Counted from the first letter of the stretch, positions 1 to 64,000 are shown. The stretch: 64,000 nucleotides of DNA from an uncultured cyanobacterium (GCA_963744145.1 CAVUSO010000001.1:1216001-1280000), one strand, 5' to 3'. Notes: generated by a model not told the origin, from the letters alone. A program made the numbers and translations.

Positions 1-314
1 CCTAACTTCTGATCAGGATTTAAGCGATCAAACCGTTCCTTTTCTCCCAAAACTTCCTGACTTTTTGGGATGAATTTAGGAGTTGATTTGACATCAAAAG
101 CAGTTGCGATATTTTTTTGTTCTGCTAGAGTTTTTCCCCAAAGCTGCTGACAGAGTTTTTTCAGTTCAGAATAATCTTTAGGACGTAAAGATTCTATCTC
201 CCACACTTTGTGCAAGAGTGCATAGTTTTCAAACTCTAAGAATAAGCCTAATTTCCTTAAGTTTTCCCTTAAGTCCAGAAAAAATTGCAGTAAAGATGTA
301 TCATTATGAGTCAT
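1..314 (-). CDS. 5' part (runs off window) of probable vWA-type partner of the MoxR ATPase
   Basis: Not in ORF track; manual translation from ATG at 314 (overlapping the MoxR 3' end) is open to base 1: MTHNDTSLLQFFLDLRENLRKLGLFLEFENYALL...ELKKLCQQLWGKTLAEQ. Position and LCxxLWxK motif fit N-termini of cyanobacterial MoxR-associated vWA proteins. Confidence 0.6.
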   Translation of the reverse strand, partial: MTHNDTSLLQFFLDLRENLRKLGLFLEFENYALLHKVWEIESLRPKDYSELKKLCQQLWGKTLAEQKNIATAFDVKSTPKFIPKSQEVLGEKERFDRLNPDQKL

Positions 315-1338
315 TTTTCTTAGACTCCGTAGATTTATGATAGCGCTTTTGTTCTTCGCGAGTCTTTAATAACACTCCCAAATTTTCCTTAATTAATTTA
401 GGAATATCTTGGATCGGTGTATCAAAAGTAATCACCTTAAAGAAATCTAAAAGTTCGCTTGTACTAGCTTTTTTACTTCCGCTCTTATCAGTTTTACCAC
501 GCACATCTTGATAAGCAGCAATAATCGGTGAAATATCTATTTCCTGTTCGCCAAAATGGGCTTTAATAATTTTTTCTAATTGGGTTGCATCGGGCGATTC
601 TAAATAGTAAAATAAACACCGTCTTAAAAAAGCATTAGGCAAAGGTTTTTCATCATTACTGGTAATAATAATCAGCGGAGAAGCAATTTTTTTAACTTCT
701 TCACCTGTTTCCTCAATAAAAAAACGTTTTTCATCTAATTCTAACAGGAGATCATTAGGAAAATCTAGATCAGCCTTATCAATCTCATCAATCAAAACGA
801 TCGCCGGAATCGGAGTTTTAAAGGCTTTTCCTAAAGCGCCAAATTTAATATAACCTAACTGGTTTTCATTTTGCAGACGGCTAATAGTTTTTTGGCGAAT
901 TTCAGGAGATAAATATTCGCTTTGAGCTAGTTGAGTATCCCGCAAACGTCCAACCGCATCATAGGTATAAAGCCCATCTCTAGCACGACTAAGAGATTTT
1001 ATATACCAGGTATAAAAAGGCCACTCTTTATTGTTGATCCATTCTTGTGCCCATTCTTCATGCTCGAGTTTTTCCTTTGCAGTTTCGATAAGCTGTGGAT
1101 ATTTATGAGCAAATTCATAAGCGATCGCACTTGCTAATTGAGTTTTTCCAGTACCCGGTTCACCCATTAATAATAGAGGTCGATCAAGAGCGATCGCGAG
1201 TTTAACCATTCGTTTGAGATCATCACTAGGACAATAGGGAAGATCCTTAGCTCTAGGTGGTGGGTTGATATCACCTGTGTACTCTAGGTTAAAAGGGTTA
1301 ATATTATTATCCATCTGTTTTAAATGTAAGTCTGTCAT
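304..1338 (-). CDS. MoxR-family AAA+ ATPase
   Basis: Walker A GEPGTGKT, Walker B LIDEIDKA, DFPNDLL, LPNAFLRRC, YTYDAVGRLRD. Confidence 0.92.
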   Translation of the reverse strand: MTDLHLKQMDNNINPFNLEYTGDINPPPRAKDLPYCPSDDLKRMVKLAIALDRPLLLMGEPGTGKTQLASAIAYEFAHKYPQLIETAKEKLEHEEWAQEWINNKEWPFYTWYIKSLSRARDGLYTYDAVGRLRDTQLAQSEYLSPEIRQKTISRLQNENQLGYIKFGALGKAFKTPIPAIVLIDEIDKADLDFPNDLLLELDEKRFFIEETGEEVKKIASPLIIITSNDEKPLPNAFLRRCLFYYLESPDATQLEKIIKAHFGEQEIDISPIIAAYQDVRGKTDKSGSKKASTSELLDFFKVITFDTPIQDIPKLIKENLGVLLKTREEQKRYHKSTESKKNDS

Positions 1339-1342
1339 AGTT

Positions 1343-1595
1343 CAATATAGTTCATTTAAGGGCGTTGCTTAATCAGGGTATGAAAATCCTGTAGGGGCGC
1401 ATGGCCATGCGCCCTGGGCGTATTGCCATACGCCCCTACAAATTATTTATTCATACCGTAAATCAGCAACGCCCATTTAAGAATATTTTGGAGATACGGG
1501 CAAATCAGGGCGAAGCATTCGGATATAATATTGCTGGTTTGAGCGTTCAATTGTCGCCCGAATGCTTCGCCCCTACACTTAACTGAATCGTATTG
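1343..1595. mobile_element. Nezha-like MITE carrying a nested second MITE
   Basis: Imperfect 18-bp TIRs (caatatagttcatttaag / cttaactgaatcgtattg), perfect 10-bp TSD tgtcatagtt (1333-1342, 1596-1605), internal gggcgaagcattcgg...ccgaatgcttcgccc hairpin; homologous to 50100-50233 and 52925-53057. Confidence 0.85.
1360..1474. mobile_element. Nested MITE with REP-like core
   Basis: TIR gggcgttgct...agcaacgccc, 6-bp TSD atttaa (1354-1359, 1475-1480), core gtaggggcg...cgcccctac. Confidence 0.85.
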
Positions 1596-1597
1596 TG

Positions 1598-2770
1598 TCA
1601 TAGTTCAAATTCTTTCTCAATATATGACCATCTACAACTAGATTTAGCACAAATTGCCTCAAACACATCTTCCGGAGTGCCATTCTTGCTCTTATTCCAT
1701 ATTTCCTGAAATAAGTTTTCGATTGGGTCATCATCAGGATGGTTTAACAATGTACTATACTGTTCTAACCAATGGCTTAAAACTGGACTCCAAGTAACCG
1801 TACTAGATTCATTATTTGTGCTAAATTTTTTGATAACTGGTAAACTAATAGGTATTTGAGAATGCCAGTTATCTAGATCATTACAAGAAGCCCAGTTAAT
1901 TTTCCATTTAGAAGCTTGAACTTGATTATCAGTTAAAAACATAAAAAGATAATTTTTTACTTTCGGATCAGTTGCAGAATAGGTACTGATTTTTTTGCTC
2001 AGAGGTTTCCAAAAATTTTCAATCAACTTATAAATTACATCCTGGTGGAAAGTATGGATATTAAGAATTTTGATCGCGACAGTTTGTGTTTTCCAGTATT
2101 CAAAAGTTTTATCTACATAATTTTCAGTTTTTCCTTCTGGTACACCCAGTTGTTTTGCTAATCGGTGCCAAACTTCATCAATATTAACCTCTTGTGAATG
2201 ATTAAAATGAACTTTAATCTGCTTAAGTGTAACATAATCCTTTGGAATATTATCCTCTAATAATCGATGTATTAACCAACGTTGACCATGCTTTGGCTCA
2301 CCTTGAATTAGAAAAGCACCTACTCTGGTGATCTGATTCGTGATCAAATTTCTGAAGGGGTCACATTGAGCTTCATAATTAAGTTTTAACAAAGCTTTTG
2401 CTAACCTATTAACATTCTGACTATTTATTGGATTTCTTGAAAAAGATTGTCCATTTGGTAATGTACGGTAATCTTCTCCTTCTTTAAGAGTCATGACATC
2501 TATTTGTAGACGTTGATGATAGGAATTTCCATATAGTTTAATTAATTCTTGGTGTAACTTATAAAATAATTTATCTAAGCTAGAGAAAGTTACAGGGTCT
2601 TTACCTTTTTGAATTTTTGCAAATAATTCTCTATCCAGTCCAGTCAGACTGCTAATCGCAGTATTAGTAACTTTTTCTTTATTAAATATAGGTTTTAACG
2701 CATTCGCAAGCTTTTGCTGTCCCTTTGGTTCTAATAAACATCGATGGTCAGAGCCTTTTTGAGTATACAT
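1598..2770 (-). CDS. XRE-like HTH fused to inactive STAND (iSTAND-like) domain
   Basis: N-terminal AISSLTGLDRELFAKI HTH-like segment; degenerate P-loop AFLIQGEPKHGQRWL lacking GKT; directly upstream of MoxR. Confidence 0.7.
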   Translation of the reverse strand: MYTQKGSDHRCLLEPKGQQKLANALKPIFNKEKVTNTAISSLTGLDRELFAKIQKGKDPVTFSSLDKLFYKLHQELIKLYGNSYHQRLQIDVMTLKEGEDYRTLPNGQSFSRNPINSQNVNRLAKALLKLNYEAQCDPFRNLITNQITRVGAFLIQGEPKHGQRWLIHRLLEDNIPKDYVTLKQIKVHFNHSQEVNIDEVWHRLAKQLGVPEGKTENYVDKTFEYWKTQTVAIKILNIHTFHQDVIYKLIENFWKPLSKKISTYSATDPKVKNYLFMFLTDNQVQASKWKINWASCNDLDNWHSQIPISLPVIKKFSTNNESSTVTWSPVLSHWLEQYSTLLNHPDDDPIENLFQEIWNKSKNGTPEDVFEAICAKSSCRWSYIEKEFEL

Positions 2771-2862
2771 TGAAAAAATTTGGATGTATGGGTGGATAGG
2801 ATTTCCTGATTAATTTTACATCATTTAGCTGAAAAGCTTACTGGCACTAGCTTAAAAAATTT

Positions 2863-2877
2863 TGCGGATGATCCGCA
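2863..2877. promoter_or_regulatory. Palindromic candidate operator
   Basis: Perfect tgcggat-g-atccgca in the divergent intergenic region. Confidence 0.35.
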
Positions 2878-3005
2878 GAGACAGTTTTTCAACGTTTTAT
2901 TGTATTCAACATGGAAGCCACAGAACAAAGACTCCCTCATTATATATAGGAAAAGTCGCTGACGCAGTTTCCATAAAGATCCTTTATCAACGACCGATAC
3001 AAAGT

Positions 3006-3404
3006 ATGACCACTACTATAACTCAAAACGGAAAAAAAGCCCCAGTTTCTAGCTTAGAAACCGAATCTGCTGAAAATGAAACCTGGGATTGTGCGATCGC
3101 GATCCAAGTCCCAATCATCTTTTCCTGGATCTCTTTTATCGTTTCACTCTTTCAAGGGTGGAAGATCATTAAATCATTCAGTCAACTCTTTCGTGGGTCC
3201 TGTGTCTGGCCCGAATTTGGCACTTGGATCAATTCCCAGGGACGATTAGTATGGGATTTGAATATCTGGATTAAATCCTCAACAAATTATGAAAGTTTGC
3301 AATTGAATTATAGCGAGGTAAAACGGATAGCATTAGAAATGAAAAAGAAACTACATCAAGAGGCTGTAGTGATTGAAGTAAATAACGAGATCCACTTGCT
3401 TTAA
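3006..3404 (+). CDS. Hypothetical protein (132 aa from ATG 3006), possible P-II/DUF3574-like fold
   Basis: GxW...G.LV.D and IA.EMKKKLHQEAV motifs; the TTG start at 2862 is less likely. Confidence 0.55.
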   Translation: MTTTITQNGKKAPVSSLETESAENETWDCAIAIQVPIIFSWISFIVSLFQGWKIIKSFSQLFRGSCVWPEFGTWINSQGRLVWDLNIWIKSSTNYESLQLNYSEVKRIALEMKKKLHQEAVVIEVNNEIHLL

Positions 3405-3443
3405 GTAATTTGCGATCGGAACTTAAATCATCAATCAGACCTA

Positions 3444-3742
3444 ATACCAATTAACTATGAAATTGCACTTAATCTGAGGTTGATCTGTTAGGTCAGGGCA
3501 GGTTTATAATGGTGATCTGTTGGTGGCAAAATTGACTGGTGAACCTGCCCCTACCAATTTTATCCTCAATTTGCGGATTTCTGTAGTAGGGGCGGGTTCG
3601 CCCAGATTTTTGAAATTTACCAATTAATTAGAAAAACCCGCCCGGGTTCACCGAGATGTTTGACATTTACCTACTAATCATCAAAACCCACCCTCACCCA
3701 CAGATCAATATACATCAATGTATCTTCATGGTGAATTGGTAT
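3444..3742. mobile_element. MITE/REP composite
   Basis: TIR ataccaattaactatgaa / ttcatggtgaattggtat (16/18), internal (g)ggcgggtt...aacccgccc REP pairs; C/G-run hairpin follows at 3745-3780. Confidence 0.7.
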
Positions 3743-4010
3743 AACCCCCCAACCCCCTTCCCTACCAGGGAATGGGGAGTAATTAATAATAATTAATAAG
3801 CCAAATTGGCTCTCCCGTACTGATGGTGATCAGTAAAAATTATTGAATTTCCAAATGCTTACTATATAAGCTTTTTCCCTGCTCCCTGTCCTCATCTCCC
3901 TGCCGAAAAACGGGATTTTCCACCACAAATACGGGAGAGCCAAAACGGTTTTTCCGTTGATGATGGGATTATCCCAATATTGGGCTATAATTTTTCCTGA
4001 ACTCCAAAAT

Positions 4011-7000
4011 TTATTTAACATCCAAATCTGTTACCCCATCCCAGTCTAGCGGAACTCCATACTTTAAATGTTGTTGACAGCGTTTCACATATAGCATCGC
4101 TGCCTGATCTTGAGGATTAGTGGCTAATATTCGCGTAAATATAGGTTGCGCCCCCACAAAATCTTGGCGATTATAAGCCATCACCGCGGCTTCAAACCTA
4201 CTCTTAGTTTGCGTCTTTAATTGATGAGATAATCCCTCTTCTGGATCATAGATTTCATAAATTGCCACCGCATTATTTTTCCCTTTCACTCGCACCCGAT
4301 CGAGAAATCTAAAACTATAATGCTGAATTTCTTCAATCCGAACTAAAGTATGTACACTGATTAAAATTCCCGCTCCATATAACTTGGTTAATCCTTCCAA
4401 TCGCGAAGCTAAATTCACCGCATCAGAAATTACTGTTGTCTCCATTCGTTCCGGTTCTCCAATGGTTCCTAACATTAAATTACCTGTATGTAAACCAATC
4501 CCAATCGCGATCGGCACTAATCCTTGTTGTTGTCGCTCTTGATTAAAAAGTGCGACTTTTTGCTGCATCGAAATTGCGGCTTGAACTGCACCATCTGCTG
4601 ACTGGGGAAATAAAGCCATAATCCCATCCCCAATATACTTATCAATAAAACCATCATGTTCTCTAATCACAGGACTAACTTGGCTTAAATAAGCATTAAT
4701 AAAATTAAAAATCTCTTGGGGTGTCATCCCTTCTGACAGATGAGTAAAGGAGAGAATATTAGCAAACATTACCGTCATTTCTTGCTGAATTTGGTTACCA
4801 ATTTGAACATCAATAATGCTGTCTTTTCCTAAAAAATTGAGGAAATCTCGTGGTACAAATCGTCCATAAGCTAAAGTGAGTTTAGCTAAATTCAAATGAG
4901 TTTTTATCCGCGCCAGCATTTCCTGTTTTTGAATCGGTTTAGTCAAATAATCATTGGCACCTAATGTAAATCCCTCTACAATATTTTCGGGTTGATTTTT
5001 GGCTGTTAAAATCACAATGGGCAGTTCATGAGCCGGAAAACGTTCACGAATTTTCTGACAAACTTCATAACCCGTCATCCGGGGCATCATCAGATCCAGT
5101 AAGATCAAATCTGGGATAAAACCATTTTCGATAATCGCTAAAGCTTCTGTGCCATTACAGGCTTCTGTCAGAGTATAATTGGCAAGAGAAAGGATATTGA
5201 TTAACACCTGACGATTAATCGGTTCATCATCAACGATTAAGATTTTAAATTGTTGGCTATCAGCCGCCAAATTAACAGCTTTTTGCCTAGGTGTTAAAGT
5301 AAGTAATTCCACAGTAAGGCTGTCTCGTAGTACCGTAATTGGTGGCGTTGATTTAACTTTTTCGGAGGCAATGGGTAAAGTAAAGGTAAACTTTGAGCCG
5401 ACCCCAATTTGAGACTGGAGCGTAATTGTCCCACCATGGATTTCCACCAGTTTTTTCGTTACAGCTAATCCTAATCCGGTGCCACCATATTCTCTCGCAG
5501 TGGAACCTTCTGCTTGTTCAAAGGATTGAAAAATCTGGTCAAACTTATCTTGGGCAATGCCAATACCTGTGTCAGAAATAGTCACAGATAGTAGCTCTTC
5601 TTGGTCAGAAGATATCACTTGTGCCGAAACTTCAATAGTACCGGACGGAGTGAATTTGATCGCATTACCAATTAAATTATGAAGAATTTGTTGTAAGCGA
5701 TTTTCATCAGCCAGAGCATTGGGTAAGTCTTCCGGAATTGCATTGATGAACTGGAGGTTTTTCTGTTGAGCTAAAGGTTGGCTGAGAGTGAGGACAATCT
5801 GGGTAATCGCTCTTAAATCGACGGGTGTTAATTTGAGTTCAAGATGGTGGTGTCTGAGTTTAGAAAAATCAAGAATATCGTTAATTAAACTGGCGAGACG
5901 GCGACCACTAGAGACAATTAATTGCAAGTTGGTTTGAGTGGTGGTTGGGAGTTCTCCTGTCGCACCATCAATTAATGATTCAGCAATACCAATAATCCCA
6001 TTCAGAGGAGTGCGGAGTTCGTGGGAAGTATTGGCGAGAAATTCATCTTTGAGTTGGTCGAGATGATATAGTTCTTGGTTTTTAGTCTCCAGTTTTTCAA
6101 ACGAATTCTTCAATTGTCCTCCCATGTGATTGAACGAATTTACTAGGGTATCCAGTTCCATAATGGGACTGGGTGGAATATCCTGATCCAGGTGACCTTG
6201 AGCCAGTTCATCAGATGCTTGGGAGACACGCAAAATGGGACTAATCACCCAACGAGCAGTGTAAATACCGATCGCGATCGCTAAACTCAGTACCCCTAAA
6301 CAGAGCCAAACTATGTTGGGAGTGTTAGCATAAATTTGGTCCATGAAGTCAGATTCAGGAATAATAATGACAATGAGCCAGTCTAGATTCAAGTTCTTAA
6401 AGGGTACGACTTGGATATATTGCTTCTGGTTATGTAAATTAAAGTCAATTTGTTGGACGGATTGAATCTGGTTGAGGTTGTGAAAGCGATCGCTCAAAAA
6501 CTGAGCCGTAGCTTTAATCGTAGGATTAGGACTATCAACTGCTGCCAGACGGGTAGTATTTTCTCCCGTACCCTTGAGGATAGATTCGGGTCCAGAAGTG
6601 GAAATCAGTTGTCCGGAGCGTTCCATAATAAACACCGTACCTGTGATCCCAATATTCAAACTTTGGAGAAACTTCGACATTTCTTGGGGCAAAAAGAACT
6701 CGCTCCCACAAACCCCAATCAAAGATTGATCGGTTAGGCTATAGACCGGTACACTGGAAGCGATCGAGGGCAATAAAGTCGAAAAATCAAGATATTCGCT
6801 CCAGACACTTTGCCCTGTTTCCTTTGCAGCTTTGTACCAAGGGCGAATGCGGGGATTGTAAGGCTTATAAGATAAAGTATCTACCTGCTGAGTCGGATTA
6901 CCTTGAGTATCTAAAGCAAAATATTGGTTGATCGATTTGGTGGATGGATTGCTAAATACGAGGGTCAATTTTGAGCGATCTTCTTTGGAAAACCTAGCAA

Positions 7001-7373
7001 CACCAAGGAATCCAGTATTTTCATCGCCACAGAAAGTATAGCTAATGAAAGGATAGGTCTGCATTTGCTCCCAGATTTGCGCTGCACCTTTCACTTCGCT
7101 CACATCAATGACACCCCTAGCCAAGGAGGAAGCATTGAGACGACTAATAGAGTAAGGAATTTCTGTATAGGATTTTAGTTTTTCTTCAATCCGCTTTGAT
7201 AATTCTAAACGTAATTGACTGGCCACATCATTAACTGCTTGCTGCCCATCGCGGAAAGAGAGATAGCTCACCAAACAAACCGTTGCCATGATTTGTAACA
7301 CAAAAGGCACCACCAGGGTGGTGCGGAGCCGAAATTTTAGGGATGATTTGTTAACTGCATTAAAATCATTCAT
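4011..7373 (-). CDS. Hybrid sensor kinase/adenylate cyclase copy 1 (TM-dCache-TM-HAMP-HisKA-HATPase-REC-cyclase); first metal-binding Asp replaced by Asn
   Basis: H-box [35 protein letters not shown], cyclase DKYIGD and NLASRLE, but FANIL instead of FADIR. Confidence 0.93.
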   Translation of the reverse strand: MNDFNAVNKSSLKFRLRTTLVVPFVLQIMATVCLVSYLSFRDGQQAVNDVASQLRLELSKRIEEKLKSYTEIPYSISRLNASSLARGVIDVSEVKGAAQIWEQMQTYPFISYTFCGDENTGFLGVARFSKEDRSKLTLVFSNPSTKSINQYFALDTQGNPTQQVDTLSYKPYNPRIRPWYKAAKETGQSVWSEYLDFSTLLPSIASSVPVYSLTDQSLIGVCGSEFFLPQEMSKFLQSLNIGITGTVFIMERSGQLISTSGPESILKGTGENTTRLAAVDSPNPTIKATAQFLSDRFHNLNQIQSVQQIDFNLHNQKQYIQVVPFKNLNLDWLIVIIIPESDFMDQIYANTPNIVWLCLGVLSLAIAIGIYTARWVISPILRVSQASDELAQGHLDQDIPPSPIMELDTLVNSFNHMGGQLKNSFEKLETKNQELYHLDQLKDEFLANTSHELRTPLNGIIGIAESLIDGATGELPTTTQTNLQLIVSSGRRLASLINDILDFSKLRHHHLELKLTPVDLRAITQIVLTLSQPLAQQKNLQFINAIPEDLPNALADENRLQQILHNLIGNAIKFTPSGTIEVSAQVISSDQEELLSVTISDTGIGIAQDKFDQIFQSFEQAEGSTAREYGGTGLGLAVTKKLVEIHGGTITLQSQIGVGSKFTFTLPIASEKVKSTPPITVLRDSLTVELLTLTPRQKAVNLAADSQQFKILIVDDEPINRQVLINILSLANYTLTEACNGTEALAIIENGFIPDLILLDLMMPRMTGYEVCQKIRERFPAHELPIVILTAKNQPENIVEGFTLGANDYLTKPIQKQEMLARIKTHLNLAKLTLAYGRFVPRDFLNFLGKDSIIDVQIGNQIQQEMTVMFANILSFTHLSEGMTPQEIFNFINAYLSQVSPVIREHDGFIDKYIGDGIMALFPQSADGAVQAAISMQQKVALFNQERQQQGLVPIAIGIGLHTGNLMLGTIGEPERMETTVISDAVNLASRLEGLTKLYGAGILISVHTLVRIEEIQHYSFRFLDRVRVKGKNNAVAIYEIYDPEEGLSHQLKTQTKSRFEAAVMAYNRQDFVGAQPIFTRILATNPQDQAAMLYVKRCQQHLKYGVPLDWDGVTDLDVK

Positions 7374-7421
7374 ACCATCTCCATATTAAACCATATTTCG
7401 GGCAATTTTGAAAATAAAATT

Positions 7422-7545
7422 AGACAAGAAAGCAAAAGTCCTTATTGATCTATTTATTGACAGGCAAGATGCCTGTCCCACCAGAAAAAATCACTTTTGT
7501 GGGACAGGCATCTTGCCTGTCCTATTTATTTTTGCTTTCTTGTCT
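7422..7545. mobile_element. 124-bp MITE
   Basis: 16-bp perfect TIR agacaagaaagcaaaa, TSD att, internal gacaggcaagatgcctgtc palindromes; empty site visible upstream of copy 2 (~10993-11030). Confidence 0.85.
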
Positions 7546-7594
7546 ATTGAATCAATTCTATAAATGCACTCAGGAAAAAATAGATTTTTGATAA

Positions 7595-10500
7595 TTAGTT
7601 AAAATCCAAATCAGTCACACCATCCCATCCAACCGGAACTCCATACAGTCGATATTTTTGACAGCGTTTCACATAGAGCATTGCTGCCTGATCTTGAGGA
7701 TTAGTAGCTAATATTTCCTCAAATACAGGTTGCGCCCCCACAAAATCCTGGCGATTATAAGCCATCACCGCTGCTTCAAACATACTCTTAGTCTGCGTCT
7801 TTAATTGATGAGATAATCCCGCTTCTAGATCATATATTTCATAAATAGCCACCGCATCATTTTTCTCGTTCACCCGTACCCGATCCAAAAATCTGAAACT
7901 ATAATGCTGAATCTCTTCAATCCGAATCAAGGTATGGATACTAATTATGATACCAACTCCATATAACTTAGTTAAACCTTCCAAATGTGAGGCTAAATTC
8001 ACCGCATCAGAAATTACTGTTGTCTCCATCCGTTCTGGTTCTCCAATGGTTCCTAACATTAAATTCCCCGTATGTAAACCAATTCCAATCGCGATCGGCA
8101 CTAATCCCTGTTGTTGTCGCTCTTGATTAAAAAGTGCGACTTTTTGCTGCATCGAAATTGCGGCTTGAACTGCACCATCTGCTGACTGGGGAAATAAAGC
8201 CATAATTGCATCCCCAATATACTTATCAATAAAACCATCATGTTCTCTAATCGCCGGACTAACTTGAATTAAATAAGCATTAAGAAAATTAAAAGCATCT
8301 TGGGGTGTCATCCCTTCTGACAGATGAGTAAAGGAGCGAATATCGGCAAACATCACTGTCATTTCTTGTTGACTTTGATTGCCAATTTGAACATCAATAA
8401 TGCTGTCTTTCCCTAAAAAATTGAGGAAATCTCGTGGTACAAATCGCCCGTAAGCTAAAGTAAGTTTAGCTAAATTCAAATGAGTTCTCATTCGCGCCAG
8501 CATTTCCTGTTTTTGAATCGGTTTAGTCAAATAATCATTGGCACCTAATGTAAATCCCTCTACAATATTTTCGGTTTGATTTTTGGCTGTTAAAATCACA
8601 ATGGGCAGTTCATGAGCCGGAAAACGTTCACGAATTTTCTGACAAACTTCATAACCCGTCATCCGGGGCATCATCAGATCCAGTAAGATCAAATCTGGGA
8701 TAAAACCATTTTCGATAATCGCTAAAGCTTCTGTGCCATTACAGGCTTCTGTCAGAGTATAATTGGCAAGAGAAAGGATATTGATTAACACTTGACGATT
8801 AATCGGTTCATCGTCAACGATTAAGATTTTAAATTGTTGGCTATCAGCCGCAAAATTAACAGCTTTTTGCCTAGGTGTTAAAGTAAGTAATTCCACAGTA
8901 AGGCTGTCTCGTAGTACCGTAATTGGTGGCGCTGATTTAACTTTTTCAGAGGCAATGGGTAAAGTAAAGGTAAACTTTGAACCGACACCAACTTGAGACT
9001 GGAGCGTAATTGTCCCACCATGGATTTCCACCAGTTTTTTCGTCACAGCTAATCCTAATCCGGTGCCACCATATTCTCTGGCTGTCGAACCTTCTGCTTG
9101 TTCAAAGGATTGAAAAATCTGGTCAAACTTATCTGGGGCAATGCCAATACCTGTGTCAGAAATAGTCACAGCTAATAGCTCTTCTTGGTCAGAAGATATC
9201 ACTTGTGCCGAAACTTCAATAGTACCTGACGGAGTGAATTTAATCGCATTACCAATTAGATTATGGAGGATTTGTTGTAAGCGATTTTCGTCAGCCAGAG
9301 CATTGGGTAAGTCTTCCGGAATCGCGTTGATGAATTGGAGATTTTTTTGTTGGGCTAAAGGTTGGCTGAGGGTGAGGACAATCTGGGTAATCGCTCTTAA
9401 ATCGACGGGTGTTAATTTGAGTTCAAGATGGTGGTGTCTAAGTTTAGAAAAGTCAAGAATATCATTAATTAAACTGGCGAGACGGCGACCACTAGAGACA
9501 ATTAATTGCAAGTTGGTTTGAGTGGTGGTTGGGAGTTCTCCTGTCGCCCCATCGATCAATGATTCAGCAATACCAATAATCCCATTTAGAGGAGTGCGGA
9601 GTTCGTGGGAAGTATTGGCGAGAAATTCATCTTTGAGTTGGTCGAGATGATATAGTTCTTGGTTTTTAGTCTCCAGTTTTTCAAACGAATTCTTCAATTG
9701 CCCTGCCATGTGATTAAACGAATCCGCCAGGGTATCCATTTCCATAATAGAACTAGGCCCAATATGCTGATCCAGATGACCTTGAGCCATTTCATTAGAT
9801 GCTTGGGAGACACGTAGGATGGGATGAGTCACCCAACGAGCAGTGTAAATACCGATCACGATCGCTAAACTCATTGCCCCCAAACAGAGCCAAACTGTGT
9901 TGAGAGTGCTGGCATAAATTTGTCCCATGAAGTCAGATTCAGGAATGATAATCACAATCAGCCAGTCTAGATTCAAGTTCTTAAAGGGTACGACTTGGAT
10001 ATATTGTTTCTGGTCATGTAAATTAAAGTCAATTTGTTGGACAGATTGAATCTGGTTGAGGTTGTGGAAGCGATCGCCTAAAAACTGAGCCGTAGCTTTA
10101 ATCGTAGGATTAGGACTATCAACTGCTGCTAGACGGATGGTATTTTTTCCTGTGCCCTTGAGCATCGGTTCGGGGGTAGAAGTGGCAATCAGTTGCCCAG
10201 AGCGTTCTACAATAAATACTGTACCAGTTTTACCAATACTCAAACCTTGGAGAAAATTCGACATTTCTTGAGGTAAATAGAAGTCAGTAGAACAAACCCC
10301 AATCAAAGATTTATCTGTTAGGCTATAGACAGGCATATTCGCGGTTGCCGAGGGATAAAAAGTAGCAAAATCAAGAAAAATTTCGCTCCAGACACTTTGC
10401 CCTGCTGCTTTTGCCGCTTTGTACCAAGGGCGAAGTCGGGGATCGTAGGGCGTATCAAACGAACCTGCGGGCTGAGTGCGATTACCTTGGGCATCGAAGT

Positions 10501-10975
10501 TAAAGTATTGGCGCATCAACTTGGTTGATGGATTGCTAAATGCGAAGATAAATTTTGAGCGATCTTGGTCTGAAAGTCTACCAACACCTAAAAAACCAGC
10601 TTTTTCATCGCCACAAAAAATATAGCTAATGGTAGGATAGGTCTGCATTTGCTGCCACATTTGCGCTTCACCTTTTACTCCGCTCACATCAATTACACCC
10701 CTAGCGAAAGCAGAAGCATTGATTCGGTTGATGGAGTAAGAAATTTCTGTATAGGATTGTAGTTTTTCCTCAATGCGATTCGATAATTCTGAGCGCAATT
10801 GACTCGCCACATGATTGACTGCTCGCTGTCCATTGCAGAAGGAAATATAGCCCACCAAACAAACCGCAGCCACGATTTGTAATACGAAGGGCACTAGCAG
10901 AGCGGTGCGGAGCCGAAATTTTAGGGATGTTTGGTTAACCTTAAAATCATTCAGACTATCTCTTGATTTAACCAT
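7595..10975 (-). CDS. Hybrid sensor kinase/adenylate cyclase copy 2; catalytic Arg replaced by His, VKGK changed to VNEK
   Basis: Same architecture; FADIR and IGDA intact; NLASHLE, RVNEKN. Confidence 0.93.
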   Translation of the reverse strand: MVKSRDSLNDFKVNQTSLKFRLRTALLVPFVLQIVAAVCLVGYISFCNGQRAVNHVASQLRSELSNRIEEKLQSYTEISYSINRINASAFARGVIDVSGVKGEAQMWQQMQTYPTISYIFCGDEKAGFLGVGRLSDQDRSKFIFAFSNPSTKLMRQYFNFDAQGNRTQPAGSFDTPYDPRLRPWYKAAKAAGQSVWSEIFLDFATFYPSATANMPVYSLTDKSLIGVCSTDFYLPQEMSNFLQGLSIGKTGTVFIVERSGQLIATSTPEPMLKGTGKNTIRLAAVDSPNPTIKATAQFLGDRFHNLNQIQSVQQIDFNLHDQKQYIQVVPFKNLNLDWLIVIIIPESDFMGQIYASTLNTVWLCLGAMSLAIVIGIYTARWVTHPILRVSQASNEMAQGHLDQHIGPSSIMEMDTLADSFNHMAGQLKNSFEKLETKNQELYHLDQLKDEFLANTSHELRTPLNGIIGIAESLIDGATGELPTTTQTNLQLIVSSGRRLASLINDILDFSKLRHHHLELKLTPVDLRAITQIVLTLSQPLAQQKNLQFINAIPEDLPNALADENRLQQILHNLIGNAIKFTPSGTIEVSAQVISSDQEELLAVTISDTGIGIAPDKFDQIFQSFEQAEGSTAREYGGTGLGLAVTKKLVEIHGGTITLQSQVGVGSKFTFTLPIASEKVKSAPPITVLRDSLTVELLTLTPRQKAVNFAADSQQFKILIVDDEPINRQVLINILSLANYTLTEACNGTEALAIIENGFIPDLILLDLMMPRMTGYEVCQKIRERFPAHELPIVILTAKNQTENIVEGFTLGANDYLTKPIQKQEMLARMRTHLNLAKLTLAYGRFVPRDFLNFLGKDSIIDVQIGNQSQQEMTVMFADIRSFTHLSEGMTPQDAFNFLNAYLIQVSPAIREHDGFIDKYIGDAIMALFPQSADGAVQAAISMQQKVALFNQERQQQGLVPIAIGIGLHTGNLMLGTIGEPERMETTVISDAVNLASHLEGLTKLYGVGIIISIHTLIRIEEIQHYSFRFLDRVRVNEKNDAVAIYEIYDLEAGLSHQLKTQTKSMFEAAVMAYNRQDFVGAQPVFEEILATNPQDQAAMLYVKRCQKYRLYGVPVGWDGVTDLDFN

Positions 10976-11146
10976 GTCTCGGGTAGTTGTTGAAAATAAA
11001 ATTAAGTCAATTCTATCAATGTACTCAGAAAAACTTTAGCGCTCTTATTGCAACTACATACCTAAAAATCAGATATTTTCTTCTCTAACTGAACTGGATT
11101 GACTCATAAGTTACTTTCTGCAAATAAATCAAAAAATTACTAAACA

Positions 11147-11176
11147 GCGATCGCGCATCAAGTTTGCCAATCCTGA
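11147..11176. repeat. 30-bp spacer repeat, identical to 18140-18169
   Basis: gcgatcgcgcatcaagtttgccaatcctga just downstream of the stops of copies 3 and 5. Confidence 0.9.
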
Positions 11177-11187
11177 ATTTTTGATAC

Positions 11188-14100
11188 TTACTTAAAATCT
11201 AAATCTGTTACACCATCCCAACCGACCGGAACTCCATACTGTCGATATTGGTGACAGCGTTTCACATACAGCACCGCTGCCTGATCTTCAGGATTAGTGG
11301 CTAATATTTCCTCAAATACGGGTTGCGCTCCGACAAAATCTTGGCGATTATAGGCCATCACTGCTGCTTCAAAAATACTCTTTGTTTGCGTCTTTAATTG
11401 ATTAGAAAATCCCCCATCTGTCTCATAGATTTCATAAATTGCCACTGCATCATTTTTGCCTTTCACCCGCACCCGATCGAGAAATCTAAAACTATAATGT
11501 TGAATTTGTTCAATCCGAACTAAAGTATGTACACTGATTAAGATCCCGACTCCATATAACTTGGTTAATCCTTCCAACCGTGAGGCTAAATTTACTGCAT
11601 CAGCAATTACTGTTGTCTCCATCCGTTCCGGTTCTCCAATGGTTCCTAACATTAAATTACCTGTATGTAAACCAATCCCAATCGCGATCGGCACTAATCC
11701 CTGTTGTTGTCGCTCTTGATTAAAAAGTGCGACTTTTTGCTGCATCGAAATTGCCGCTTGAACTGCCCCATCTGCGGATTGGGGAAATAGCGCCATAATC
11801 GCATCTCCAATATACTTATCAATAAAACCATCATGTTCTCTAATCGCCGGACTAACTTGACTTAAATAGGCATTAATAAAATTAAAATTCTCTTGAGGTG
11901 TCATCCCTTCTGATAGAGTAGTAAAGGAGCGAATATCGGCAAACATTACGGTCATTTCCTGCTGAATTTGGTTACCAATTTGGACATCAATAATGCTGTC
12001 TTTCCCTAAGAAGTTGAGAAAATCTCGCGGCACAAATCGCCCGTAAGCTAAAGTCAGTTTGGCTAAATTCAAATGAGTTTTCATCCGCGCCAGCATTTCC
12101 TGTTTTTGAATGGGTTTAGTCAAATAATCATTAGCACCTGATGTAAATCCATCCACAATATTTTCGGTTTGATTTTTCGCCGTCAGGATCACAATTGGCA
12201 ATTCATGAGCTGGAAAACGTTCGCGAATTTTCTGACAAACTTCATAACCAGTCATCCGGGGCATCATCAAATCTAGGAGGATCAAATCGGGGATAAAACC
12301 ATTTTCAATTGTGGCTAAAGCTTCTTCTCCATTACTGGCTTCAGTCAGGGTGTAATTATAAAGGGAAAGATTGTTAATTAAGACCTGACGATTAATCGGT
12401 TCGTCATCAACAATTAAGATTTTGAATTGTTGGTTGTCAGTGGCAATATTTACAGTTTTTTGAATGGAAGATAAAGCGATCGATTCAGGAACAAATTTGT
12501 TGCCAAGTGTGGCAATTGGTGACACTAATTTAGCTTTTTCTTGGGCAATAGGTAAGGTAAAAGTAAATTGTGAGCCTACTCCGACTTGTGATTCGATAGT
12601 AATTTCACCACCATGTAATTCGACGAGTTGTTTGGTAACAGCTAATCCCAATCCGGTGCCACCATATTCTCTCGCTGTCGAACCTTCCGCTTGTTCAAAG
12701 GATTGAAAGATCCGCTCGAAATTATCTTGGGCAATCCCAATTCCTGTATCCGAAATAGTGACAGCTAATACATCCTCTTGATTAGGAGATATCACTTTTG
12801 CCGAGACTTCGACAGTTCCAGATGGGGTGAATTTAATGGCATTGCCAATCAGGTTATAGAGAATTTGTTGTAAGCGATTTTCGTCGGCTTCCGCATGAGG
12901 TAAATCTTCAGGAATAGCGTTGATTAACTGTAAATTTTTCTGCTGGGCTAAAGGTTGACTGAGGGTGATAATAATATTAGTAATGGCTCTTAAATCAACA
13001 GGTGCTAATCGTAGTTCTAGGTTATTGTGTTTGAGTTTCGAGAAGTCAAGAATATCGTTAATTAAGCTGGCCAGACGGCGACCACTGGAGACTATTAATT
13101 GCAGGTTGCTTTGGGTAGTAGAAGGGAGTTCCCCCGTTGCGCCATCAATGAGTGATTCGGCAATACCAATAATCCCATTGAGAGGGGTGCGGAGTTCGTG
13201 GGATGTATTCGCTAAAAATTCGTCTTTAAGTTGGTCGAGATGATGTAGTTCTTCATTTTGATTAGCTAGAGTTTCTTTTTGAACTTCGAGGGTAGTAAAA
13301 GATTGCTTGAGTTGTACCGCCATGCTATTGAAGGACTGTTCTAGGGTTTCAATTTCTTCAATTTCAATTGCATCACTTATTTCTAGCTGTTGATCCAGAT
13401 TTCCTTTGGCAAGTTCTTGAGAGGCTTGAGTTAATTTGAGAATGGGTTTAGTAATTAAACGTGCTGTGAAGATGCCAATTAAAATTGCTACTCCCAATGC
13501 TGCCAAGGTTAACCAAATTGTGTTACGGGTATTAGTATTGATTTGCTCCATAAAATCTGACTCTGGTACAATCACCACAATCAGCCAGTTTAATCCTTCG
13601 TTATCTTGATAGGGGACTACTTGTAAAAATCGCTGCTGCCCTGCTATTTCAACATTAAGATTTTGCAACTTTTGAATTTGCTTAAAGCTGTCAAATTGCT
13701 TGATTAGATATATGGCTGTTTCTTGAGTAACAGAGTCGCTACTTTCTATAGCTTTGAAAAGTTCTCCTTTATTATTGTTGAATCGAACTAGATTTTCAGA
13801 GGTAGAAGTTGCAACTAATACTCCTTCCTGGGTGATCACAAATGTCTGCCCTGATTTACCCACTTTTAAACTCTGCAAAAATTGTGAGATGCTATCTAGG
13901 CGTAAAGTTACGTTCAAGACTCCTTCTAACTGACCATTTTGCGTGTAGACGGGTTGTACCGCACTGATTTGCATTTTGGGTTCAGTAAATGAAATCTCAA
14001 CTTGACTCCAAGATTTTTTCCCAGCTTTAACCCCATCTTGATACCAAAGTCTTTTTCGCCCATCAAAGTTTTTTATTACCCTAGAAACTTTAGTTGTATC

Positions 14101-14574
14101 GCCTTTTTCAGTAGCATTCCAAGCATAAAAATTAAAATTGGTAGATTCGTTACATAGGTTGAAAAGCAAAGTTTCATCTGCCAGTCTTTGTCCTGATATT
14201 ACATTTCCTTTGTTATTAACAAATGCAATAAAATCCAAGTTGGGGTATGACATCAGTTCTGGCCAAAAATATCTTTTTAAATTCATTAATTCCCGTAAGT
14301 TCAACCCCATATTTACAGCATTTAGGTTAATTTGATTGATTTGATGGGGAATCGCCAGGTAAGCTTTTATGTTTTGTTGAATGCGATCGGTAATTTCGTT
14401 TTGTACTTGACTAGCAACTTCATAAACAGCTCTTTGTCCGTTTTTAAAGGAGAGATATCCTACCAACCCCACAGCCCCAACAATTTGCAAAATAAACGGG
14501 ATAATCAGAACTGTTCGCAAGGGAAGTTTCCCTAAAACAGTTCCCACTTGGCGATTTATAATGTTGATAGACAT
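11188..14574 (-). CDS. Hybrid sensor kinase/adenylate cyclase copy 3
   Basis: All kinase, REC and cyclase motifs intact; ATG 14574 with GAGGGA RBS preferred over TTG 14661. Confidence 0.93.
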   Translation of the reverse strand: MSINIINRQVGTVLGKLPLRTVLIIPFILQIVGAVGLVGYLSFKNGQRAVYEVASQVQNEITDRIQQNIKAYLAIPHQINQINLNAVNMGLNLRELMNLKRYFWPELMSYPNLDFIAFVNNKGNVISGQRLADETLLFNLCNESTNFNFYAWNATEKGDTTKVSRVIKNFDGRKRLWYQDGVKAGKKSWSQVEISFTEPKMQISAVQPVYTQNGQLEGVLNVTLRLDSISQFLQSLKVGKSGQTFVITQEGVLVATSTSENLVRFNNNKGELFKAIESSDSVTQETAIYLIKQFDSFKQIQKLQNLNVEIAGQQRFLQVVPYQDNEGLNWLIVVIVPESDFMEQINTNTRNTIWLTLAALGVAILIGIFTARLITKPILKLTQASQELAKGNLDQQLEISDAIEIEEIETLEQSFNSMAVQLKQSFTTLEVQKETLANQNEELHHLDQLKDEFLANTSHELRTPLNGIIGIAESLIDGATGELPSTTQSNLQLIVSSGRRLASLINDILDFSKLKHNNLELRLAPVDLRAITNIIITLSQPLAQQKNLQLINAIPEDLPHAEADENRLQQILYNLIGNAIKFTPSGTVEVSAKVISPNQEDVLAVTISDTGIGIAQDNFERIFQSFEQAEGSTAREYGGTGLGLAVTKQLVELHGGEITIESQVGVGSQFTFTLPIAQEKAKLVSPIATLGNKFVPESIALSSIQKTVNIATDNQQFKILIVDDEPINRQVLINNLSLYNYTLTEASNGEEALATIENGFIPDLILLDLMMPRMTGYEVCQKIRERFPAHELPIVILTAKNQTENIVDGFTSGANDYLTKPIQKQEMLARMKTHLNLAKLTLAYGRFVPRDFLNFLGKDSIIDVQIGNQIQQEMTVMFADIRSFTTLSEGMTPQENFNFINAYLSQVSPAIREHDGFIDKYIGDAIMALFPQSADGAVQAAISMQQKVALFNQERQQQGLVPIAIGIGLHTGNLMLGTIGEPERMETTVIADAVNLASRLEGLTKLYGVGILISVHTLVRIEQIQHYSFRFLDRVRVKGKNDAVAIYEIYETDGGFSNQLKTQTKSIFEAAVMAYNRQDFVGAQPVFEEILATNPEDQAAVLYVKRCHQYRQYGVPVGWDGVTDLDFK

Positions 14575-14707
14575 AATAGAATTTCCCTCAATTGAATACT
14601 TTTTTTTGGCTACTAAGGAAAGAGAAATAGTCAACTCAGCTAATACTTGACAATAATTCAAGGGAATATTTATAGTTAAGCTGAAACAATCAATATTGTC
14701 TTGCCCA

Positions 14708-17700
14708 TTACTTAAAATCCAAATCCGTCACACCATCCCAACCGACCGGAACTCCATACTCTAAATATTGTTGACAGCGTTTCACATACAGCATCGCTGC
14801 CTGATCTTGAGGATTAGTGGCTAATATTCCCGTAAATACAGGTTGTGCCCCCACAAAATCCTGGCGATTATAAGCCATCACCGCGGCTTCAAACCTACTC
14901 TTAGTTTGCGTCTTTAATTGATGAGATAATCCCTCTTCTGGATCATAGATTTCATAAATAGCCACCGCATCATTTTTCCCTTTCACTCGGACTCGATCGA
15001 GAAATCTAAAACTATAATGCTGAATCTCTTCAATCCGAACTAAAGTATGTACACTGATTAAGATCCCGACTCCATATAACTTGGTTAATCCTTCCAACCG
15101 CGAAGCTAAATTCACTGCATCTGAAATTACGGTAGTTTCCATTCGTTCCGGTTCTCCAATCGTTCCTAACATTAAATTACCTGTATGTAAACCAATCCCA
15201 ATCGCGATCGGCACTAATCCCTGTTGTTGTCGCGCTTGATTAAAAAGTGCGACTTTTTGCTGCATCGAAATTGCCGCTTGAACTGCTCCATCTGCGGACT
15301 GGGGAAATAAAGCCATAATGGCATCCCCAATATACTTATCAATAAACCCATCATGTTCTCTAATCGCCGGACTAACTTGACTTAAATAGGCATTAATAAA
15401 ATTAAAATTCTCTTGAGGTGTCATCCCTTCTGATAGAGTAGTAAAGGAGCGAATATCGGCAAACATTACGGTCATTTCTTGCTGAATTTGGTTACCAATT
15501 TGGACATCAATAATGCTGTCTTTCCCTAAGAAGTTGAGAAAATCTCGCGGCACAAATCGTCCATAAGCTAACGTTAGTTTGGCTAAGTTCAAATGAGTTT
15601 TCATTCGCGCTAGCATTTCCTGTTTTTGAATCGGTTTAGCCAAATAGTCATTGGCACCGGATGTAAATCCCTCTACTATATTTTCAGTTTGATTTTTGGC
15701 TGTTAAAATGACAATGGGCAGTTCATGAGCTGGAAAACGTTCGCGAATTTTCTGACAAACTTCATAACCAGTCATCCGGGGCATCATCAAATCTAGGAGG
15801 ATCAAATCGGGGATCAACCCATTTTCGATAGTGGCTAAAGCTTCCGCTCCATTACTGGCTTCAGTTATGGTATAATTGTAAAGAGAAAGAATATTAATTA
15901 AGACCTGACGATTAATCGGTTCGTCATCCACGATTAAGATTTTAAATTGTTGGTTACCAGTAGCAAAATTAACGGCTTTTTGAATGGGTGCTAAGGTGGG
16001 TAATTCAGAAATAATGCTGTCACGGAGTACAGCAATTGGTGGAACTGATTTAACTTTTTCTGAGGAAATGGGTAAAGTAAAGGTAAATTGCGAGCCAATT
16101 CCGATTTGTGACTGAACAGTAATTTTACCACCATGTATTTCCACAAGTTGTTTGGTCACAGCTAATCCCAATCCAGTACCGCCATATTCCCTAGCTGTGG
16201 AACCTTCCGCTTGTTCAAAGGATTGAAAAATCTGCTCAAACTTATCTTGAGCAATGCCAATACCTGTATCGGAAATAGTCACAGCTAATACCTCCTCTTG
16301 GTCAGTAGATATCACTTGTGCAGAAACTTCAATAGTCCCTGATGGAGTAAATTTAATGGCATTACCAATCAGGTTATGCAGAATTTGTTGTAAGCGATTT
16401 TCGTCGGCATTAGCATTGGGTAAGTCTTCGGGAATAGCGTTGATTAGTTGTAAATTTTTCTGGTAGGCTAAAGGTTGACTAAGAGTAAGAATAATCTGAG
16501 TAATCGCTCTTAAATCGACGGGCGCTAATCGAAGTTTGATGTTCTGGTGTCGGAGTTTGGAAAAGTCAAGAATATCGTTAATTAAGCTGGTCAGACGACG
16601 ACCACTAGAAACAATTAGTTGCAAGTTGGTTTGGGTGGTAGAAGGGAGTTCTCCTGTGGCACCATCAATGAGTGATTCCGCAATACCAATAATCCCATTT
16701 AGAGGAGTACGGAGTTCATGGGAGGTATTTGCTAAAAATTCGTCTTTGAGTTGGTCAAGATGATGTAGTTCTTCATTTTGATGGGCGAGGGTTTCTTTTT
16801 GAATTTCCAGGGTAGTAAAGGATTGCTTGAGTTGGGTCGCCATGCTATTAAAGGACTGTTCTAGAGTTTCAATTTCTTCAATTTCAATCAAGTCCTTGAT
16901 ATCGACTTGTTGATCGAGGTTACCATCCGCAAGTTCTTGAGAAGCTTTGGTTAGTCTCAGAATCGGATTGGTAATAGTTCGGGTAGTAAGGATGCCAACA
17001 GCGATCGCGACTAGCATAGCGAGAAAGCATAACAGTGCAGTTCTCTGAGCGTGTTGGTTAATTTGAGCGAGAAAATCTGATTTAGGAATGGTGATCACAA
17101 TGGTCAATGACAAACCGAGTTCGTCTTGGAAGGGAATCGCTGTCAGAAAGTATGGTTCTCCCTTAACTTTAAAGGTCAATTTTTTGGAGCCTTTCAGCTT
17201 ACTTAAATCACCCATTTGTTGGCGCAATTCTTCACCTGCTGCTCGCAGAATAGGAGAGGGTGTATCAAACATTGTCAGCCGTTGTAAATCGGTGCTATTG
17301 GCGCTATTACTATCTTTGAAAACGGATTCTCTAGTTGAATTAGTCACCAGCGATCCATTAGGTTCAACAATATAAATTTTGGCTCCAGGAGATATTTTTA
17401 TGGTTTCTAAAAACTGGGTAAATCTGAGACTGATCAGGCTACCTAATACTGCCTGAAGTTCTCCGGTAGTATGATCATAGAGGGGCAACACGGCAGCTAT
17501 CAATAAATCTTTAGCCACAATCGATGGATAAATAGAAGTCCAAGTTGCTTTTTTAGCAGCTACTGCTGTTTTATAGGGAAGACGTTCTTTTGGCAGTACA
17601 TTTTTAAAAGATTCTACTAACTGGGCTCGATTACCTGCGGAGTCCACCTTGTAGATCCGATAGAGTGATTGATCGCTACCGTCAGCAATCAGTAAACCCC

Positions 17701-18100
17701 AGTAGAGAGGATCAGATGTACCGAATAATCCCGAACTGACAAAATCTCCCTGTGCATTAATCACCTGGAGACCATATACTTCTGGAAATTGCTGGTTTTG
17801 CAGGGTAAGATAGCGTTCTAACTTCGATAAATCATTGATATTTATCTGTCCCAATTCTACCGCATTGGCATTGAGACGATTAATTTTCGGCGGAATTTTC
17901 AGGTAATTTTCGAGATATAAGGAAACCCGATCGCCTGCTGCACTCATTAATCGATTGGCTAGTTCTTCTACTGCTTGTTGTCCATTTCTGTAGGAGAGAT
18001 AACCTACCAGCCCAACAGCAGCAACAATTTGGATTACAAAGGGTACGACGATCGCGGTATGGAGACGGAATTTTTGACGGATAGGTTTGGTAAAGCTCAT
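14708..18100 (-). CDS. Hybrid sensor kinase/adenylate cyclase copy 4
   Basis: Motifs intact; divergent dCache-like sensor. Confidence 0.93.
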
Positions 18101-18175
18101 AATTTAATTTCTTCAAATAAATTAAAAAATTGTTAAGCTGCGATCGCGCATCAAGTTTGCCAATCCTGATGATGT

Positions 18176-21100
18176 TTATTTAAAATCTAAATCTGTTACC
18201 CCATCCCAGTCTAGCGGAACTCCATACTGTAAATATTGTTGACATCGCTTTACATATAACATCGCTGCCTGATCTTCCGGATTAGTAGCTAATATTGAGG
18301 TAAATACAGGTTGCGCCCCCAGGAAATCCTGGCGATTATAAGCCATTACTGCTGCTTCAAACCTACTTTTAGTTTCTGTCTTTAATTGATGGGATAATCC
18401 CTCTTCTGGATCATAGATTTCATAAATTGCCACCGCATCATTTTTCCCTTTCACTCGGACTCGATCGAGAAATCTAAAACTATAATGCTGAATCTCTTCA
18501 ATCCGAACTAAGGTATGGACACTGATTAAGATTCCAGCTCCATATAACTTGGTTAATCCTTCCAACCGCGAAGCTAAATTCACTGCATCTGAAATTACGG
18601 TAGTTTCCATTCGTTCCGGTTCTCCAATAGTTCCTAACATTAAATTCCCCGTATGTAAACCAATCCCAATTGCGATCGGCACTAATCCCTGTTGTTGTCG
18701 CGCTTGATTAAAAAGTGCGACTTTTTGCTGCATCGAAATTGCGGCTTGAACTGCCCCATCTGCGGACTGGGGAAATAAAGCCATAATCGCATCCCCAATA
18801 TACTTATCAATAAACCCATCATGTTCTCTAATCGCCGGACTAACTTGACTTAAATAGGCATTAATAAAATTAAAATTCTCTTGGGGTGTCATCCCTTCTG
18901 ACAGGTTAGTAAAGGAGCGAATATCGGCAAACATTACGGTCATTTCTTGCTGAGTTTGATTGCCAATTTGGACATCAATAATGCTTTCTTTCCCTAGAAA
19001 ATTGAGAAAATCTCGCGGTACAAATCGCCCGTAAGCTAAAGTAAGTTTAGCTAAGTTCAAATGAGTTTTCATTCGCGCTAGCATTTCCTGTTTTTGAATC
19101 GGTTTAGCCAAATAATCATTGGCACCGGATGTAAATCCCTCTACTATATTTTCAGTTTGATTTTTGGCCGTCAGCATCACAATTGGCAATTCATGGGCCG
19201 GAAAACGTTCGCGAATTTTCTGACAAACTTCATAACCAGTCATCCGGGGCATCATCAAATCTAGGAGGATTAAATCCGGAATAAAACCATTTTCAATTGT
19301 GGCTAAAGCTTCTTCTCCATTACTGGCTTCAGTTATGGTATAATTATAAAGAGAAAGGTTGTTGATTAGGACTTGACGATTAATCGGTTCGTCATCCACG
19401 ATTAAAATTTTGAATAGTTGATCGTCAGTAGCAAGATTAACGGCTTTTTGGATAGGAGCTAAAGTGATTAATTCAGAACTAATCCGATTGTGGAGTGCCA
19501 TAATTGGTGAAACTGACTTAACTTTTTCTGTGGCAATGGGTAAAGTAAAGGTGAATTGTGAACCAACTCCGATTTGCGACTGGAGCGTAATTTTACCACC
19601 ATGTATTTCCACAAGTTGTTTGGTCACAGCTAGTCCCAATCCGGTGCCACCATATTCTCTAGCAGTCGAACCTTCCGCTTGTTCAAAGGATTGAAAGATG
19701 CGCTCAAACTTATCTTCAGCAATGCCAATTCCTGTATCCGAAATGGTGATAGCTAATACACTCTCTTGGTGAGAAGATATCACTTGTGCAGAAACTTTAA
19801 CAGTGCCCGATGGGGTAAATTTAATGGCATTACCAATTAGGTTGTGGAGAATTTGTTGTAAACGATTTTCGTCAGCCTCCGCATTAGGTAAGTCTTCCGG
19901 AATAGCGTTAATTAGTTGCAAATTTTTCTGGTAGGCTAAAGGTTGGCTGAGGGTGAGAACAATCTGAGTAATGGCTCTTAAATCGACAGGTGTTAATCGG
20001 AGTTCAAGGTTCTTCTGTTTGAGTTTAGAGAAGTCAAGAATATCGTTAATTAAGCTGGCCAGACGGCGACCACTGGAAACAATTAATTGTAGGTTAGTTT
20101 GGGTAGTGGAAGGGAGTTCTCCTGTTGCACCATCAATGAGTGATTCCGCAATGCCAATAATCCCATTTAAAGGAGTGCGGAGTTCATGGGAGGTATTCGC
20201 TAAAAATTCATCTTTAAGTTGGTCAAGATGATGCAGTTCTTCATTTTTATGAGCGAGGGTTTCTTTTTGAGATTCAAGGGTATTAAAGGATTGTTTAAGT
20301 TGTGCAGCCATGCTATTAAATGACTGCTCTAGGGTCTCAATTTCTTCAATTTCGAGGACATCGATCGTTTCTACCTGTTGATCAAGATTACCTTCGGCTA
20401 GTTCCTTAGAAGCTTGGGTTAATTTGAGAATGGGGTGAGTAATCAAACTTGCTGTAAAAATACCGATCGCGATCGCTACTCCTAAAGCTATCAAAGTTAA
20501 CCAAATTGTGTTGCGAGTATTGGCGTCAATTTGGGCCATGAAATCTGCTTCTGGTATAACTACCACAATTAACCAATCGATTCCTTTACCGTCATTCAAC
20601 GGCAATACTTGTACATACTGTCGTTCATTCTGTAACTGATAGTCCAATTGTTGCGATCGCTCAATTTTCTCAAAGCTACCAAATTGTTTTTGCAAATATC
20701 GTGCAGTTTCACGCACACGGGATTCGACGCTTTCTGTAGCTAAAATGAGTTTAGCATCTTTACCCTGACCGACGGTCAATGCTTCGTTTGTTGAACTGGA
20801 AAGCAGAGTACCTGTACGATCAATGATAAAAGCTCGTCCTGTCTTTCCAATCGAAAGGTTTGCCAAAAACTTCCTTAAATCGTCCAGTAATACTACATCA
20901 GTGGCACAAACACCCAAAATATTTTGCCCTGATTCATCATATATTGGTTCACTAGCAGTAATTGTGGGGAGACCACTAGCAAAATCTAAATATACCTCAC
21001 TCCAAGTTGATCGCTTGGCAGTGAGAGCAGCAATATACCAGGGACGTTTACGGGGGTCATAGGGTTTGAGTTTTTCCAAGAGTTGTTGTTTATTGCCCCG

Positions 21101-21559
21101 ACGATCCATTGCATAAAAATAAAAGTTGTAATCAGTTTCTTGATTACTTACAGACATGGCAATGGTTGGCAAATTATGATAAAGAAAGCGATAAGCACCT
21201 AAGTATTGCCCTTGGGAATCACCGCAGTAAGATGAATAAATAAAAGGAGAAATCTGCACTTGAGTGAGAAATTGTTTACCATTGCTGGCATTTGTCATAT
21301 CAAATTCACCCTCAGCAAATGTCGCTGCATTGAGCTGATTGAAAGTATGAGGACTCTCAAGATATTTCCTCAGTTCTCCATCAATCCGAGCTGTAAGTTC
21401 GTTCCGCAATTGGGTTGCTAAGTCATTGACAGCTTTTTGGCTAGTGCGGAAAGAGAGATAGCCCACTAAACCAGCAGCAGCCACAATTTGCAGAACAAAT
21501 GGCACTACCAGGGTAGTACGAAGACGGAATTTTCGGGGGATAGGTTTGTTAATGCTCAT
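18176..21559 (-). CDS. Hybrid sensor kinase/adenylate cyclase copy 5
   Basis: Motifs intact; sensor has YDPRKRPWY...VY...TD. Confidence 0.93.
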
Positions 21560-21656
21560 AACTCGGTTTTTTTTGTTACTATTAACGGGTTAGCCTTTTT
21601 GATGTATTCCTTCAAGACCTCAAGATCAAACTCCGGTAACTATTCGCTTTTTTAAG

Positions 21657-21809
21657 CAATATCCCGATTAAAATCCCAACAGCTAATTTCCCAGAAGAAG
21701 TGTGAAGCATTCGGATCTAATGTTACTCTTATAATCGCTCAATTTTCGCCCGAATGCTATGCCTCCGGCACGCTACGCAAACACCCCTACACTTAATTGA
21801 ACTATTTTG
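21657..21809. mobile_element. Degenerate Nezha-like MITE with 24-bp insert
   Basis: gaagcattcgg...cccgaatgct hairpin, right TIR cttaattgaactattttg, insert atgcctccggcacgctacgcaaac at 21759-21782; left end degenerate. Confidence 0.6.
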
Positions 21810-21897
21810 CACTAAAAAAGAAGTGATTAGCTAGTTGCATAAAATTCTTCTTTTGATAGGAGTTAATTTTAATATTCTGGTGCTTGATTTTTGCTAC

Positions 21898-24687
21898 TCA
21901 TTTAAAATCCAAATCCGTTACACCATCCCAGTCTACCGGAACTCCATACTGTAAATATTGTTGACATCGCTTTACATATAACATCGCTGCCTGATCTTCA
22001 GGATTAGTAGCTAATATTGAGGTAAATATAGGTTGCGCTCCCACAAAATCCTGGCGATTATAAGCCATCACTGCTGCTTCAAATACACTTTTAGTTTGTG
22101 TTTTTAATTGATGAGATAATCCCTCTTCTGGATCGTATATTTCATAAATGGCCACTGCATCATTTTTACCTTTCACTCGCACCCGATCGAGAAATCTAAA
22201 ACTATAATGCTGAATTTCTTCAATCCGAACTAAAGTATGTACACTGATTAAAATTCCCGCTCCATATAACTTGGTTAATCCTTCTAAACGCGAAGCTAAA
22301 TTCACTGCATCAGAAATTACAGTAGTTTCCATTCGTTCCGGTTCTCCAATGGTGCCTAACATTAAATTCCCCGTATGTAAACCAATCCCAATCGCGATCG
22401 GCACTAATCCCTGTTGTTGTCGCTCTTGATTAAAAAGTGCGACTTTTTGCTGCATCGAAATTGCGGCTTGAACTGCTCCATCTGCTGACTGGGGAAATAA
22501 AGCCATAATCCCATCCCCAATATACTTATCAATAAATCCATTATGTTCTCTAATCGCAGGACTAACTTGACTTAAATAGGCATTAATAAAATTAAAAGTC
22601 TCTTGAGGTGTCATCCCTTCTGACAGGTTAGTAAAGGAGCGAATATCGACAAACATTACCGTCATTTCTTGCTGAATTTGGTTACCAATTTGGACATCAA
22701 TAATGCTGTCTTTCCCTAAAAAGTTGAGAAAATCTCGTGGCACAAATCGTCCGTAAGCTAAAGTCAGTTTAGCTAAATTCAAATGAGTTTTCATCCGGGC
22801 AAGCATTTCTTGTTTTTGAATCGGTTTAGTCAAATAATCATTGGCACCTGATGTAAATCCCTCCACAATATTTTCAGTTTGATTTTTTGCCGTCAGGATG
22901 ACGATCGGCAATTCATGAGCTGGAAAACGTTCACGAAGGATCTGACAAACTTCATAACCAGTCATTCGGGGCATCATCAAATCCAGGAGGATCAAATCAG
23001 GAATAAAACCATTTTCAATCGTGGCTAAAGCTTCTTCTCCATTACTCGCTTCACTCAGGGTATAGTTATAAAGAGAAAGGTTATTAATTAAGACCTGACG
23101 ATTAATTGGTTCGTCGTCAACAATTAAAATTTTAAAAGGTTGATCGTCATTAGCAAAATTAACGGCATTTTGCATGGATGATAAAGGGATTAATTCAGAC
23201 CTATTATTGTCGCGAGCTGCAATTGGTTGAACTGATTTAACTTTTTCTTGGGCGATCGGTAAAGTAAAGGTAAATTGTGAACCGACTCCAACTTGTGACT
23301 TAACACTAATTTTACCACCATGTAATTCTACTAGTTGTTTAGTTACAGCCAATCCTAATCCGGTGCCACCATATTCTCTAGCAGTGGAACCTTCTGCTTG
23401 TTCAAAGGATTCAAAGATCCGCTCAAAATTATCTTCAGCAATGCCAATTCCTGTATCAAACACGGTAATAGCTAATATCTCTTTATCCGACCGTGATATC
23501 ACTTGTGCAGAGGTTTCGATCGTACCAGATGGAGTAAATTTAATGGCATTGCCAATTAGATTGTGGAGAATTTGTTGTAAGCGATTTTCGTCAGCTTCCG
23601 CATTGGGTAAGTCTTCCGGAATAGCGTTAATTAGTTGTAAATTTTTCTGGTGAGCTAAAGGTTGGCTGAGAGTAAGAACAATCTCAGTAATAGCTCTTAA
23701 ATCGACAGGTGTTAATTTGAGTTCGAGGGTCTGGTGTCTGAGTTTAGAAAAGTCAAGAATATCGTTAATTAAACTAGCGAGACGGCGACCACTAGAGACA
23801 ATCAATTGCAAGTTGCTTTGGGTGGTAGTAGGGAGTTCTCCAGTTGCACCATCAATCAGTGATTCAGCAATCCCAATAATACCATTTAGAGGAGTACGGA
23901 GTTCGTGGGAAGTATTGGCAAGAAATTCATCTTTGAGTTGATCGAGATGGTGTAGTTCTTGGTTTTTTGTCTCCAAGCGTTTCTTGGCTTCTGCTAGTTC
24001 TTGCTCGCGAATTTTTACGGTTTGAACCATCCCCTGAAATACTCGTGCTAGTCGTCCTAATTCATCGGTTCTAATAGCAATATCATGCAAATCTTCTGCC
24101 TGAAATGTATCATTTTCCACGGCGATCGCAGCATCAGTCATGATTTCAACTTGTTGAATATATTGCTGCATTTGCTGATTCTGTGCTATGATGGCGCTAT
24201 GATGGTTTTCGATCGTCAACATTGCCATCTGATAGGTATTAGTCTGGGCAACCAGAAGCTCTTGCAATGCTAGTAACTGATAAGTTTCTTGACCAAGATC
24301 TACAACGATCGGTTCATACAGATATTCAGATGGACGTTGCAAACATACTCTTACTGCTTCAAAAATTGGTAGATCGGCAGAGAGAATGGTAAGATTTTGG
24401 CGAATAAATGGACAGATAGTATAGAGTTTGCGTAGCGATCGCTGTAAAAATAACTCTCGACCAAAAGGTTTACTGAGAATTTCTAGAAACTTAGCACGAG
24501 AAATAAAACCGTTGAATATACCTTGTTGTGTAAGAATGACACCAGGTAGTAAAATATTGTTCTGAAAAGCTTGCAATAATTCCTCTCCATAGCAGAGATC
24601 ATCCATTTGAAATGTAATCATCTGTAAATCTCGCAGTTTCGAGTCGAGTTGCAGATTATGCGCTAGCACTTTTTCGGAGTTAGTCAT
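21898..24687 (-). CDS. Hybrid kinase/adenylate cyclase copy 6, soluble, with CBS-like N-terminus and HAMP-like segment
   Basis: No TM segment; LPGVIL...GFISRAKF...YEPIVV CBS-like; [13 protein letters not shown]; same output module; ATG 24687 preferred over TTG 24729. Confidence 0.88.
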
Positions 24688-25133
24688 GTCTAATTTTTTC
24701 TGAGAATTTTCAAAAATCTTTCCCTGCAAAGCTTTGAGGAAATTAAAGCTTTATATATCATCACAAACTGTGATTGAATCGGTCATCCTATTCAGTTAGA
24801 TTGCACACACTCGGGATAAATATGATAACAATTTTTGATCATATTAGCCGATCGCGACCGCATGACCATCCGATGATCGGGACATCAGTCTTACCACCAA
24901 AAAACCTTGTGGGACAGAGGTCTGATCTGTCCTAATTATTTTTGTCAGAGGTCTATTGTGAAGATGCGTTTACCCGGAAAAGTTCACCCATCCTGATTTT
25001 TGATGTGGGTTGACGATGATTGGGAATCCTTGGTAAGTTAAAAATCTTCAGCTACTGATAAATTGAAAATGCTGAGATATTAATTGCTCAACTCACCTAT
25101 TATTTAGATATGTTGTATCACCAGTGAAGCAAG

Positions 25134-26186
25134 ATGAAAGCACAGGTATTTAGAGGTGTCAATCAACTCAGTTATGAAGAAGTACCCCTCCCAAAAGTAG
25201 AACCATCGGAAGTTCTAGTCCAGGTCAGGGTGGTCGGATTATGTCAATCTGATATTAAAAAGATTTGCTATCCTCTCTACCAACCACCACGGATTTTTGG
25301 TCACGAAACTGCTGGTGTAATTACAGCGATCGGATCAGCAGTAACAGGTTGGTCAGTAGGACAACGAGTGGTCGTGATGCACCATATTCCTTGTATGGGT
25401 TGTCCCTATTGTCTAAATGACAATTTCTCTATGTGTCAAACCTATAAAGATATTACCACAACTGCTGGATTTATACCTAGTGGTGGTGGGTTTGCTGAAT
25501 ATGTCAAAGTTCCTGGTCATATTGTCCAACATGGAGGTTTGATCCCAATTCCCGAAGGAGTGAGTTTTGAACAAGCTAGTTTTGTTGAACCCACTAATTG
25601 TTGTCTCAAAGCGGTGAAAAAAGCCCAAATTTCTCCAGGTCAAACTGTGTTAGTAACTGGTGCTGGACCAATTGGGTTGATGTTTGTGATGTTAATTAAG
25701 TTCTTTGGAGCAAAAGCGATCGCTACAGATTTAATTTCGACGCGGGTTGACAAAGCTTTACAACTAGGTGCTACAGCTGCTTTTGATGCTCGTGACCCTG
25801 AATTGGTCAGAAAAATTCAAGCACTGACAGGAGGAATGGGAGTTGATACCACATTATTAGCAGTTCCTAGTGATAAAGCTTTTTTTCAAGCGTTAGATTG
25901 TACCCGTAAAGGTGGTAAGATTCTCTTTTTTGCGGAATTTCCAGATGAGTTAGAAATTCCCATTAATCCCAATATTCTCTATCGTCGCGAAATTGATTTG
26001 ATGGGTAGTTATAGTTCTTCTTATCGACTCCAAACCCTAGCTGCTGATATTGTCTTTAATCAGGATATTGATGTCAATGCTTTAATTAGCGATCGCTATC
26101 CTTTAGCTGAATTAGCCACAGCAGTCAAACAAGCAATCTCCCCAACTCCAGAGACTTACAAAATTCTAATCTATCCTGAAAAATGA
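25134..26186 (+). CDS. Zinc-dependent (MDR) alcohol/sugar dehydrogenase
   Basis: GLCQSD, GHE, CMGCPYC...C, GAGPIG. Confidence 0.92.
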   Translation: MKAQVFRGVNQLSYEEVPLPKVEPSEVLVQVRVVGLCQSDIKKICYPLYQPPRIFGHETAGVITAIGSAVTGWSVGQRVVVMHHIPCMGCPYCLNDNFSMCQTYKDITTTAGFIPSGGGFAEYVKVPGHIVQHGGLIPIPEGVSFEQASFVEPTNCCLKAVKKAQISPGQTVLVTGAGPIGLMFVMLIKFFGAKAIATDLISTRVDKALQLGATAAFDARDPELVRKIQALTGGMGVDTTLLAVPSDKAFFQALDCTRKGGKILFFAEFPDELEIPINPNILYRREIDLMGSYSSSYRLQTLAADIVFNQDIDVNALISDRYPLAELATAVKQAISPTPETYKILIYPEK

Positions 26187-26902
26187 GTTTTTCCTATCCT
26201 CAGCGTCAACATGAACTGAAAAAATTAATCCAAAAATTGGGATTAGCCCCAACCGCACCAATCGATTGGAATTTATTAGACTTAGCTTTAATTCATCGGA
26301 GTTTTTCTGCGGCTAAAAATTACGAACAGTTAGAATTTGTGGGAGATGCAGTAGTGCGATTAGCTGCGGCTGAATTTTTGTTAGAAAATTATCCAGATGC
26401 AACAGTAGGTGAATATGGATCGATTCGGTCTGTCTTAGTCAGCGATCGCATTTTAGCAAGACTAGCTAGAAGTTATGGATTCGAGCGTTATCTATTAGTT
26501 TCAGCTAGTGCTGCTGGGGACAAAGCTGGGGAAGACTCCCGACTAGCAGATACTTTTGAAGCTGTCTTAGGTGCACTTTATTTAAGTACCCATAATCTCG
26601 ATTTAATCCGTCCTTGGTTAGATGGTCATTTTCAGGAATTATCAGTAGAAATTCGTCGCGATCCTGCCCATTTTAATTATAAAGAAGCGTTGCAAGAATT
26701 AACCCAAAGTCTTTATAAGGCTTTACCTGAATATCGAGTCCAGGAAGTCAAGAAAATTCATGGGGATGAGGAACGATTTCGGGCTGAAGTTTGGTTTCAA
26801 GGAGAACAATTAGGAGAAGGAAATGGGATTTCTAAAAAAGCTGCTCAACAAGCTGCTGCTCAAATAGCATTTCGATTGCTTCAGCAAAAATTAGAACACT
26901 AA
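26183..26902 (+). CDS. rnc: Ribonuclease III
   Basis: EQLEFVGDAV signature, ADTFEAVLGA, C-terminal dsRBD (NYKEALQE...SKKAAQQAAA); ATGA overlap with upstream gene. Confidence 0.95.
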   Translation: MSFSYPQRQHELKKLIQKLGLAPTAPIDWNLLDLALIHRSFSAAKNYEQLEFVGDAVVRLAAAEFLLENYPDATVGEYGSIRSVLVSDRILARLARSYGFERYLLVSASAAGDKAGEDSRLADTFEAVLGALYLSTHNLDLIRPWLDGHFQELSVEIRRDPAHFNYKEALQELTQSLYKALPEYRVQEVKKIHGDEERFRAEVWFQGEQLGEGNGISKKAAQQAAAQIAFRLLQQKLEH

Positions 26903-26931
26903 TGCTAAATTAAGGATATAACATCTCAAAT

Positions 26932-28917
26932 ATGACGAGTAAGATGACTAAATCTGCGGCAAATCACATTTCTTGGCAAAAACGTCTTCAGTATCAATTT
27001 GACAATTTCATGTCTAAAGGCGGTTTCGCTGTTTTTCTGGCATTATTGTCATTATTTTTGATCACTTTTGTGCTGATGACTGCATCACGCTACTTAGTAG
27101 AATGGTGGTTTCCAAATCAGGGTGAACAAAATTATACTAATTTTACCTGGGACGTATTTGTCCAACTAATTGGGCTCAGAGATACAGGAGAAGATGCTAA
27201 TTTTGCTACCAAATTTGTGGGTGTAGTCACAATTTTTTCAGGGTTAATCTTGTTTTCTAGTCTGGTCGCTTTTATTACCCAGGAATTTGAATCAAAATTG
27301 CAATCACTCCGCAAAGGTAAAAGTTTAGTAGTAGAAGAAAATCATACATTAATTTTAGGAATTAGCGATCGAATTATCGACATTATTAATGAATTAATTA
27401 TTGCTAATGAATCGGAAAAAGATGCAGTAATTGTGATTCTTTCTGACCAAGATAAGGAGGAGATAGATGAATATTTACGCAATAATTTAGGTGATCTAAA
27501 AAGCACAAGAATAGTAACTCGTAATGGTTCTATTACCAATTTAAGTGACTTAGATATGGTCGCGATCAAACTTGCTAAAACAGTGATTATTTTAAATAAT
27601 GCAAAATCTGCCGATTTAGATGAAACTAAAGCTTTAGCAGATGCTCGTGCGGTGAAAGCGGTTCTCGCAGTTACAGCGGCTAATGAAGAAAAGAAATTAC
27701 CACCCATTGTAGTAGAATTACACTCAGAACAATATCGTCGTCTGGCTAAAAATATTGCTCCTGGAAAAGTTACGACTCTGAATGAATCAGATATTTTAGC
27801 CCGAATTTTAGTCCAAACATCTCGGAGTCTAGGACTAGCAGGAGTCTATTTAAACTTAGTCGGGTTTGAAGGAAATGAATTTTATTTCTATCGTCCGGAA
27901 GATGGTTGGCAAAATATTACTTTTAGAAAATTACCGCTTTGTTTTTCCCATGGTACTCCTTTAGGAATTCGTCATGTAGATGGTAGTTTAGTCATCAATC
28001 CTCCTTTAGATTATAAACTCGCTGGTGGTGATGAGGCAATTATTTTAGCCCAAGATGATTCAAAAATTAGTTTTGCTCCCCAATCTATGGTCGATTTAAA
28101 AAATAACAACTATGTTAATCGAGGAAAAACTCTTGAACAAAAATTAGAAAAATATTTGATTATTGGCTGGAATACCAAAACCAAAATTATTCTCCAAGAA
28201 TATGCCAAATACTTGATAGCTGATTCCCAAGTGAACCTAGTAGTTGAGCAATTAACTGACGATATTAACACTACATTCAATCAAATTTCTGAAACATATC
28301 CTCATCTAAAAATGTCAGTTTTGCAGGTAGATTTGAATTCAATTGAAGAAATTACCGCTCTCAATCCTCACGATTTCGATACCATCTCAATCTTATCGAG
28401 TCAAGGAGATAGTTCTGAACAAGTTGATGCAAAAACTCTAACTATATTGTTAGAAATACGCCAAATATTAAACACCTATACTGCTAAAACTGGTCAGAAA
28501 GTAACCACAGAATTGATTGCAGAAATTATGAATTCAGACGATACTGACTTAGTTATTAAAGCTGGGGTCAAAGATTTTCTACTCACTGATAAATTTGTTT
28601 CTAAGATTTTAGCCCAGGTATCACAAGAACCTGATATAATGTCCATCTATAATGATTTGTTCTCTGCGGAAGGAAGTGAACTATATATCAAACCTTTATG
28701 GCTTTACTTTGCACCAGAAGAAATCTATAATGCAACTTTTGTTGATTGTATCATTGCTGCTCAACAACGACAGGAATTATGTATTGGTGTAAAAATTAAT
28801 TCCCAAGCACAGAATAAAGATCATAACTTTGGGATTTATTTAGTCCCAAATTGGGATGAGCAGCTAAATCTTAAATTTGAAGATAGTTTAATTACTTTAG
28901 CTGAAAATGAAACCTGA
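26932..28917 (+). CDS. CASTOR/POLLUX-like ion channel with two RCK domains
   Basis: N-terminal TMs with DTG pore-like segment, LRKGKSLVVEENHTLILG, FEGNEFY, AEGSELY. Confidence 0.8.
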   Translation: MTSKMTKSAANHISWQKRLQYQFDNFMSKGGFAVFLALLSLFLITFVLMTASRYLVEWWFPNQGEQNYTNFTWDVFVQLIGLRDTGEDANFATKFVGVVTIFSGLILFSSLVAFITQEFESKLQSLRKGKSLVVEENHTLILGISDRIIDIINELIIANESEKDAVIVILSDQDKEEIDEYLRNNLGDLKSTRIVTRNGSITNLSDLDMVAIKLAKTVIILNNAKSADLDETKALADARAVKAVLAVTAANEEKKLPPIVVELHSEQYRRLAKNIAPGKVTTLNESDILARILVQTSRSLGLAGVYLNLVGFEGNEFYFYRPEDGWQNITFRKLPLCFSHGTPLGIRHVDGSLVINPPLDYKLAGGDEAIILAQDDSKISFAPQSMVDLKNNNYVNRGKTLEQKLEKYLIIGWNTKTKIILQEYAKYLIADSQVNLVVEQLTDDINTTFNQISETYPHLKMSVLQVDLNSIEEITALNPHDFDTISILSSQGDSSEQVDAKTLTILLEIRQILNTYTAKTGQKVTTELIAEIMNSDDTDLVIKAGVKDFLLTDKFVSKILAQVSQEPDIMSIYNDLFSAEGSELYIKPLWLYFAPEEIYNATFVDCIIAAQQRQELCIGVKINSQAQNKDHNFGIYLVPNWDEQLNLKFEDSLITLAENET

Positions 28918-28935
28918 TCGGTCATAGGACATAGT

Positions 28936-29030
28936 GTAGGGGCGAAGCATTCGGGCGATCATTTATTGTTAAAATCTGTTAATTTTAGATCCGAATACTT
29001 CACCCTTCGACTCCGCTCAGGGTAAACCCT
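28936..29030. repeat. REP hairpin with inserted 24-bp element (29003-29026)
   Basis: gtaggggcgaagcattcggg...ccgaatacttca[cccttcgactccgctcagggtaaa]ccct. Confidence 0.75.
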
Positions 29031-29061
29031 TCTTCGTCGAGAGCTTTCAGAAAACTTCAAA

Positions 29062-30162
29062 TTACTCTTGAACATTTTTCTCGATCGCCTGATCGAGATT
29101 TACTGGCTGATAATCTGGACGTTTTTCTAACCGATCTTTGACAGTATAATGGATTTTAGCATTAGAATTAAAAGGTCGCACTTGCACTCCTCCTAAAGCA
29201 TAAATACCTGTCACCTGATTATTAAAATCAGTTGTTGGTTGAGGTTCAACCCCAAATTCTGTGATTTTCCCTTCTGAATCAAAATTACGCTCAATTTTGT
29301 TGGGATCACATTTTAATCCCACTTTACCCGCTTGTTGGATCATCCAATCTAAAGCACAATCGGCTAAACCTCGAGTCTCTTTAGTTCCACCACCGATACA
29401 ACCATGTTCACCCACAAACAAAACTTCTTCTACCAATTGGTTGGGATTTGATTCATTCTTTTTCATGGGAGTGGAAGGAAAACTTCTGCGTTTTTCATCG
29501 ATCGCAACTGCGTGAAAAGCATTTTGGACAATTGGACTGATGGTAGGATCGTAGAACCTATACTTTTGATTAATTATTTTATCAATAGGTAACTGAGGAA
29601 TGAGATTTGGTACACCCAAAGCTCCAACTGTATCCCAGCAACCCAACATGGTGATTGGGACTCGGTAGTCCAGATAGGATTTTTGCTCAGAATTATCTAC
29701 AGCATAACCATTTTTTTGGCGAAAAAGTTGCGCTTCTTGACTATTGGGGTGAATTTTGCGATCGCGGTACATTTGATAAGCTAGGGGAGTTTTCCGAATA
29801 TGCTCACGGCTTAATAAACCCGAATTGTAAATCATCCCTGCTAAACAACGAACAATATAGGCACCGCGACTAAAGCCAAACAGATAAATTTCATCTTGAT
29901 GGGTAATATTGTAATTAATTGATAAAAACCGATAGCCATCTTGAATTAATTTATCAATGCCCCAGCCAAATGCCCCACCTCCTAAATGTTCGACAATACT
30001 CGTAGTATCACTGCCAACTCCCTCTTGATAAAATACAATTTGTGGAGTTCCATCATCGGCAATATATTTTACTGATTGGGCCATTTTAACCACATTGGTC
30101 GGGTAAGAACTTTTCAGTTCATTCCATGTTCCGTCGCAGCACACAACTAGGCGTTTTTTCAT
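29062..30162 (-). CDS. DUF2235 alpha/beta hydrolase (Tle1-like)
   Basis: CCDGTWN, GFSRGA, WDTVG, HAVAIDE, GEHGCIGGG. Confidence 0.9.
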   Translation of the reverse strand: MKKRLVVCCDGTWNELKSSYPTNVVKMAQSVKYIADDGTPQIVFYQEGVGSDTTSIVEHLGGGAFGWGIDKLIQDGYRFLSINYNITHQDEIYLFGFSRGAYIVRCLAGMIYNSGLLSREHIRKTPLAYQMYRDRKIHPNSQEAQLFRQKNGYAVDNSEQKSYLDYRVPITMLGCWDTVGALGVPNLIPQLPIDKIINQKYRFYDPTISPIVQNAFHAVAIDEKRRSFPSTPMKKNESNPNQLVEEVLFVGEHGCIGGGTKETRGLADCALDWMIQQAGKVGLKCDPNKIERNFDSEGKITEFGVEPQPTTDFNNQVTGIYALGGVQVRPFNSNAKIHYTVKDRLEKRPDYQPVNLDQAIEKNVQE

Positions 30163-30270
30163 AACTGATTCTCGATTGATTGGACTTATGTTGAGCTATC
30201 CCTGAGCTTCGTCTTGATTATACCCCTGAGTGTTACCTGAGCCTAAAGATAGTTACGGTTGTTTGACAAA

Positions 30271-32331
30271 TTACTTTTCAGTTTTGACTTGTTCAAGGAT
30301 ATTAACATCGGTCGAAGGATGAGAAATCTGACTAATGGGTAAACTTATTTTCAGAGTACAGCCTTTATTTTTTCCAGCACTATATAAAGAAATCCTCCCT
30401 CCCATTAACTCAATTAAATTACGGGAAATAGCTAACCCTAATCCAGCTCCTCCATGTAAACGAGTTGTTGTACCATCAACCATCACAAAAGGTTGGAATA
30501 GTTTGTGCTGTTGAGCAGGATCGATGCCAATTCCTGTATCTTGAATCGTCACTATTGCTCTCAAATTAATAGCAGGATTACCCAGGTTTTCCAAGGAATT
30601 AGAAATATTTTTACCTAAATCAACCGAACTATTTTGCGCTCCTCCATCATCACTAGCTTGAGCAGAATCGTAATTTTCAACAGATGTTTCAATTACCTTT
30701 TCCAGCGAATTAGATATAGTAATAGTTCCGCTATCAGTAAATTTAACTGCATTATTAAGTACATTCAGTAAAACTTGTTTAAGTTTTGCTGGGTCTGATT
30801 GCACAATAATCACTTCTTCAAGTTTTTCCCAATTTAATTCTAATCCTTTTTTCTGAATCGCAAATAATTGTAAATCAACTACTTCCTTGATCAGCTTAGT
30901 GAGATCAACTGATTCAATCTTTACTCCTAGAGTTCCTGATTCAATTTTGGCAATATCCAGCACATCATTAATAATACTTAACAAATGAATAGCTGCATCA
31001 TCAGCTTTTTGAAGAAAATCCATTTCTTCTTCGCGATCGTCACAACAACTATCCCGAACTAGACGAATACAGCCAATAATAGCATTCAAAGGAGTTCTCA
31101 ATTCATGAGAAGTTGTCGCTAAAAACTCATTTTTTAACTGATTAGCCACCTTAGCTTCTTGCCAAGCAGTTTCTAATTCTTTCGCCCAAGCTTTCAGCCG
31201 ATCGATCATCCCATCAAGAGCTTGAACTAACTGATGAAGTTCTTCGATTTTGAACTTATAGGGAATTCGGTCAGGAGTTTGTCGGCACTGGACACTTAAA
31301 GCATACTCACCGAGTCGCTCAATCGGACGTGATAGTTGACGAGCTACCAAAAGTGTAACGATCAGATTAGCTGCTAATAATCCCAACACCAAATTCAACA
31401 TAACTTTTTGAATTTCTTCAAGACCAGCTAGGGCATAATCTAAACGAGTGACAGCTAAAATAATCCAACTTTTGTCTTTTTCTAAAGTAACTGGACTGGG
31501 GATTGCTGTATATCCAACTAACAAATCTACATCTTTTTGGTCAAAACCCGATAGCTGGACACAAGTCTGTTCACCATTGAGAGCACCACGGATCAGCTCT
31601 GCTAAAGATTGGGCATCTTTTTGCTCATTAATATTATGTCCCATCCAGCCGGGATCGCGATGGAGTAAAATTTTCCCATTTTGAGCAATAATCGCTGTAT
31701 ATCCCGTCAGGGATTGACGTTTAAACCCATTAATAGATTTAGGTTGATCTTTTTCTTGATTTTGCCAACTTGATTGAATTCTCAAGCTATAACGTAGTTG
31801 ACTATTGCTGTCATAAACGGGCGCACTAAAAACTAAACTGAGGGAATTTGGAACATTATTCTTACTCGTGAGACCTGACCGAATTTCAGTGACATCAATC
31901 AAGTCTGTGGTGACCAGATTAGGTTTGAACGGTGGGAACTTAGGTAAAGGTGCATTAATACTTTGACTACCACAGGTACTAGCTATGGCTTTACCAGTTT
32001 TTATATTAGTTAATTGTAAACACTGCACTTTACTTGGCAATGCCTTAGCTAACTGGGTTAAAATTTTTTGAGCTTGCTCATTAGCACCAGGCTGGATCAG
32101 GGAAATCTGACTAGCTGCGATTAAATTAGCCTTCAAGTTTTGAATAGTATCAAGAATACCATCTGCCTTTTTGACGGCGCTTTCAGTGAGATTGAGATGG
32201 GCTGTATCGAGGAGACTTTTGCGAGCCGTATGGTAGGTGACATATTCTCCTACCAGTAGAATTGGTACACTCAAAAGTAAAATCCACGACAGCAGGATTC
32301 GACGAAAAGAGGTTTGACCGAATTTAGCCAT
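30271..32331 (-). CDS. Membrane sensor histidine kinase (Cache-HAMP-HisKA-HATPase)
   Basis: Two TMs, [25 protein letters not shown] 32331 preferred. Confidence 0.92.
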   Translation of the reverse strand: MAKFGQTSFRRILLSWILLLSVPILLVGEYVTYHTARKSLLDTAHLNLTESAVKKADGILDTIQNLKANLIAASQISLIQPGANEQAQKILTQLAKALPSKVQCLQLTNIKTGKAIASTCGSQSINAPLPKFPPFKPNLVTTDLIDVTEIRSGLTSKNNVPNSLSLVFSAPVYDSNSQLRYSLRIQSSWQNQEKDQPKSINGFKRQSLTGYTAIIAQNGKILLHRDPGWMGHNINEQKDAQSLAELIRGALNGEQTCVQLSGFDQKDVDLLVGYTAIPSPVTLEKDKSWIILAVTRLDYALAGLEEIQKVMLNLVLGLLAANLIVTLLVARQLSRPIERLGEYALSVQCRQTPDRIPYKFKIEELHQLVQALDGMIDRLKAWAKELETAWQEAKVANQLKNEFLATTSHELRTPLNAIIGCIRLVRDSCCDDREEEMDFLQKADDAAIHLLSIINDVLDIAKIESGTLGVKIESVDLTKLIKEVVDLQLFAIQKKGLELNWEKLEEVIIVQSDPAKLKQVLLNVLNNAVKFTDSGTITISNSLEKVIETSVENYDSAQASDDGGAQNSSVDLGKNISNSLENLGNPAINLRAIVTIQDTGIGIDPAQQHKLFQPFVMVDGTTTRLHGGAGLGLAISRNLIELMGGRISLYSAGKNKGCTLKISLPISQISHPSTDVNILEQVKTEK

Positions 32332-32443
32332 AGAAAGCCCCGCGATGAGGGGGTGCAAGACCCAACTCCGAATAGTTCAATTGATGTAGGAAAGCGGACA
32401 TCTACCTAACATTAGAATATACCTGGTTAGATCAAATTTTTAT

Positions 32444-33160
32444 ATGACTGGCAATCACTTAAATCGGCCCACAAGCCTTGTGGTCTTAGCCATGAGTGCT
32501 GATGGCAAAATTGCTGACATCAATCGAGCCGCATTTCGGTTTGGGTCCCGGGTAGATTATATCCACTTAGAAACCCAAGTAGCTGAAGCTGATGGTGTAT
32601 TACTGGGTGCTACTACTCTCCGATCGGTCGGATCAACGATCGTAGTTAGTCATCCAGAATTAATTAAACAACGCCAGCAGCAGGGAAAACCACTTCAACC
32701 TGTTCACATTATTTGTTCCCGTTCAGGAAATCTTGACCAAGGATTACGTTTTTTTCAGCAACCCGTACCCCGATGGTTACTTACTACATTAACCTCAGCC
32801 GAGCGTTGGCAAGGGTTACCAGCATTCGAGCAAATTTTGACCTTTGAAACCCCCCAACCAGAGATTGACTGGCTCAAAACTTGGGAATACTTAGCCGAGA
32901 TGGGCTTAAAAAAATTGGCGATTTTGGGAGGTGGACAATTAGTTAGCTCTCTGCTAGCACTAGATTTGATTGACGAATTTTACCTCACGATCTGCCCTGT
33001 AATTTTAGGAGGTAGAGATGCACCAACACCAGTAGATGGCAACGGATTTTTAGCTACCATTGCTCCTCGCTTAGAACTATTAAAAGTTCAAACGGTTGAA
33101 CAAGAGGTTTTTTTACACTATCGTCTCCACCGATCAGATAATTCGATTAATCTAAATTAA
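32444..33160 (+). CDS. RibD C-terminal/DHFR-like reductase
   Basis: AMSADGKI, LGGGQL, DEFYLTICPVILGG. Confidence 0.88.
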   Translation: MTGNHLNRPTSLVVLAMSADGKIADINRAAFRFGSRVDYIHLETQVAEADGVLLGATTLRSVGSTIVVSHPELIKQRQQQGKPLQPVHIICSRSGNLDQGLRFFQQPVPRWLLTTLTSAERWQGLPAFEQILTFETPQPEIDWLKTWEYLAEMGLKKLAILGGGQLVSSLLALDLIDEFYLTICPVILGGRDAPTPVDGNGFLATIAPRLELLKVQTVEQEVFLHYRLHRSDNSINLN

Positions 33161-33199
33161 ATCGCGGACATTCGTGCCAATTAAGGAATTTCCCAAAAT

Positions 33200-34372
33200 A
33201 TGGTGGAACAGCTAAAACCTCGCTATTCGGTAGCTTGGATCAGCCAAATTGCCCAAGTACCTCAGATCGCCTGGAATGAATTGGCGTTACCATTACAAAC
33301 ACCCTTCTTAGAATGGGAATGGCTTCATCATCTCGAAACCTCTGGTAGCACCACTGGTCAAACTGGTTGGTTACCCCAGCATCTGACCGTTTGGCGCGAT
33401 CGCCAATTGATTGGCGCAGCTCCTTTGTATGTCAAAAGTCATAGCTATGGAGAATTTGTCTTTGACCATCAATGGGCTGAGTTAGCCCAGCGTTTGGACA
33501 TCGAATATTATCCCAAACTATTAGGGATGAGTCCAGTTACACCGGTGACGGGCTATCGATTTTTAATCGCTCCAGGAGAAAATGAAGCCGAAATTACTGG
33601 TTTGATGGTAGCAGCAATTGACCATTTTTGCGATCGCCATCAAATTTCTAGTTGTCATTTTCTCTATGTTGATCCACAATGGCAACCAACGATCGCTGCT
33701 CAGGGTTTTACTAGCTGGCTACACCATAGTTATATTTGGCAGAATCATGGATTCCAAACTTTTGATGATTATTTAGGTGTTTTTAACGCTAACCAACGTC
33801 GAAATATTAAACGTGAACGTAAAGCGGTCGAAAAAGCTGGGATTCAACTACGTGCTTTCACGGGAGAAGAAATTCCCCATTCGTTTTTTTCTTTAATGTA
33901 TAACTTTTACGAAAATACTTGTGACAAATTTGGTTGGTGGGGTAGTAAATATCTCACCCGCAAATTTTTTGACCAGTTGTCCCATAATTATCGTCATCGG
34001 GTGTTATTTATTAGTGCATATAACCAACAAGACCCAAGAGAGCCGATGGGAATGTCCTTTTGTATTACTAAAGGTGATCAACTCTACGGACGCTATTGGG
34101 GTAGCTTTCAAGAAATTGACTGTTTACATTTTGATGCTTGCTACTACACACCGATTGAATGGGCAATTAATCAAGGAATTGAAACTTTCGACCCGGGAGC
34201 TGGTGGACATCATAAAAAAAGGCGTGGTTTTGCTGCTAGCCCTAATCAAAGTATGCACCGATTTTATCATCCCCGTCTCGCGCAAATTTTGCTTCCTTAT
34301 ATCAGCAAAGTTAATGAAATGGAACAGCAAGAAATAGACGCTATTAATCAAGAATTACCTTTTAAAAACTAA
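33200..34372 (+). CDS. GNAT/FemAB-like protein (DUF482)
   Basis: KSHSYGEFVFDHQWA, LYGRYWG, LHFDACYY, PGAGG.HK..RGF. Confidence 0.9.
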   Translation: MVEQLKPRYSVAWISQIAQVPQIAWNELALPLQTPFLEWEWLHHLETSGSTTGQTGWLPQHLTVWRDRQLIGAAPLYVKSHSYGEFVFDHQWAELAQRLDIEYYPKLLGMSPVTPVTGYRFLIAPGENEAEITGLMVAAIDHFCDRHQISSCHFLYVDPQWQPTIAAQGFTSWLHHSYIWQNHGFQTFDDYLGVFNANQRRNIKRERKAVEKAGIQLRAFTGEEIPHSFFSLMYNFYENTCDKFGWWGSKYLTRKFFDQLSHNYRHRVLFISAYNQQDPREPMGMSFCITKGDQLYGRYWGSFQEIDCLHFDACYYTPIEWAINQGIETFDPGAGGHHKKRRGFAASPNQSMHRFYHPRLAQILLPYISKVNEMEQQEIDAINQELPFKN

Positions 34373-34440
34373 TGTAAAAATCGGGAACTGTTTGAGCAAC
34401 CATCAATGGTAAATATAACTTATGCGAATTTAGGACAACC

Positions 34441-36405
34441 GTGATCTCCAAGTTTTTTCATCAGAGCAAGGGTTTATGGCCAACCTTGCAGGGGTTGGGA
34501 ATTGTCGCGATCGCTTCTTTTACGGTCACGGGTGGGATTTATGCTGCTAACTATTTTTTTGGGCTCCAGTGGTTGGAATTACCAATTTACGATCGCCTGG
34601 TTCGTTGGCGTAGTGACCCCCATCCTGATCCGCGTCTTTTAGTGGTAGAAATTAATGAACCAGATATTCGGAGACTGGGAACTCCTCTTTCGGATCACTT
34701 AATTGCTCAGACCTTAGCACAGTTACAGAAATATCAACCGAAAGTCATTGGGTTAGACATCTTTCGTGATATTCCTATCAAAGAAGGTTATCGAGAGTTA
34801 GCCAGGCAATTTGCTCAACCGAATGTAATTGGGATTCGTCAGATTGATAAGGTCAAAGGAGTACCTGCACCGAAAAGTTTATCACCTAAACAAGTAGGTT
34901 TTAACGATATCACTCTTGATAGTGATGGTACGGTGCGTCGCAATTTAATATTTGCCTGGAATGAGGAAGGTATCCACTATTCTTTTGCCCTCAGACAAGC
35001 ACTATTATATCTGAAGGCTCAAGGAATTACACCCAACCCAAGTAAGATTAATCCTAAATATATGCAATTGGGGAAAGCCGTATTTTTTCCCCTCGAAGGA
35101 AATGTGGGAGTTTATCAAAAAAATGAAACTGGTGGCTACCAAATTATTCTCAATTACCGTGCTGGTAAAAATATCGCCAAGCGCGTATCTGTGACAGATG
35201 TTTTAAATGGAAAAGTGCCGCCAGAATTGGTACATGATAAAATTGTCTTGATTGGCACCACAGCCCTAAGTGTACGAGATATTTTTTTTACTCCCTATAG
35301 TGCCGCAGAAGAAGAAAATCCGAGAATGGCTGGAGTTTTAGTTCATGCTCAGATGGTGAGCCAGATTCTGAGTACAGTTCTTGATGGTCGTCCTTTAATC
35401 TGGTTTTGGCCAAAATGGGGAGAGTGGGTGTGGATTTTGGGCTGGTCAATGATTGGAGGTACTTTAGGGTGGAAATGTCGTCATCCCCTGATCTTAGGAT
35501 TAAGTGCTAGTACAATTTTGGCTGGATTAGGCTTGATCTCCTTTGAGATTTTTCAGCAATCAGGATGGATACCTGTAGGTACTCCAGTCATTACTTATCT
35601 CGCTACAGGTGCATTTGGTGTGGTTTATCAAGCTTATGAAAATCAAAGAAAACAAAAAATTGTGATGCGACTATTGGGTCAAAATACTTCTCCAGAAATT
35701 GCCAAAGCACTCTGGAATAGTCGCGATCGCTTGCTCCATTCAGGGAAACTACCTGGTCAAAAACTGACCGCTACGATGATGTTTACTGATTTAAAGGACT
35801 TCAGTACCATTTCCGAACTTATGCCCCCAGAAAAGTTAATGGAGTGGTTAAATGAACTGCTCTCCGTCCTAAGCACGGAAGTAACTCGTTACCAAGGTAT
35901 TATCAACAAATTTACTGGGGATGGAGTAATGGCTGTGTTTGGTGTCCCTGTGGCCCGGACTAGCCCCGCAGAAATTGCCAGTGATGCCCAAAGAGCTTGT
36001 TTATGTGCATTAGCGATGAGCGATCGCTTAGTCGAATTAAATCGCGATTGGCAAGAGCGTGGTTTACCAGTTATCCAAATGAGAATTGGCATTTATACTG
36101 GACCAATTGTAGCTGGGAGTTTGGGGGGTAAAGAGCGTTTAGAGTATGGTGTAATTGGCGATAGTGTGAATATTGCTTCTCGCTTAGAAAGTTGCGAAAA
36201 AGACCGTCAACCAAGTATCTGTCGAATTTTAATTGGTCACGACACTTTCATCCATATTCAGGAGCAGTTTTTGCTGGAATCTTGGGGACCTTTGGCTTTG
36301 AAAGGTAAACAACAGATGGTGGAAGTCTACCGCATTATTGCTCAAAAGGTTCAAGCTGACCCTGAGGTAAAAACCTCAGGGGAAAATACCAGAAGGAAAA
36401 AATAA
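34441..36405 (+). CDS. CHASE2-domain class III nucleotide cyclase
   Basis: CHASE2 (DSDGTVRR, KIVLIG, MAGVLVHA), three TMs, FTDLKDFS, NKFTGD, DSVNIASRLE. Confidence 0.92.
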   Translation: MISKFFHQSKGLWPTLQGLGIVAIASFTVTGGIYAANYFFGLQWLELPIYDRLVRWRSDPHPDPRLLVVEINEPDIRRLGTPLSDHLIAQTLAQLQKYQPKVIGLDIFRDIPIKEGYRELARQFAQPNVIGIRQIDKVKGVPAPKSLSPKQVGFNDITLDSDGTVRRNLIFAWNEEGIHYSFALRQALLYLKAQGITPNPSKINPKYMQLGKAVFFPLEGNVGVYQKNETGGYQIILNYRAGKNIAKRVSVTDVLNGKVPPELVHDKIVLIGTTALSVRDIFFTPYSAAEEENPRMAGVLVHAQMVSQILSTVLDGRPLIWFWPKWGEWVWILGWSMIGGTLGWKCRHPLILGLSASTILAGLGLISFEIFQQSGWIPVGTPVITYLATGAFGVVYQAYENQRKQKIVMRLLGQNTSPEIAKALWNSRDRLLHSGKLPGQKLTATMMFTDLKDFSTISELMPPEKLMEWLNELLSVLSTEVTRYQGIINKFTGDGVMAVFGVPVARTSPAEIASDAQRACLCALAMSDRLVELNRDWQERGLPVIQMRIGIYTGPIVAGSLGGKERLEYGVIGDSVNIASRLESCEKDRQPSICRILIGHDTFIHIQEQFLLESWGPLALKGKQQMVEVYRIIAQKVQADPEVKTSGENTRRKK

Positions 36406-36425
36406 ATCCCCTCCTGGTATAATGA

Positions 36426-37583
36426 TTATTTTTTCAGTTTATCCAACAGTTCTTCCGTTTTTTTCAACTCTTCAGTTTGGTTCTGCTGACGATAAAGATC
36501 ACGGGCTTTTTTCAAAGCATCGATCGCCTCTGATTTGTGTTCTTGTCCTTGCAACGCTAACCCCAAATTATAGTAAGCACCAGCATTTTCAGGATACATT
36601 TGGGTCAATTGACGATAAATAACAGTGGCATTTAAAAAATCTTTTTGCTGAAGCAAAATATCGCCTACACCGGCTTGAGCTGCTAATAGTTTGGGATTAA
36701 TTTGAACAGCTTTTTTATAGGCTTCTAAAGCATTAGGAAGGTCGTTTTCAGCTTGTCTAATTTTGCCAATTTGGAGATACAATTCGGCATTATTTGGCTC
36801 CAGCATCGCCACATTTTCAAAAGCTAATCGCGCTTTTTCAAAATTACCTTGTTTCAGCCAAGCACTACCTAACATAAGTTGGATCGTAACTTTTTTGGGA
36901 TCAATTTCCGCAGCTTGTTGGAGTGGCACAAGCGCTTCTTGGGCTCGTCCCTGCTTGAGCAGCATTGCTCCCATCGTTTCATAAGCTTGGGTGTTTGTCC
37001 CATCAATAGCGATCACTTGAGTTAAAGCATTTAAAGCGCCATTAAAATCTGATTGACGGAATAAGACTGTACTTAGACCAAAATAAGCATTGAGGTTTTT
37101 GGGCGCTAAATGGGTGGCTTCCCGATAGGCACTAGCTGCACCTACATTATCACCACTATTAGCCAAACTATACCCAAGTGCATACTGAAAATCGGCATTT
37201 TTTGGATCGATCGCAATAGCTTTTCGATAAGAAGCAACCGATTCAGGAAATTTGCCCTGACGAGCCTGAATATAGCCAATCCCGGAAAAAATCCGGGCAT
37301 TTTTACTATCTAAGATCGCAGCTTGTTGATAAAGAGCTAAAGCCCCATCAAGATCGCCACGCTCCACCAATTTATGTCCGTCTCTGAGAATTTTACTAAG
37401 ATCTGGGTGACTGGGAGGAGCAGTTGTTTCCGGTGATGGTTGGGCTACCCCGATCAAGGGATGGAGGAGGGGGAATCCTGTGAACCACAGGAGAGCAAGT
37501 AGAAATAGAGGTTGCTTTACCACGGCCAATTTTCTCTCATTTTTTCCGCAATACCTCAGTGGTACGATCGCCAAGATTGACAA
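36426..37583 (-). CDS. Exported TPR protein (true start probably a GTG ~60 nt downstream)
   Basis: Multiple TPR repeats after a hydrophobic signal-like segment. Confidence 0.85.
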   Translation of the reverse strand: MSILAIVPLRYCGKNERKLAVVKQPLFLLALLWFTGFPLLHPLIGVAQPSPETTAPPSHPDLSKILRDGHKLVERGDLDGALALYQQAAILDSKNARIFSGIGYIQARQGKFPESVASYRKAIAIDPKNADFQYALGYSLANSGDNVGAASAYREATHLAPKNLNAYFGLSTVLFRQSDFNGALNALTQVIAIDGTNTQAYETMGAMLLKQGRAQEALVPLQQAAEIDPKKVTIQLMLGSAWLKQGNFEKARLAFENVAMLEPNNAELYLQIGKIRQAENDLPNALEAYKKAVQINPKLLAAQAGVGDILLQQKDFLNATVIYRQLTQMYPENAGAYYNLGLALQGQEHKSEAIDALKKARDLYRQQNQTEELKKTEELLDKLKK

Positions 37584-38026
37584 TCAGGATAACTGAGGAT
37601 CGTGGTTGATTTTAACAACAACTGTGAATATCCGGTAATGGCCCAGATCAGCCGCTAGAAAAGCTCTGTTAAGCAGATGTTATTCCTAAAGAATTACTAA
37701 TCATGCCTACAAGCAGGTTAGAATGAAGCGTTGTAAGTTATTGCAGGTTGAATATGGCCAATTAAATGATTGTGAAAACAGAGTTTTTTACTCCTAGATG
37801 GCACCGATCTATCAGTGTGGCTAGAAAAAGTTAGGTAAATTTCAGTAAAATCTAGTTACTTTCTGTCTCATACTCATAAATCAGGGTTGCTGGAAACCGA
37901 TGATTGATTTCTTTAAAAAAAACTACATCTGTTTCTGGCCAACTAGCTTGATTATATCTAAATATTTATCAGGCTCTTTTATCCGTTTATTTAGTTTTAC
38001 TCAATTCTTGGAGCAAAGTTGTAGTC

Positions 38027-38743
38027 ATGGCTCCCCCAAAGATTCTTGTTGTTGACGATGACAGCGCCATCCGGAATTTAATTTACCGGTACTTAAGTAA
38101 ACAAGAGTATCAATTAGAGTCTGCCGAAGATGGTAAGACGGCGATCGCCATGTTTGAGCAATTTAATCCAGATGTAGTCATCCTGGACGTGAATTTACCA
38201 GATACCACTGGTTATAAACTTTGTCAACAAATGCAGAGTCGTACAGGTGTGTTTGTGTTGATGCTGACTAGCCGCAAAGACGAAGCTGATATTATGGAAG
38301 GCTTTGATAAAGGTGCGGACGATTACCTAACTAAGCCATTTAGTTTAGTTGTTTTAGGGGCTAGGGTAGCAGCACTGTTAAAACGTCAGCGTCCAGTCAC
38401 GGTAGCAGAACAGCAAAGTTTATCTTTTGCCAATCTCTTCATCGACCCAGTCCGTCGTGAAGTGACTCTGAACAACCAAATTGTTGGTCTTACTGCCCTA
38501 GAATTTGATTTGCTTCATTTTTTGGCTAGTCATCCTGGGCGAGTTTGGCGCAGACAAGAACTACTTCATCAAGTCTGGGACTATGAATATGTAGGGGATC
38601 AGCGGGTGGTTGATGTTCATATTGGCCAAATCCGCCGGAAGATTGAGATCGATGTCAATATGCCGTCCTTAATTCAAACCGTCAGAGGAGTGGGCTACAA
38701 GTTCGATCCACCCGAAGCTAATCAACGGGAAGATGCAGGGTGA
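38027..38743 (+). CDS. OmpR-family response regulator
   Basis: VVDDD, LDVNLP, KPF, winged helix VDVHIGQIRRK, TVRGVGYKF. Confidence 0.95.
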   Translation: MAPPKILVVDDDSAIRNLIYRYLSKQEYQLESAEDGKTAIAMFEQFNPDVVILDVNLPDTTGYKLCQQMQSRTGVFVLMLTSRKDEADIMEGFDKGADDYLTKPFSLVVLGARVAALLKRQRPVTVAEQQSLSFANLFIDPVRREVTLNNQIVGLTALEFDLLHFLASHPGRVWRRQELLHQVWDYEYVGDQRVVDVHIGQIRRKIEIDVNMPSLIQTVRGVGYKFDPPEANQREDAG

Positions 38744-38761
38744 GTGAGCAGGATGCTCAGT

Positions 38762-38798
38762 TTTAATGGCTAATTCTTTATGTCGATTAGCCATTAAA
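38762..38798. terminator. Bidirectional hairpin between convergent genes
   Basis: tttaatggctaat...attagccattaaa. Confidence 0.7.
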
Positions 38799-38838
38799 TA
38801 CCAATAATCAACCAGGAACTATAAACTAAAAAACCTAT

Positions 38839-39063
38839 TTAGGCTGAGTGCTGAAATAGAGTTTCTAAATAAACTCGGGCTGCACAACGATAGCTAATCG
38901 ACGCTTCTGGTGTCTGACCATTGCCATTTTGCAGCAAAAACAGGGATAAAGCCGCCGCAAAAACTCGATCTTGATCCCAGTCTGGATGGGATTCTAAATA
39001 GTTTTTGAGTGATTCGAGCAATTCTTCAGGAATTTCGGCCAGGATACTTACGCTTGCTTTCAT
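38839..39063 (-). CDS. DUF2811 small cyanobacterial protein
   Basis: AEIPEEL...HPDWDQDRVFAAALSLFLLQNG; GGAG RBS. Confidence 0.85.
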   Translation of the reverse strand: MKASVSILAEIPEELLESLKNYLESHPDWDQDRVFAAALSLFLLQNGNGQTPEASISYRCAARVYLETLFQHSA

Positions 39064-39434
39064 GGAAATACTCCTATGGTGAATTAGTAGAGTAACCTTG
39101 TTTCAATGGTTGACCAGAAACCAAGGTACTCACACCACACCAATTCAATTTCTTTGTGGATCGCTTGACCGATAGGACAAATTGGTGGGTGCAAATTGGC
39201 AATTAGTTTTTTACTGGTAGTCGCATCATTGTGCGCTATCAGGGGGTAGGGTTGTCAATGCTGAGAAATGTTGCAAATCGCTTTATCTACAAAAAAAATT
39301 AACGAGAGCATCAGCATTTGAGACCGATTTCTGTTACATAACTTCATGAAAACGGGCCGATATCCAGCGATTTATTTGCCGATCGGGAAAAATCCCCAGT
39401 CTGATTGAGAATAGTGATATCAGCGTTCTTTGCT

Positions 39435-39530
39435 TGTGGAAAACTTTGCTATACCTGTGGAAAACCTCAAACTCATTTGTGGAAACTTTGTGGAAACTTT
39501 GTGGAAGTTGTGGGGAAAATGATCGGAAAA
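39435..39530. promoter_or_regulatory. Phased array of DnaA-box-like motifs
   Basis: TGTGGAAAA (reverse complement of TTTTCCACA) at 39435 and 39456; variants at 39478, 39489, 39500, 39511, 39522. Confidence 0.7.
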
Positions 39531-40274
39531 AATAAGAATTGCAAAAGTTTTCAAATTTAGATTTTTGGCGATCGCCTATTGTTTTTCGATTTTATGTATG
39601 CTATAAATACTTTATCCCTTTAATTTAATTACTAACCATAAATCTTTTGTACCAATAATGGACAATAACCAGATTGTTTTGAACCTCCTTTTAGTTGGCT
39701 TTGCTCAAAACAATTGCAGTGATGATGAACCTGGTCAGATTGATTAAACTGATCTGAATTATTGTCAATTGAAATGCTGATCAGATTAAGCGAGTTGGCT
39801 AGGCTGATCTTTAGCATTATTACTTAATTTATTAAGCTAGATCGCTTAAATTAGGATGGTGATTGAAAATTTTGAAATAGTCCATTTTTCTGGTAACCAA
39901 ATTAATATTTTTAAACCTTGACATAAAAATTATTTTTAATGAATAAAAGGTATTTTACATTACCAAAAATCTAGCAATTACACCAATGTTTTTTGTGTAA
40001 TATGCTTTTTCCCCTTTTTTAAATCTTAAGAGAATCTAAAGAATTAAAATAAATTAAAGTGAATTAGGTTAAAATCGATGTAATGCAAATAAACAAGCAA
40101 ATCAAATTAATTATTAAAATGATAAAAAAAATAAGCAATGGAGTAAGGTGATTTGGGCAATGCTTTGAGGTAAAAACAAACGCTAGACAGATATTAAAGT
40201 AGAAAATCCGAACTACTCTTGGTCAAACGACAAGAACCAGATGGGGAAAAATAAGTAAGCTAGGGAGATTTAGT

Positions 40275-42503
40275 ATGTCTACTACTGATATTAATCCAAT
40301 CTCAGATGTCAACTGGTATCGACAAATAAGTCAGAAAACTATTGGCTGGAAGACAGTGGTAGACGAAATAAATAACTCATCGATCATCGCTTCAATCCGT
40401 CAAGCTTTAGAGCGTCATCAATTACAAGGATTGCTCAAAGACAAATTACGCGAATTATATGCTAGTGAAAGTAGATTTCAAAATGTGATTGCCAAACTAG
40501 CTGATAGCATTGTTATTATTGATAGTAGCGGCATCGTTAATTTAGTTAATCCCGCAGCCACAACTTTATTTAACTGTCAACCTGAAGAATTAATTGGGCA
40601 AGAGTTTTTTGGGAAGCTGGTGAAAGAAAGGGTAGCTTGCGAAATAGAAACAGGTATTATTGCGAAAAAAGGAGAAGCAACTACATCAGATATTCGGGTA
40701 GTGCAAACTCAAGTAGAGGTAATGCGTCTAGGAGCAGAAAAAGCGATCGCGGAGATGCGGGTTGTGGAGACAGAGTGGGATGGTAACCTGGCTTTTATTG
40801 CCTCATTACGCGATATTACAGCTCGCAAAGCAGCCGAGGAAAAACTCCGGCAAACTACTTCGGAATTAACCGCAATTTTCCAAGCATTTCCAGATATTTT
40901 CTTTCAGTTAGATAGTCAGGGCATAATTTTAGATTACCAATCTGGGCAATTATCAGAAATCTACCTATCCCCCACCGAATTAATCAACCGCACCCTAACA
41001 GATGTACTACCGACAGAGATTAAGCATCAATTTGCTCAAGCGATCGCTCAGGTGAATGAAAGTAAATCCTTAGTAGCGATCGAGTATAGCTTAACTTTAC
41101 CAACGGGGATAAAACACTTTGAAGCGCGGTTATTACCATTGTTAGAAAACCAGATTATGGTAATTATCCGTGATATTACAGAACGGAAACAAGCGGAAGT
41201 AGCATTAAGACAAAGCGAAGCTAAATTTCACAAGTTAGTTGCTAATGTACCAGGAATGATTTATCAATTTCTCCGGCAAAAAGATGGGACGATCGCTTGG
41301 CCATTTATTAGCCCAATTTGTGAAGAAATTTATGAATTAACTCCAGCAGAAATTCAAGCAAATTCTCACTTACTATTAGAAGCAATTCATCCTGATGATC
41401 ATCATAGTTTTCATCGGTCACTGACCACCTCAGCCGAAAAGTTACAACCCTGGAATTGGGAAGGGCGAATTGTCACTAAATCTGGCAAAATCAAGTGGAT
41501 TGAAGGTGCGTCTCGTCCAGAATTACAAGCTAATGGTGATATCCTCTGGGATGGGTTAATTATGGATATTACTGAGCGTAAACGAGCTTCTGATGCTATC
41601 AGAGAATCAGAATTTCGGTTTCGGACTCAAGCACAAAAGTTAGAAACAACTTTGTCCCAGCTTAAGCAAACTCAAACTCAGTTAATTCAAACAGAAAAAA
41701 TGTCTAGTTTGGGACAGTTAGTTGCTGGTGTAGCTCATGAAATTAACAATCCGATTAGTTTTATTTACGGTAATCTTGCTCCAGCTAGCGAATATATCGA
41801 AGATTTGTTAAATCTAGTGGAGCTGTATAAGCAACATTATCCAGCACCGAACCGAGAAGTTCAAGACCAAATCGAAGCGATCGACCTAGATTTTATCATG
41901 GAAGATTTACCGAAATTAGTAGCTTCCATGAAATTGGGAGCTGATCGGATTCGGGAAATAGTTCTTTCCCTCCGGAATTTTTCTCGTTTAGATGAAGCGG
42001 AAATGAAACCCGTTGATATTCATGACGGGATTGATAGCACTTTGTTAATTTTACAAAATCGACTCAAAGCCAAACCCGATCATCCAGGAATTAAGATCCG
42101 TAAAGAATATGGCAAATTACCCCAGGTCGAGTGTTTTGCGGGTCAATTGAATCAGGTGTTTATGAATATTCTCGCTAACGGGATAGATGCTTTAGAAAGT
42201 GATCCAAAGTTGATTAATTCTCCCACTCATGTTCCGGAAATTAAGATTCAGACCGAAATATTAGAAAATCAGGTATTGATTCGGTTTGCTGATAATGGTC
42301 CAGGAATGACAGAAAAGGTGCGTAAATGTCTGTTTGATCCTTTCTTTACGACCAAACCTGTGGGTAAAGGTACAGGTTTAGGATTATCGATTAGTTATCA
42401 AATTGTTGTGGAAAAACATCATGGTATGATCGTCTGTAATTCTCAAGTTGGTCAAGGAACAGAGTTTGTGATTACTATTCCCCTGATTCGCGATCGACAG
42501 TGA
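40275..42503 (+). CDS. Soluble multi-PAS histidine kinase (NtrB-type)
   Basis: Three PAS/PAC units (RDITARK, RDITERK, MDITERK), AGVAHEINNP, PFFTTKPVGKGTGLGL. Confidence 0.93.
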   Translation: MSTTDINPISDVNWYRQISQKTIGWKTVVDEINNSSIIASIRQALERHQLQGLLKDKLRELYASESRFQNVIAKLADSIVIIDSSGIVNLVNPAATTLFNCQPEELIGQEFFGKLVKERVACEIETGIIAKKGEATTSDIRVVQTQVEVMRLGAEKAIAEMRVVETEWDGNLAFIASLRDITARKAAEEKLRQTTSELTAIFQAFPDIFFQLDSQGIILDYQSGQLSEIYLSPTELINRTLTDVLPTEIKHQFAQAIAQVNESKSLVAIEYSLTLPTGIKHFEARLLPLLENQIMVIIRDITERKQAEVALRQSEAKFHKLVANVPGMIYQFLRQKDGTIAWPFISPICEEIYELTPAEIQANSHLLLEAIHPDDHHSFHRSLTTSAEKLQPWNWEGRIVTKSGKIKWIEGASRPELQANGDILWDGLIMDITERKRASDAIRESEFRFRTQAQKLETTLSQLKQTQTQLIQTEKMSSLGQLVAGVAHEINNPISFIYGNLAPASEYIEDLLNLVELYKQHYPAPNREVQDQIEAIDLDFIMEDLPKLVASMKLGADRIREIVLSLRNFSRLDEAEMKPVDIHDGIDSTLLILQNRLKAKPDHPGIKIRKEYGKLPQVECFAGQLNQVFMNILANGIDALESDPKLINSPTHVPEIKIQTEILENQVLIRFADNGPGMTEKVRKCLFDPFFTTKPVGKGTGLGLSISYQIVVEKHHGMIVCNSQVGQGTEFVITIPLIRDRQ

Positions 42504-42562
42504 TAAAATATGCTCATGCAGTTCGAGTGGAACCAAGCCAAATATTTCATCCCCAAGGATAT

Positions 42563-43165
42563 TCAATGCTGTCGAATAGCGTTAACTAAGGTGCCTAATA
42601 TTTTTTTGATATCTTTAATATAGTATTCGCTTAAATCAATGGAAAGCAATTTTTGCTCTAATTTGAGAAATTGCCAAATTGTGCCGATCGTAATTACCCC
42701 ATAAATACTTTTAATTTCATTTCCTTTCTGTTCGTTAAATAACTGCGCTGCTACCATTTCAGCAATACATTGCGCTAATCCTAATTTGAGATTTTCATTC
42801 TTGGTTTCCACTACTGTTATCACTGGGGTGCAAATAAATAATTGTTCTTTTGATAAACTGATCATAAAATCACAAAACCCATTTAGACCTTGTTTGATAT
42901 CAACAGTAAAGTCTACTCCCGAAAATAAACTAATCTCATAATTAAATTTACGCCTAATTTCTAAGAGAATTGGACTAATGATCATTTCTGAACGAGCTTT
43001 TTCTGTATTAATTGCTACTGCTAAATCAACATTTTCCCTGAGAATAGTTGCCAATAAATTACTACATTCTTCTTCTGGTACATTAGCAAACATTCCCGAT
43101 GCTTCATTAATTGTTAGTTCAAACTTTTGAATTACTTCAGTTAATTTAAAATCGCTATAAGCCAT
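42563..43165 (-). CDS. Conserved hypothetical, PD-(D/E)xK nuclease-like fold
   Basis: EKARSE, GFCDF, VVETK, GLAQCIAEM. Confidence 0.65.
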   Translation of the reverse strand: MAYSDFKLTEVIQKFELTINEASGMFANVPEEECSNLLATILRENVDLAVAINTEKARSEMIISPILLEIRRKFNYEISLFSGVDFTVDIKQGLNGFCDFMISLSKEQLFICTPVITVVETKNENLKLGLAQCIAEMVAAQLFNEQKGNEIKSIYGVITIGTIWQFLKLEQKLLSIDLSEYYIKDIKKILGTLVNAIRQH

Positions 43166-43232
43166 TTTTATATATCCTAAAAATTATTCTACTAATCAGA
43201 TCAAAGAGCTTTCTGATGCTGGACGAGATTCA

Positions 43233-43745
43233 ATGCTCAAATTATATTATAGTAGCAGCTCAATCTCCTGCATACTTTTAACACTTGGTCCCCCAATGGA
43301 GCAACCCAAACCAGATTCATCTGTCTCCCAAGACAGGATTAATTCTAGTACCAATGAGCAAGAACCTCTCCACCGATCGCCAACTTTTGCTCAAGAGGTA
43401 GAGAGGTTACACCAACTTACAGTTTATGCCCGATGGTTAGTAGTGATGGTTCTATGGCTCACGATTGGGAGCTGGAGCTTATGGGATTTGCGATCGGAGA
43501 TCGCTCTATGGATAGATGATTTTACCTGGATCGCAGTATACTATGGTCTTGCCTATCATCGACTTGCTAATTTTGGTCTAGCTTTTTGTCTAGGGATGAC
43601 AACTGCTGTGCTAATCTGGCAAAGTCGAAATATTCTGTTGGGTAGACCACCTAAACTCCAAAACCAACTAGAACAACAAGTGCTAAGAATTCGTCAGCAA
43701 GGTTCGAGTCATCCCCTGTGGAAGTGGGTATGCAAAGATAATTGA
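43233..43745 (+). CDS. Hypothetical membrane protein
   Basis: Hydrophobic segments, C-terminal IRQQGSSHPLWKWV; start may be ATG 43296. Confidence 0.7.
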   Translation: MLKLYYSSSSISCILLTLGPPMEQPKPDSSVSQDRINSSTNEQEPLHRSPTFAQEVERLHQLTVYARWLVVMVLWLTIGSWSLWDLRSEIALWIDDFTWIAVYYGLAYHRLANFGLAFCLGMTTAVLIWQSRNILLGRPPKLQNQLEQQVLRIRQQGSSHPLWKWVCKDN

Positions 43746-43761
43746 TTCAGAGAACAGTTAA

Positions 43762-44574
43762 TTAATTGTTTTTTGGCTGGTCTTGGGGCATAATTGCTCC
43801 ATCCAATTGCGCTCCCGTGAGATACGCTCCCCAAATCTTGGCACCTTCTAAATTGGCTCTCTGGAGATTTGCTTGAGTTAAATCTGCCATTTTTAGCTCT
43901 GCTTCTCTTAAGTCTGCATGACTGAGATTAGCTCCAAAGAGGTTAGCTCCATCTAAATTTGCTCTATTTAGATTAGCTCCACTCAGATTAGCACCATTGA
44001 GAGATGCTTCAATCAGGTTTGCTCCGCTCAAATTAGCCCCTGCTAAATTTGCTTCGCTAAAAGAGACATCTCGGAAATTGGCTTGACTCATATCCGCACC
44101 ATTGAGTTTAGCACCAATTAGTTTTGCTTCCCGTAAATTGGCTTTATGTAAGTTAGCTTCACCTAAATTAGCTTCACGTAAATCCGTTTCCCCTAAATCA
44201 GCACTTTGTAAGTTAGCATTATGCAAATTAACCTCACGCAAATCGGTTTCATGGAAATCAGCACCAATAGCTAAGGTTTTGCTACAATTAGCTTGATATA
44301 GATCAGCTTCGCGCAATTGTGCCCCTGACAATTTAGTATCACTCACATCAGCACCGCTCAAAGAAGCTCGATTCAGACGAGCATCGGTTAAATCAGCTCC
44401 TTTCAGATTAGCTCCTCGTAAGTCTGCTCCAGTAAAATCGGTATTGCGGAGATCTGCTTGCTCTAAGGAAATTTTATATAAGTCCGCTTTCCGGAATGAT
44501 TCTCCGCTCAAGTTTACTTCCCGAAAACTTCTTTCTCCAGCAGCATAACGCTTTAACAGTTCTTTAGCATCCAT
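43762..44574 (-). CDS. Pentapeptide repeat protein
   Basis: A(D/N)LxxA repeats throughout; MDAKELLKRYAAGER N-terminus. Confidence 0.95.
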   Translation of the reverse strand: MDAKELLKRYAAGERSFREVNLSGESFRKADLYKISLEQADLRNTDFTGADLRGANLKGADLTDARLNRASLSGADVSDTKLSGAQLREADLYQANCSKTLAIGADFHETDLREVNLHNANLQSADLGETDLREANLGEANLHKANLREAKLIGAKLNGADMSQANFRDVSFSEANLAGANLSGANLIEASLNGANLSGANLNRANLDGANLFGANLSHADLREAELKMADLTQANLQRANLEGAKIWGAYLTGAQLDGAIMPQDQPKNN

Positions 44575-44721
44575 ATTCTTTACCTGTTTATGGGTCCTGA
44601 TTAATTAGTCTAATTTTTTTCAAAAACCTATTTATTTACAATACCTGAAAAGTTTTTATTTTGATCTTTTAATAAACTAAATAAAGTACAGCAGATTCTA
44701 TATTGATGAAGTACAGGAAGA

Positions 44722-45110
44722 TTGTGGGACAGGCATCTTGCCTGTCCGATCAATTCGTCAGTTAAAGTTGATTGTGATTGATCTGTGTTGGTTGGGCGGG
44801 TTTTTGATAGTGATCGATTTGGTGCAAAATTAATTGGTTAACCCGCCCCTACAAATCCTGGTTAATTGTGATCATAAATTCATGGCAGAAAATGTGTTTA
44901 AACATCAGCAATTAGATCACTTGTAGGGGCGGGTTCACCGATGAATTCGCCACACACAAATAACTCTTGTGCCGAGCGCTTGCCCTGAGTGTTCCCTGAG
45001 CCTTGCCCTGAGTTTACCCTGAGCGGAGTCGAAGGGCGTAGTCGAAGGGGTCGAAGGGCGTAGTCGAAGGGTAGTCGAGGTATTAATGAACCCGCCCAAC
45101 CCCACAGATC
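44722..45110. repeat. REP cluster with nested 24-bp elements (44966-45082)
   Basis: gggacaggcatcttgcctgtcc, gggcgggtt/aacccgccc pairs, four ccctgag followed by four gtcgaaggg. Confidence 0.85.
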
Positions 45111-45273
45111 ACCTGGATGAACTCACCCCATCTGACATCACAGACAACAGGGCTATACTTCATAAACCTGGAATAGGCTGTAATTTGTCGATTTTAACTA
45201 GATTTAGTATCAAAATAGACAACTAATTACAAAGATATATGATATATGCTTGCAGGTGTTACTTAATCCGAAA

Positions 45274-45843
45274 ATGACAGAATTAATAAGTAAAAAAAAA
45301 TTGCGTCGATCGCTATTGTTAACTAGACGCGCTCTCTCTCCATCAGAGTGGAGAGATTTAAGCGATCGCATTTGCGATCATTTACAGAATGCACCGATAT
45401 TTACCCAAGCAAGGACGATTCTAGCTTATTTTAGTTTTCGTCAAGAACCAGACCTCAGTCCCCTATTTCGGGATGATCATAGTTGGGGATTTCCTCGTTG
45501 TGTAGACAATTCTCTGGTTTGGCACCTTTGGACTCCCAATGATTTGCTCCAAACTAATGCTTATGGTATTCTTGAACCTGACCCCCATGCACCAATTTTG
45601 TCACCTGAGCAAGTAGATTTAATTCTGGTGCCCGGAGTAGCTTGCGATCGCCAAGGTTATCGTTTAGGTTATGGTGGTGGTTTCTACGATCGCTTACTTA
45701 GTTTACCACCATGGCAATCAAAACCGACGATGGGGATAGTATTTGGATTTGGTTATTTATCTCAACTTCCCATTGAACCGTGGGATCTACCTTTAGATTA
45801 TGTTTGTACAGAAACTGGTTTAGTCAATTTTTTGAGCAATTGA
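45274..45843 (+). CDS. 5-formyltetrahydrofolate cyclo-ligase
   Basis: YGILEP, DLILVPGVACD, RLGYGGGFYDR. Confidence 0.93.
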   Translation: MTELISKKKLRRSLLLTRRALSPSEWRDLSDRICDHLQNAPIFTQARTILAYFSFRQEPDLSPLFRDDHSWGFPRCVDNSLVWHLWTPNDLLQTNAYGILEPDPHAPILSPEQVDLILVPGVACDRQGYRLGYGGGFYDRLLSLPPWQSKPTMGIVFGFGYLSQLPIEPWDLPLDYVCTETGLVNFLSN

Positions 45844-45876
45844 TGGGACAGTCAAGATGACTGTCCTACAGATGAT

Positions 45877-47097
45877 TTACAAAGGTCGATAACGATTATT
45901 TGAAGACATATCGCGATTAGCACTCGCAGCATCAAATCCTCCAGTCCGGAAACGACGATCCAGATCCTGTGGATCAGGAGAGTGTTTTTCTGCTTCTTCG
46001 ATCGTAATTCGACCATTGAGGACTTGATGATAAAGTGCCTGATTAATTATTTGCATTCCTTCTGCATTTCCAGTTTCCATCAATCGGAATGCGTCTTCTT
46101 CATTACCCTTAAATAGATAATCCTGCATCGCTGGTGTATTCAATAAGATATCGTGAACTGCTGTCCGACGACCATCGGTTGTGGGGACTAATAATTGAGC
46201 AATTACAGCTACTAAAGAATCTGTAATCTGAATTCGCATTGCTGCTTGTTCATCAGCGTTGTATAGATTTAATAAACGATTAATTGAATTAATCGCACTG
46301 CGGGTATGCAATGTTCCCAATACTAAGTGACCAGTTTGAGCAGCTTGTAAAGCGGTATTTACTGTAGTCCGATCGCGCATTTCTCCAATTAAAATTACAT
46401 CAGGATCTTCCCGCAAAACTGCTCGCAAAGCTTCATGAAATTCGTTAGTATGTAGCCCAACTTCCCGCTGACTAATTAAACATTTACGGGAAGGATGAAC
46501 AAATTCGATCGGATCTTCGATCGTCACTATATGTTTAGCTGCTGATTCGTTCAAGTATCGAATCATCGCAGCTAAGGTGCTAGATTTCCCAGAACCGGTC
46601 GGACCTGTCACTAATACTAATCCCTGGGGATGGGTGATGATCTCTTTGAGTACAGTTGGTAAACCCAACTCATCAATGGAAGGAATATTTAAGCTAATTA
46701 ACCGTAGGACTATTGCTCCTCCGGTTAAAGCTTCAAAACAATTAACCCGGCAACGTACTAACCCAGGATAATATATAGCTGTATCAAGTTCTTTATTGTC
46801 TGCGAAGAGCTTTCTTTGACTTGGATTCAGGATTTGATTCAAATAAGCTTGAAAAACTTCTGGGGTTACTCTTGCTTGACCCGATTGTTTGACGATCTGT
46901 CCCCGAATCCGATATCTTGGAGTTTGACCTACTCGAATATGGATATCAGACGCAAGTTGAGCATGAGCATCTTTGACCATTTGCTCAATTGAAAAAACTT
47001 TACCACTCGCAGGTTTTGCTGATGCTGCTGATGCTGGTGGTGCTGCTGGTCCTGGAGGAGATGGAATGCTGGGCTGGGGTGCTTTAGCACTGTTCAT
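45877..47097 (-). CDS. pilT: Type IV pilus PilT-family ATPase (PilT2-like, Pro-rich N-terminus)
   Basis: SDIHI, GPTGSGKS, TIEDPIEF, LREDPDVILIGEMRD, TGHLVLGTLH. Confidence 0.92.
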   Translation of the reverse strand: MNSAKAPQPSIPSPPGPAAPPASAASAKPASGKVFSIEQMVKDAHAQLASDIHIRVGQTPRYRIRGQIVKQSGQARVTPEVFQAYLNQILNPSQRKLFADNKELDTAIYYPGLVRCRVNCFEALTGGAIVLRLISLNIPSIDELGLPTVLKEIITHPQGLVLVTGPTGSGKSSTLAAMIRYLNESAAKHIVTIEDPIEFVHPSRKCLISQREVGLHTNEFHEALRAVLREDPDVILIGEMRDRTTVNTALQAAQTGHLVLGTLHTRSAINSINRLLNLYNADEQAAMRIQITDSLVAVIAQLLVPTTDGRRTAVHDILLNTPAMQDYLFKGNEEDAFRLMETGNAEGMQIINQALYHQVLNGRITIEEAEKHSPDPQDLDRRFRTGGFDAASANRDMSSNNRYRPL

Positions 47098-47420
47098 TTT
47101 TTTTGTTTAGTTAAGGTAAACTGTTACGGATGACTGTTTTATTTCCTAATTTTGTGCTTACTCCATAAACCAGCGATCGCCAAGTATCCTTGGTTTGCTG
47201 ATTTATTTTTATTCTTTTTGCTCCTCAGCGCACCCTATCTAAATTTATCCAATTTCATCCGTAAATATACGGAATATTTTAACTAAAAAAAATCACAAAA
47301 ATCAGCTTTCTTATACTTTTTTAATAAAAAATTTGTCTGTTTGGACATTCTCTAGGAAAATGTACTTATGAATACATTTTCCTGGTGATCAGTCCAGTTA
47401 CACCAAACTCAGAGGGAAAC

Positions 47421-48044
47421 TTAAGTTTGGATTTGCTTGACAAAATTAGATAAGATGGTTAAACCCGCAGGGGCAGATTTTTCCGGGTGGAATTGAACTG
47501 CGGTAAGATTATTTTGAGCGATCGCTGCTGTAATTGTTTGACTTCCATGGGTTACGGTTGCAGCTCTCACTTGGGGATCACTCGGATCAACATAGTAGGA
47601 ATGGACAAAATAGACCCAAGGATCAGGGGATAACTGTTCCCATAAATTTAGGGTTGGTTGAGTTAATTCTAACTGATTCCAGCCCATGTGGGGAATAGTT
47701 AAGTCTGGTTCGGCTTGAAATCGACGTACTACACCAGGAATAATCCCTAAACCTGGTTCTTTTCCTTCCTCACTGCGATCAAATAAAATTTGTAATCCCA
47801 GACAAATCCCTAAAAATGGTTTACCAGAGCTAATTGCATCTTTGAGAGGATTAATTAGATCGCGCGATCGCAAATTTTGAATTGCGGGATCAAATGCTCC
47901 TACTCCTGGTAATATTACCGCATCTGCTTGGGCTATGTCCTTGGGGACATCGGTAATGATTGGTTTTGCCCCAGCATTTTCTAATCCTTTACATACCGAG
48001 TGCAGATTTCCCATATCATAATCTACAACGGCGATTACTGGCAT
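47421..48044 (-). CDS. hisH: Imidazole glycerol phosphate synthase glutaminase subunit
   Basis: DYDMGNL, LPGVGAF, GICLGLQ, YFVHSY, QFHPEKS; ATG 48044. Confidence 0.96.
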   Translation of the reverse strand: MPVIAVVDYDMGNLHSVCKGLENAGAKPIITDVPKDIAQADAVILPGVGAFDPAIQNLRSRDLINPLKDAISSGKPFLGICLGLQILFDRSEEGKEPGLGIIPGVVRRFQAEPDLTIPHMGWNQLELTQPTLNLWEQLSPDPWVYFVHSYYVDPSDPQVRAATVTHGSQTITAAIAQNNLTAVQFHPEKSAPAGLTILSNFVKQIQT

Positions 48045-48072
48045 TGATTTTCTCCCCTGCAACTGACTATCT

Positions 48073-48600
48073 ATGATTCTATCAACTTTTATGGAGAAAA
48101 TATTTTTATTCACTTCTTTTGATATCTGGTTGTCCCATCACCAATCTAATTCCTCGGACGACTTGTTAATCAAGCTTTACCAGTCGAATTTATCTCCAGC
48201 TTTCACTTTTTTGAGAAAATTACCAGTTGATAGTCATCGCGCTAGTCAGATGGTAATTGCGACTATTGCTCAACTTCGTCCGGAGATCATTATTTGTTGC
48301 GGAATGGCAGAAACTAGGACAAAATTATCCCTCGAATCCCAAGCAACTAGCGATCGCGATATCCTAACGACTAGATTAAATTTAGCTGATTTAGTGCAAA
48401 ATTTAAGTCACACAGAAATTAGTCATGATGCTGGTAAGTTTGTTTGTGAAAGTTTATATTATCAGGTGTTAAAATATCTTCAAGAAAAGGATCTCCCCAG
48501 CTTCTGTATTTTTGTTCATGTGCCCCGGTTAAATGAAGAAAATTTATCGCCAATTTTAGCAGATTTTATTACAATTATCCACAGACTGGAAAATTTATGA
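48073..48600 (+). CDS. pcp: Pyroglutamyl-peptidase I (peptidase C15)
   Basis: SHDAGKFVCE, FVHVP. Confidence 0.8.
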   Translation: MILSTFMEKIFLFTSFDIWLSHHQSNSSDDLLIKLYQSNLSPAFTFLRKLPVDSHRASQMVIATIAQLRPEIIICCGMAETRTKLSLESQATSDRDILTTRLNLADLVQNLSHTEISHDAGKFVCESLYYQVLKYLQEKDLPSFCIFVHVPRLNEENLSPILADFITIIHRLENL

Positions 48601-50085
48601 TTGATCAGGACTGTGGCTTTACAATTATTTAAAATTACTTGCTTTCTCCTGCTGCTTTTGACCATTTTCAGCATGATTCTGGTCTTCGGATTAATCCCAA
48701 CAGAAATCGTCAAACAAGAATCAGTATTTCCGCTCCCAGGAAAACTAGATCAGATCCCAGTATTTAATAGTAATAGTCCCGAATTAGTAGGAAGTGAGGG
48801 GATATTACTCTCCACTTTTCCACCCCAAAATAAAAGAGTTCCTGCTGCTCATCTTAATTTTCCTTTCCAGGGAAGATTTGATATCTTTTGTCACCATTTT
48901 ACTGCTCTGGGAAAAGATGGACGGACACTTTACCTAGGAGTATTATTGCAAAATTTAAGCCGAGAAACAGTAACGATCAAAGTATTACAGTCAGCTAGTT
49001 ATTTAGCTGAACCAGAAGCACCTTATCTTGATTTATTTGCGATCGAAGATAACTTCAGTGGTGATGTTTATTCCGGTCCAGGAGATCGGGTAATGAATGA
49101 TATTTTAAGGGGTAAGCTCCAGAATAATTTACCGATTACCATCACCCTACTCTCTGGAGAGAGTCAGATGTTAATCAATCTTCCCTTAATGATCCAAGAA
49201 AATAATTTCCCCCAAAATGGGAGATCTACTTTCTTAAGATTAGCAAGTAACGGTCCAGTTTATGTTGCTAGTTTAGCCATGTATGCACCTGTAGTCAGTA
49301 CAGGTATTTCTCGGGCTCCGATGTTAGCAGAATGGAAAAAATTATTAGATACAGGTCAATTAGTCGAGCCCCGTGATCAATCTCCTACTCCTCTAAATAA
49401 TACCATGGGTCACCTAATTTATGGTCGGGTTGCTGGTGTTGCTCAAGGTTCCCAATGGGAAGGTACATTAATTGATCAATCAAGTTCAAATTATCTAACT
49501 ATTCCCCCACCTGGTCAAGCTTTTTCCTATGTTATTAGTAGTGTTCATCAGGGTACATTAGGTACTCAGCGGATTCAAAGTGCAAAAATGTTAGTGCGTT
49601 ATCCAGATACAGCCTATTTTGCTCATGGTAATTATGGAGTACAATATCATCTCACCATACCATTTTATAATCCTACTGATGAGAATCAGATTGTGGGTAT
49701 TGCGCTCCAAACACCGATTAAGGAAAATCAACTCAGCAAAAATGGACTAAGGTTTCGCTTATCTTTTTCCGAATCAATTGCTTTTCGTGGTACAGTCCGA
49801 CTCAATTACCAAGATTTTCGTCATCAACCCCAGATTCGCTATCTCCATTTATGGCAACATCGAGGTGAACAAGCTGGTAATTTAGTTACTTTAATGATTA
49901 AACCAGGCGATCGGCGATTAGTAAAATTAGATTTTATTTATCCTCCTGATGCTACTCCTCCCCAGGTACTAACTGTGAGTACATCTGAGCGTAATTATGT
50001 GATTCCGATTATGCTCAAAAACTTATTCTTTTTACTATTATTGGCTTTAGTTCGGAGGAAAAATTTTCCGAAAATTAGAGGTTAA
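48601..50085 (+). CDS. DUF3370 protein, copy A (start uncertain)
   Basis: PVFNSNSPE, GILLSTFP, YGRVAGV, HGNYGV, YPPDATPPQVLT. Confidence 0.85.
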   Translation: MIRTVALQLFKITCFLLLLLTIFSMILVFGLIPTEIVKQESVFPLPGKLDQIPVFNSNSPELVGSEGILLSTFPPQNKRVPAAHLNFPFQGRFDIFCHHFTALGKDGRTLYLGVLLQNLSRETVTIKVLQSASYLAEPEAPYLDLFAIEDNFSGDVYSGPGDRVMNDILRGKLQNNLPITITLLSGESQMLINLPLMIQENNFPQNGRSTFLRLASNGPVYVASLAMYAPVVSTGISRAPMLAEWKKLLDTGQLVEPRDQSPTPLNNTMGHLIYGRVAGVAQGSQWEGTLIDQSSSNYLTIPPPGQAFSYVISSVHQGTLGTQRIQSAKMLVRYPDTAYFAHGNYGVQYHLTIPFYNPTDENQIVGIALQTPIKENQLSKNGLRFRLSFSESIAFRGTVRLNYQDFRHQPQIRYLHLWQHRGEQAGNLVTLMIKPGDRRLVKLDFIYPPDATPPQVLTVSTSERNYVIPIMLKNLFFLLLLALVRRKNFPKIRG

Positions 50086-50099
50086 ACTAAGACTGTAAT

Positions 50100-50233
50100 C
50101 AATACGGTTCGTTTAAGGATATTTTGGGAGATATCGACGGAAGAAGGGTGAAGCATTCGGGTATAGGATCACTCGTTTGAGCGTTCAATTGTCGCCCGAA
50201 TGCTTCACCCCTACAATTAACCGAACTAGATTG
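50100..50233. mobile_element. Nezha-like MITE
   Basis: TIR caatacggttcgtttaag / attaaccgaactagattg; flanking repeats agactgtaat / ggactgtaat. Confidence 0.85.
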
Positions 50234-50274
50234 GGACTGTAATATAATTCGATCGCCTTATTTTTCTTCTCCCT

Positions 50275-51633
50275 ATGCTATCTTTTTTACCAATTTTTCC
50301 TCTGGCTCAAACTGTACCACCACCAGTAGTTCCCCAAGAAATCGTCCAACCCCAAGAAGTCCGACCATTACCAGGAGGATTAAACTCAATCCCAGTATTT
50401 AATAGTAATAGTCCCGAACTGGTTCTCACCGAAGGAATCTTACTATCTACCTTTCCCCCTACAGATAAACAAGTACCCACCGCACATTTGAATTTTCCCT
50501 TCCAAGGAAGATTTGACCTATTTATCCATCATATTGCCCAAGCAGCTAATCCCCAAGATTTAAGAACTCTTTATATAGGGGTAATTATCGATAATCCCAG
50601 TCCAGTACCAGTAACAGTAGATATATTGCAAGCAGCTAGTTATCTGAGTCAACCCGATGCTCCTTTTATCGAACTATCATCTTTCCTCGACAATTCTGAT
50701 GGCAAGGTTTATGCTGGACCTGGTAGTCGGGTGATGAGTGATATTCTGCGGGTAGTACGACCAACAGATTGGCCCGCTCAACTGGTGATTCCACCAAATA
50801 CCAGTCAGTTATTAATGAATTATCCCATCCCCGTCAAAAACCTTAAACCACCTCTCAATGGTCGATCTACTTTAATTCGAGCGCGAAGTAATGGACCTGT
50901 TTATTTAGCAAGTTTAGGAATGTTTGGTAAAACTAATCCCGATGGAAGTGAGCGGGCACCAAATTTAGGTGAATGGGAACAACTTTTAAATCAGGGAGGA
51001 TTAGCTGGTCCACGCGATCGCGCTCCGACTCCCCCAGGAATGACTACCGATCGGCTAATTTATGGTCGGGTCGCGGGAGTAGCTCAAGGTTCCCAATGGT
51101 TAACCCAAATTGTCGATAGTCCTGGTGCAACAAAACTAACTATTCCCCAGTCTGGTCAAGCATTTTCCTATGGAATTGCCACTTTAGCAGGGGGAATGAT
51201 GGGTACAAACCAAATCCAGAGTGCGAAAATGCTGGTGCGTTATCCAGATACAGCTTATTTAGCTAATGGTAATTATGGGATTGAATATAACTTAACTTTG
51301 CCCCTTGATAATCCCACTGAACAAGATCAAACAGTAGTAATCACGATTCAGACACCCTTCAAAACCGATGATGTGAAAGGAGGATTGCGTTTTTTAACAC
51401 CTCCAGGTCGTCCCGTTTTTTTTCGTGGTACAGTCCGAATTCGCTATAACAATGAACAGGGATTCCCTTCCACCCGATTTGTCCATTTAGTCCAACATCA
51501 GGGACAACAAGGAGAACCCCTAGTCCAGATCAAAATGAAAGCTCATACTCGACAATTAGTCCAAGTAGGTTTTCTTTATCCTCCGGATGCTACTCCTCCC
51601 CAGGTGTTAACGATTAAAACCCTAGCAGAATAA
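50275..51633 (+). CDS. DUF3370 protein, copy B
   Basis: Same motifs as copy A. Confidence 0.88.
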   Translation: MLSFLPIFPLAQTVPPPVVPQEIVQPQEVRPLPGGLNSIPVFNSNSPELVLTEGILLSTFPPTDKQVPTAHLNFPFQGRFDLFIHHIAQAANPQDLRTLYIGVIIDNPSPVPVTVDILQAASYLSQPDAPFIELSSFLDNSDGKVYAGPGSRVMSDILRVVRPTDWPAQLVIPPNTSQLLMNYPIPVKNLKPPLNGRSTLIRARSNGPVYLASLGMFGKTNPDGSERAPNLGEWEQLLNQGGLAGPRDRAPTPPGMTTDRLIYGRVAGVAQGSQWLTQIVDSPGATKLTIPQSGQAFSYGIATLAGGMMGTNQIQSAKMLVRYPDTAYLANGNYGIEYNLTLPLDNPTEQDQTVVITIQTPFKTDDVKGGLRFLTPPGRPVFFRGTVRIRYNNEQGFPSTRFVHLVQHQGQQGEPLVQIKMKAHTRQLVQVGFLYPPDATPPQVLTIKTLAE

Positions 51634-51955
51634 GCGGAAAAACTGCCAAAAATTTGCCTTTTTATGATGTTTCATGGTAAATAGATAAGCGAAAACATCA
51701 CAACTCGCTGATGAAATGGACGAATAGAGGATTGCCCAGTTGAAAATCTGAAACAATAATCCCACTGGCGTGATTATTTTTCCATGAAATAGCTGATATC
51801 CTAAGCAAAAGCTGGGTAGGGAATGGGGAAACTTGCTCAATTGATCAACTAAAATCCTCTGTCCCCTATTCCGATCGGCTCACTAAATCAGTTGTGTTGA
51901 TTTTTGGTCTAACCACTAACTGGAAATTACAGAAAATAACGGAGAAGGTGTGAGT

Positions 51956-52312
51956 ATGAAATCAAAAATCTTGTTAGGATGTTTTGCTCTAATCTTGGGT
52001 AGTATCCCCCTACCTAGTTTAGCTGATATAGTAGTTAATGGAAGTAACCTCCCATCTAAAGTGGTTTTACCATCAGACTTTAAATTTCCAGTGAACACTA
52101 TTGTTGAGCAAGATCAGACCAAGACAAGTTCCACTCCGATTACTGATCAAAATCTTTCAGTGTCTGATTGGGGGCAAAAAATTACTAACTGTTTAGTATC
52201 CCAATCACCCAAATTGATCCGAGCTAGCGACAAAAGTCCAGTGACTATTAATAATAAACAAGGGACGATCGTGCTCAATGCTAATAAAACACCAGTTTGT
52301 GCCACGAATTAA
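51956..52312 (+). CDS. Small secreted hypothetical protein
   Basis: Signal peptide MKSKILLG...PSLA, two Cys, followed by hairpin and T-run. Confidence 0.7.
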   Translation: MKSKILLGCFALILGSIPLPSLADIVVNGSNLPSKVVLPSDFKFPVNTIVEQDQTKTSSTPITDQNLSVSDWGQKITNCLVSQSPKLIRASDKSPVTINNKQGTIVLNANKTPVCATN

Positions 52313-52339
52313 GATTCTTTAATTGATCCAAATTTTCGC

Positions 52340-52411
52340 TACCTCTTTTTGATCTTCAAATAAGAGGTTTTTTCCGATAAAAAACCACCTAAATATCTAT
52401 TTTAGGTGGTC
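52340..52411. terminator. Two hairpins terminating the convergent secreted-protein gene and ssrA
   Basis: acctctt...aagaggttttt; accacctaaa...tttaggtggt. Confidence 0.65.
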
Positions 52412-52429
52412 TTAACAACTATGTGCTGA

Positions 52430-52818
52430 TGGAGCTTATGGGAATTGAACCCATGTCCTCAACAGGTATTTACCCCCCATTCGTTCACAGGCATAGCTCA
52501 TCTAATCCTCAGAGCGGGAATTATCCTTTATCCCGGATAATAGGATGCAATGGTTAAGTCTTAGCTAACCAGTAAACCAAAGAAACCTGGTTAGAGCATC
52601 CGTTGGGGTTAGGTCTGTTGTCCTTAACGGAGTCAAACTACAGACGCTCAACAATTACAAGAGGTTGTTTTTAGGCAACAGCAACTGCTTTACGAGCAAA
52701 AGGAACGATGTTGTTCGCATTTACATTTTTTTTGAGCCAGATATTTACGAGAGACGACTCACTCTCGGCCTGAATCACAGAGTAGCTTTCGCCATCAAGT
52801 CGAAACCGTGAAAGCCCC
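52430..52818 (-). ncRNA. ssrA: tmRNA
   Basis: 5' GGGGCT...GGTTTCGAC, tag reading frame ANNIVPFARKAVAVA*, 3' T-arm GGTTCAATTCC...AGCTCCA. Confidence 0.96.
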
Positions 52819-52924
52819 ATAATTTTGACTAAATCTACTCTAGCAGATTTTTGCTTAGATGTCTAGTATAGCAGCAAATTGCTAATTCAGCCAAATTTCG
52901 CTCTAAATTCGATCGGTTCTGGTG

Positions 52925-53057
52925 CAATCCGGTTCGGTTAATTGTAGGGGTGAAGCATTCGGGTGACAATTAAACACTGAAGTGAGTAGCATTAGACCCG
53001 AATGCTTCACCCAACTGCCGTCGATATCTCCCAAAATATCTTAAACGAACCGTATTG
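52925..53057. mobile_element. Nezha-like MITE, inverted relative to the 50100 copy
   Basis: caatccggttcggttaat...cttaaacgaaccgtattg with the same internal hairpin; no TSD seen. Confidence 0.8.
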
Positions 53058-53571
53058 GAGTCGATATCTGGTTGGATGCGAGATGGGTAGGTTCATCCAG
53101 GTTATTTGTGGGTTGGGCGGGTTCATCCAGGTTATTTGTGTGTTGCAAATTAATCGGTGAACCCGCCCCTACAGATGATCTAGATTGAATTTTCAACTCC
53201 TTAAATCCAGTTTTATCATCAATCTCTCGCAGAAAAACAAAATCTTCACTTTCACCAATAATTATTTCTGCGGTGGTGTAAATTAGACAACCTGTCATTA
53301 AATGACCACCCAGTGTATTACCTTTGCGATCGCTCACAGCAATATGTAAATGCACTCCATTGACTGATACAGTCCCTACTAAAGAAACAATTTCAAAAAA
53401 CTCATTAAAAACTTGACTAAAATTTTGGGTAGAAAATCTTAAATTTGCCTTTTTCAAACTCCCAACAGCCGTAATAATAAATCCAGCTTGAATGTTGTTT
53501 AAATTGACAAAACTGATTAAATTTTCCTTTAAGTCTTGATTTGGCTCTAACCTTAATGGGAATATTTTCAT
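53041..53571 (-). CDS. PPC/DUF296 domain protein with repeat-derived C-terminal tail
   Basis: LRLEPNQDL, EIVSLVGT, HLHIAVSD, GGHL, TTAEI; ATG 53571. Confidence 0.88.
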   Translation of the reverse strand: MKIFPLRLEPNQDLKENLISFVNLNNIQAGFIITAVGSLKKANLRFSTQNFSQVFNEFFEIVSLVGTVSVNGVHLHIAVSDRKGNTLGGHLMTGCLIYTTAEIIIGESEDFVFLREIDDKTGFKELKIQSRSSVGAGSPINLQHTNNLDEPAQPTNNLDEPTHLASNQISTPIRFV

Positions 53572-53615
53572 TGGTGGTAGGACAGGGGACAGGACAAGGG
53601 TATCAAAGAAATATT

Positions 53616-55532
53616 TCAGCCAACTAATTGTTTTTCTAAGTGCTTTACCTTCGCGATCGCTCCCCAATTCCGATAACTAGATTGAGCTTCTTTTAAATAA
53701 GATTGAGCGATTTTGGTTTGACCGATTCCTAAGAAAAATTTGGCTGCTAGTTCATTCGCTAAAGCGGCATTTTGTAAATATTGATTCTGATTAGCATCAG
53801 CGATCGCTTGCTGATATAATTCGATCGCTTCCTCATTTTGTCCAGCAATCCTGGCAATTTCAGCTTGAATCAATAAGGATTGATGGAGATAGTTACTCGG
53901 ACAATCTTCAGCCCAATGTTTAAATTTCAGTAAAAGTTGATTCAGTCGATTCAGATATTTGACCGTAATTTCCGGAGGAGCTTCACTATAAGTTCCAGCG
54001 ATCGCAATTGCTTGATTGTAATAAAACACTGGTTTAATAAAAATTCCTTCCCCACCACTAATAAAATCTTCAGCACAAGCAGCATATTCTACTGCTTTAT
54101 AATGATCTCCAAACCAGTTACATAAAGATAATTTATAAACATAAACCACAAATGCGGTTAAATAGTTACTTGATTTGGCTGCTAATCTAATCACTTCATG
54201 TTCGTTCATCCATCCTCCAATTAGTTGGGCTGGTTGTGCTACTACTTTAGTTAAATTTGCGATCGCTTGTTGACAAATTAAATGATAGATCAACATATTT
54301 TTGTCAACTTTCTTTAAAGTGGAGATAAAATAATTTACAATTTTGGCGGTATCTTTTAAAGATTCATTTCCAAAGAAACATTGTAGTATATAATTAGCTG
54401 AATTCGCTCCAGCCCACTGATAGACACCATGAGCAACTGAGCTTTTAAACCCTTGTAATAAATAAGGTTTACATTTGCTAATATGTTCTTGACAATGAAA
54501 AATTGTTCCACCCCAGACGTTAAAAATATTTGCTTCTAATTCGGGAGTATTTAAGATTTGCTGAAGTTGGAAGGATAATTGACCAAAATCTGCTCCTGTT
54601 TGGATATCCTGAGCGTGACAAACTAAGGTAAAAGCATAGATCATGTAGCCAAATGCTGCTGGTGCTGAATTACCATAGATCAGGGAAAGCTGGAGCATCT
54701 TCATTGGTAAAGTATAGATCGCATTAGATCCTAAAGTCCCTGCGATCGCCCAAACTGATTGGAGAATATTTTGAGCCATTAATTGCTCTGGATCAGCCAT
54801 TAGTGGTAATCTAATTAAACTTTCAATGGTGCGATCGCCCATTAATTCTTTGGTATAAATTAGCTCTTGTAACACCTCTTCATCACTGGGATAACCAGAG
54901 AATTCTATTCCTAATAAACTTAAGGTTTGTAATCCCAGTTCATAAGCTGAAATTAAATCATTCTCTAGTTGATAGCAGATAATTTTATATTGATTGACTC
55001 GACATTGATCAAGATAATTTTTAACGTAGTTTGATGTTTCTTCAAAAATCAGTAACGCGGCTGAATAATGACAATTTAGATATTCAGTTTTCCCCAGCTC
55101 TAAGTATAAATCCAGCGTCAATGGATAATTGACTTCCCAACTTCCTACTGGTAAACAATTTAACCCATTTTTTAGAAATTTTAAAGCATTTTCAAAATCT
55201 GAAGATGCTTTAGCTTGATGCGATGCTTTCAGATTTAATTCGACTAATTGATATTTTTCGATTAGTTCAATCATTAATGTTTGGGCAAGGTTAAGATGAT
55301 TAACAATCTCAAAAAGGTTTTCTTCTAATTCAACTCCTTTGAGATTTTGGAGTAACAATTTACCAATTTTGAGATGAGCCCGTTTTTTCTCAATTTCAGA
55401 CACCAAATCATCAACTCCTTGTTTGATATCGTGGTCGAAAAATTTGGAGTTTGGGGAGAATATACAATATTTTCTCCCCTGATCAATTTCTAATTTTTCT
55501 TGACTAAAAATCTGGTCAAATTGAGATGACAT
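53616..55532 (-). CDS. Stand-alone helical/TPR-like region of the Ser/Thr kinase-AAA-His kinase family
   Basis: HLKIGKLLL..LFEIVNHLN..LNLKA..AK through ALANELAAKF..WGAIAKVKHL; no kinase, P-loop or GAF domain. Confidence 0.7.
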   Translation of the reverse strand: MSSQFDQIFSQEKLEIDQGRKYCIFSPNSKFFDHDIKQGVDDLVSEIEKKRAHLKIGKLLLQNLKGVELEENLFEIVNHLNLAQTLMIELIEKYQLVELNLKASHQAKASSDFENALKFLKNGLNCLPVGSWEVNYPLTLDLYLELGKTEYLNCHYSAALLIFEETSNYVKNYLDQCRVNQYKIICYQLENDLISAYELGLQTLSLLGIEFSGYPSDEEVLQELIYTKELMGDRTIESLIRLPLMADPEQLMAQNILQSVWAIAGTLGSNAIYTLPMKMLQLSLIYGNSAPAAFGYMIYAFTLVCHAQDIQTGADFGQLSFQLQQILNTPELEANIFNVWGGTIFHCQEHISKCKPYLLQGFKSSVAHGVYQWAGANSANYILQCFFGNESLKDTAKIVNYFISTLKKVDKNMLIYHLICQQAIANLTKVVAQPAQLIGGWMNEHEVIRLAAKSSNYLTAFVVYVYKLSLCNWFGDHYKAVEYAACAEDFISGGEGIFIKPVFYYNQAIAIAGTYSEAPPEITVKYLNRLNQLLLKFKHWAEDCPSNYLHQSLLIQAEIARIAGQNEEAIELYQQAIADANQNQYLQNAALANELAAKFFLGIGQTKIAQSYLKEAQSSYRNWGAIAKVKHLEKQLVG

Positions 55533-55843
55533 ATAGTCTAAAGTACCTCTGTCTAAATGAGAGTATTTTTCTTTTTTTCTAAGTTTAAGTAAGTATATAT
55601 TCAGTCTGAATATGGCAACATTACTAGGGTGGTCAGGAAGTCAAGCTAAGTTTTAGACTTGATTCTCAATTAAATCTTGAGCTTGAGTTGCTTGACCCAG
55701 GACGCTCCCTTGAATTTTTTGCTTTATTCTAACTTTACCCTGATAGTTCCACTTCTAGCCTTATATGTAACATTTTAGCCAGAATATTAACTTTGGTCAG
55801 GAAATGACCTTGTTGAACAGGAAACAGCAAAAATTACAGATTT

Positions 55844-55992
55844 ACACCAATTTCATTTATTCTAGCTACAGTTGGTCGATCCCCCCTAACCCCCCTTAAA
55901 AAGGGGGGAACCGGATTAATACTTAAAGTCCCCCTTTTTAAGGGGGATTTAGGGGGATCTGGATCTGTAGCAGTGCTTGGTGAATCTGGTAT
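55844..55992. repeat. MITE-like element with ccccctaacccccctt/aagggggatttaggggg core
   Basis: Imperfect TIR acaccaatttca / tgaatctggtat and long G/C hairpins. Confidence 0.7.
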
Positions 55993-56014
55993 TATACCAA
56001 AATGAAAATTTTTT

Positions 56015-56647
56015 TTAAGTAGAAGTACCTAAATGAGCGATCGCACCTCGAATCCAGTGATCTGGATCAGGGTTGTCGGTAAACTGGGGTTGACTGGATA
56101 AAAATTGGATCGCTACCATAATCTCACGATTAGTATAACCGAGAGCGAGCAGCGTCATTTCCAGATCTTCTTGCATTTCTAAGGTTAATCCGGTTGATAA
56201 GGGAATGGTTAAACCAGATTGCTGATACCATTCCGAAAGTTTGGTTTTTAATTCTAACGCAATTCTAGCTGCGGTTTTTTGACCAACTCCAGGGGTTTTG
56301 ACTAAGCTCTGGGTATTACCCGTGACAATTGCTTGGACTAAATCTTCTAATCCCAAAGTATCTAAAAGTGCGATCGCTAACTGAGTCCCAATTCCCGTGA
56401 CGCTGACCAACTGTCGATATAAATCTCTTTCGGCACTAGAAGCAAAACCATATAATACCATCTGTTCTTCCCGGATTTGCAAATGAGTAAAAATTTGCAT
56501 CGGTTGTCCGATCGCTGGTAATTGGGGTACTAAACGCGGTGGAATTTGTAAGTCATATCCAATCTGGTTAACTTCTAAGGAGAGGATCACCCGTTGATTA
56601 CTAAGTTTGTGAATTCCTGCTACTATACCTTTGAGATAACTAATCAT
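56015..56647 (-). CDS. ruvA: Holliday junction branch migration protein RuvA
   Basis: MISYLKG, LYGF, VTGIG, PGVGQKTAARIALELK, LLALGY. Confidence 0.96.
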   Translation of the reverse strand: MISYLKGIVAGIHKLSNQRVILSLEVNQIGYDLQIPPRLVPQLPAIGQPMQIFTHLQIREEQMVLYGFASSAERDLYRQLVSVTGIGTQLAIALLDTLGLEDLVQAIVTGNTQSLVKTPGVGQKTAARIALELKTKLSEWYQQSGLTIPLSTGLTLEMQEDLEMTLLALGYTNREIMVAIQFLSSQPQFTDNPDPDHWIRGAIAHLGTST

Positions 56648-56652
56648 AAAAA

Positions 56653-57411
56653 TTAGGGGTGGTTTTTGATAAACCCAAAATATTTCAGACCTTCGATAAT
56701 ACCACCAGCACAGTAGGATTTAGCTAAATATCGATGTTCAGCTAAATTATTATTATACCATTGACGCAATTCTGGTTGGACATTAGCCACAATAATCCCC
56801 CGTTCTATCCCCATATTAAACATAGAAATATCATTACCTGAGTCACCACAAACTACTGTTCGGATTGGATCGATTCCCCAATTGCGACGTAAATATTGGA
56901 CAGCTAAACCTTTATCAGCGTGACGCGGTAAAATATCTAAATATGCCCCACCACTATAGATCAATTTAACATCTAAATCGCGATCGCGCAAGATTTTTTC
57001 TAGTTGCGGTAGAATTTCTTTTCCAGTTTTTTCAGTGAAAAAATAACTAACTTTAAAAGGACGTTGTTCTAGTTCTGGTTGTAAGGTTAGCTCTTGGAAA
57101 GAATGACCGATCTCCACAATCTGGGTCCGATTCCAACCTGGGGAGATAATTTCTGCCCATTCTTGATCAGATTGAGTACCAATTTGATAATATATTTCTG
57201 TGCCTACAGAAGCAACCAGTGCATCTGGTACTAACATTTTTTTTTCTGTGGTTAGGAGCTGATAGAGTTCTGGAGATCTTCCTGTTGCATAGACAATTTT
57301 TGTCTCATATTCTTCACGGTGTTGCTGGAGGATTTGATTCAGTTTTTCTAAAGCTTGATCATCCCCAATCAGAGTATGATCTAAGTCGGTAACAAAGAGA
57401 AATTTACTCAT
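56653..57411 (-). CDS. spp: Sucrose-phosphate phosphatase (HAD IIB)
   Basis: FVTDLDHTL, YATGRS, QRPFKVSY, CGDSGND. Confidence 0.9.
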   Translation of the reverse strand: MSKFLFVTDLDHTLIGDDQALEKLNQILQQHREEYETKIVYATGRSPELYQLLTTEKKMLVPDALVASVGTEIYYQIGTQSDQEWAEIISPGWNRTQIVEIGHSFQELTLQPELEQRPFKVSYFFTEKTGKEILPQLEKILRDRDLDVKLIYSGGAYLDILPRHADKGLAVQYLRRNWGIDPIRTVVCGDSGNDISMFNMGIERGIIVANVQPELRQWYNNNLAEHRYLAKSYCAGGIIEGLKYFGFIKNHP

Positions 57412-58775
57412 TTTTTTATTTCCTGAATTTTGACCAGCGCATCCTGATAATCCCCATGTTTGTCCTGTTCTTGGTATAAATCCGCAGCTTTTTGGAAAGC
57501 TACTGTGGCATTTTGTTCATCTCCAAGTTTAAGATAAGCCGTACCTTGATTATAATAGGCATTAGCATATTTAGGATTAATTTCGATCGCTTTACTATAA
57601 TCAGCGATCGCACCTCCATAATCACCCGATTCAGCGCGAGCAACTCCCCGATTATTATAAGCTCGATCATAGTTAGCATTTAAGGTAATTGCTTGAGTAT
57701 AATCAGCGATCGCATTCTCATAATCTTGACGACGATAGAAACCCAGTCCACGATTATTATAGCTATTTGCATCACTTGGATTAGGGTCAATCACCTGGGT
57801 ATTTTCTAAATTTTGGTCTGACTGATTAGTAACTAGATCCGGAAAAGGTTCTTGCATAGCTTTTTTTCTAATCAAGTGCATAGTATAAACTAAAATAATA
57901 ATAATGGAAATCATAAAACTCGTCCCAATTAATAATACCGCACTGGGGGGACGATCGCCCATTAACTTTGCCCAAAGACTTTCTCCTGATGGGGACGAAT
58001 GAGTCGATGGATCAGCTCCAGTCGCAAGTTTAGGATTCAGTCGGATCGCTTGATTATAATCATCAAGGGAACCTTTAGTATCTCCTAATTTCAAGCGAAT
58101 AACACTGCGATTTTGGTAAGCTTCTGCTAAATTAGGATTGGATTGAATTGCTTGATTATAATCATCAATTGCCCCCTTTTGATCTCCTGAATCAGCACGA
58201 ATCACTCCCCGATTATAAAAAGCTTGAGCATCATTGGGATTAACTCTAATTACCAGATTATAATCTGCGAGAGCTTTTTGCTTATTTCCTAGTTTGGAGA
58301 ACGCATTACCCCGATTTAGATAAGCATCGATATCATTAGGATTAAGTTTAATTGCTTGGGAATAATCGTCGATCGCTCCTGAATAATTGCCAATTTCTGT
58401 CAGAGCTAATCCCCGGTTATGGTAAGCATCAGCAAAATTAGGATTACGTTGAATTGCTTGAGTATAATCTGCGATCGCTCCTTTAATATCTCCTAGAGCA
58501 GAACGAGCAGCACCTCGATTAATGTAAACTGTACCCAGATTTGGATTAAGCTTTAGTGCTTGATCATAAGCTGCGATCGCTCCGGGAAAATCCCCATTAC
58601 GATATTGATTAAGTCCCTGATTAAACCAACTTTCAGCACTGAGCGGACTAGGAGCAGGACTACTGGTGGGAAGAATCGTCTTCTCAGGAGTTTGGGCACA
58701 AAGAACAGGAAACTTGCTCCCACAAGTGAGTACAGTAATTGCCAGGATAACAATAGATGTATAAATCGGTTTCAT
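57408..58775 (-). CDS. Membrane-anchored TPR protein with TPR blocks on both sides of a TM
   Basis: Signal-like N-terminus, AYxNRG repeats, central hydrophobic helix. Confidence 0.9.
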   Translation of the reverse strand: MKPIYTSIVILAITVLTCGSKFPVLCAQTPEKTILPTSSPAPSPLSAESWFNQGLNQYRNGDFPGAIAAYDQALKLNPNLGTVYINRGAARSALGDIKGAIADYTQAIQRNPNFADAYHNRGLALTEIGNYSGAIDDYSQAIKLNPNDIDAYLNRGNAFSKLGNKQKALADYNLVIRVNPNDAQAFYNRGVIRADSGDQKGAIDDYNQAIQSNPNLAEAYQNRSVIRLKLGDTKGSLDDYNQAIRLNPKLATGADPSTHSSPSGESLWAKLMGDRPPSAVLLIGTSFMISIIIILVYTMHLIRKKAMQEPFPDLVTNQSDQNLENTQVIDPNPSDANSYNNRGLGFYRRQDYENAIADYTQAITLNANYDRAYNNRGVARAESGDYGGAIADYSKAIEINPKYANAYYNQGTAYLKLGDEQNATVAFQKAADLYQEQDKHGDYQDALVKIQEIKK

Positions 58776-58925
58776 AAATTTATTTTACCGCAATTAACAA
58801 ACCCATTATATAATTTTTCTGCTGGGATATTTCAGTTGTTGTTTTTTCTCCAGTTTTATTTACTTAGCTAATCCGAATCACTTTTTACCGGGGGTTTTTG
58901 TTGAAATTGTTCAAGTAATGGGAGT

Positions 58926-59327
58926 ATGATCGCGCGATCGCTATTACCTAATATCAGGATTTTTTTAGCATTAGTTGTTAGCATAGAACTTATTGCCAGG
59001 ATCATCAATGAAGTTAAAAATAAATCCCAATTACCCCCTTGGTTTTCCCTTCTGTTTACTTGGAACTTGTTCAGCTCAATCATCTTTTTAATACCAATTT
59101 CCCGATTTTTACAGCGATTTTCTAACTCCCAAGCTTTAATTATTTCCGCACTATTTTGGGGATGAGGATTTGAGTTAATTTGGGTGACAGGTGTAGTGAC
59201 TTTCGGTTATTTAGGTTGGGGAATATTAGCCATAACAATTGCTAATAATTTTTGGTTAGTTTTAGCAGCAAGTGTCCTAATTGCGATCGGGACTTTACCA
59301 GATATCGATCGCATCTTAAAAAATTAA
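58926..59327 (+). pseudogene. Membrane-protein remnant with in-frame TGA
   Basis: Frame continues past TGA 59163-59165 (GFELIWVTGVVTFGYLGWG...RILKN) to TAA 59325-59327. Confidence 0.45.
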
Positions 59328-59467
59328 ATCAATGATTGCTAATCCCAGAAAATCCTGATTAGGCTATTACTTATGTAAAACAAACCTTTGATTACTGGAT
59401 TTACTAATATTTCGGTTCGACCTGTTCGTTCTGATGGTGCAGTTTGGACAATATTTAATCGCGTAAT

Positions 59468-59842
59468 TTAACCATTTCCACCACTAACTTTGGCTTGGTA
59501 ACCTTGTTGAGCAAGAATTTGAACTAGTTTTTGAGCATGATCACCTTGAATTTCGATCGTATCATCTTTAATCGTGCCTCCAGCGCCACATTGGGTTTTA
59601 AGATGTTTCAGTAAAGCGGTGAGAGCTTCGGAATGAAGTTGAAATCCACTAATCACAGTTACAGTTTTACCTTTACGTCCTTTACGAGATGCTTGAACTC
59701 GTAGTTGTTGTTGTGAAGGTGGAAGTTCAACCACAGGTCTTTCTAAAGCCGCAGAATTATCTGACGGACCAAATTCTTGGTAAACTATGCGTTTCTGAGC
59801 TTTGGGATTTGAGTCAGTCTGTTTATGTTTTGAGTCAGCCAT
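59468..59842 (-). CDS. yciH: SUI1/eIF1-like translation initiation factor
   Basis: RKGRKGKTVTVISG, LKTQCGAGGT, IEIQGDH. Confidence 0.93.
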   Translation of the reverse strand: MADSKHKQTDSNPKAQKRIVYQEFGPSDNSAALERPVVELPPSQQQLRVQASRKGRKGKTVTVISGFQLHSEALTALLKHLKTQCGAGGTIKDDTIEIQGDHAQKLVQILAQQGYQAKVSGGNG

Positions 59843-59928
59843 AGTTTTTGATATTTTTAGGTTGAAAGTAGTTGTTTTGGAACCGCAAAATTTAGATGAG
59901 AATCGGTAAGGGTGGGTTCACCCGATCG

Positions 59929-60627
59929 TCAAACCTTGCTAATCCGACAAGCAAAGCATTTATAAGCTTGCTGACCCGATAGATTATCATAGTATTGGTC
60001 ATCAATAAGGATATTAGTCGGTTGATAGAGCGGGGTGCCGAGTTCGATCGCCATTTGCTGTTGAGGACCAAACCAGTTAGGGACAAAAATCGTATCCTCA
60101 CGAATGTGTTCCCAGAGCAACGCAGTACCTTCAATTGCTCCGCGCGGACTTTCCACTTTAATCAGGTCACCATTCTGAATTCCCTGTGCTTGAGCCGTCC
60201 TGGGGTGAATTTGAATCAGACGAATGCCATTCTTTTGTTTACCAGTATAAGTCCACTGAGTCACAGAATGGAAATGCACCACACTTGGGCGACCGGACAT
60301 CCCCATCAAGGGATATTGCTGGTGGACAGTTCCCGATGATTTCTGGCCAAGTTTGACCTTGTGGGTCACAGCCTGGGGATTGACCGGGTTTTGGACAAAT
60401 TCCGACAGATATAAAATCGAGGGATGTTGTCCCGTGACTTCGGGGTGGGTGTAAAAGCTTGGCAAGGCGTCATGTCCGGCTTTTGCTAATTGTTGTTGCA
60501 GGTTTGACGTATAGATTTCGATTTTGCCGCTCGGTGTCAGAAACCGTTTGCCTTTATTTCTCGGATCAAGCGATTCTACGGCTTTGTACCAGGAGGGGTG
60601 ATCTAAATAGAGTGTACTGACACCAGG
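59929..60627 (-). pseudogene. 3' fragment of a molybdopterin oxidoreductase gene interrupted by an IS
   Basis: Frame open up to the IS end (PGVSTLYLDHPSW...FLTPSGKIEIY), then HFHS, IHPRTA..GIQNGD..VESPRG, YKCFAC dinucleotide-binding domain. Confidence 0.8.
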
Positions 60628-61981
60628 TTGATACTCTCAGGTCTAAAGACACTGAGATTCTTGAATAGTCCAGAGTCTGAACTTCAAAGGCGCGTACAAA
60701 ACACCTCTACTGATTTCACTTAGGACAAGCCCAAGATCCACCGCTACTTTTCTCAAAATATTAGCCGCAGCATTCGCGTCAGCGTTGATTTTTATGCCAT
60801 TAGAACTGACATACAAGCCACGTTTAACTCTTTTTCCTGATGCTGTCCATTCTGTGGGTTTTTCACCATAAGTTGGGATGGTATCAGCATCTAAAAAACT
60901 AGCTTTGCTGGTATAACTTTCTTCAGTTTCAAGAAACTTAATGCCGTACAAGGTACAAAGTTCTTGAAGCCTTGCTTTGAGTCTAGCCGTAGGGATTTGG
61001 ACAAAGTTTTGATTAGTCTTTTGCCCTAGTTCTATCCCATCTTTTTGGCTTTTATTCCAACCAAAAGCTAAAGTCCCGATGCGATTATTTAAACAGTGAT
61101 TTATCACTAGCCGAGCGGCTTTGTTGATAGCGTCCCTCATCTGTCTATTCCGTTTCTCAGTCATTGCTGCCAAACGATTAGACCAAAAACCTTGAGGTTT
61201 ATTAGCTTTGAGTTTAGCTACTTGTTTGTTGTACCATTGATTGACTGATTTTAGATGTCTGCCATCAATAATAAAACTTGTCCCTACATTACTAACGGCT
61301 GTCAACCAATTATTTAAACCGTGGTCTATCCCTAAGCATTTAGCTGGGTCTAGGACAGGTTTCTCAACTACAACTGGGTAGACGAATTCTGCATAAAAAC
61401 AACCGTTTCTAGGGAGTATCCTGACCTCTCTAAGAGACTCAAAATCTAGGTTAGTTGGCATTGGTAGGAAAAATTCTTTTATGCCAAACCAAGCATTGAC
61501 CTGTAATCCTAAAGGAAATCTAATCTTTCCATCAATTAACCTTAGTGACCGTTTGGGATAGGCAACTAATTGATAGCCTCCTGGTTTTCGATAGTTGGGC
61601 AAGTTGGGTTTAGTTTCGAGTCTACCACTTAGCCAAAGTTCTCTTAACTTGGCGTAGGAACTAATTGACTCACCTACTGCCATACAAGTTTGTGCTGCGG
61701 CATCGGATGGTAGAGCCGAAAAATGTACATTTTGAGTAAGATTTTTTACAATCTCAAACTTGGTCACAAATTTGTGAGCTTTAAACCAGATTTGACGAGC
61801 ATAATAGGTAGCACAATTGTGTAGATTATTGGACTCTGAGCAAACGAATTCTAGTATTGCTTTTGTCTCTGGTTCGGCATTGATTAAATGCTGTTGAACA
61901 CCTAACGGTACTTGGGGCTTTTTTTCTGTTTTCTTTCTTTTAACCATTTTTTGTTTCTTTTCTTTCTAATCTTAACTATAG
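60628..61981 (-). mobile_element. IS200/IS605-family element (right part)
   Basis: Right-end hairpin ctcag..ctgag (60636-60656) ending in TCAA at 60628; left end not visible. Confidence 0.75.
60643..61947 (-). CDS. tnpB: TnpB RNA-guided nuclease
   Basis: GIDHGLNN, EESYTSK, INADANAA, RVKRGLY. Confidence 0.92.
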   Translation of the reverse strand: MVKRKKTEKKPQVPLGVQQHLINAEPETKAILEFVCSESNNLHNCATYYARQIWFKAHKFVTKFEIVKNLTQNVHFSALPSDAAAQTCMAVGESISSYAKLRELWLSGRLETKPNLPNYRKPGGYQLVAYPKRSLRLIDGKIRFPLGLQVNAWFGIKEFFLPMPTNLDFESLREVRILPRNGCFYAEFVYPVVVEKPVLDPAKCLGIDHGLNNWLTAVSNVGTSFIIDGRHLKSVNQWYNKQVAKLKANKPQGFWSNRLAAMTEKRNRQMRDAINKAARLVINHCLNNRIGTLAFGWNKSQKDGIELGQKTNQNFVQIPTARLKARLQELCTLYGIKFLETEESYTSKASFLDADTIPTYGEKPTEWTASGKRVKRGLYVSSNGIKINADANAAANILRKVAVDLGLVLSEISRGVLYAPLKFRLWTIQESQCL

Positions 61982-64000
61982 CCCACATTCCGCACCCTCA
62001 CTGGCACATCTTAATAAAAGGGTAAAAATTGGGGACGAAGAAAGTTGGCTCAAAAAGATCATAAATGAGATTAATGAGAATAAATTTTATTAAACTAGAT
62101 TTATGAGCAGAAAGAGGCACTGGGTTATTGAGAGATTAACCGTAGCAGAAGTCCGGAAAATGAAAGAGTAAAAAAATTAATTGCAATCGAGCCTAAAAAT
62201 GCGATAATTGAACCAAAAATTGGCTCGTTAAATTGGGTAACTATGGTAGACATAAACGATATTAAAATTCAGAATATCGACCATCTGGGGTTAGTAGCAG
62301 GAATAGTAGATACGATTGGAATAGTAGAAATAATTAATAATTTAATCGGGATAGAATCGGGAGAAAAAGTTACTGCTGGACAAGCAGTTAAAGCAATGAT
62401 TATCAATGGGTTAGGATTTATTTCTAAACCATTATATATGTTTCCGAAATTTTTTGAATCAATTCCCTGTGAACATTTAATAGGAGCCGGGGTAAAGCCC
62501 GAATATTTAAATGACGATAAACTGGGAAGAGTGATGGATAAACTATATAGTAAAGGACTGGATACAATATTTTTAGCAATTACTTTAAATGCAGTTAAAA
62601 AGTTTGATATATCTTTAAATACATCCCATCTAGACTCATCGTCAATTCACGTACATGGGGAATATCATCAAGAATTACCAGAGATAATATTTAGTCAGCC
62701 AGAATTGTCATACCAAGGAGAGCCCCAAATAAAATCGCGACAACCAATCAAAATAAATTACGGTTATTCCCGTGACCATAGACCTGATTTAAAACAATTT
62801 TTAATAGAATTAGTATGTACCGGGGATGGAGATATCCCAATATTTTTAAAAGCAGCGTCAGGAAATCAAGCCGACTCATCATGCTTTGCGAAGATAGCAA
62901 TTGATTATAAAAATCAAATAAAAGTAGATAGTTTAATCGTAGCTGATTGTGCCTTATATACAGAAGATAATCTCAAATTAATGTCGGAAATTAAGTGGTT
63001 AAGCCGAGTACCGTTAAAGATAAAATTAGCCCAAGAATTAGTAGCAAATTTGCCAGATTCAGAATTTACTAAAAGCAAATTAGTTGGATATTCATGGGCG
63101 GCAAAAGAGCAGACTTATGGTGGGATAAAGCAAAGATGGCTAGTTGTGGAAAGTCAAGAAAGAAGAGAATCAGATTTACGGAAATTATCACAGAAAATTA
63201 GTAAATCCGCCACCAAACTGAACAGCGAATTAGGAAAATTATCCCAAGATAGATTTGCCTGTAAAGCTGATGCAGTCAAGGCATTAACTCACCTATCGAA
63301 ATCCTTTAAATATCATCAAATTGAACCAAAAGAAGTAAGGGAAATCAGACCAGATAAATTAGATAAAAGTCAAAAAAAGTGTTATCAAATTCTCGGCAGT
63401 TTTACCGAGGATAAAAGCCAAATTGAACAAGAAACTAACAGTGCAGGTAGATTCATAATTGCGACGAACGTTTTAGCAGAAAGCGAAATTAGTAATGAGG
63501 CAATGCTGACTGAGTATAAGGCACAGCAATCCTGTGAAAGAGGATTTGGTTTTCTTAAAGATCCCACATTTTTTGCAGATAGTGTTTATCTGAAAAGTCC
63601 CGAACGCATCGAATCATTAGCAGCAATTATGGGGCTAGGTTTACTGGTTTATACCCTAGCACAAAGACAAATACGAGCCGCTTTATCAGCAGCAAAATCA
63701 ACCATAAAAAATCAGTTAGGGAAAGCAACAGACCGTCCAACAGCTAAATGGATATTTCAATGCTTTCAAGCAATTCACCTGGTCACATTTCAACAACAAC
63801 AACAAGTATCTAATTGGAGTAATGAACGTGAATTTATCCTGACCCTGCTACCAGAAGATTGTCGGCGCTACTATAAATTTATCACTTAATCCTCTTGCTA
63901 ATATAGCATAAATATATTTAGCTTGAATGAGTTCTTGAATTTAATTAAGAGCTAAGAATTAACCTATCTTAACTAGAGATTGTTCAGTTATTAACTAACA
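61982..64000 (+). mobile_element. IS1634-family element (far end outside window)
   Basis: Candidate terminus cccacattccgca at 61982; HIP1-free sequence; transposase gene. Confidence 0.6.
62243..63889 (+). CDS. IS1634-family DDE transposase
   Basis: DHLGLVAG, LNDDKLGR, HLDSSS, GYSRDHRPDLKQ, VADCALY, YKAQ..ERGFGFLKDP. Confidence 0.92.
   Translation: MVDINDIKIQNIDHLGLVAGIVDTIGIVEIINNLIGIESGEKVTAGQAVKAMIINGLGFISKPLYMFPKFFESIPCEHLIGAGVKPEYLNDDKLGRVMDKLYSKGLDTIFLAITLNAVKKFDISLNTSHLDSSSIHVHGEYHQELPEIIFSQPELSYQGEPQIKSRQPIKINYGYSRDHRPDLKQFLIELVCTGDGDIPIFLKAASGNQADSSCFAKIAIDYKNQIKVDSLIVADCALYTEDNLKLMSEIKWLSRVPLKIKLAQELVANLPDSEFTKSKLVGYSWAAKEQTYGGIKQRWLVVESQERRESDLRKLSQKISKSATKLNSELGKLSQDRFACKADAVKALTHLSKSFKYHQIEPKEVREIRPDKLDKSQKKCYQILGSFTEDKSQIEQETNSAGRFIIATNVLAESEISNEAMLTEYKAQQSCERGFGFLKDPTFFADSVYLKSPERIESLAAIMGLGLLVYTLAQRQIRAALSAAKSTIKNQLGKATDRPTAKWIFQCFQAIHLVTFQQQQQVSNWSNEREFILTLLPEDCRRYYKFIT

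Follow-up and report, generated by a model that had tools for sequence, protein, structure and literature searches.

Adjacent cyclase paralogues with complementary catalytic lesions in an uncultured cyanobacterium: candidate halves of a two-gene adenylate cyclase

Bacterial class III cyclases are, to our knowledge, homodimers in the textbook view. In mammalian membrane and soluble adenylate cyclases, one half carries the two metal-binding Asp residues and the other the base-binding and transition-state residues, leaving a single competent site beside a degenerate, pseudo-symmetric one (PMC8815786 and PMC9552081). Separately encoded sensor-cyclase subunits that are active only as heterodimers are described for RGC1 and RGC2 with NeoR in chytrids and for the alpha and beta subunits of animal soluble guanylyl cyclase (sGC), and the chytrid rhodopsin-guanylyl cyclase genes are genomically clustered, with partners that bear different sensors (PMC8815786). 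For Rv1625c, PMC4821796 reports that the D300A and R376A mutants are each inactive alone and complement one another when co-expressed, also as fusions to membrane receptors; heterodimers that combined two different receptors complemented too and were active, yet ligand regulation was lost.

We analysed a 64,000-nucleotide stretch of DNA from an uncultured cyanobacterium (hereafter the window; positions are counted from its first letter), in which two adjacent cyclase genes have lost complementary parts of the catalytic machinery. The best reading, in our view plausible while falling a little short of probable, is that the two products are complementary half-enzymes that may form a heterodimer with one complete site.

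The array and its catalytic lesions

Six tandem genes on the minus strand of the window encode proteins of the form dCache-HAMP-HisKA-HATPase-REC-cyclase, copy 6 being without the sensor and HAMP. Open reading frames, translation, Pfam matches and alignment delimit copy 1 (P0001, 1120 residues; dCache_1-HAMP-HisKA-HATPase_c-REC-class III cyclase; 4011..7373) and copy 2 (P0002, 1126 residues, with the same architecture; 7595..10975), which are 87% identical overall. Copies 3-6 (P0003-P0006; 11188..24729, minus strand, from open reading frames, Pfam and alignment) are catalytically intact paralogues, which served as an internal conservation control and are possible alternative partners for copies 1 and 2. 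The copy 1 catalytic domain spans residues 862-1042 (4248..4790, minus strand; Pfam and PDB matches), preceded by a putative cyclase-transducer or helical segment at residues 831-861 (4791..4883, minus strand), assigned from its position and named CTE after PMC9552081. In copy 2 the catalytic domain, placed by Pfam, covers residues 868-1048 (7832..8374, minus strand). All six copies match PF00211 at 60-69 bits (cut-off 21.9), the copy 1 domain matches PDB chains at E = 1e-24 to 4e-25, and the closest solved relatives include CyaB 3R5G and CyaC 1WC0. Class IIIb cyclases have Thr in place of Asp at the second substrate-specifying position, and Thr is present there in 122 of 122 family members, the six copies included. 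The proteins are also hybrid histidine kinases by their Pfam HisKA, HATPase_c and receiver domains and by their motif residues: H451, N566/N570, D601/G603/G605, G631/G633/G635, D715/D716, D760, T790 and K812 are invariant in the six-copy alignment, and we take these to be the phospho-His, the N and G boxes, and the receiver's acidic pocket, Asp, Thr and Lys.

All five codon changes that the initial annotation gave for copies 1 and 2 were found as described, and each is a single-base change. The FADIR loop of copy 1 (4752..4760, minus strand) carries D872N (AAT, 4758-4760) and R874L (CTC, 4752-4754), while copy 2 carries R997H (CAT; 7985..7987, minus strand) in NLASR, and K1036N (AAC, 7868-7870) and G1037E (GAG, 7865-7867), which convert VKGK to VNEK (7865..7870, minus strand). 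Across the six-copy alignment the loop reads FANIL in copy 1, FADIR in copies 2-5 and FVDIR in copy 6; NLASH and VNEK occur in copy 2, the other five copies having NLASR and VKGK; and DKYIGD is retained throughout. Copies 3-6 do keep the FADIR-loop Asp and Arg, NLASR and VKGK, as had been claimed, the loop in copy 6 differing only in reading FVDIR.

Copy 1 has thus lost the first metal Asp and kept the K, T, N, R and KGK residues (“C2-like”); copy 2 has kept both metal Asp residues and lost the transition-state Arg, and its KGK loop is not intact, the second Lys still being present (“C1-like”). In HMMER alignments N872 of copy 1 falls at the position of the metal Asp in 2W01, 6FHT and 3R5G, and H997 of copy 2 at that of the catalytic Arg in 2W01, 3R5G, 1WC0 and 1WC1. 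The first Lys of KGK aligns with a Lys that is kept in the solved CyaB (3R5G) and Cya2 (2W01) chains. A full catalytic set on one chain is found in each of copies 3-6 and in neither copy 1 (N872) nor copy 2 (H997, NEK), the residues being distributed in a complementary manner over the two different catalytic domains. The lesions were rightly called complementary: they fall on opposite sides of the class III active site, and each is unique in its family.

Arrays of tandem paralogues are easily misassembled and each protein here has a single record (member_sequences 1), so sequencing or assembly error in the repeat array has to be weighed as a source of these changes. It is very improbable, as the data comprise five separate substitutions in two genes with no frame disruptions, and these sit among many copy-specific synonymous differences, indicating that the copies were resolved.

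Rarity of the lesions and selection on the cyclase domains

The lesion pattern in copies 1 and 2 exceeds chance. We compared 122 family sequences, of which six are the window copies, one is a start variant of copy 6 and 115 come from outside the window. The first Asp, the Arg two residues on, the NLASR Arg and the KGK Gly are each conserved in 121, copies 1 and 2 being the sole exceptions at these four positions; neither the first Asp nor the NLASR Arg is altered in any of the 115 non-window relatives. Conservation is lower at the first Lys of KGK (K in 112/122, and in 139/155 of a wider set). In that wider set the first Asp, the +2 Arg and the NLASR Arg are each conserved in 153/155 and the KGK Gly in 152/155. 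All 35 tblastn cyclase matches (from the 33 loci with matches among L001-L035) are free of lesions, with both Asp, K, T, N and R intact. We also scored 150 diverse representatives for lesions at either Asp, the Asn or the Arg, and these were present in all four proteins with two or three cyclase domains per chain and in none of the 146 single-domain representatives (Fisher p = 5e-8), so that, in this subfamily, we saw them only on chains that are certain to have a partner domain. Such lesions unpaired in relatives, which the initial annotation had named as telling against a heterodimer, are absent from the 115 relatives, the 35 matches and the 146 single-domain proteins alike. Counted against the heterodimer, one single-domain representative (P0266) has an R-to-L change at the +2 position. 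No orthologue of copy 1 or 2 was found in the databases searched, where the nearest non-window protein is 70% identical, and no orthologous locus among 37 loci from outside the window's own genome, the nearest being 68% identical.

These counts also bear on a reading in which the homodimers are hypomorphic or retuned, the Asn ligating metal and the His partly stabilising the transition state, with metal preference, pH dependence or basal rate altered. Some residual homodimer activity is possible, Asn and His being milder replacements than the Ala of the published mutants, and purifying selection persists on both domains. We nevertheless consider such retuning, which we mainly infer, to be improbable: Asn or His at these positions occurs in 0/115 relatives and 0/146 single-domain representatives, and Asp-to-Asn, as in copy 1, occurs in two of the four multi-domain proteins (P0125 and P0126) and in no other representative, each of the two having a second, intact cyclase domain.

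Over the CTE and cyclase domain, the private N/S ratio is 0.24 in copy 1 (5:6 changes) and 0.22 in copy 2 (12:15); the corresponding range for copies 3-6 is 0.00-0.11. A neutral model is rejected for each of copies 1 and 2 (p = 0.019 and p = 1.5e-4, respectively) and pairwise omega is 0.08-0.14; purifying selection on both lesioned domains implies that they are not decaying. The copy 2 cyclase is the most diverged of the array at synonymous sites and has a private N:S of 7:10 in its second half; in the lesioned half its remaining replacements, one L to I and two V to I, are conservative, but five private replacements also fall in the half expected to stay constrained, which counts against the heterodimer.

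The caveat of relaxed selection, raised at the outset, is still a live rival, though we judge it unlikely. Copies 1 and 2 would be shedding cyclase activity and would now be mainly hybrid histidine kinases or phosphorelay sensors, their complementarity being coincidental. Consistent with this, their N/S is two- to three-fold above that of copies 3-5/6 (a difference that is not significant, Fisher p = 0.076), copy 2 has accumulated its 12 private replacements in the CTE and cyclase domain, the kinase and receiver of both copies are far more constrained (private N/S 0.03-0.04 for HisKA-HATPase), and no orthologues in the databases and loci searched attest that the lesions are old. It is difficult to reconcile with the rejection of neutrality in both cyclases, with the absence of stops, frameshifts and deletions, with the conservative character of the non-lesion replacements, or with the lack of such lesions in single-domain relatives (0/115 and 0/146); furthermore, the observed numbers of private replacements, spread uniformly over 181 codons, would give complementary hits only about 3% of the time.

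Pairing segments, sensors and the proposed heterodimer

Copies 1 and 2 are matched in the segments through which they might pair. The signalling helix and DHp (copy 1 residues 425-507, 5853..6101, minus strand, from the HisKA match; copy 2 residues 431-513, 9437..9685, minus strand, by comparison with copy 1) differ at 0/83 residues with 7 synonymous differences, and the cyclase-transducer segment at 0/31 with 6 synonymous differences. Differences number 3/163 residues in the ATPase domain, 3/122 in REC and 11/54 in HAMP, so that the HAMP-kinase-REC regions, which had been described as almost identical, are so for the signalling helix/DHp, ATPase and REC and less so for HAMP. Deletions of three and seven residues in the HAMP and HAMP-to-DHp region, relative to copies 3-5, are common to both. 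The part of copy 1 most diverged from copy 2 is the periplasmic dCache sensor (about residues 46-345; 6339..7238, minus strand; Pfam), with 71/299 residues differing and an omega of 0.31; the membrane-distal part differs at 59/190 residues and the proximal part at 5/75, and an earlier claim that the sensor pockets differ can be restated only as membrane-distal divergence, not as one about pockets as such.

We propose that copies 1 and 2 arose by duplication and have since diverged, both being membrane sensor/hybrid histidine kinase/class IIIb adenylate cyclases whose pairing would use the signalling-helix/DHp bundle and the cyclase-transducer helices, which are identical in the two. The complete site of a 1:2 heterodimer would take its Asp pair from copy 2 and all other residues from copy 1, the second interface site would gather all of the lesions, either homodimer would have two defective sites, and cAMP output would require the products of both genes. 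Having lost complementary halves of the active site, the two copies presumably function only as a pair, like the halves of animal adenylate cyclases. An assignment of copy 1 as C2-only and copy 2 as C1-only is supported in part by the residue distribution, the selection, the matched segments and the precedent of the Rv1625c mutants. Heterodimerisation, which has indirect support from the identical DHp and transducer segments and the shared indels, is what we infer, as are dead homodimers and any signal logic. An AND gate of two ligands is speculative, and made doubtful by the Rv1625c heterodimers with two different receptors.

It is worth noting that either lesioned copy could, judging from the sequences, borrow an intact paralogue as partner, since the transducer segment is the same in all six copies bar D851E in copy 5, the cyclase domains are 92-94% identical and alike over most of their surface, and the DHp differs at few positions. 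The lesioned copies might then be promiscuous modulators that pair with any of copies 3-6 and with each other, giving one active site per dimer rather than two, with sensors cross-wired or output damped, and without a dedicated 1+2 enzyme; P0124-P0126, which have a lesioned domain beside a fully intact one, provide a parallel. We regard this as somewhat less likely again than relaxed selection. The shared deletions lie between TM2 and the DHp in copies 1 and 2 and are not found in copies 3-5, and in a mixed membrane-anchored dimer would be expected to leave the DHp helices misaligned in register; and at the signalling helix/DHp, where copies 1 and 2 are identical, copies 3-6 differ at several positions.

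The spacer between the two genes (7374..7594) contains a long inverted repeat (about 7420-7546) whose predicted hairpin has a folding energy of -79.4 kcal/mol (z = -8.5), with a terminator-like site at 7499-7525 and a core 21-mer that recurs elsewhere in the window. The repeat may act as a terminator or attenuator, or may be a palindromic element that inserted there. With a long hairpin between the genes, co-transcription of copies 1 and 2 is not assured, which we count against the heterodimer.

Comparison with known systems

CyaC is activated by phosphotransfer. CyaC-type cyanobacterial enzymes and algal 2c-Cyclop resemble the window proteins in joining a HisKA-HATPase-REC-cyclase output cassette in one chain, and the class IIIb catalytic domain of the window proteins has a solved relative in the Spirulina CyaC domain 1WC0 (E about 1e-18); the window proteins differ in that a periplasmic dCache sensor and a HAMP domain precede the cassette, and both known types are described as homodimers. 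The Rv1625c mutants are similar to copies 1 and 2 in the kinds of lesion reported, a metal Asp and the transition-state Arg, but are laboratory Ala mutants of a single class IIIa gene. The chytrid RGC/NeoR enzymes and sGC are eukaryotic guanylyl cyclases without a histidine kinase or receiver module, and RGC1 and RGC2, unlike copies 1 and 2, are described as retaining all catalytic residues (PMC8815786).

The nearest natural parallels show a like division, one domain or gene being lesioned at the metal Asp and its neighbour at Asn/Arg/Lys. An independent case is an unrelated bacterial contig (L036) with overlapping cyclase gene pairs that carry complementary lesions; these genes share only about 30% identity with the window copies, have overlaps of 1-4 bases, encode no kinase or receiver modules and are considerably more degenerate. 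In P0123-P0126 the domains lie on a single chain. Both are unannotated and uncharacterised, and no account of them was found in the literature searched.

There is a small chance that copies 1 and 2 together make up a natural adenylate cyclase encoded by two bacterial genes, whose catalytic activity requires a heterodimer of two different periplasmic sensors; duplication and complementary degeneration before fusion would then represent an evolutionary intermediate on the C1/C2 route. If so, the heterodimer would contradict the textbook homodimer view and, taken together with the L036 gene pairs and the fused domains of P0123-P0126, would imply that bacteria took this route repeatedly; the second site, in which the lesions collect, could then evolve freely into an allosteric pocket. 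That is how the forskolin and bicarbonate sites arose, in a degenerate second site. Copies 1 and 2 divide the catalytic residues between halves in the same way as mammalian C1 and C2, but the mammalian halves are class IIIa, are fused in one chain and diverged very long ago, whereas copies 1 and 2 are separate genes, each encoding a sensor, a kinase and a receiver of its own, and their lesions are few and single-base.

Complementary lesions in an array of cyclase genes

Six tandem genes, identified from open reading frames and their translations (P0001-P0006, here copies 1-6), occupy positions 4011-24729 on the minus strand of the window. Copies 1-5 match the Pfam families dCache_1, HAMP, HisKA, HATPase_c, Response_reg and Guanylate_cyc, and on this domain content the copies are fusions of a membrane sensor, a hybrid histidine kinase and a class III cyclase. 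Copy 6 matches only the last four of these families, its N-terminal ~260 residues being without a Pfam match; as called (21898-24729) it is devoid of a dCache sensor, transmembrane segments and HAMP, its TTG start is uncertain, and the database version of the protein (P0046) has 929 residues. The TTG start of copy 3 (14574-14661) is probably also too far upstream, the ATG at residue 30 (~14574) being the likelier start by alignment with copies 4 and 5. A protein search places the nearest relatives in filamentous cyanobacteria (Leptolyngbyaceae, Scytolyngbya, Oscillatoriales and Microcoleus); outside the window we found none closer than 70% in that search or 68% in a scan of genome contigs, and no orthologous array.

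The initial annotation had proposed that copy 1 (4011-7373) and copy 2 (7595-10975) form a heterodimeric cyclase acting as an AND gate, and a codon read-out recovers exactly the lesions it gave. Copy 1 carries D872N (4758-4760, minus strand, codon AAT) and R874L (4752-4754, minus strand, CTC), and copy 2 carries R997H (7985-7987, minus strand, CAT), K1036N (7868-7870, minus strand, AAC) and G1037E (7865-7867, minus strand, GAG). An alignment of the six copies bears out the further statement that all motifs are intact in copies 3-6, with FVDIR as the copy 6 variant. HMMER alignments with solved cyclases match the copy 1 Asn to the Asp in the D(I/L)RGFT motif of 2W01, 6FHT and 3R5G; the residue matched to the copy 2 His is the Arg within NLTYRIE, NLASRLE and NIAARLQ in 2W01, 3R5G and 1WC0/1WC1. 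The first Lys of KGK aligns with the sole Lys kept there in 3R5G and 2W01, so its loss from copy 2 may be of consequence, although it is the more variable of the KGK pair in the subfamily. Copies 1 and 2 thus have the complementary catalytic residues by which a C1/C2-type heterodimeric cyclase is recognised at the sequence level.

Sequence error would make these lesions artefacts. Each lies a single base from the codon of the other copies, and all the copies sit in one 7.63-Mb contig deposited as a single record. The copies have many synonymous differences, 387 of the 684 codon columns in their common C-terminal block being variable; they are therefore neither recent copies nor assembly ghosts, and dN/dS is meaningful.

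Rarity of the lesions and parallel arrangements

We placed the lesions in context with three surveys. The first comprised 122 sequences: the six copies, the copy 6 start variant and 115 others, drawn from the best 120 protein matches and the window translations. The first metal-binding Asp, the Arg two residues after it (+2), the NLASR Arg and the KGK Gly are each kept in 121/122, and among these best matches copies 1 and 2 alone deviate at the four positions. All 122 keep the substrate Lys, the second Asp, the Thr and the Asn; the first KGK Lys is kept in 112, and the second is Lys in 119 and Arg in 3. The second survey searched 37 related loci from the genome contigs scan (L001-L037) by tblastn with the intact copy 3 domain and returned 40 matches. 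Thirty-five fall in 33 of L001-L035 (two in L001, one in each of the others) and are without exception intact at both Asp, Lys, Thr, Asn and Arg; L034 and L037 gave no tblastn cyclase match, and the remaining five matches all lie in L036.

For the third survey the copy 1 domain served as query, giving 150 proteins that represent clusters at 50% identity and have 155 cyclase domains between them. All four proteins with two or three cyclase domains (P0123-P0126) are lesioned at one or more of the two Asp, the Asn and the Arg, against none of the 146 single-domain proteins (Fisher p = 5e-8); P0125 and P0126 have the Asp-to-Asn change of copy 1, and P0124 has Arg-to-Asn. R874L may be tolerable by itself, since Leu also occupies the +2 position in a single-domain protein, P0266. 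These counts suggest a general rule for the subfamily, minable genome-wide, whereby lesions of the metal Asp or of the Asn/Arg pair are found only where a second cyclase domain is available.

Locus L036 (contig CAYYUI010000006.1, 1-21090), from an unrelated uncultured bacterium, holds six class III cyclase genes, its match being 32% identical to copy 1. Three of them (2-1627, 1627-4560 and 4557-7529) form an overlapping run, with overlaps of 1 and then 4 bases. Both Asp are present in the first, where Ala replaces Thr, Gln replaces Asn and KGK is missing. In the second, His replaces the first Asp, and Lys, Thr, Asn, Arg and KGK are all retained. The third again has both Asp; it lacks KGK and, like copy 2, carries His at the position of the Arg. 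On the opposite strand a second pair overlaps by 4 bases, the upstream gene (18370-21075) keeping both Asp and having lost Lys and Arg, the downstream gene (15308-18373) having lost both Asp and keeping Thr, Asn, Arg and an RGK loop. The sixth gene, a dCache-cyclase (9719-11800), is intact. The complementary logic is that of copies 1 and 2, at a much more advanced stage in L036. In P0123-P0126 the two or three subfamily cyclase domains share a chain, and every protein has catalytic lesions in at least one domain; a TPR-like motif follows each domain, with PAS, REC or 7TMR-DISM sensors in front. Taken together, copies 1 and 2, L036 and P0123-P0126 suggest a series from adjacent genes through coupled genes to a fused chain.

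Selection on the cyclase domains and history of the array

Relaxed selection on copies 1 and 2 would account for the lesions without any complementation. Pairwise omega in the cyclase domain rises from 0.03-0.06 within copies 3-6 to 0.08-0.09 when copy 1 is one of the pair and 0.09-0.11 when copy 2 is, and stands at 0.14 between copies 1 and 2. Over the helical transducer segment and cyclase domain, private nonsynonymous and synonymous changes number 5:6 in copy 1 (ratio 0.24) and 12:15 in copy 2 (ratio 0.22), and 7:25 in copies 3-6 together (0.00-0.11 each). Because neutrality is rejected over this region for both copies (copy 1, p = 0.019; copy 2, p = 1.5e-4) and their higher ratio relative to copies 3-6 falls short of significance (p = 0.076), both lesioned domains are, on these counts, maintained, with relaxation partial at most. 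A pseudogene reading was rejected, the frames being intact and N/S well below 1. A crude division of each domain into halves gave a clear picture for copy 1, where the lesioned, Asp-bearing half has 4 of the 5 private replacements. The picture for copy 2 was less clear, with 5 in the Asp-bearing half, where constraint would be expected, and 7 in its lesioned half; the non-lesion replacements in the latter are one L to I and two V to I.

The array is a mosaic. Throughout the sensor, copies 1 and 2 group as sisters (74-94% nucleotide identity), and from residue 425 to ~820 they are 92-100% identical, with a sharp breakpoint at the boundary between REC and the transducer segment (copy 1 residue ~821), past which copies 4-6 are at least as close to copy 1 as copy 2 is; over residues 981-1060 copy 2 is the outlier against all other copies. 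Between copies 1 and 2, dS is 0.04 in REC, 0.13 in the signalling helix and dimerising kinase part (S-helix/DHp), 0.21 in the ATPase domain, 0.33 in the cyclase domain and 0.42 in the sensor. Since dS among copies 3-6 is lower in the cyclase (0.14-0.36) than in the kinase or receiver (0.41-0.74), the output modules are, judged by these distances, under concerted evolution, within which the lesioned tracts have persisted. This persistence is compatible with selection keeping the two cyclase domains distinct from each other and does not prove it. Across the whole array (4011-24729) the cyclase domains, at dS 0.14-0.42, resemble one another more closely at synonymous sites than do the kinase and receiver parts of copies 3-6.

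The spacer between copies 2 and 1 contains a long inverted repeat (7420-7546), and the 221-nt spacer RNA folds at -79.4 kcal/mol (z = -8.5). A second occurrence of its 21-base palindromic core lies at 44727-44747 and a third, with 2 mismatches, at 45846-45866; the repeat may be a terminator or belong to a dispersed family of hairpin elements. In a scan for promoters and terminators, promoter-like sites were not enriched (18, against 20.7 in shuffles), and terminator-like sites numbered 10 against 6.8. A further class III cyclase gene, the seventh and unrelated to the six, encodes a CHASE2 sensor with a cyclase domain (34441-36405) ~10 kb from the array; genes for two more histidine kinases (30271-32358 and 40275-42503) and for an OmpR-type regulator (38027-38743) are close by. 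Downstream of the array (304-2770) an AAA ATPase gene adjoins one with an 'inactive STAND' (iSTAND) domain, and a gene on the array's other side (29062-30162) encodes a Tle1-like phospholipase catalytic domain (Pfam E = 1.5e-81).

Partner choice and relation to known cyclases

Class III active sites sit at the dimer interface, the Asp pair coming from one chain and the base-binding and transition-state residues from the other, as passages of PMC8815786 and PMC9552081 describe. A passage of PMC4821796 reports that Rv1625c D300A and R376A are each inactive and complement one another, also when fused to membrane receptors. By analogy with these mutants, a copy 1 homodimer would have two sites that both miss the first Asp, and a copy 2 homodimer two sites that both miss the Arg, whereas a 1:2 heterodimer would have one complete site and another that gathers all the lesions; cAMP output would then require both proteins. 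Under the rival possibility of hypomorphic homodimers, each copy would act with itself. In the same source, Rv1625c heterodimers carrying two different receptors were active and unregulated, a result which speaks neither for nor against the proposed AND gate in the sense of a need for both ligands.

The lesioned copies could alternatively pair promiscuously with their intact paralogues, the transducer segment being the same in all copies save one residue and the DHp differing at few positions. Between copies 1 and 2 no residue differs in the S-helix/DHp (0/83) or the transducer segment (0/31, with 6 synonymous differences); recent gene conversion was rejected as the sole cause of the DHp identity, as 7 synonymous differences remain there. 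Elsewhere they differ at 11/54 residues in HAMP, 3/163 in the ATPase domain, 3/122 in REC, 17/181 in the cyclase, 59/190 in the membrane-distal sensor and 5/75 in the membrane-proximal sensor. In the alignment, both are set apart from copies 3-5 by a 3-residue deletion in HAMP and a 7-residue deletion, one heptad, between HAMP and DHp. This offset should throw the DHp helices of a membrane-anchored mixed 1/3 dimer out of register, and it is chiefly for this predicted mismatch that we prefer pairing of copies 1 and 2 over pairing of copy 1 with copies 3-5. Heterodimer-dependent catalysis of some kind strikes us as reasonably likely, and a dedicated pair of copies 1 and 2 as a plausible but still tentative form of it.

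Bacterial class III cyclases are stated to homodimerise, and the C1/C2 split is credited to eukaryotic duplication and fusion, in passages of two reviews (PMC9552081, PMC4821796). In the literature covered, from which subscription journals were mostly absent, we found no description of a bacterial class III adenylate cyclase that is naturally a heterodimer of two gene products; a possibly relevant survey, PMC2447327, mentions heterodimers three times according to a search index, together with the tandem genes Rv1318c-Rv1320c. If the present reading is true, this young and still unfused bacterial pair, with its complementary lesions, would show in a living organism the stage that precedes fusion, and would also be a simple way for two sensors to be required for cAMP output. 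The proposed device, known here from its sequence, would work like the C1/C2 cyclases and the alpha/beta subunits of soluble guanylate cyclase, and like the chytrid RGC/NeoR heterodimers, whose genes a passage of PMC8815786 describes as likewise clustered.
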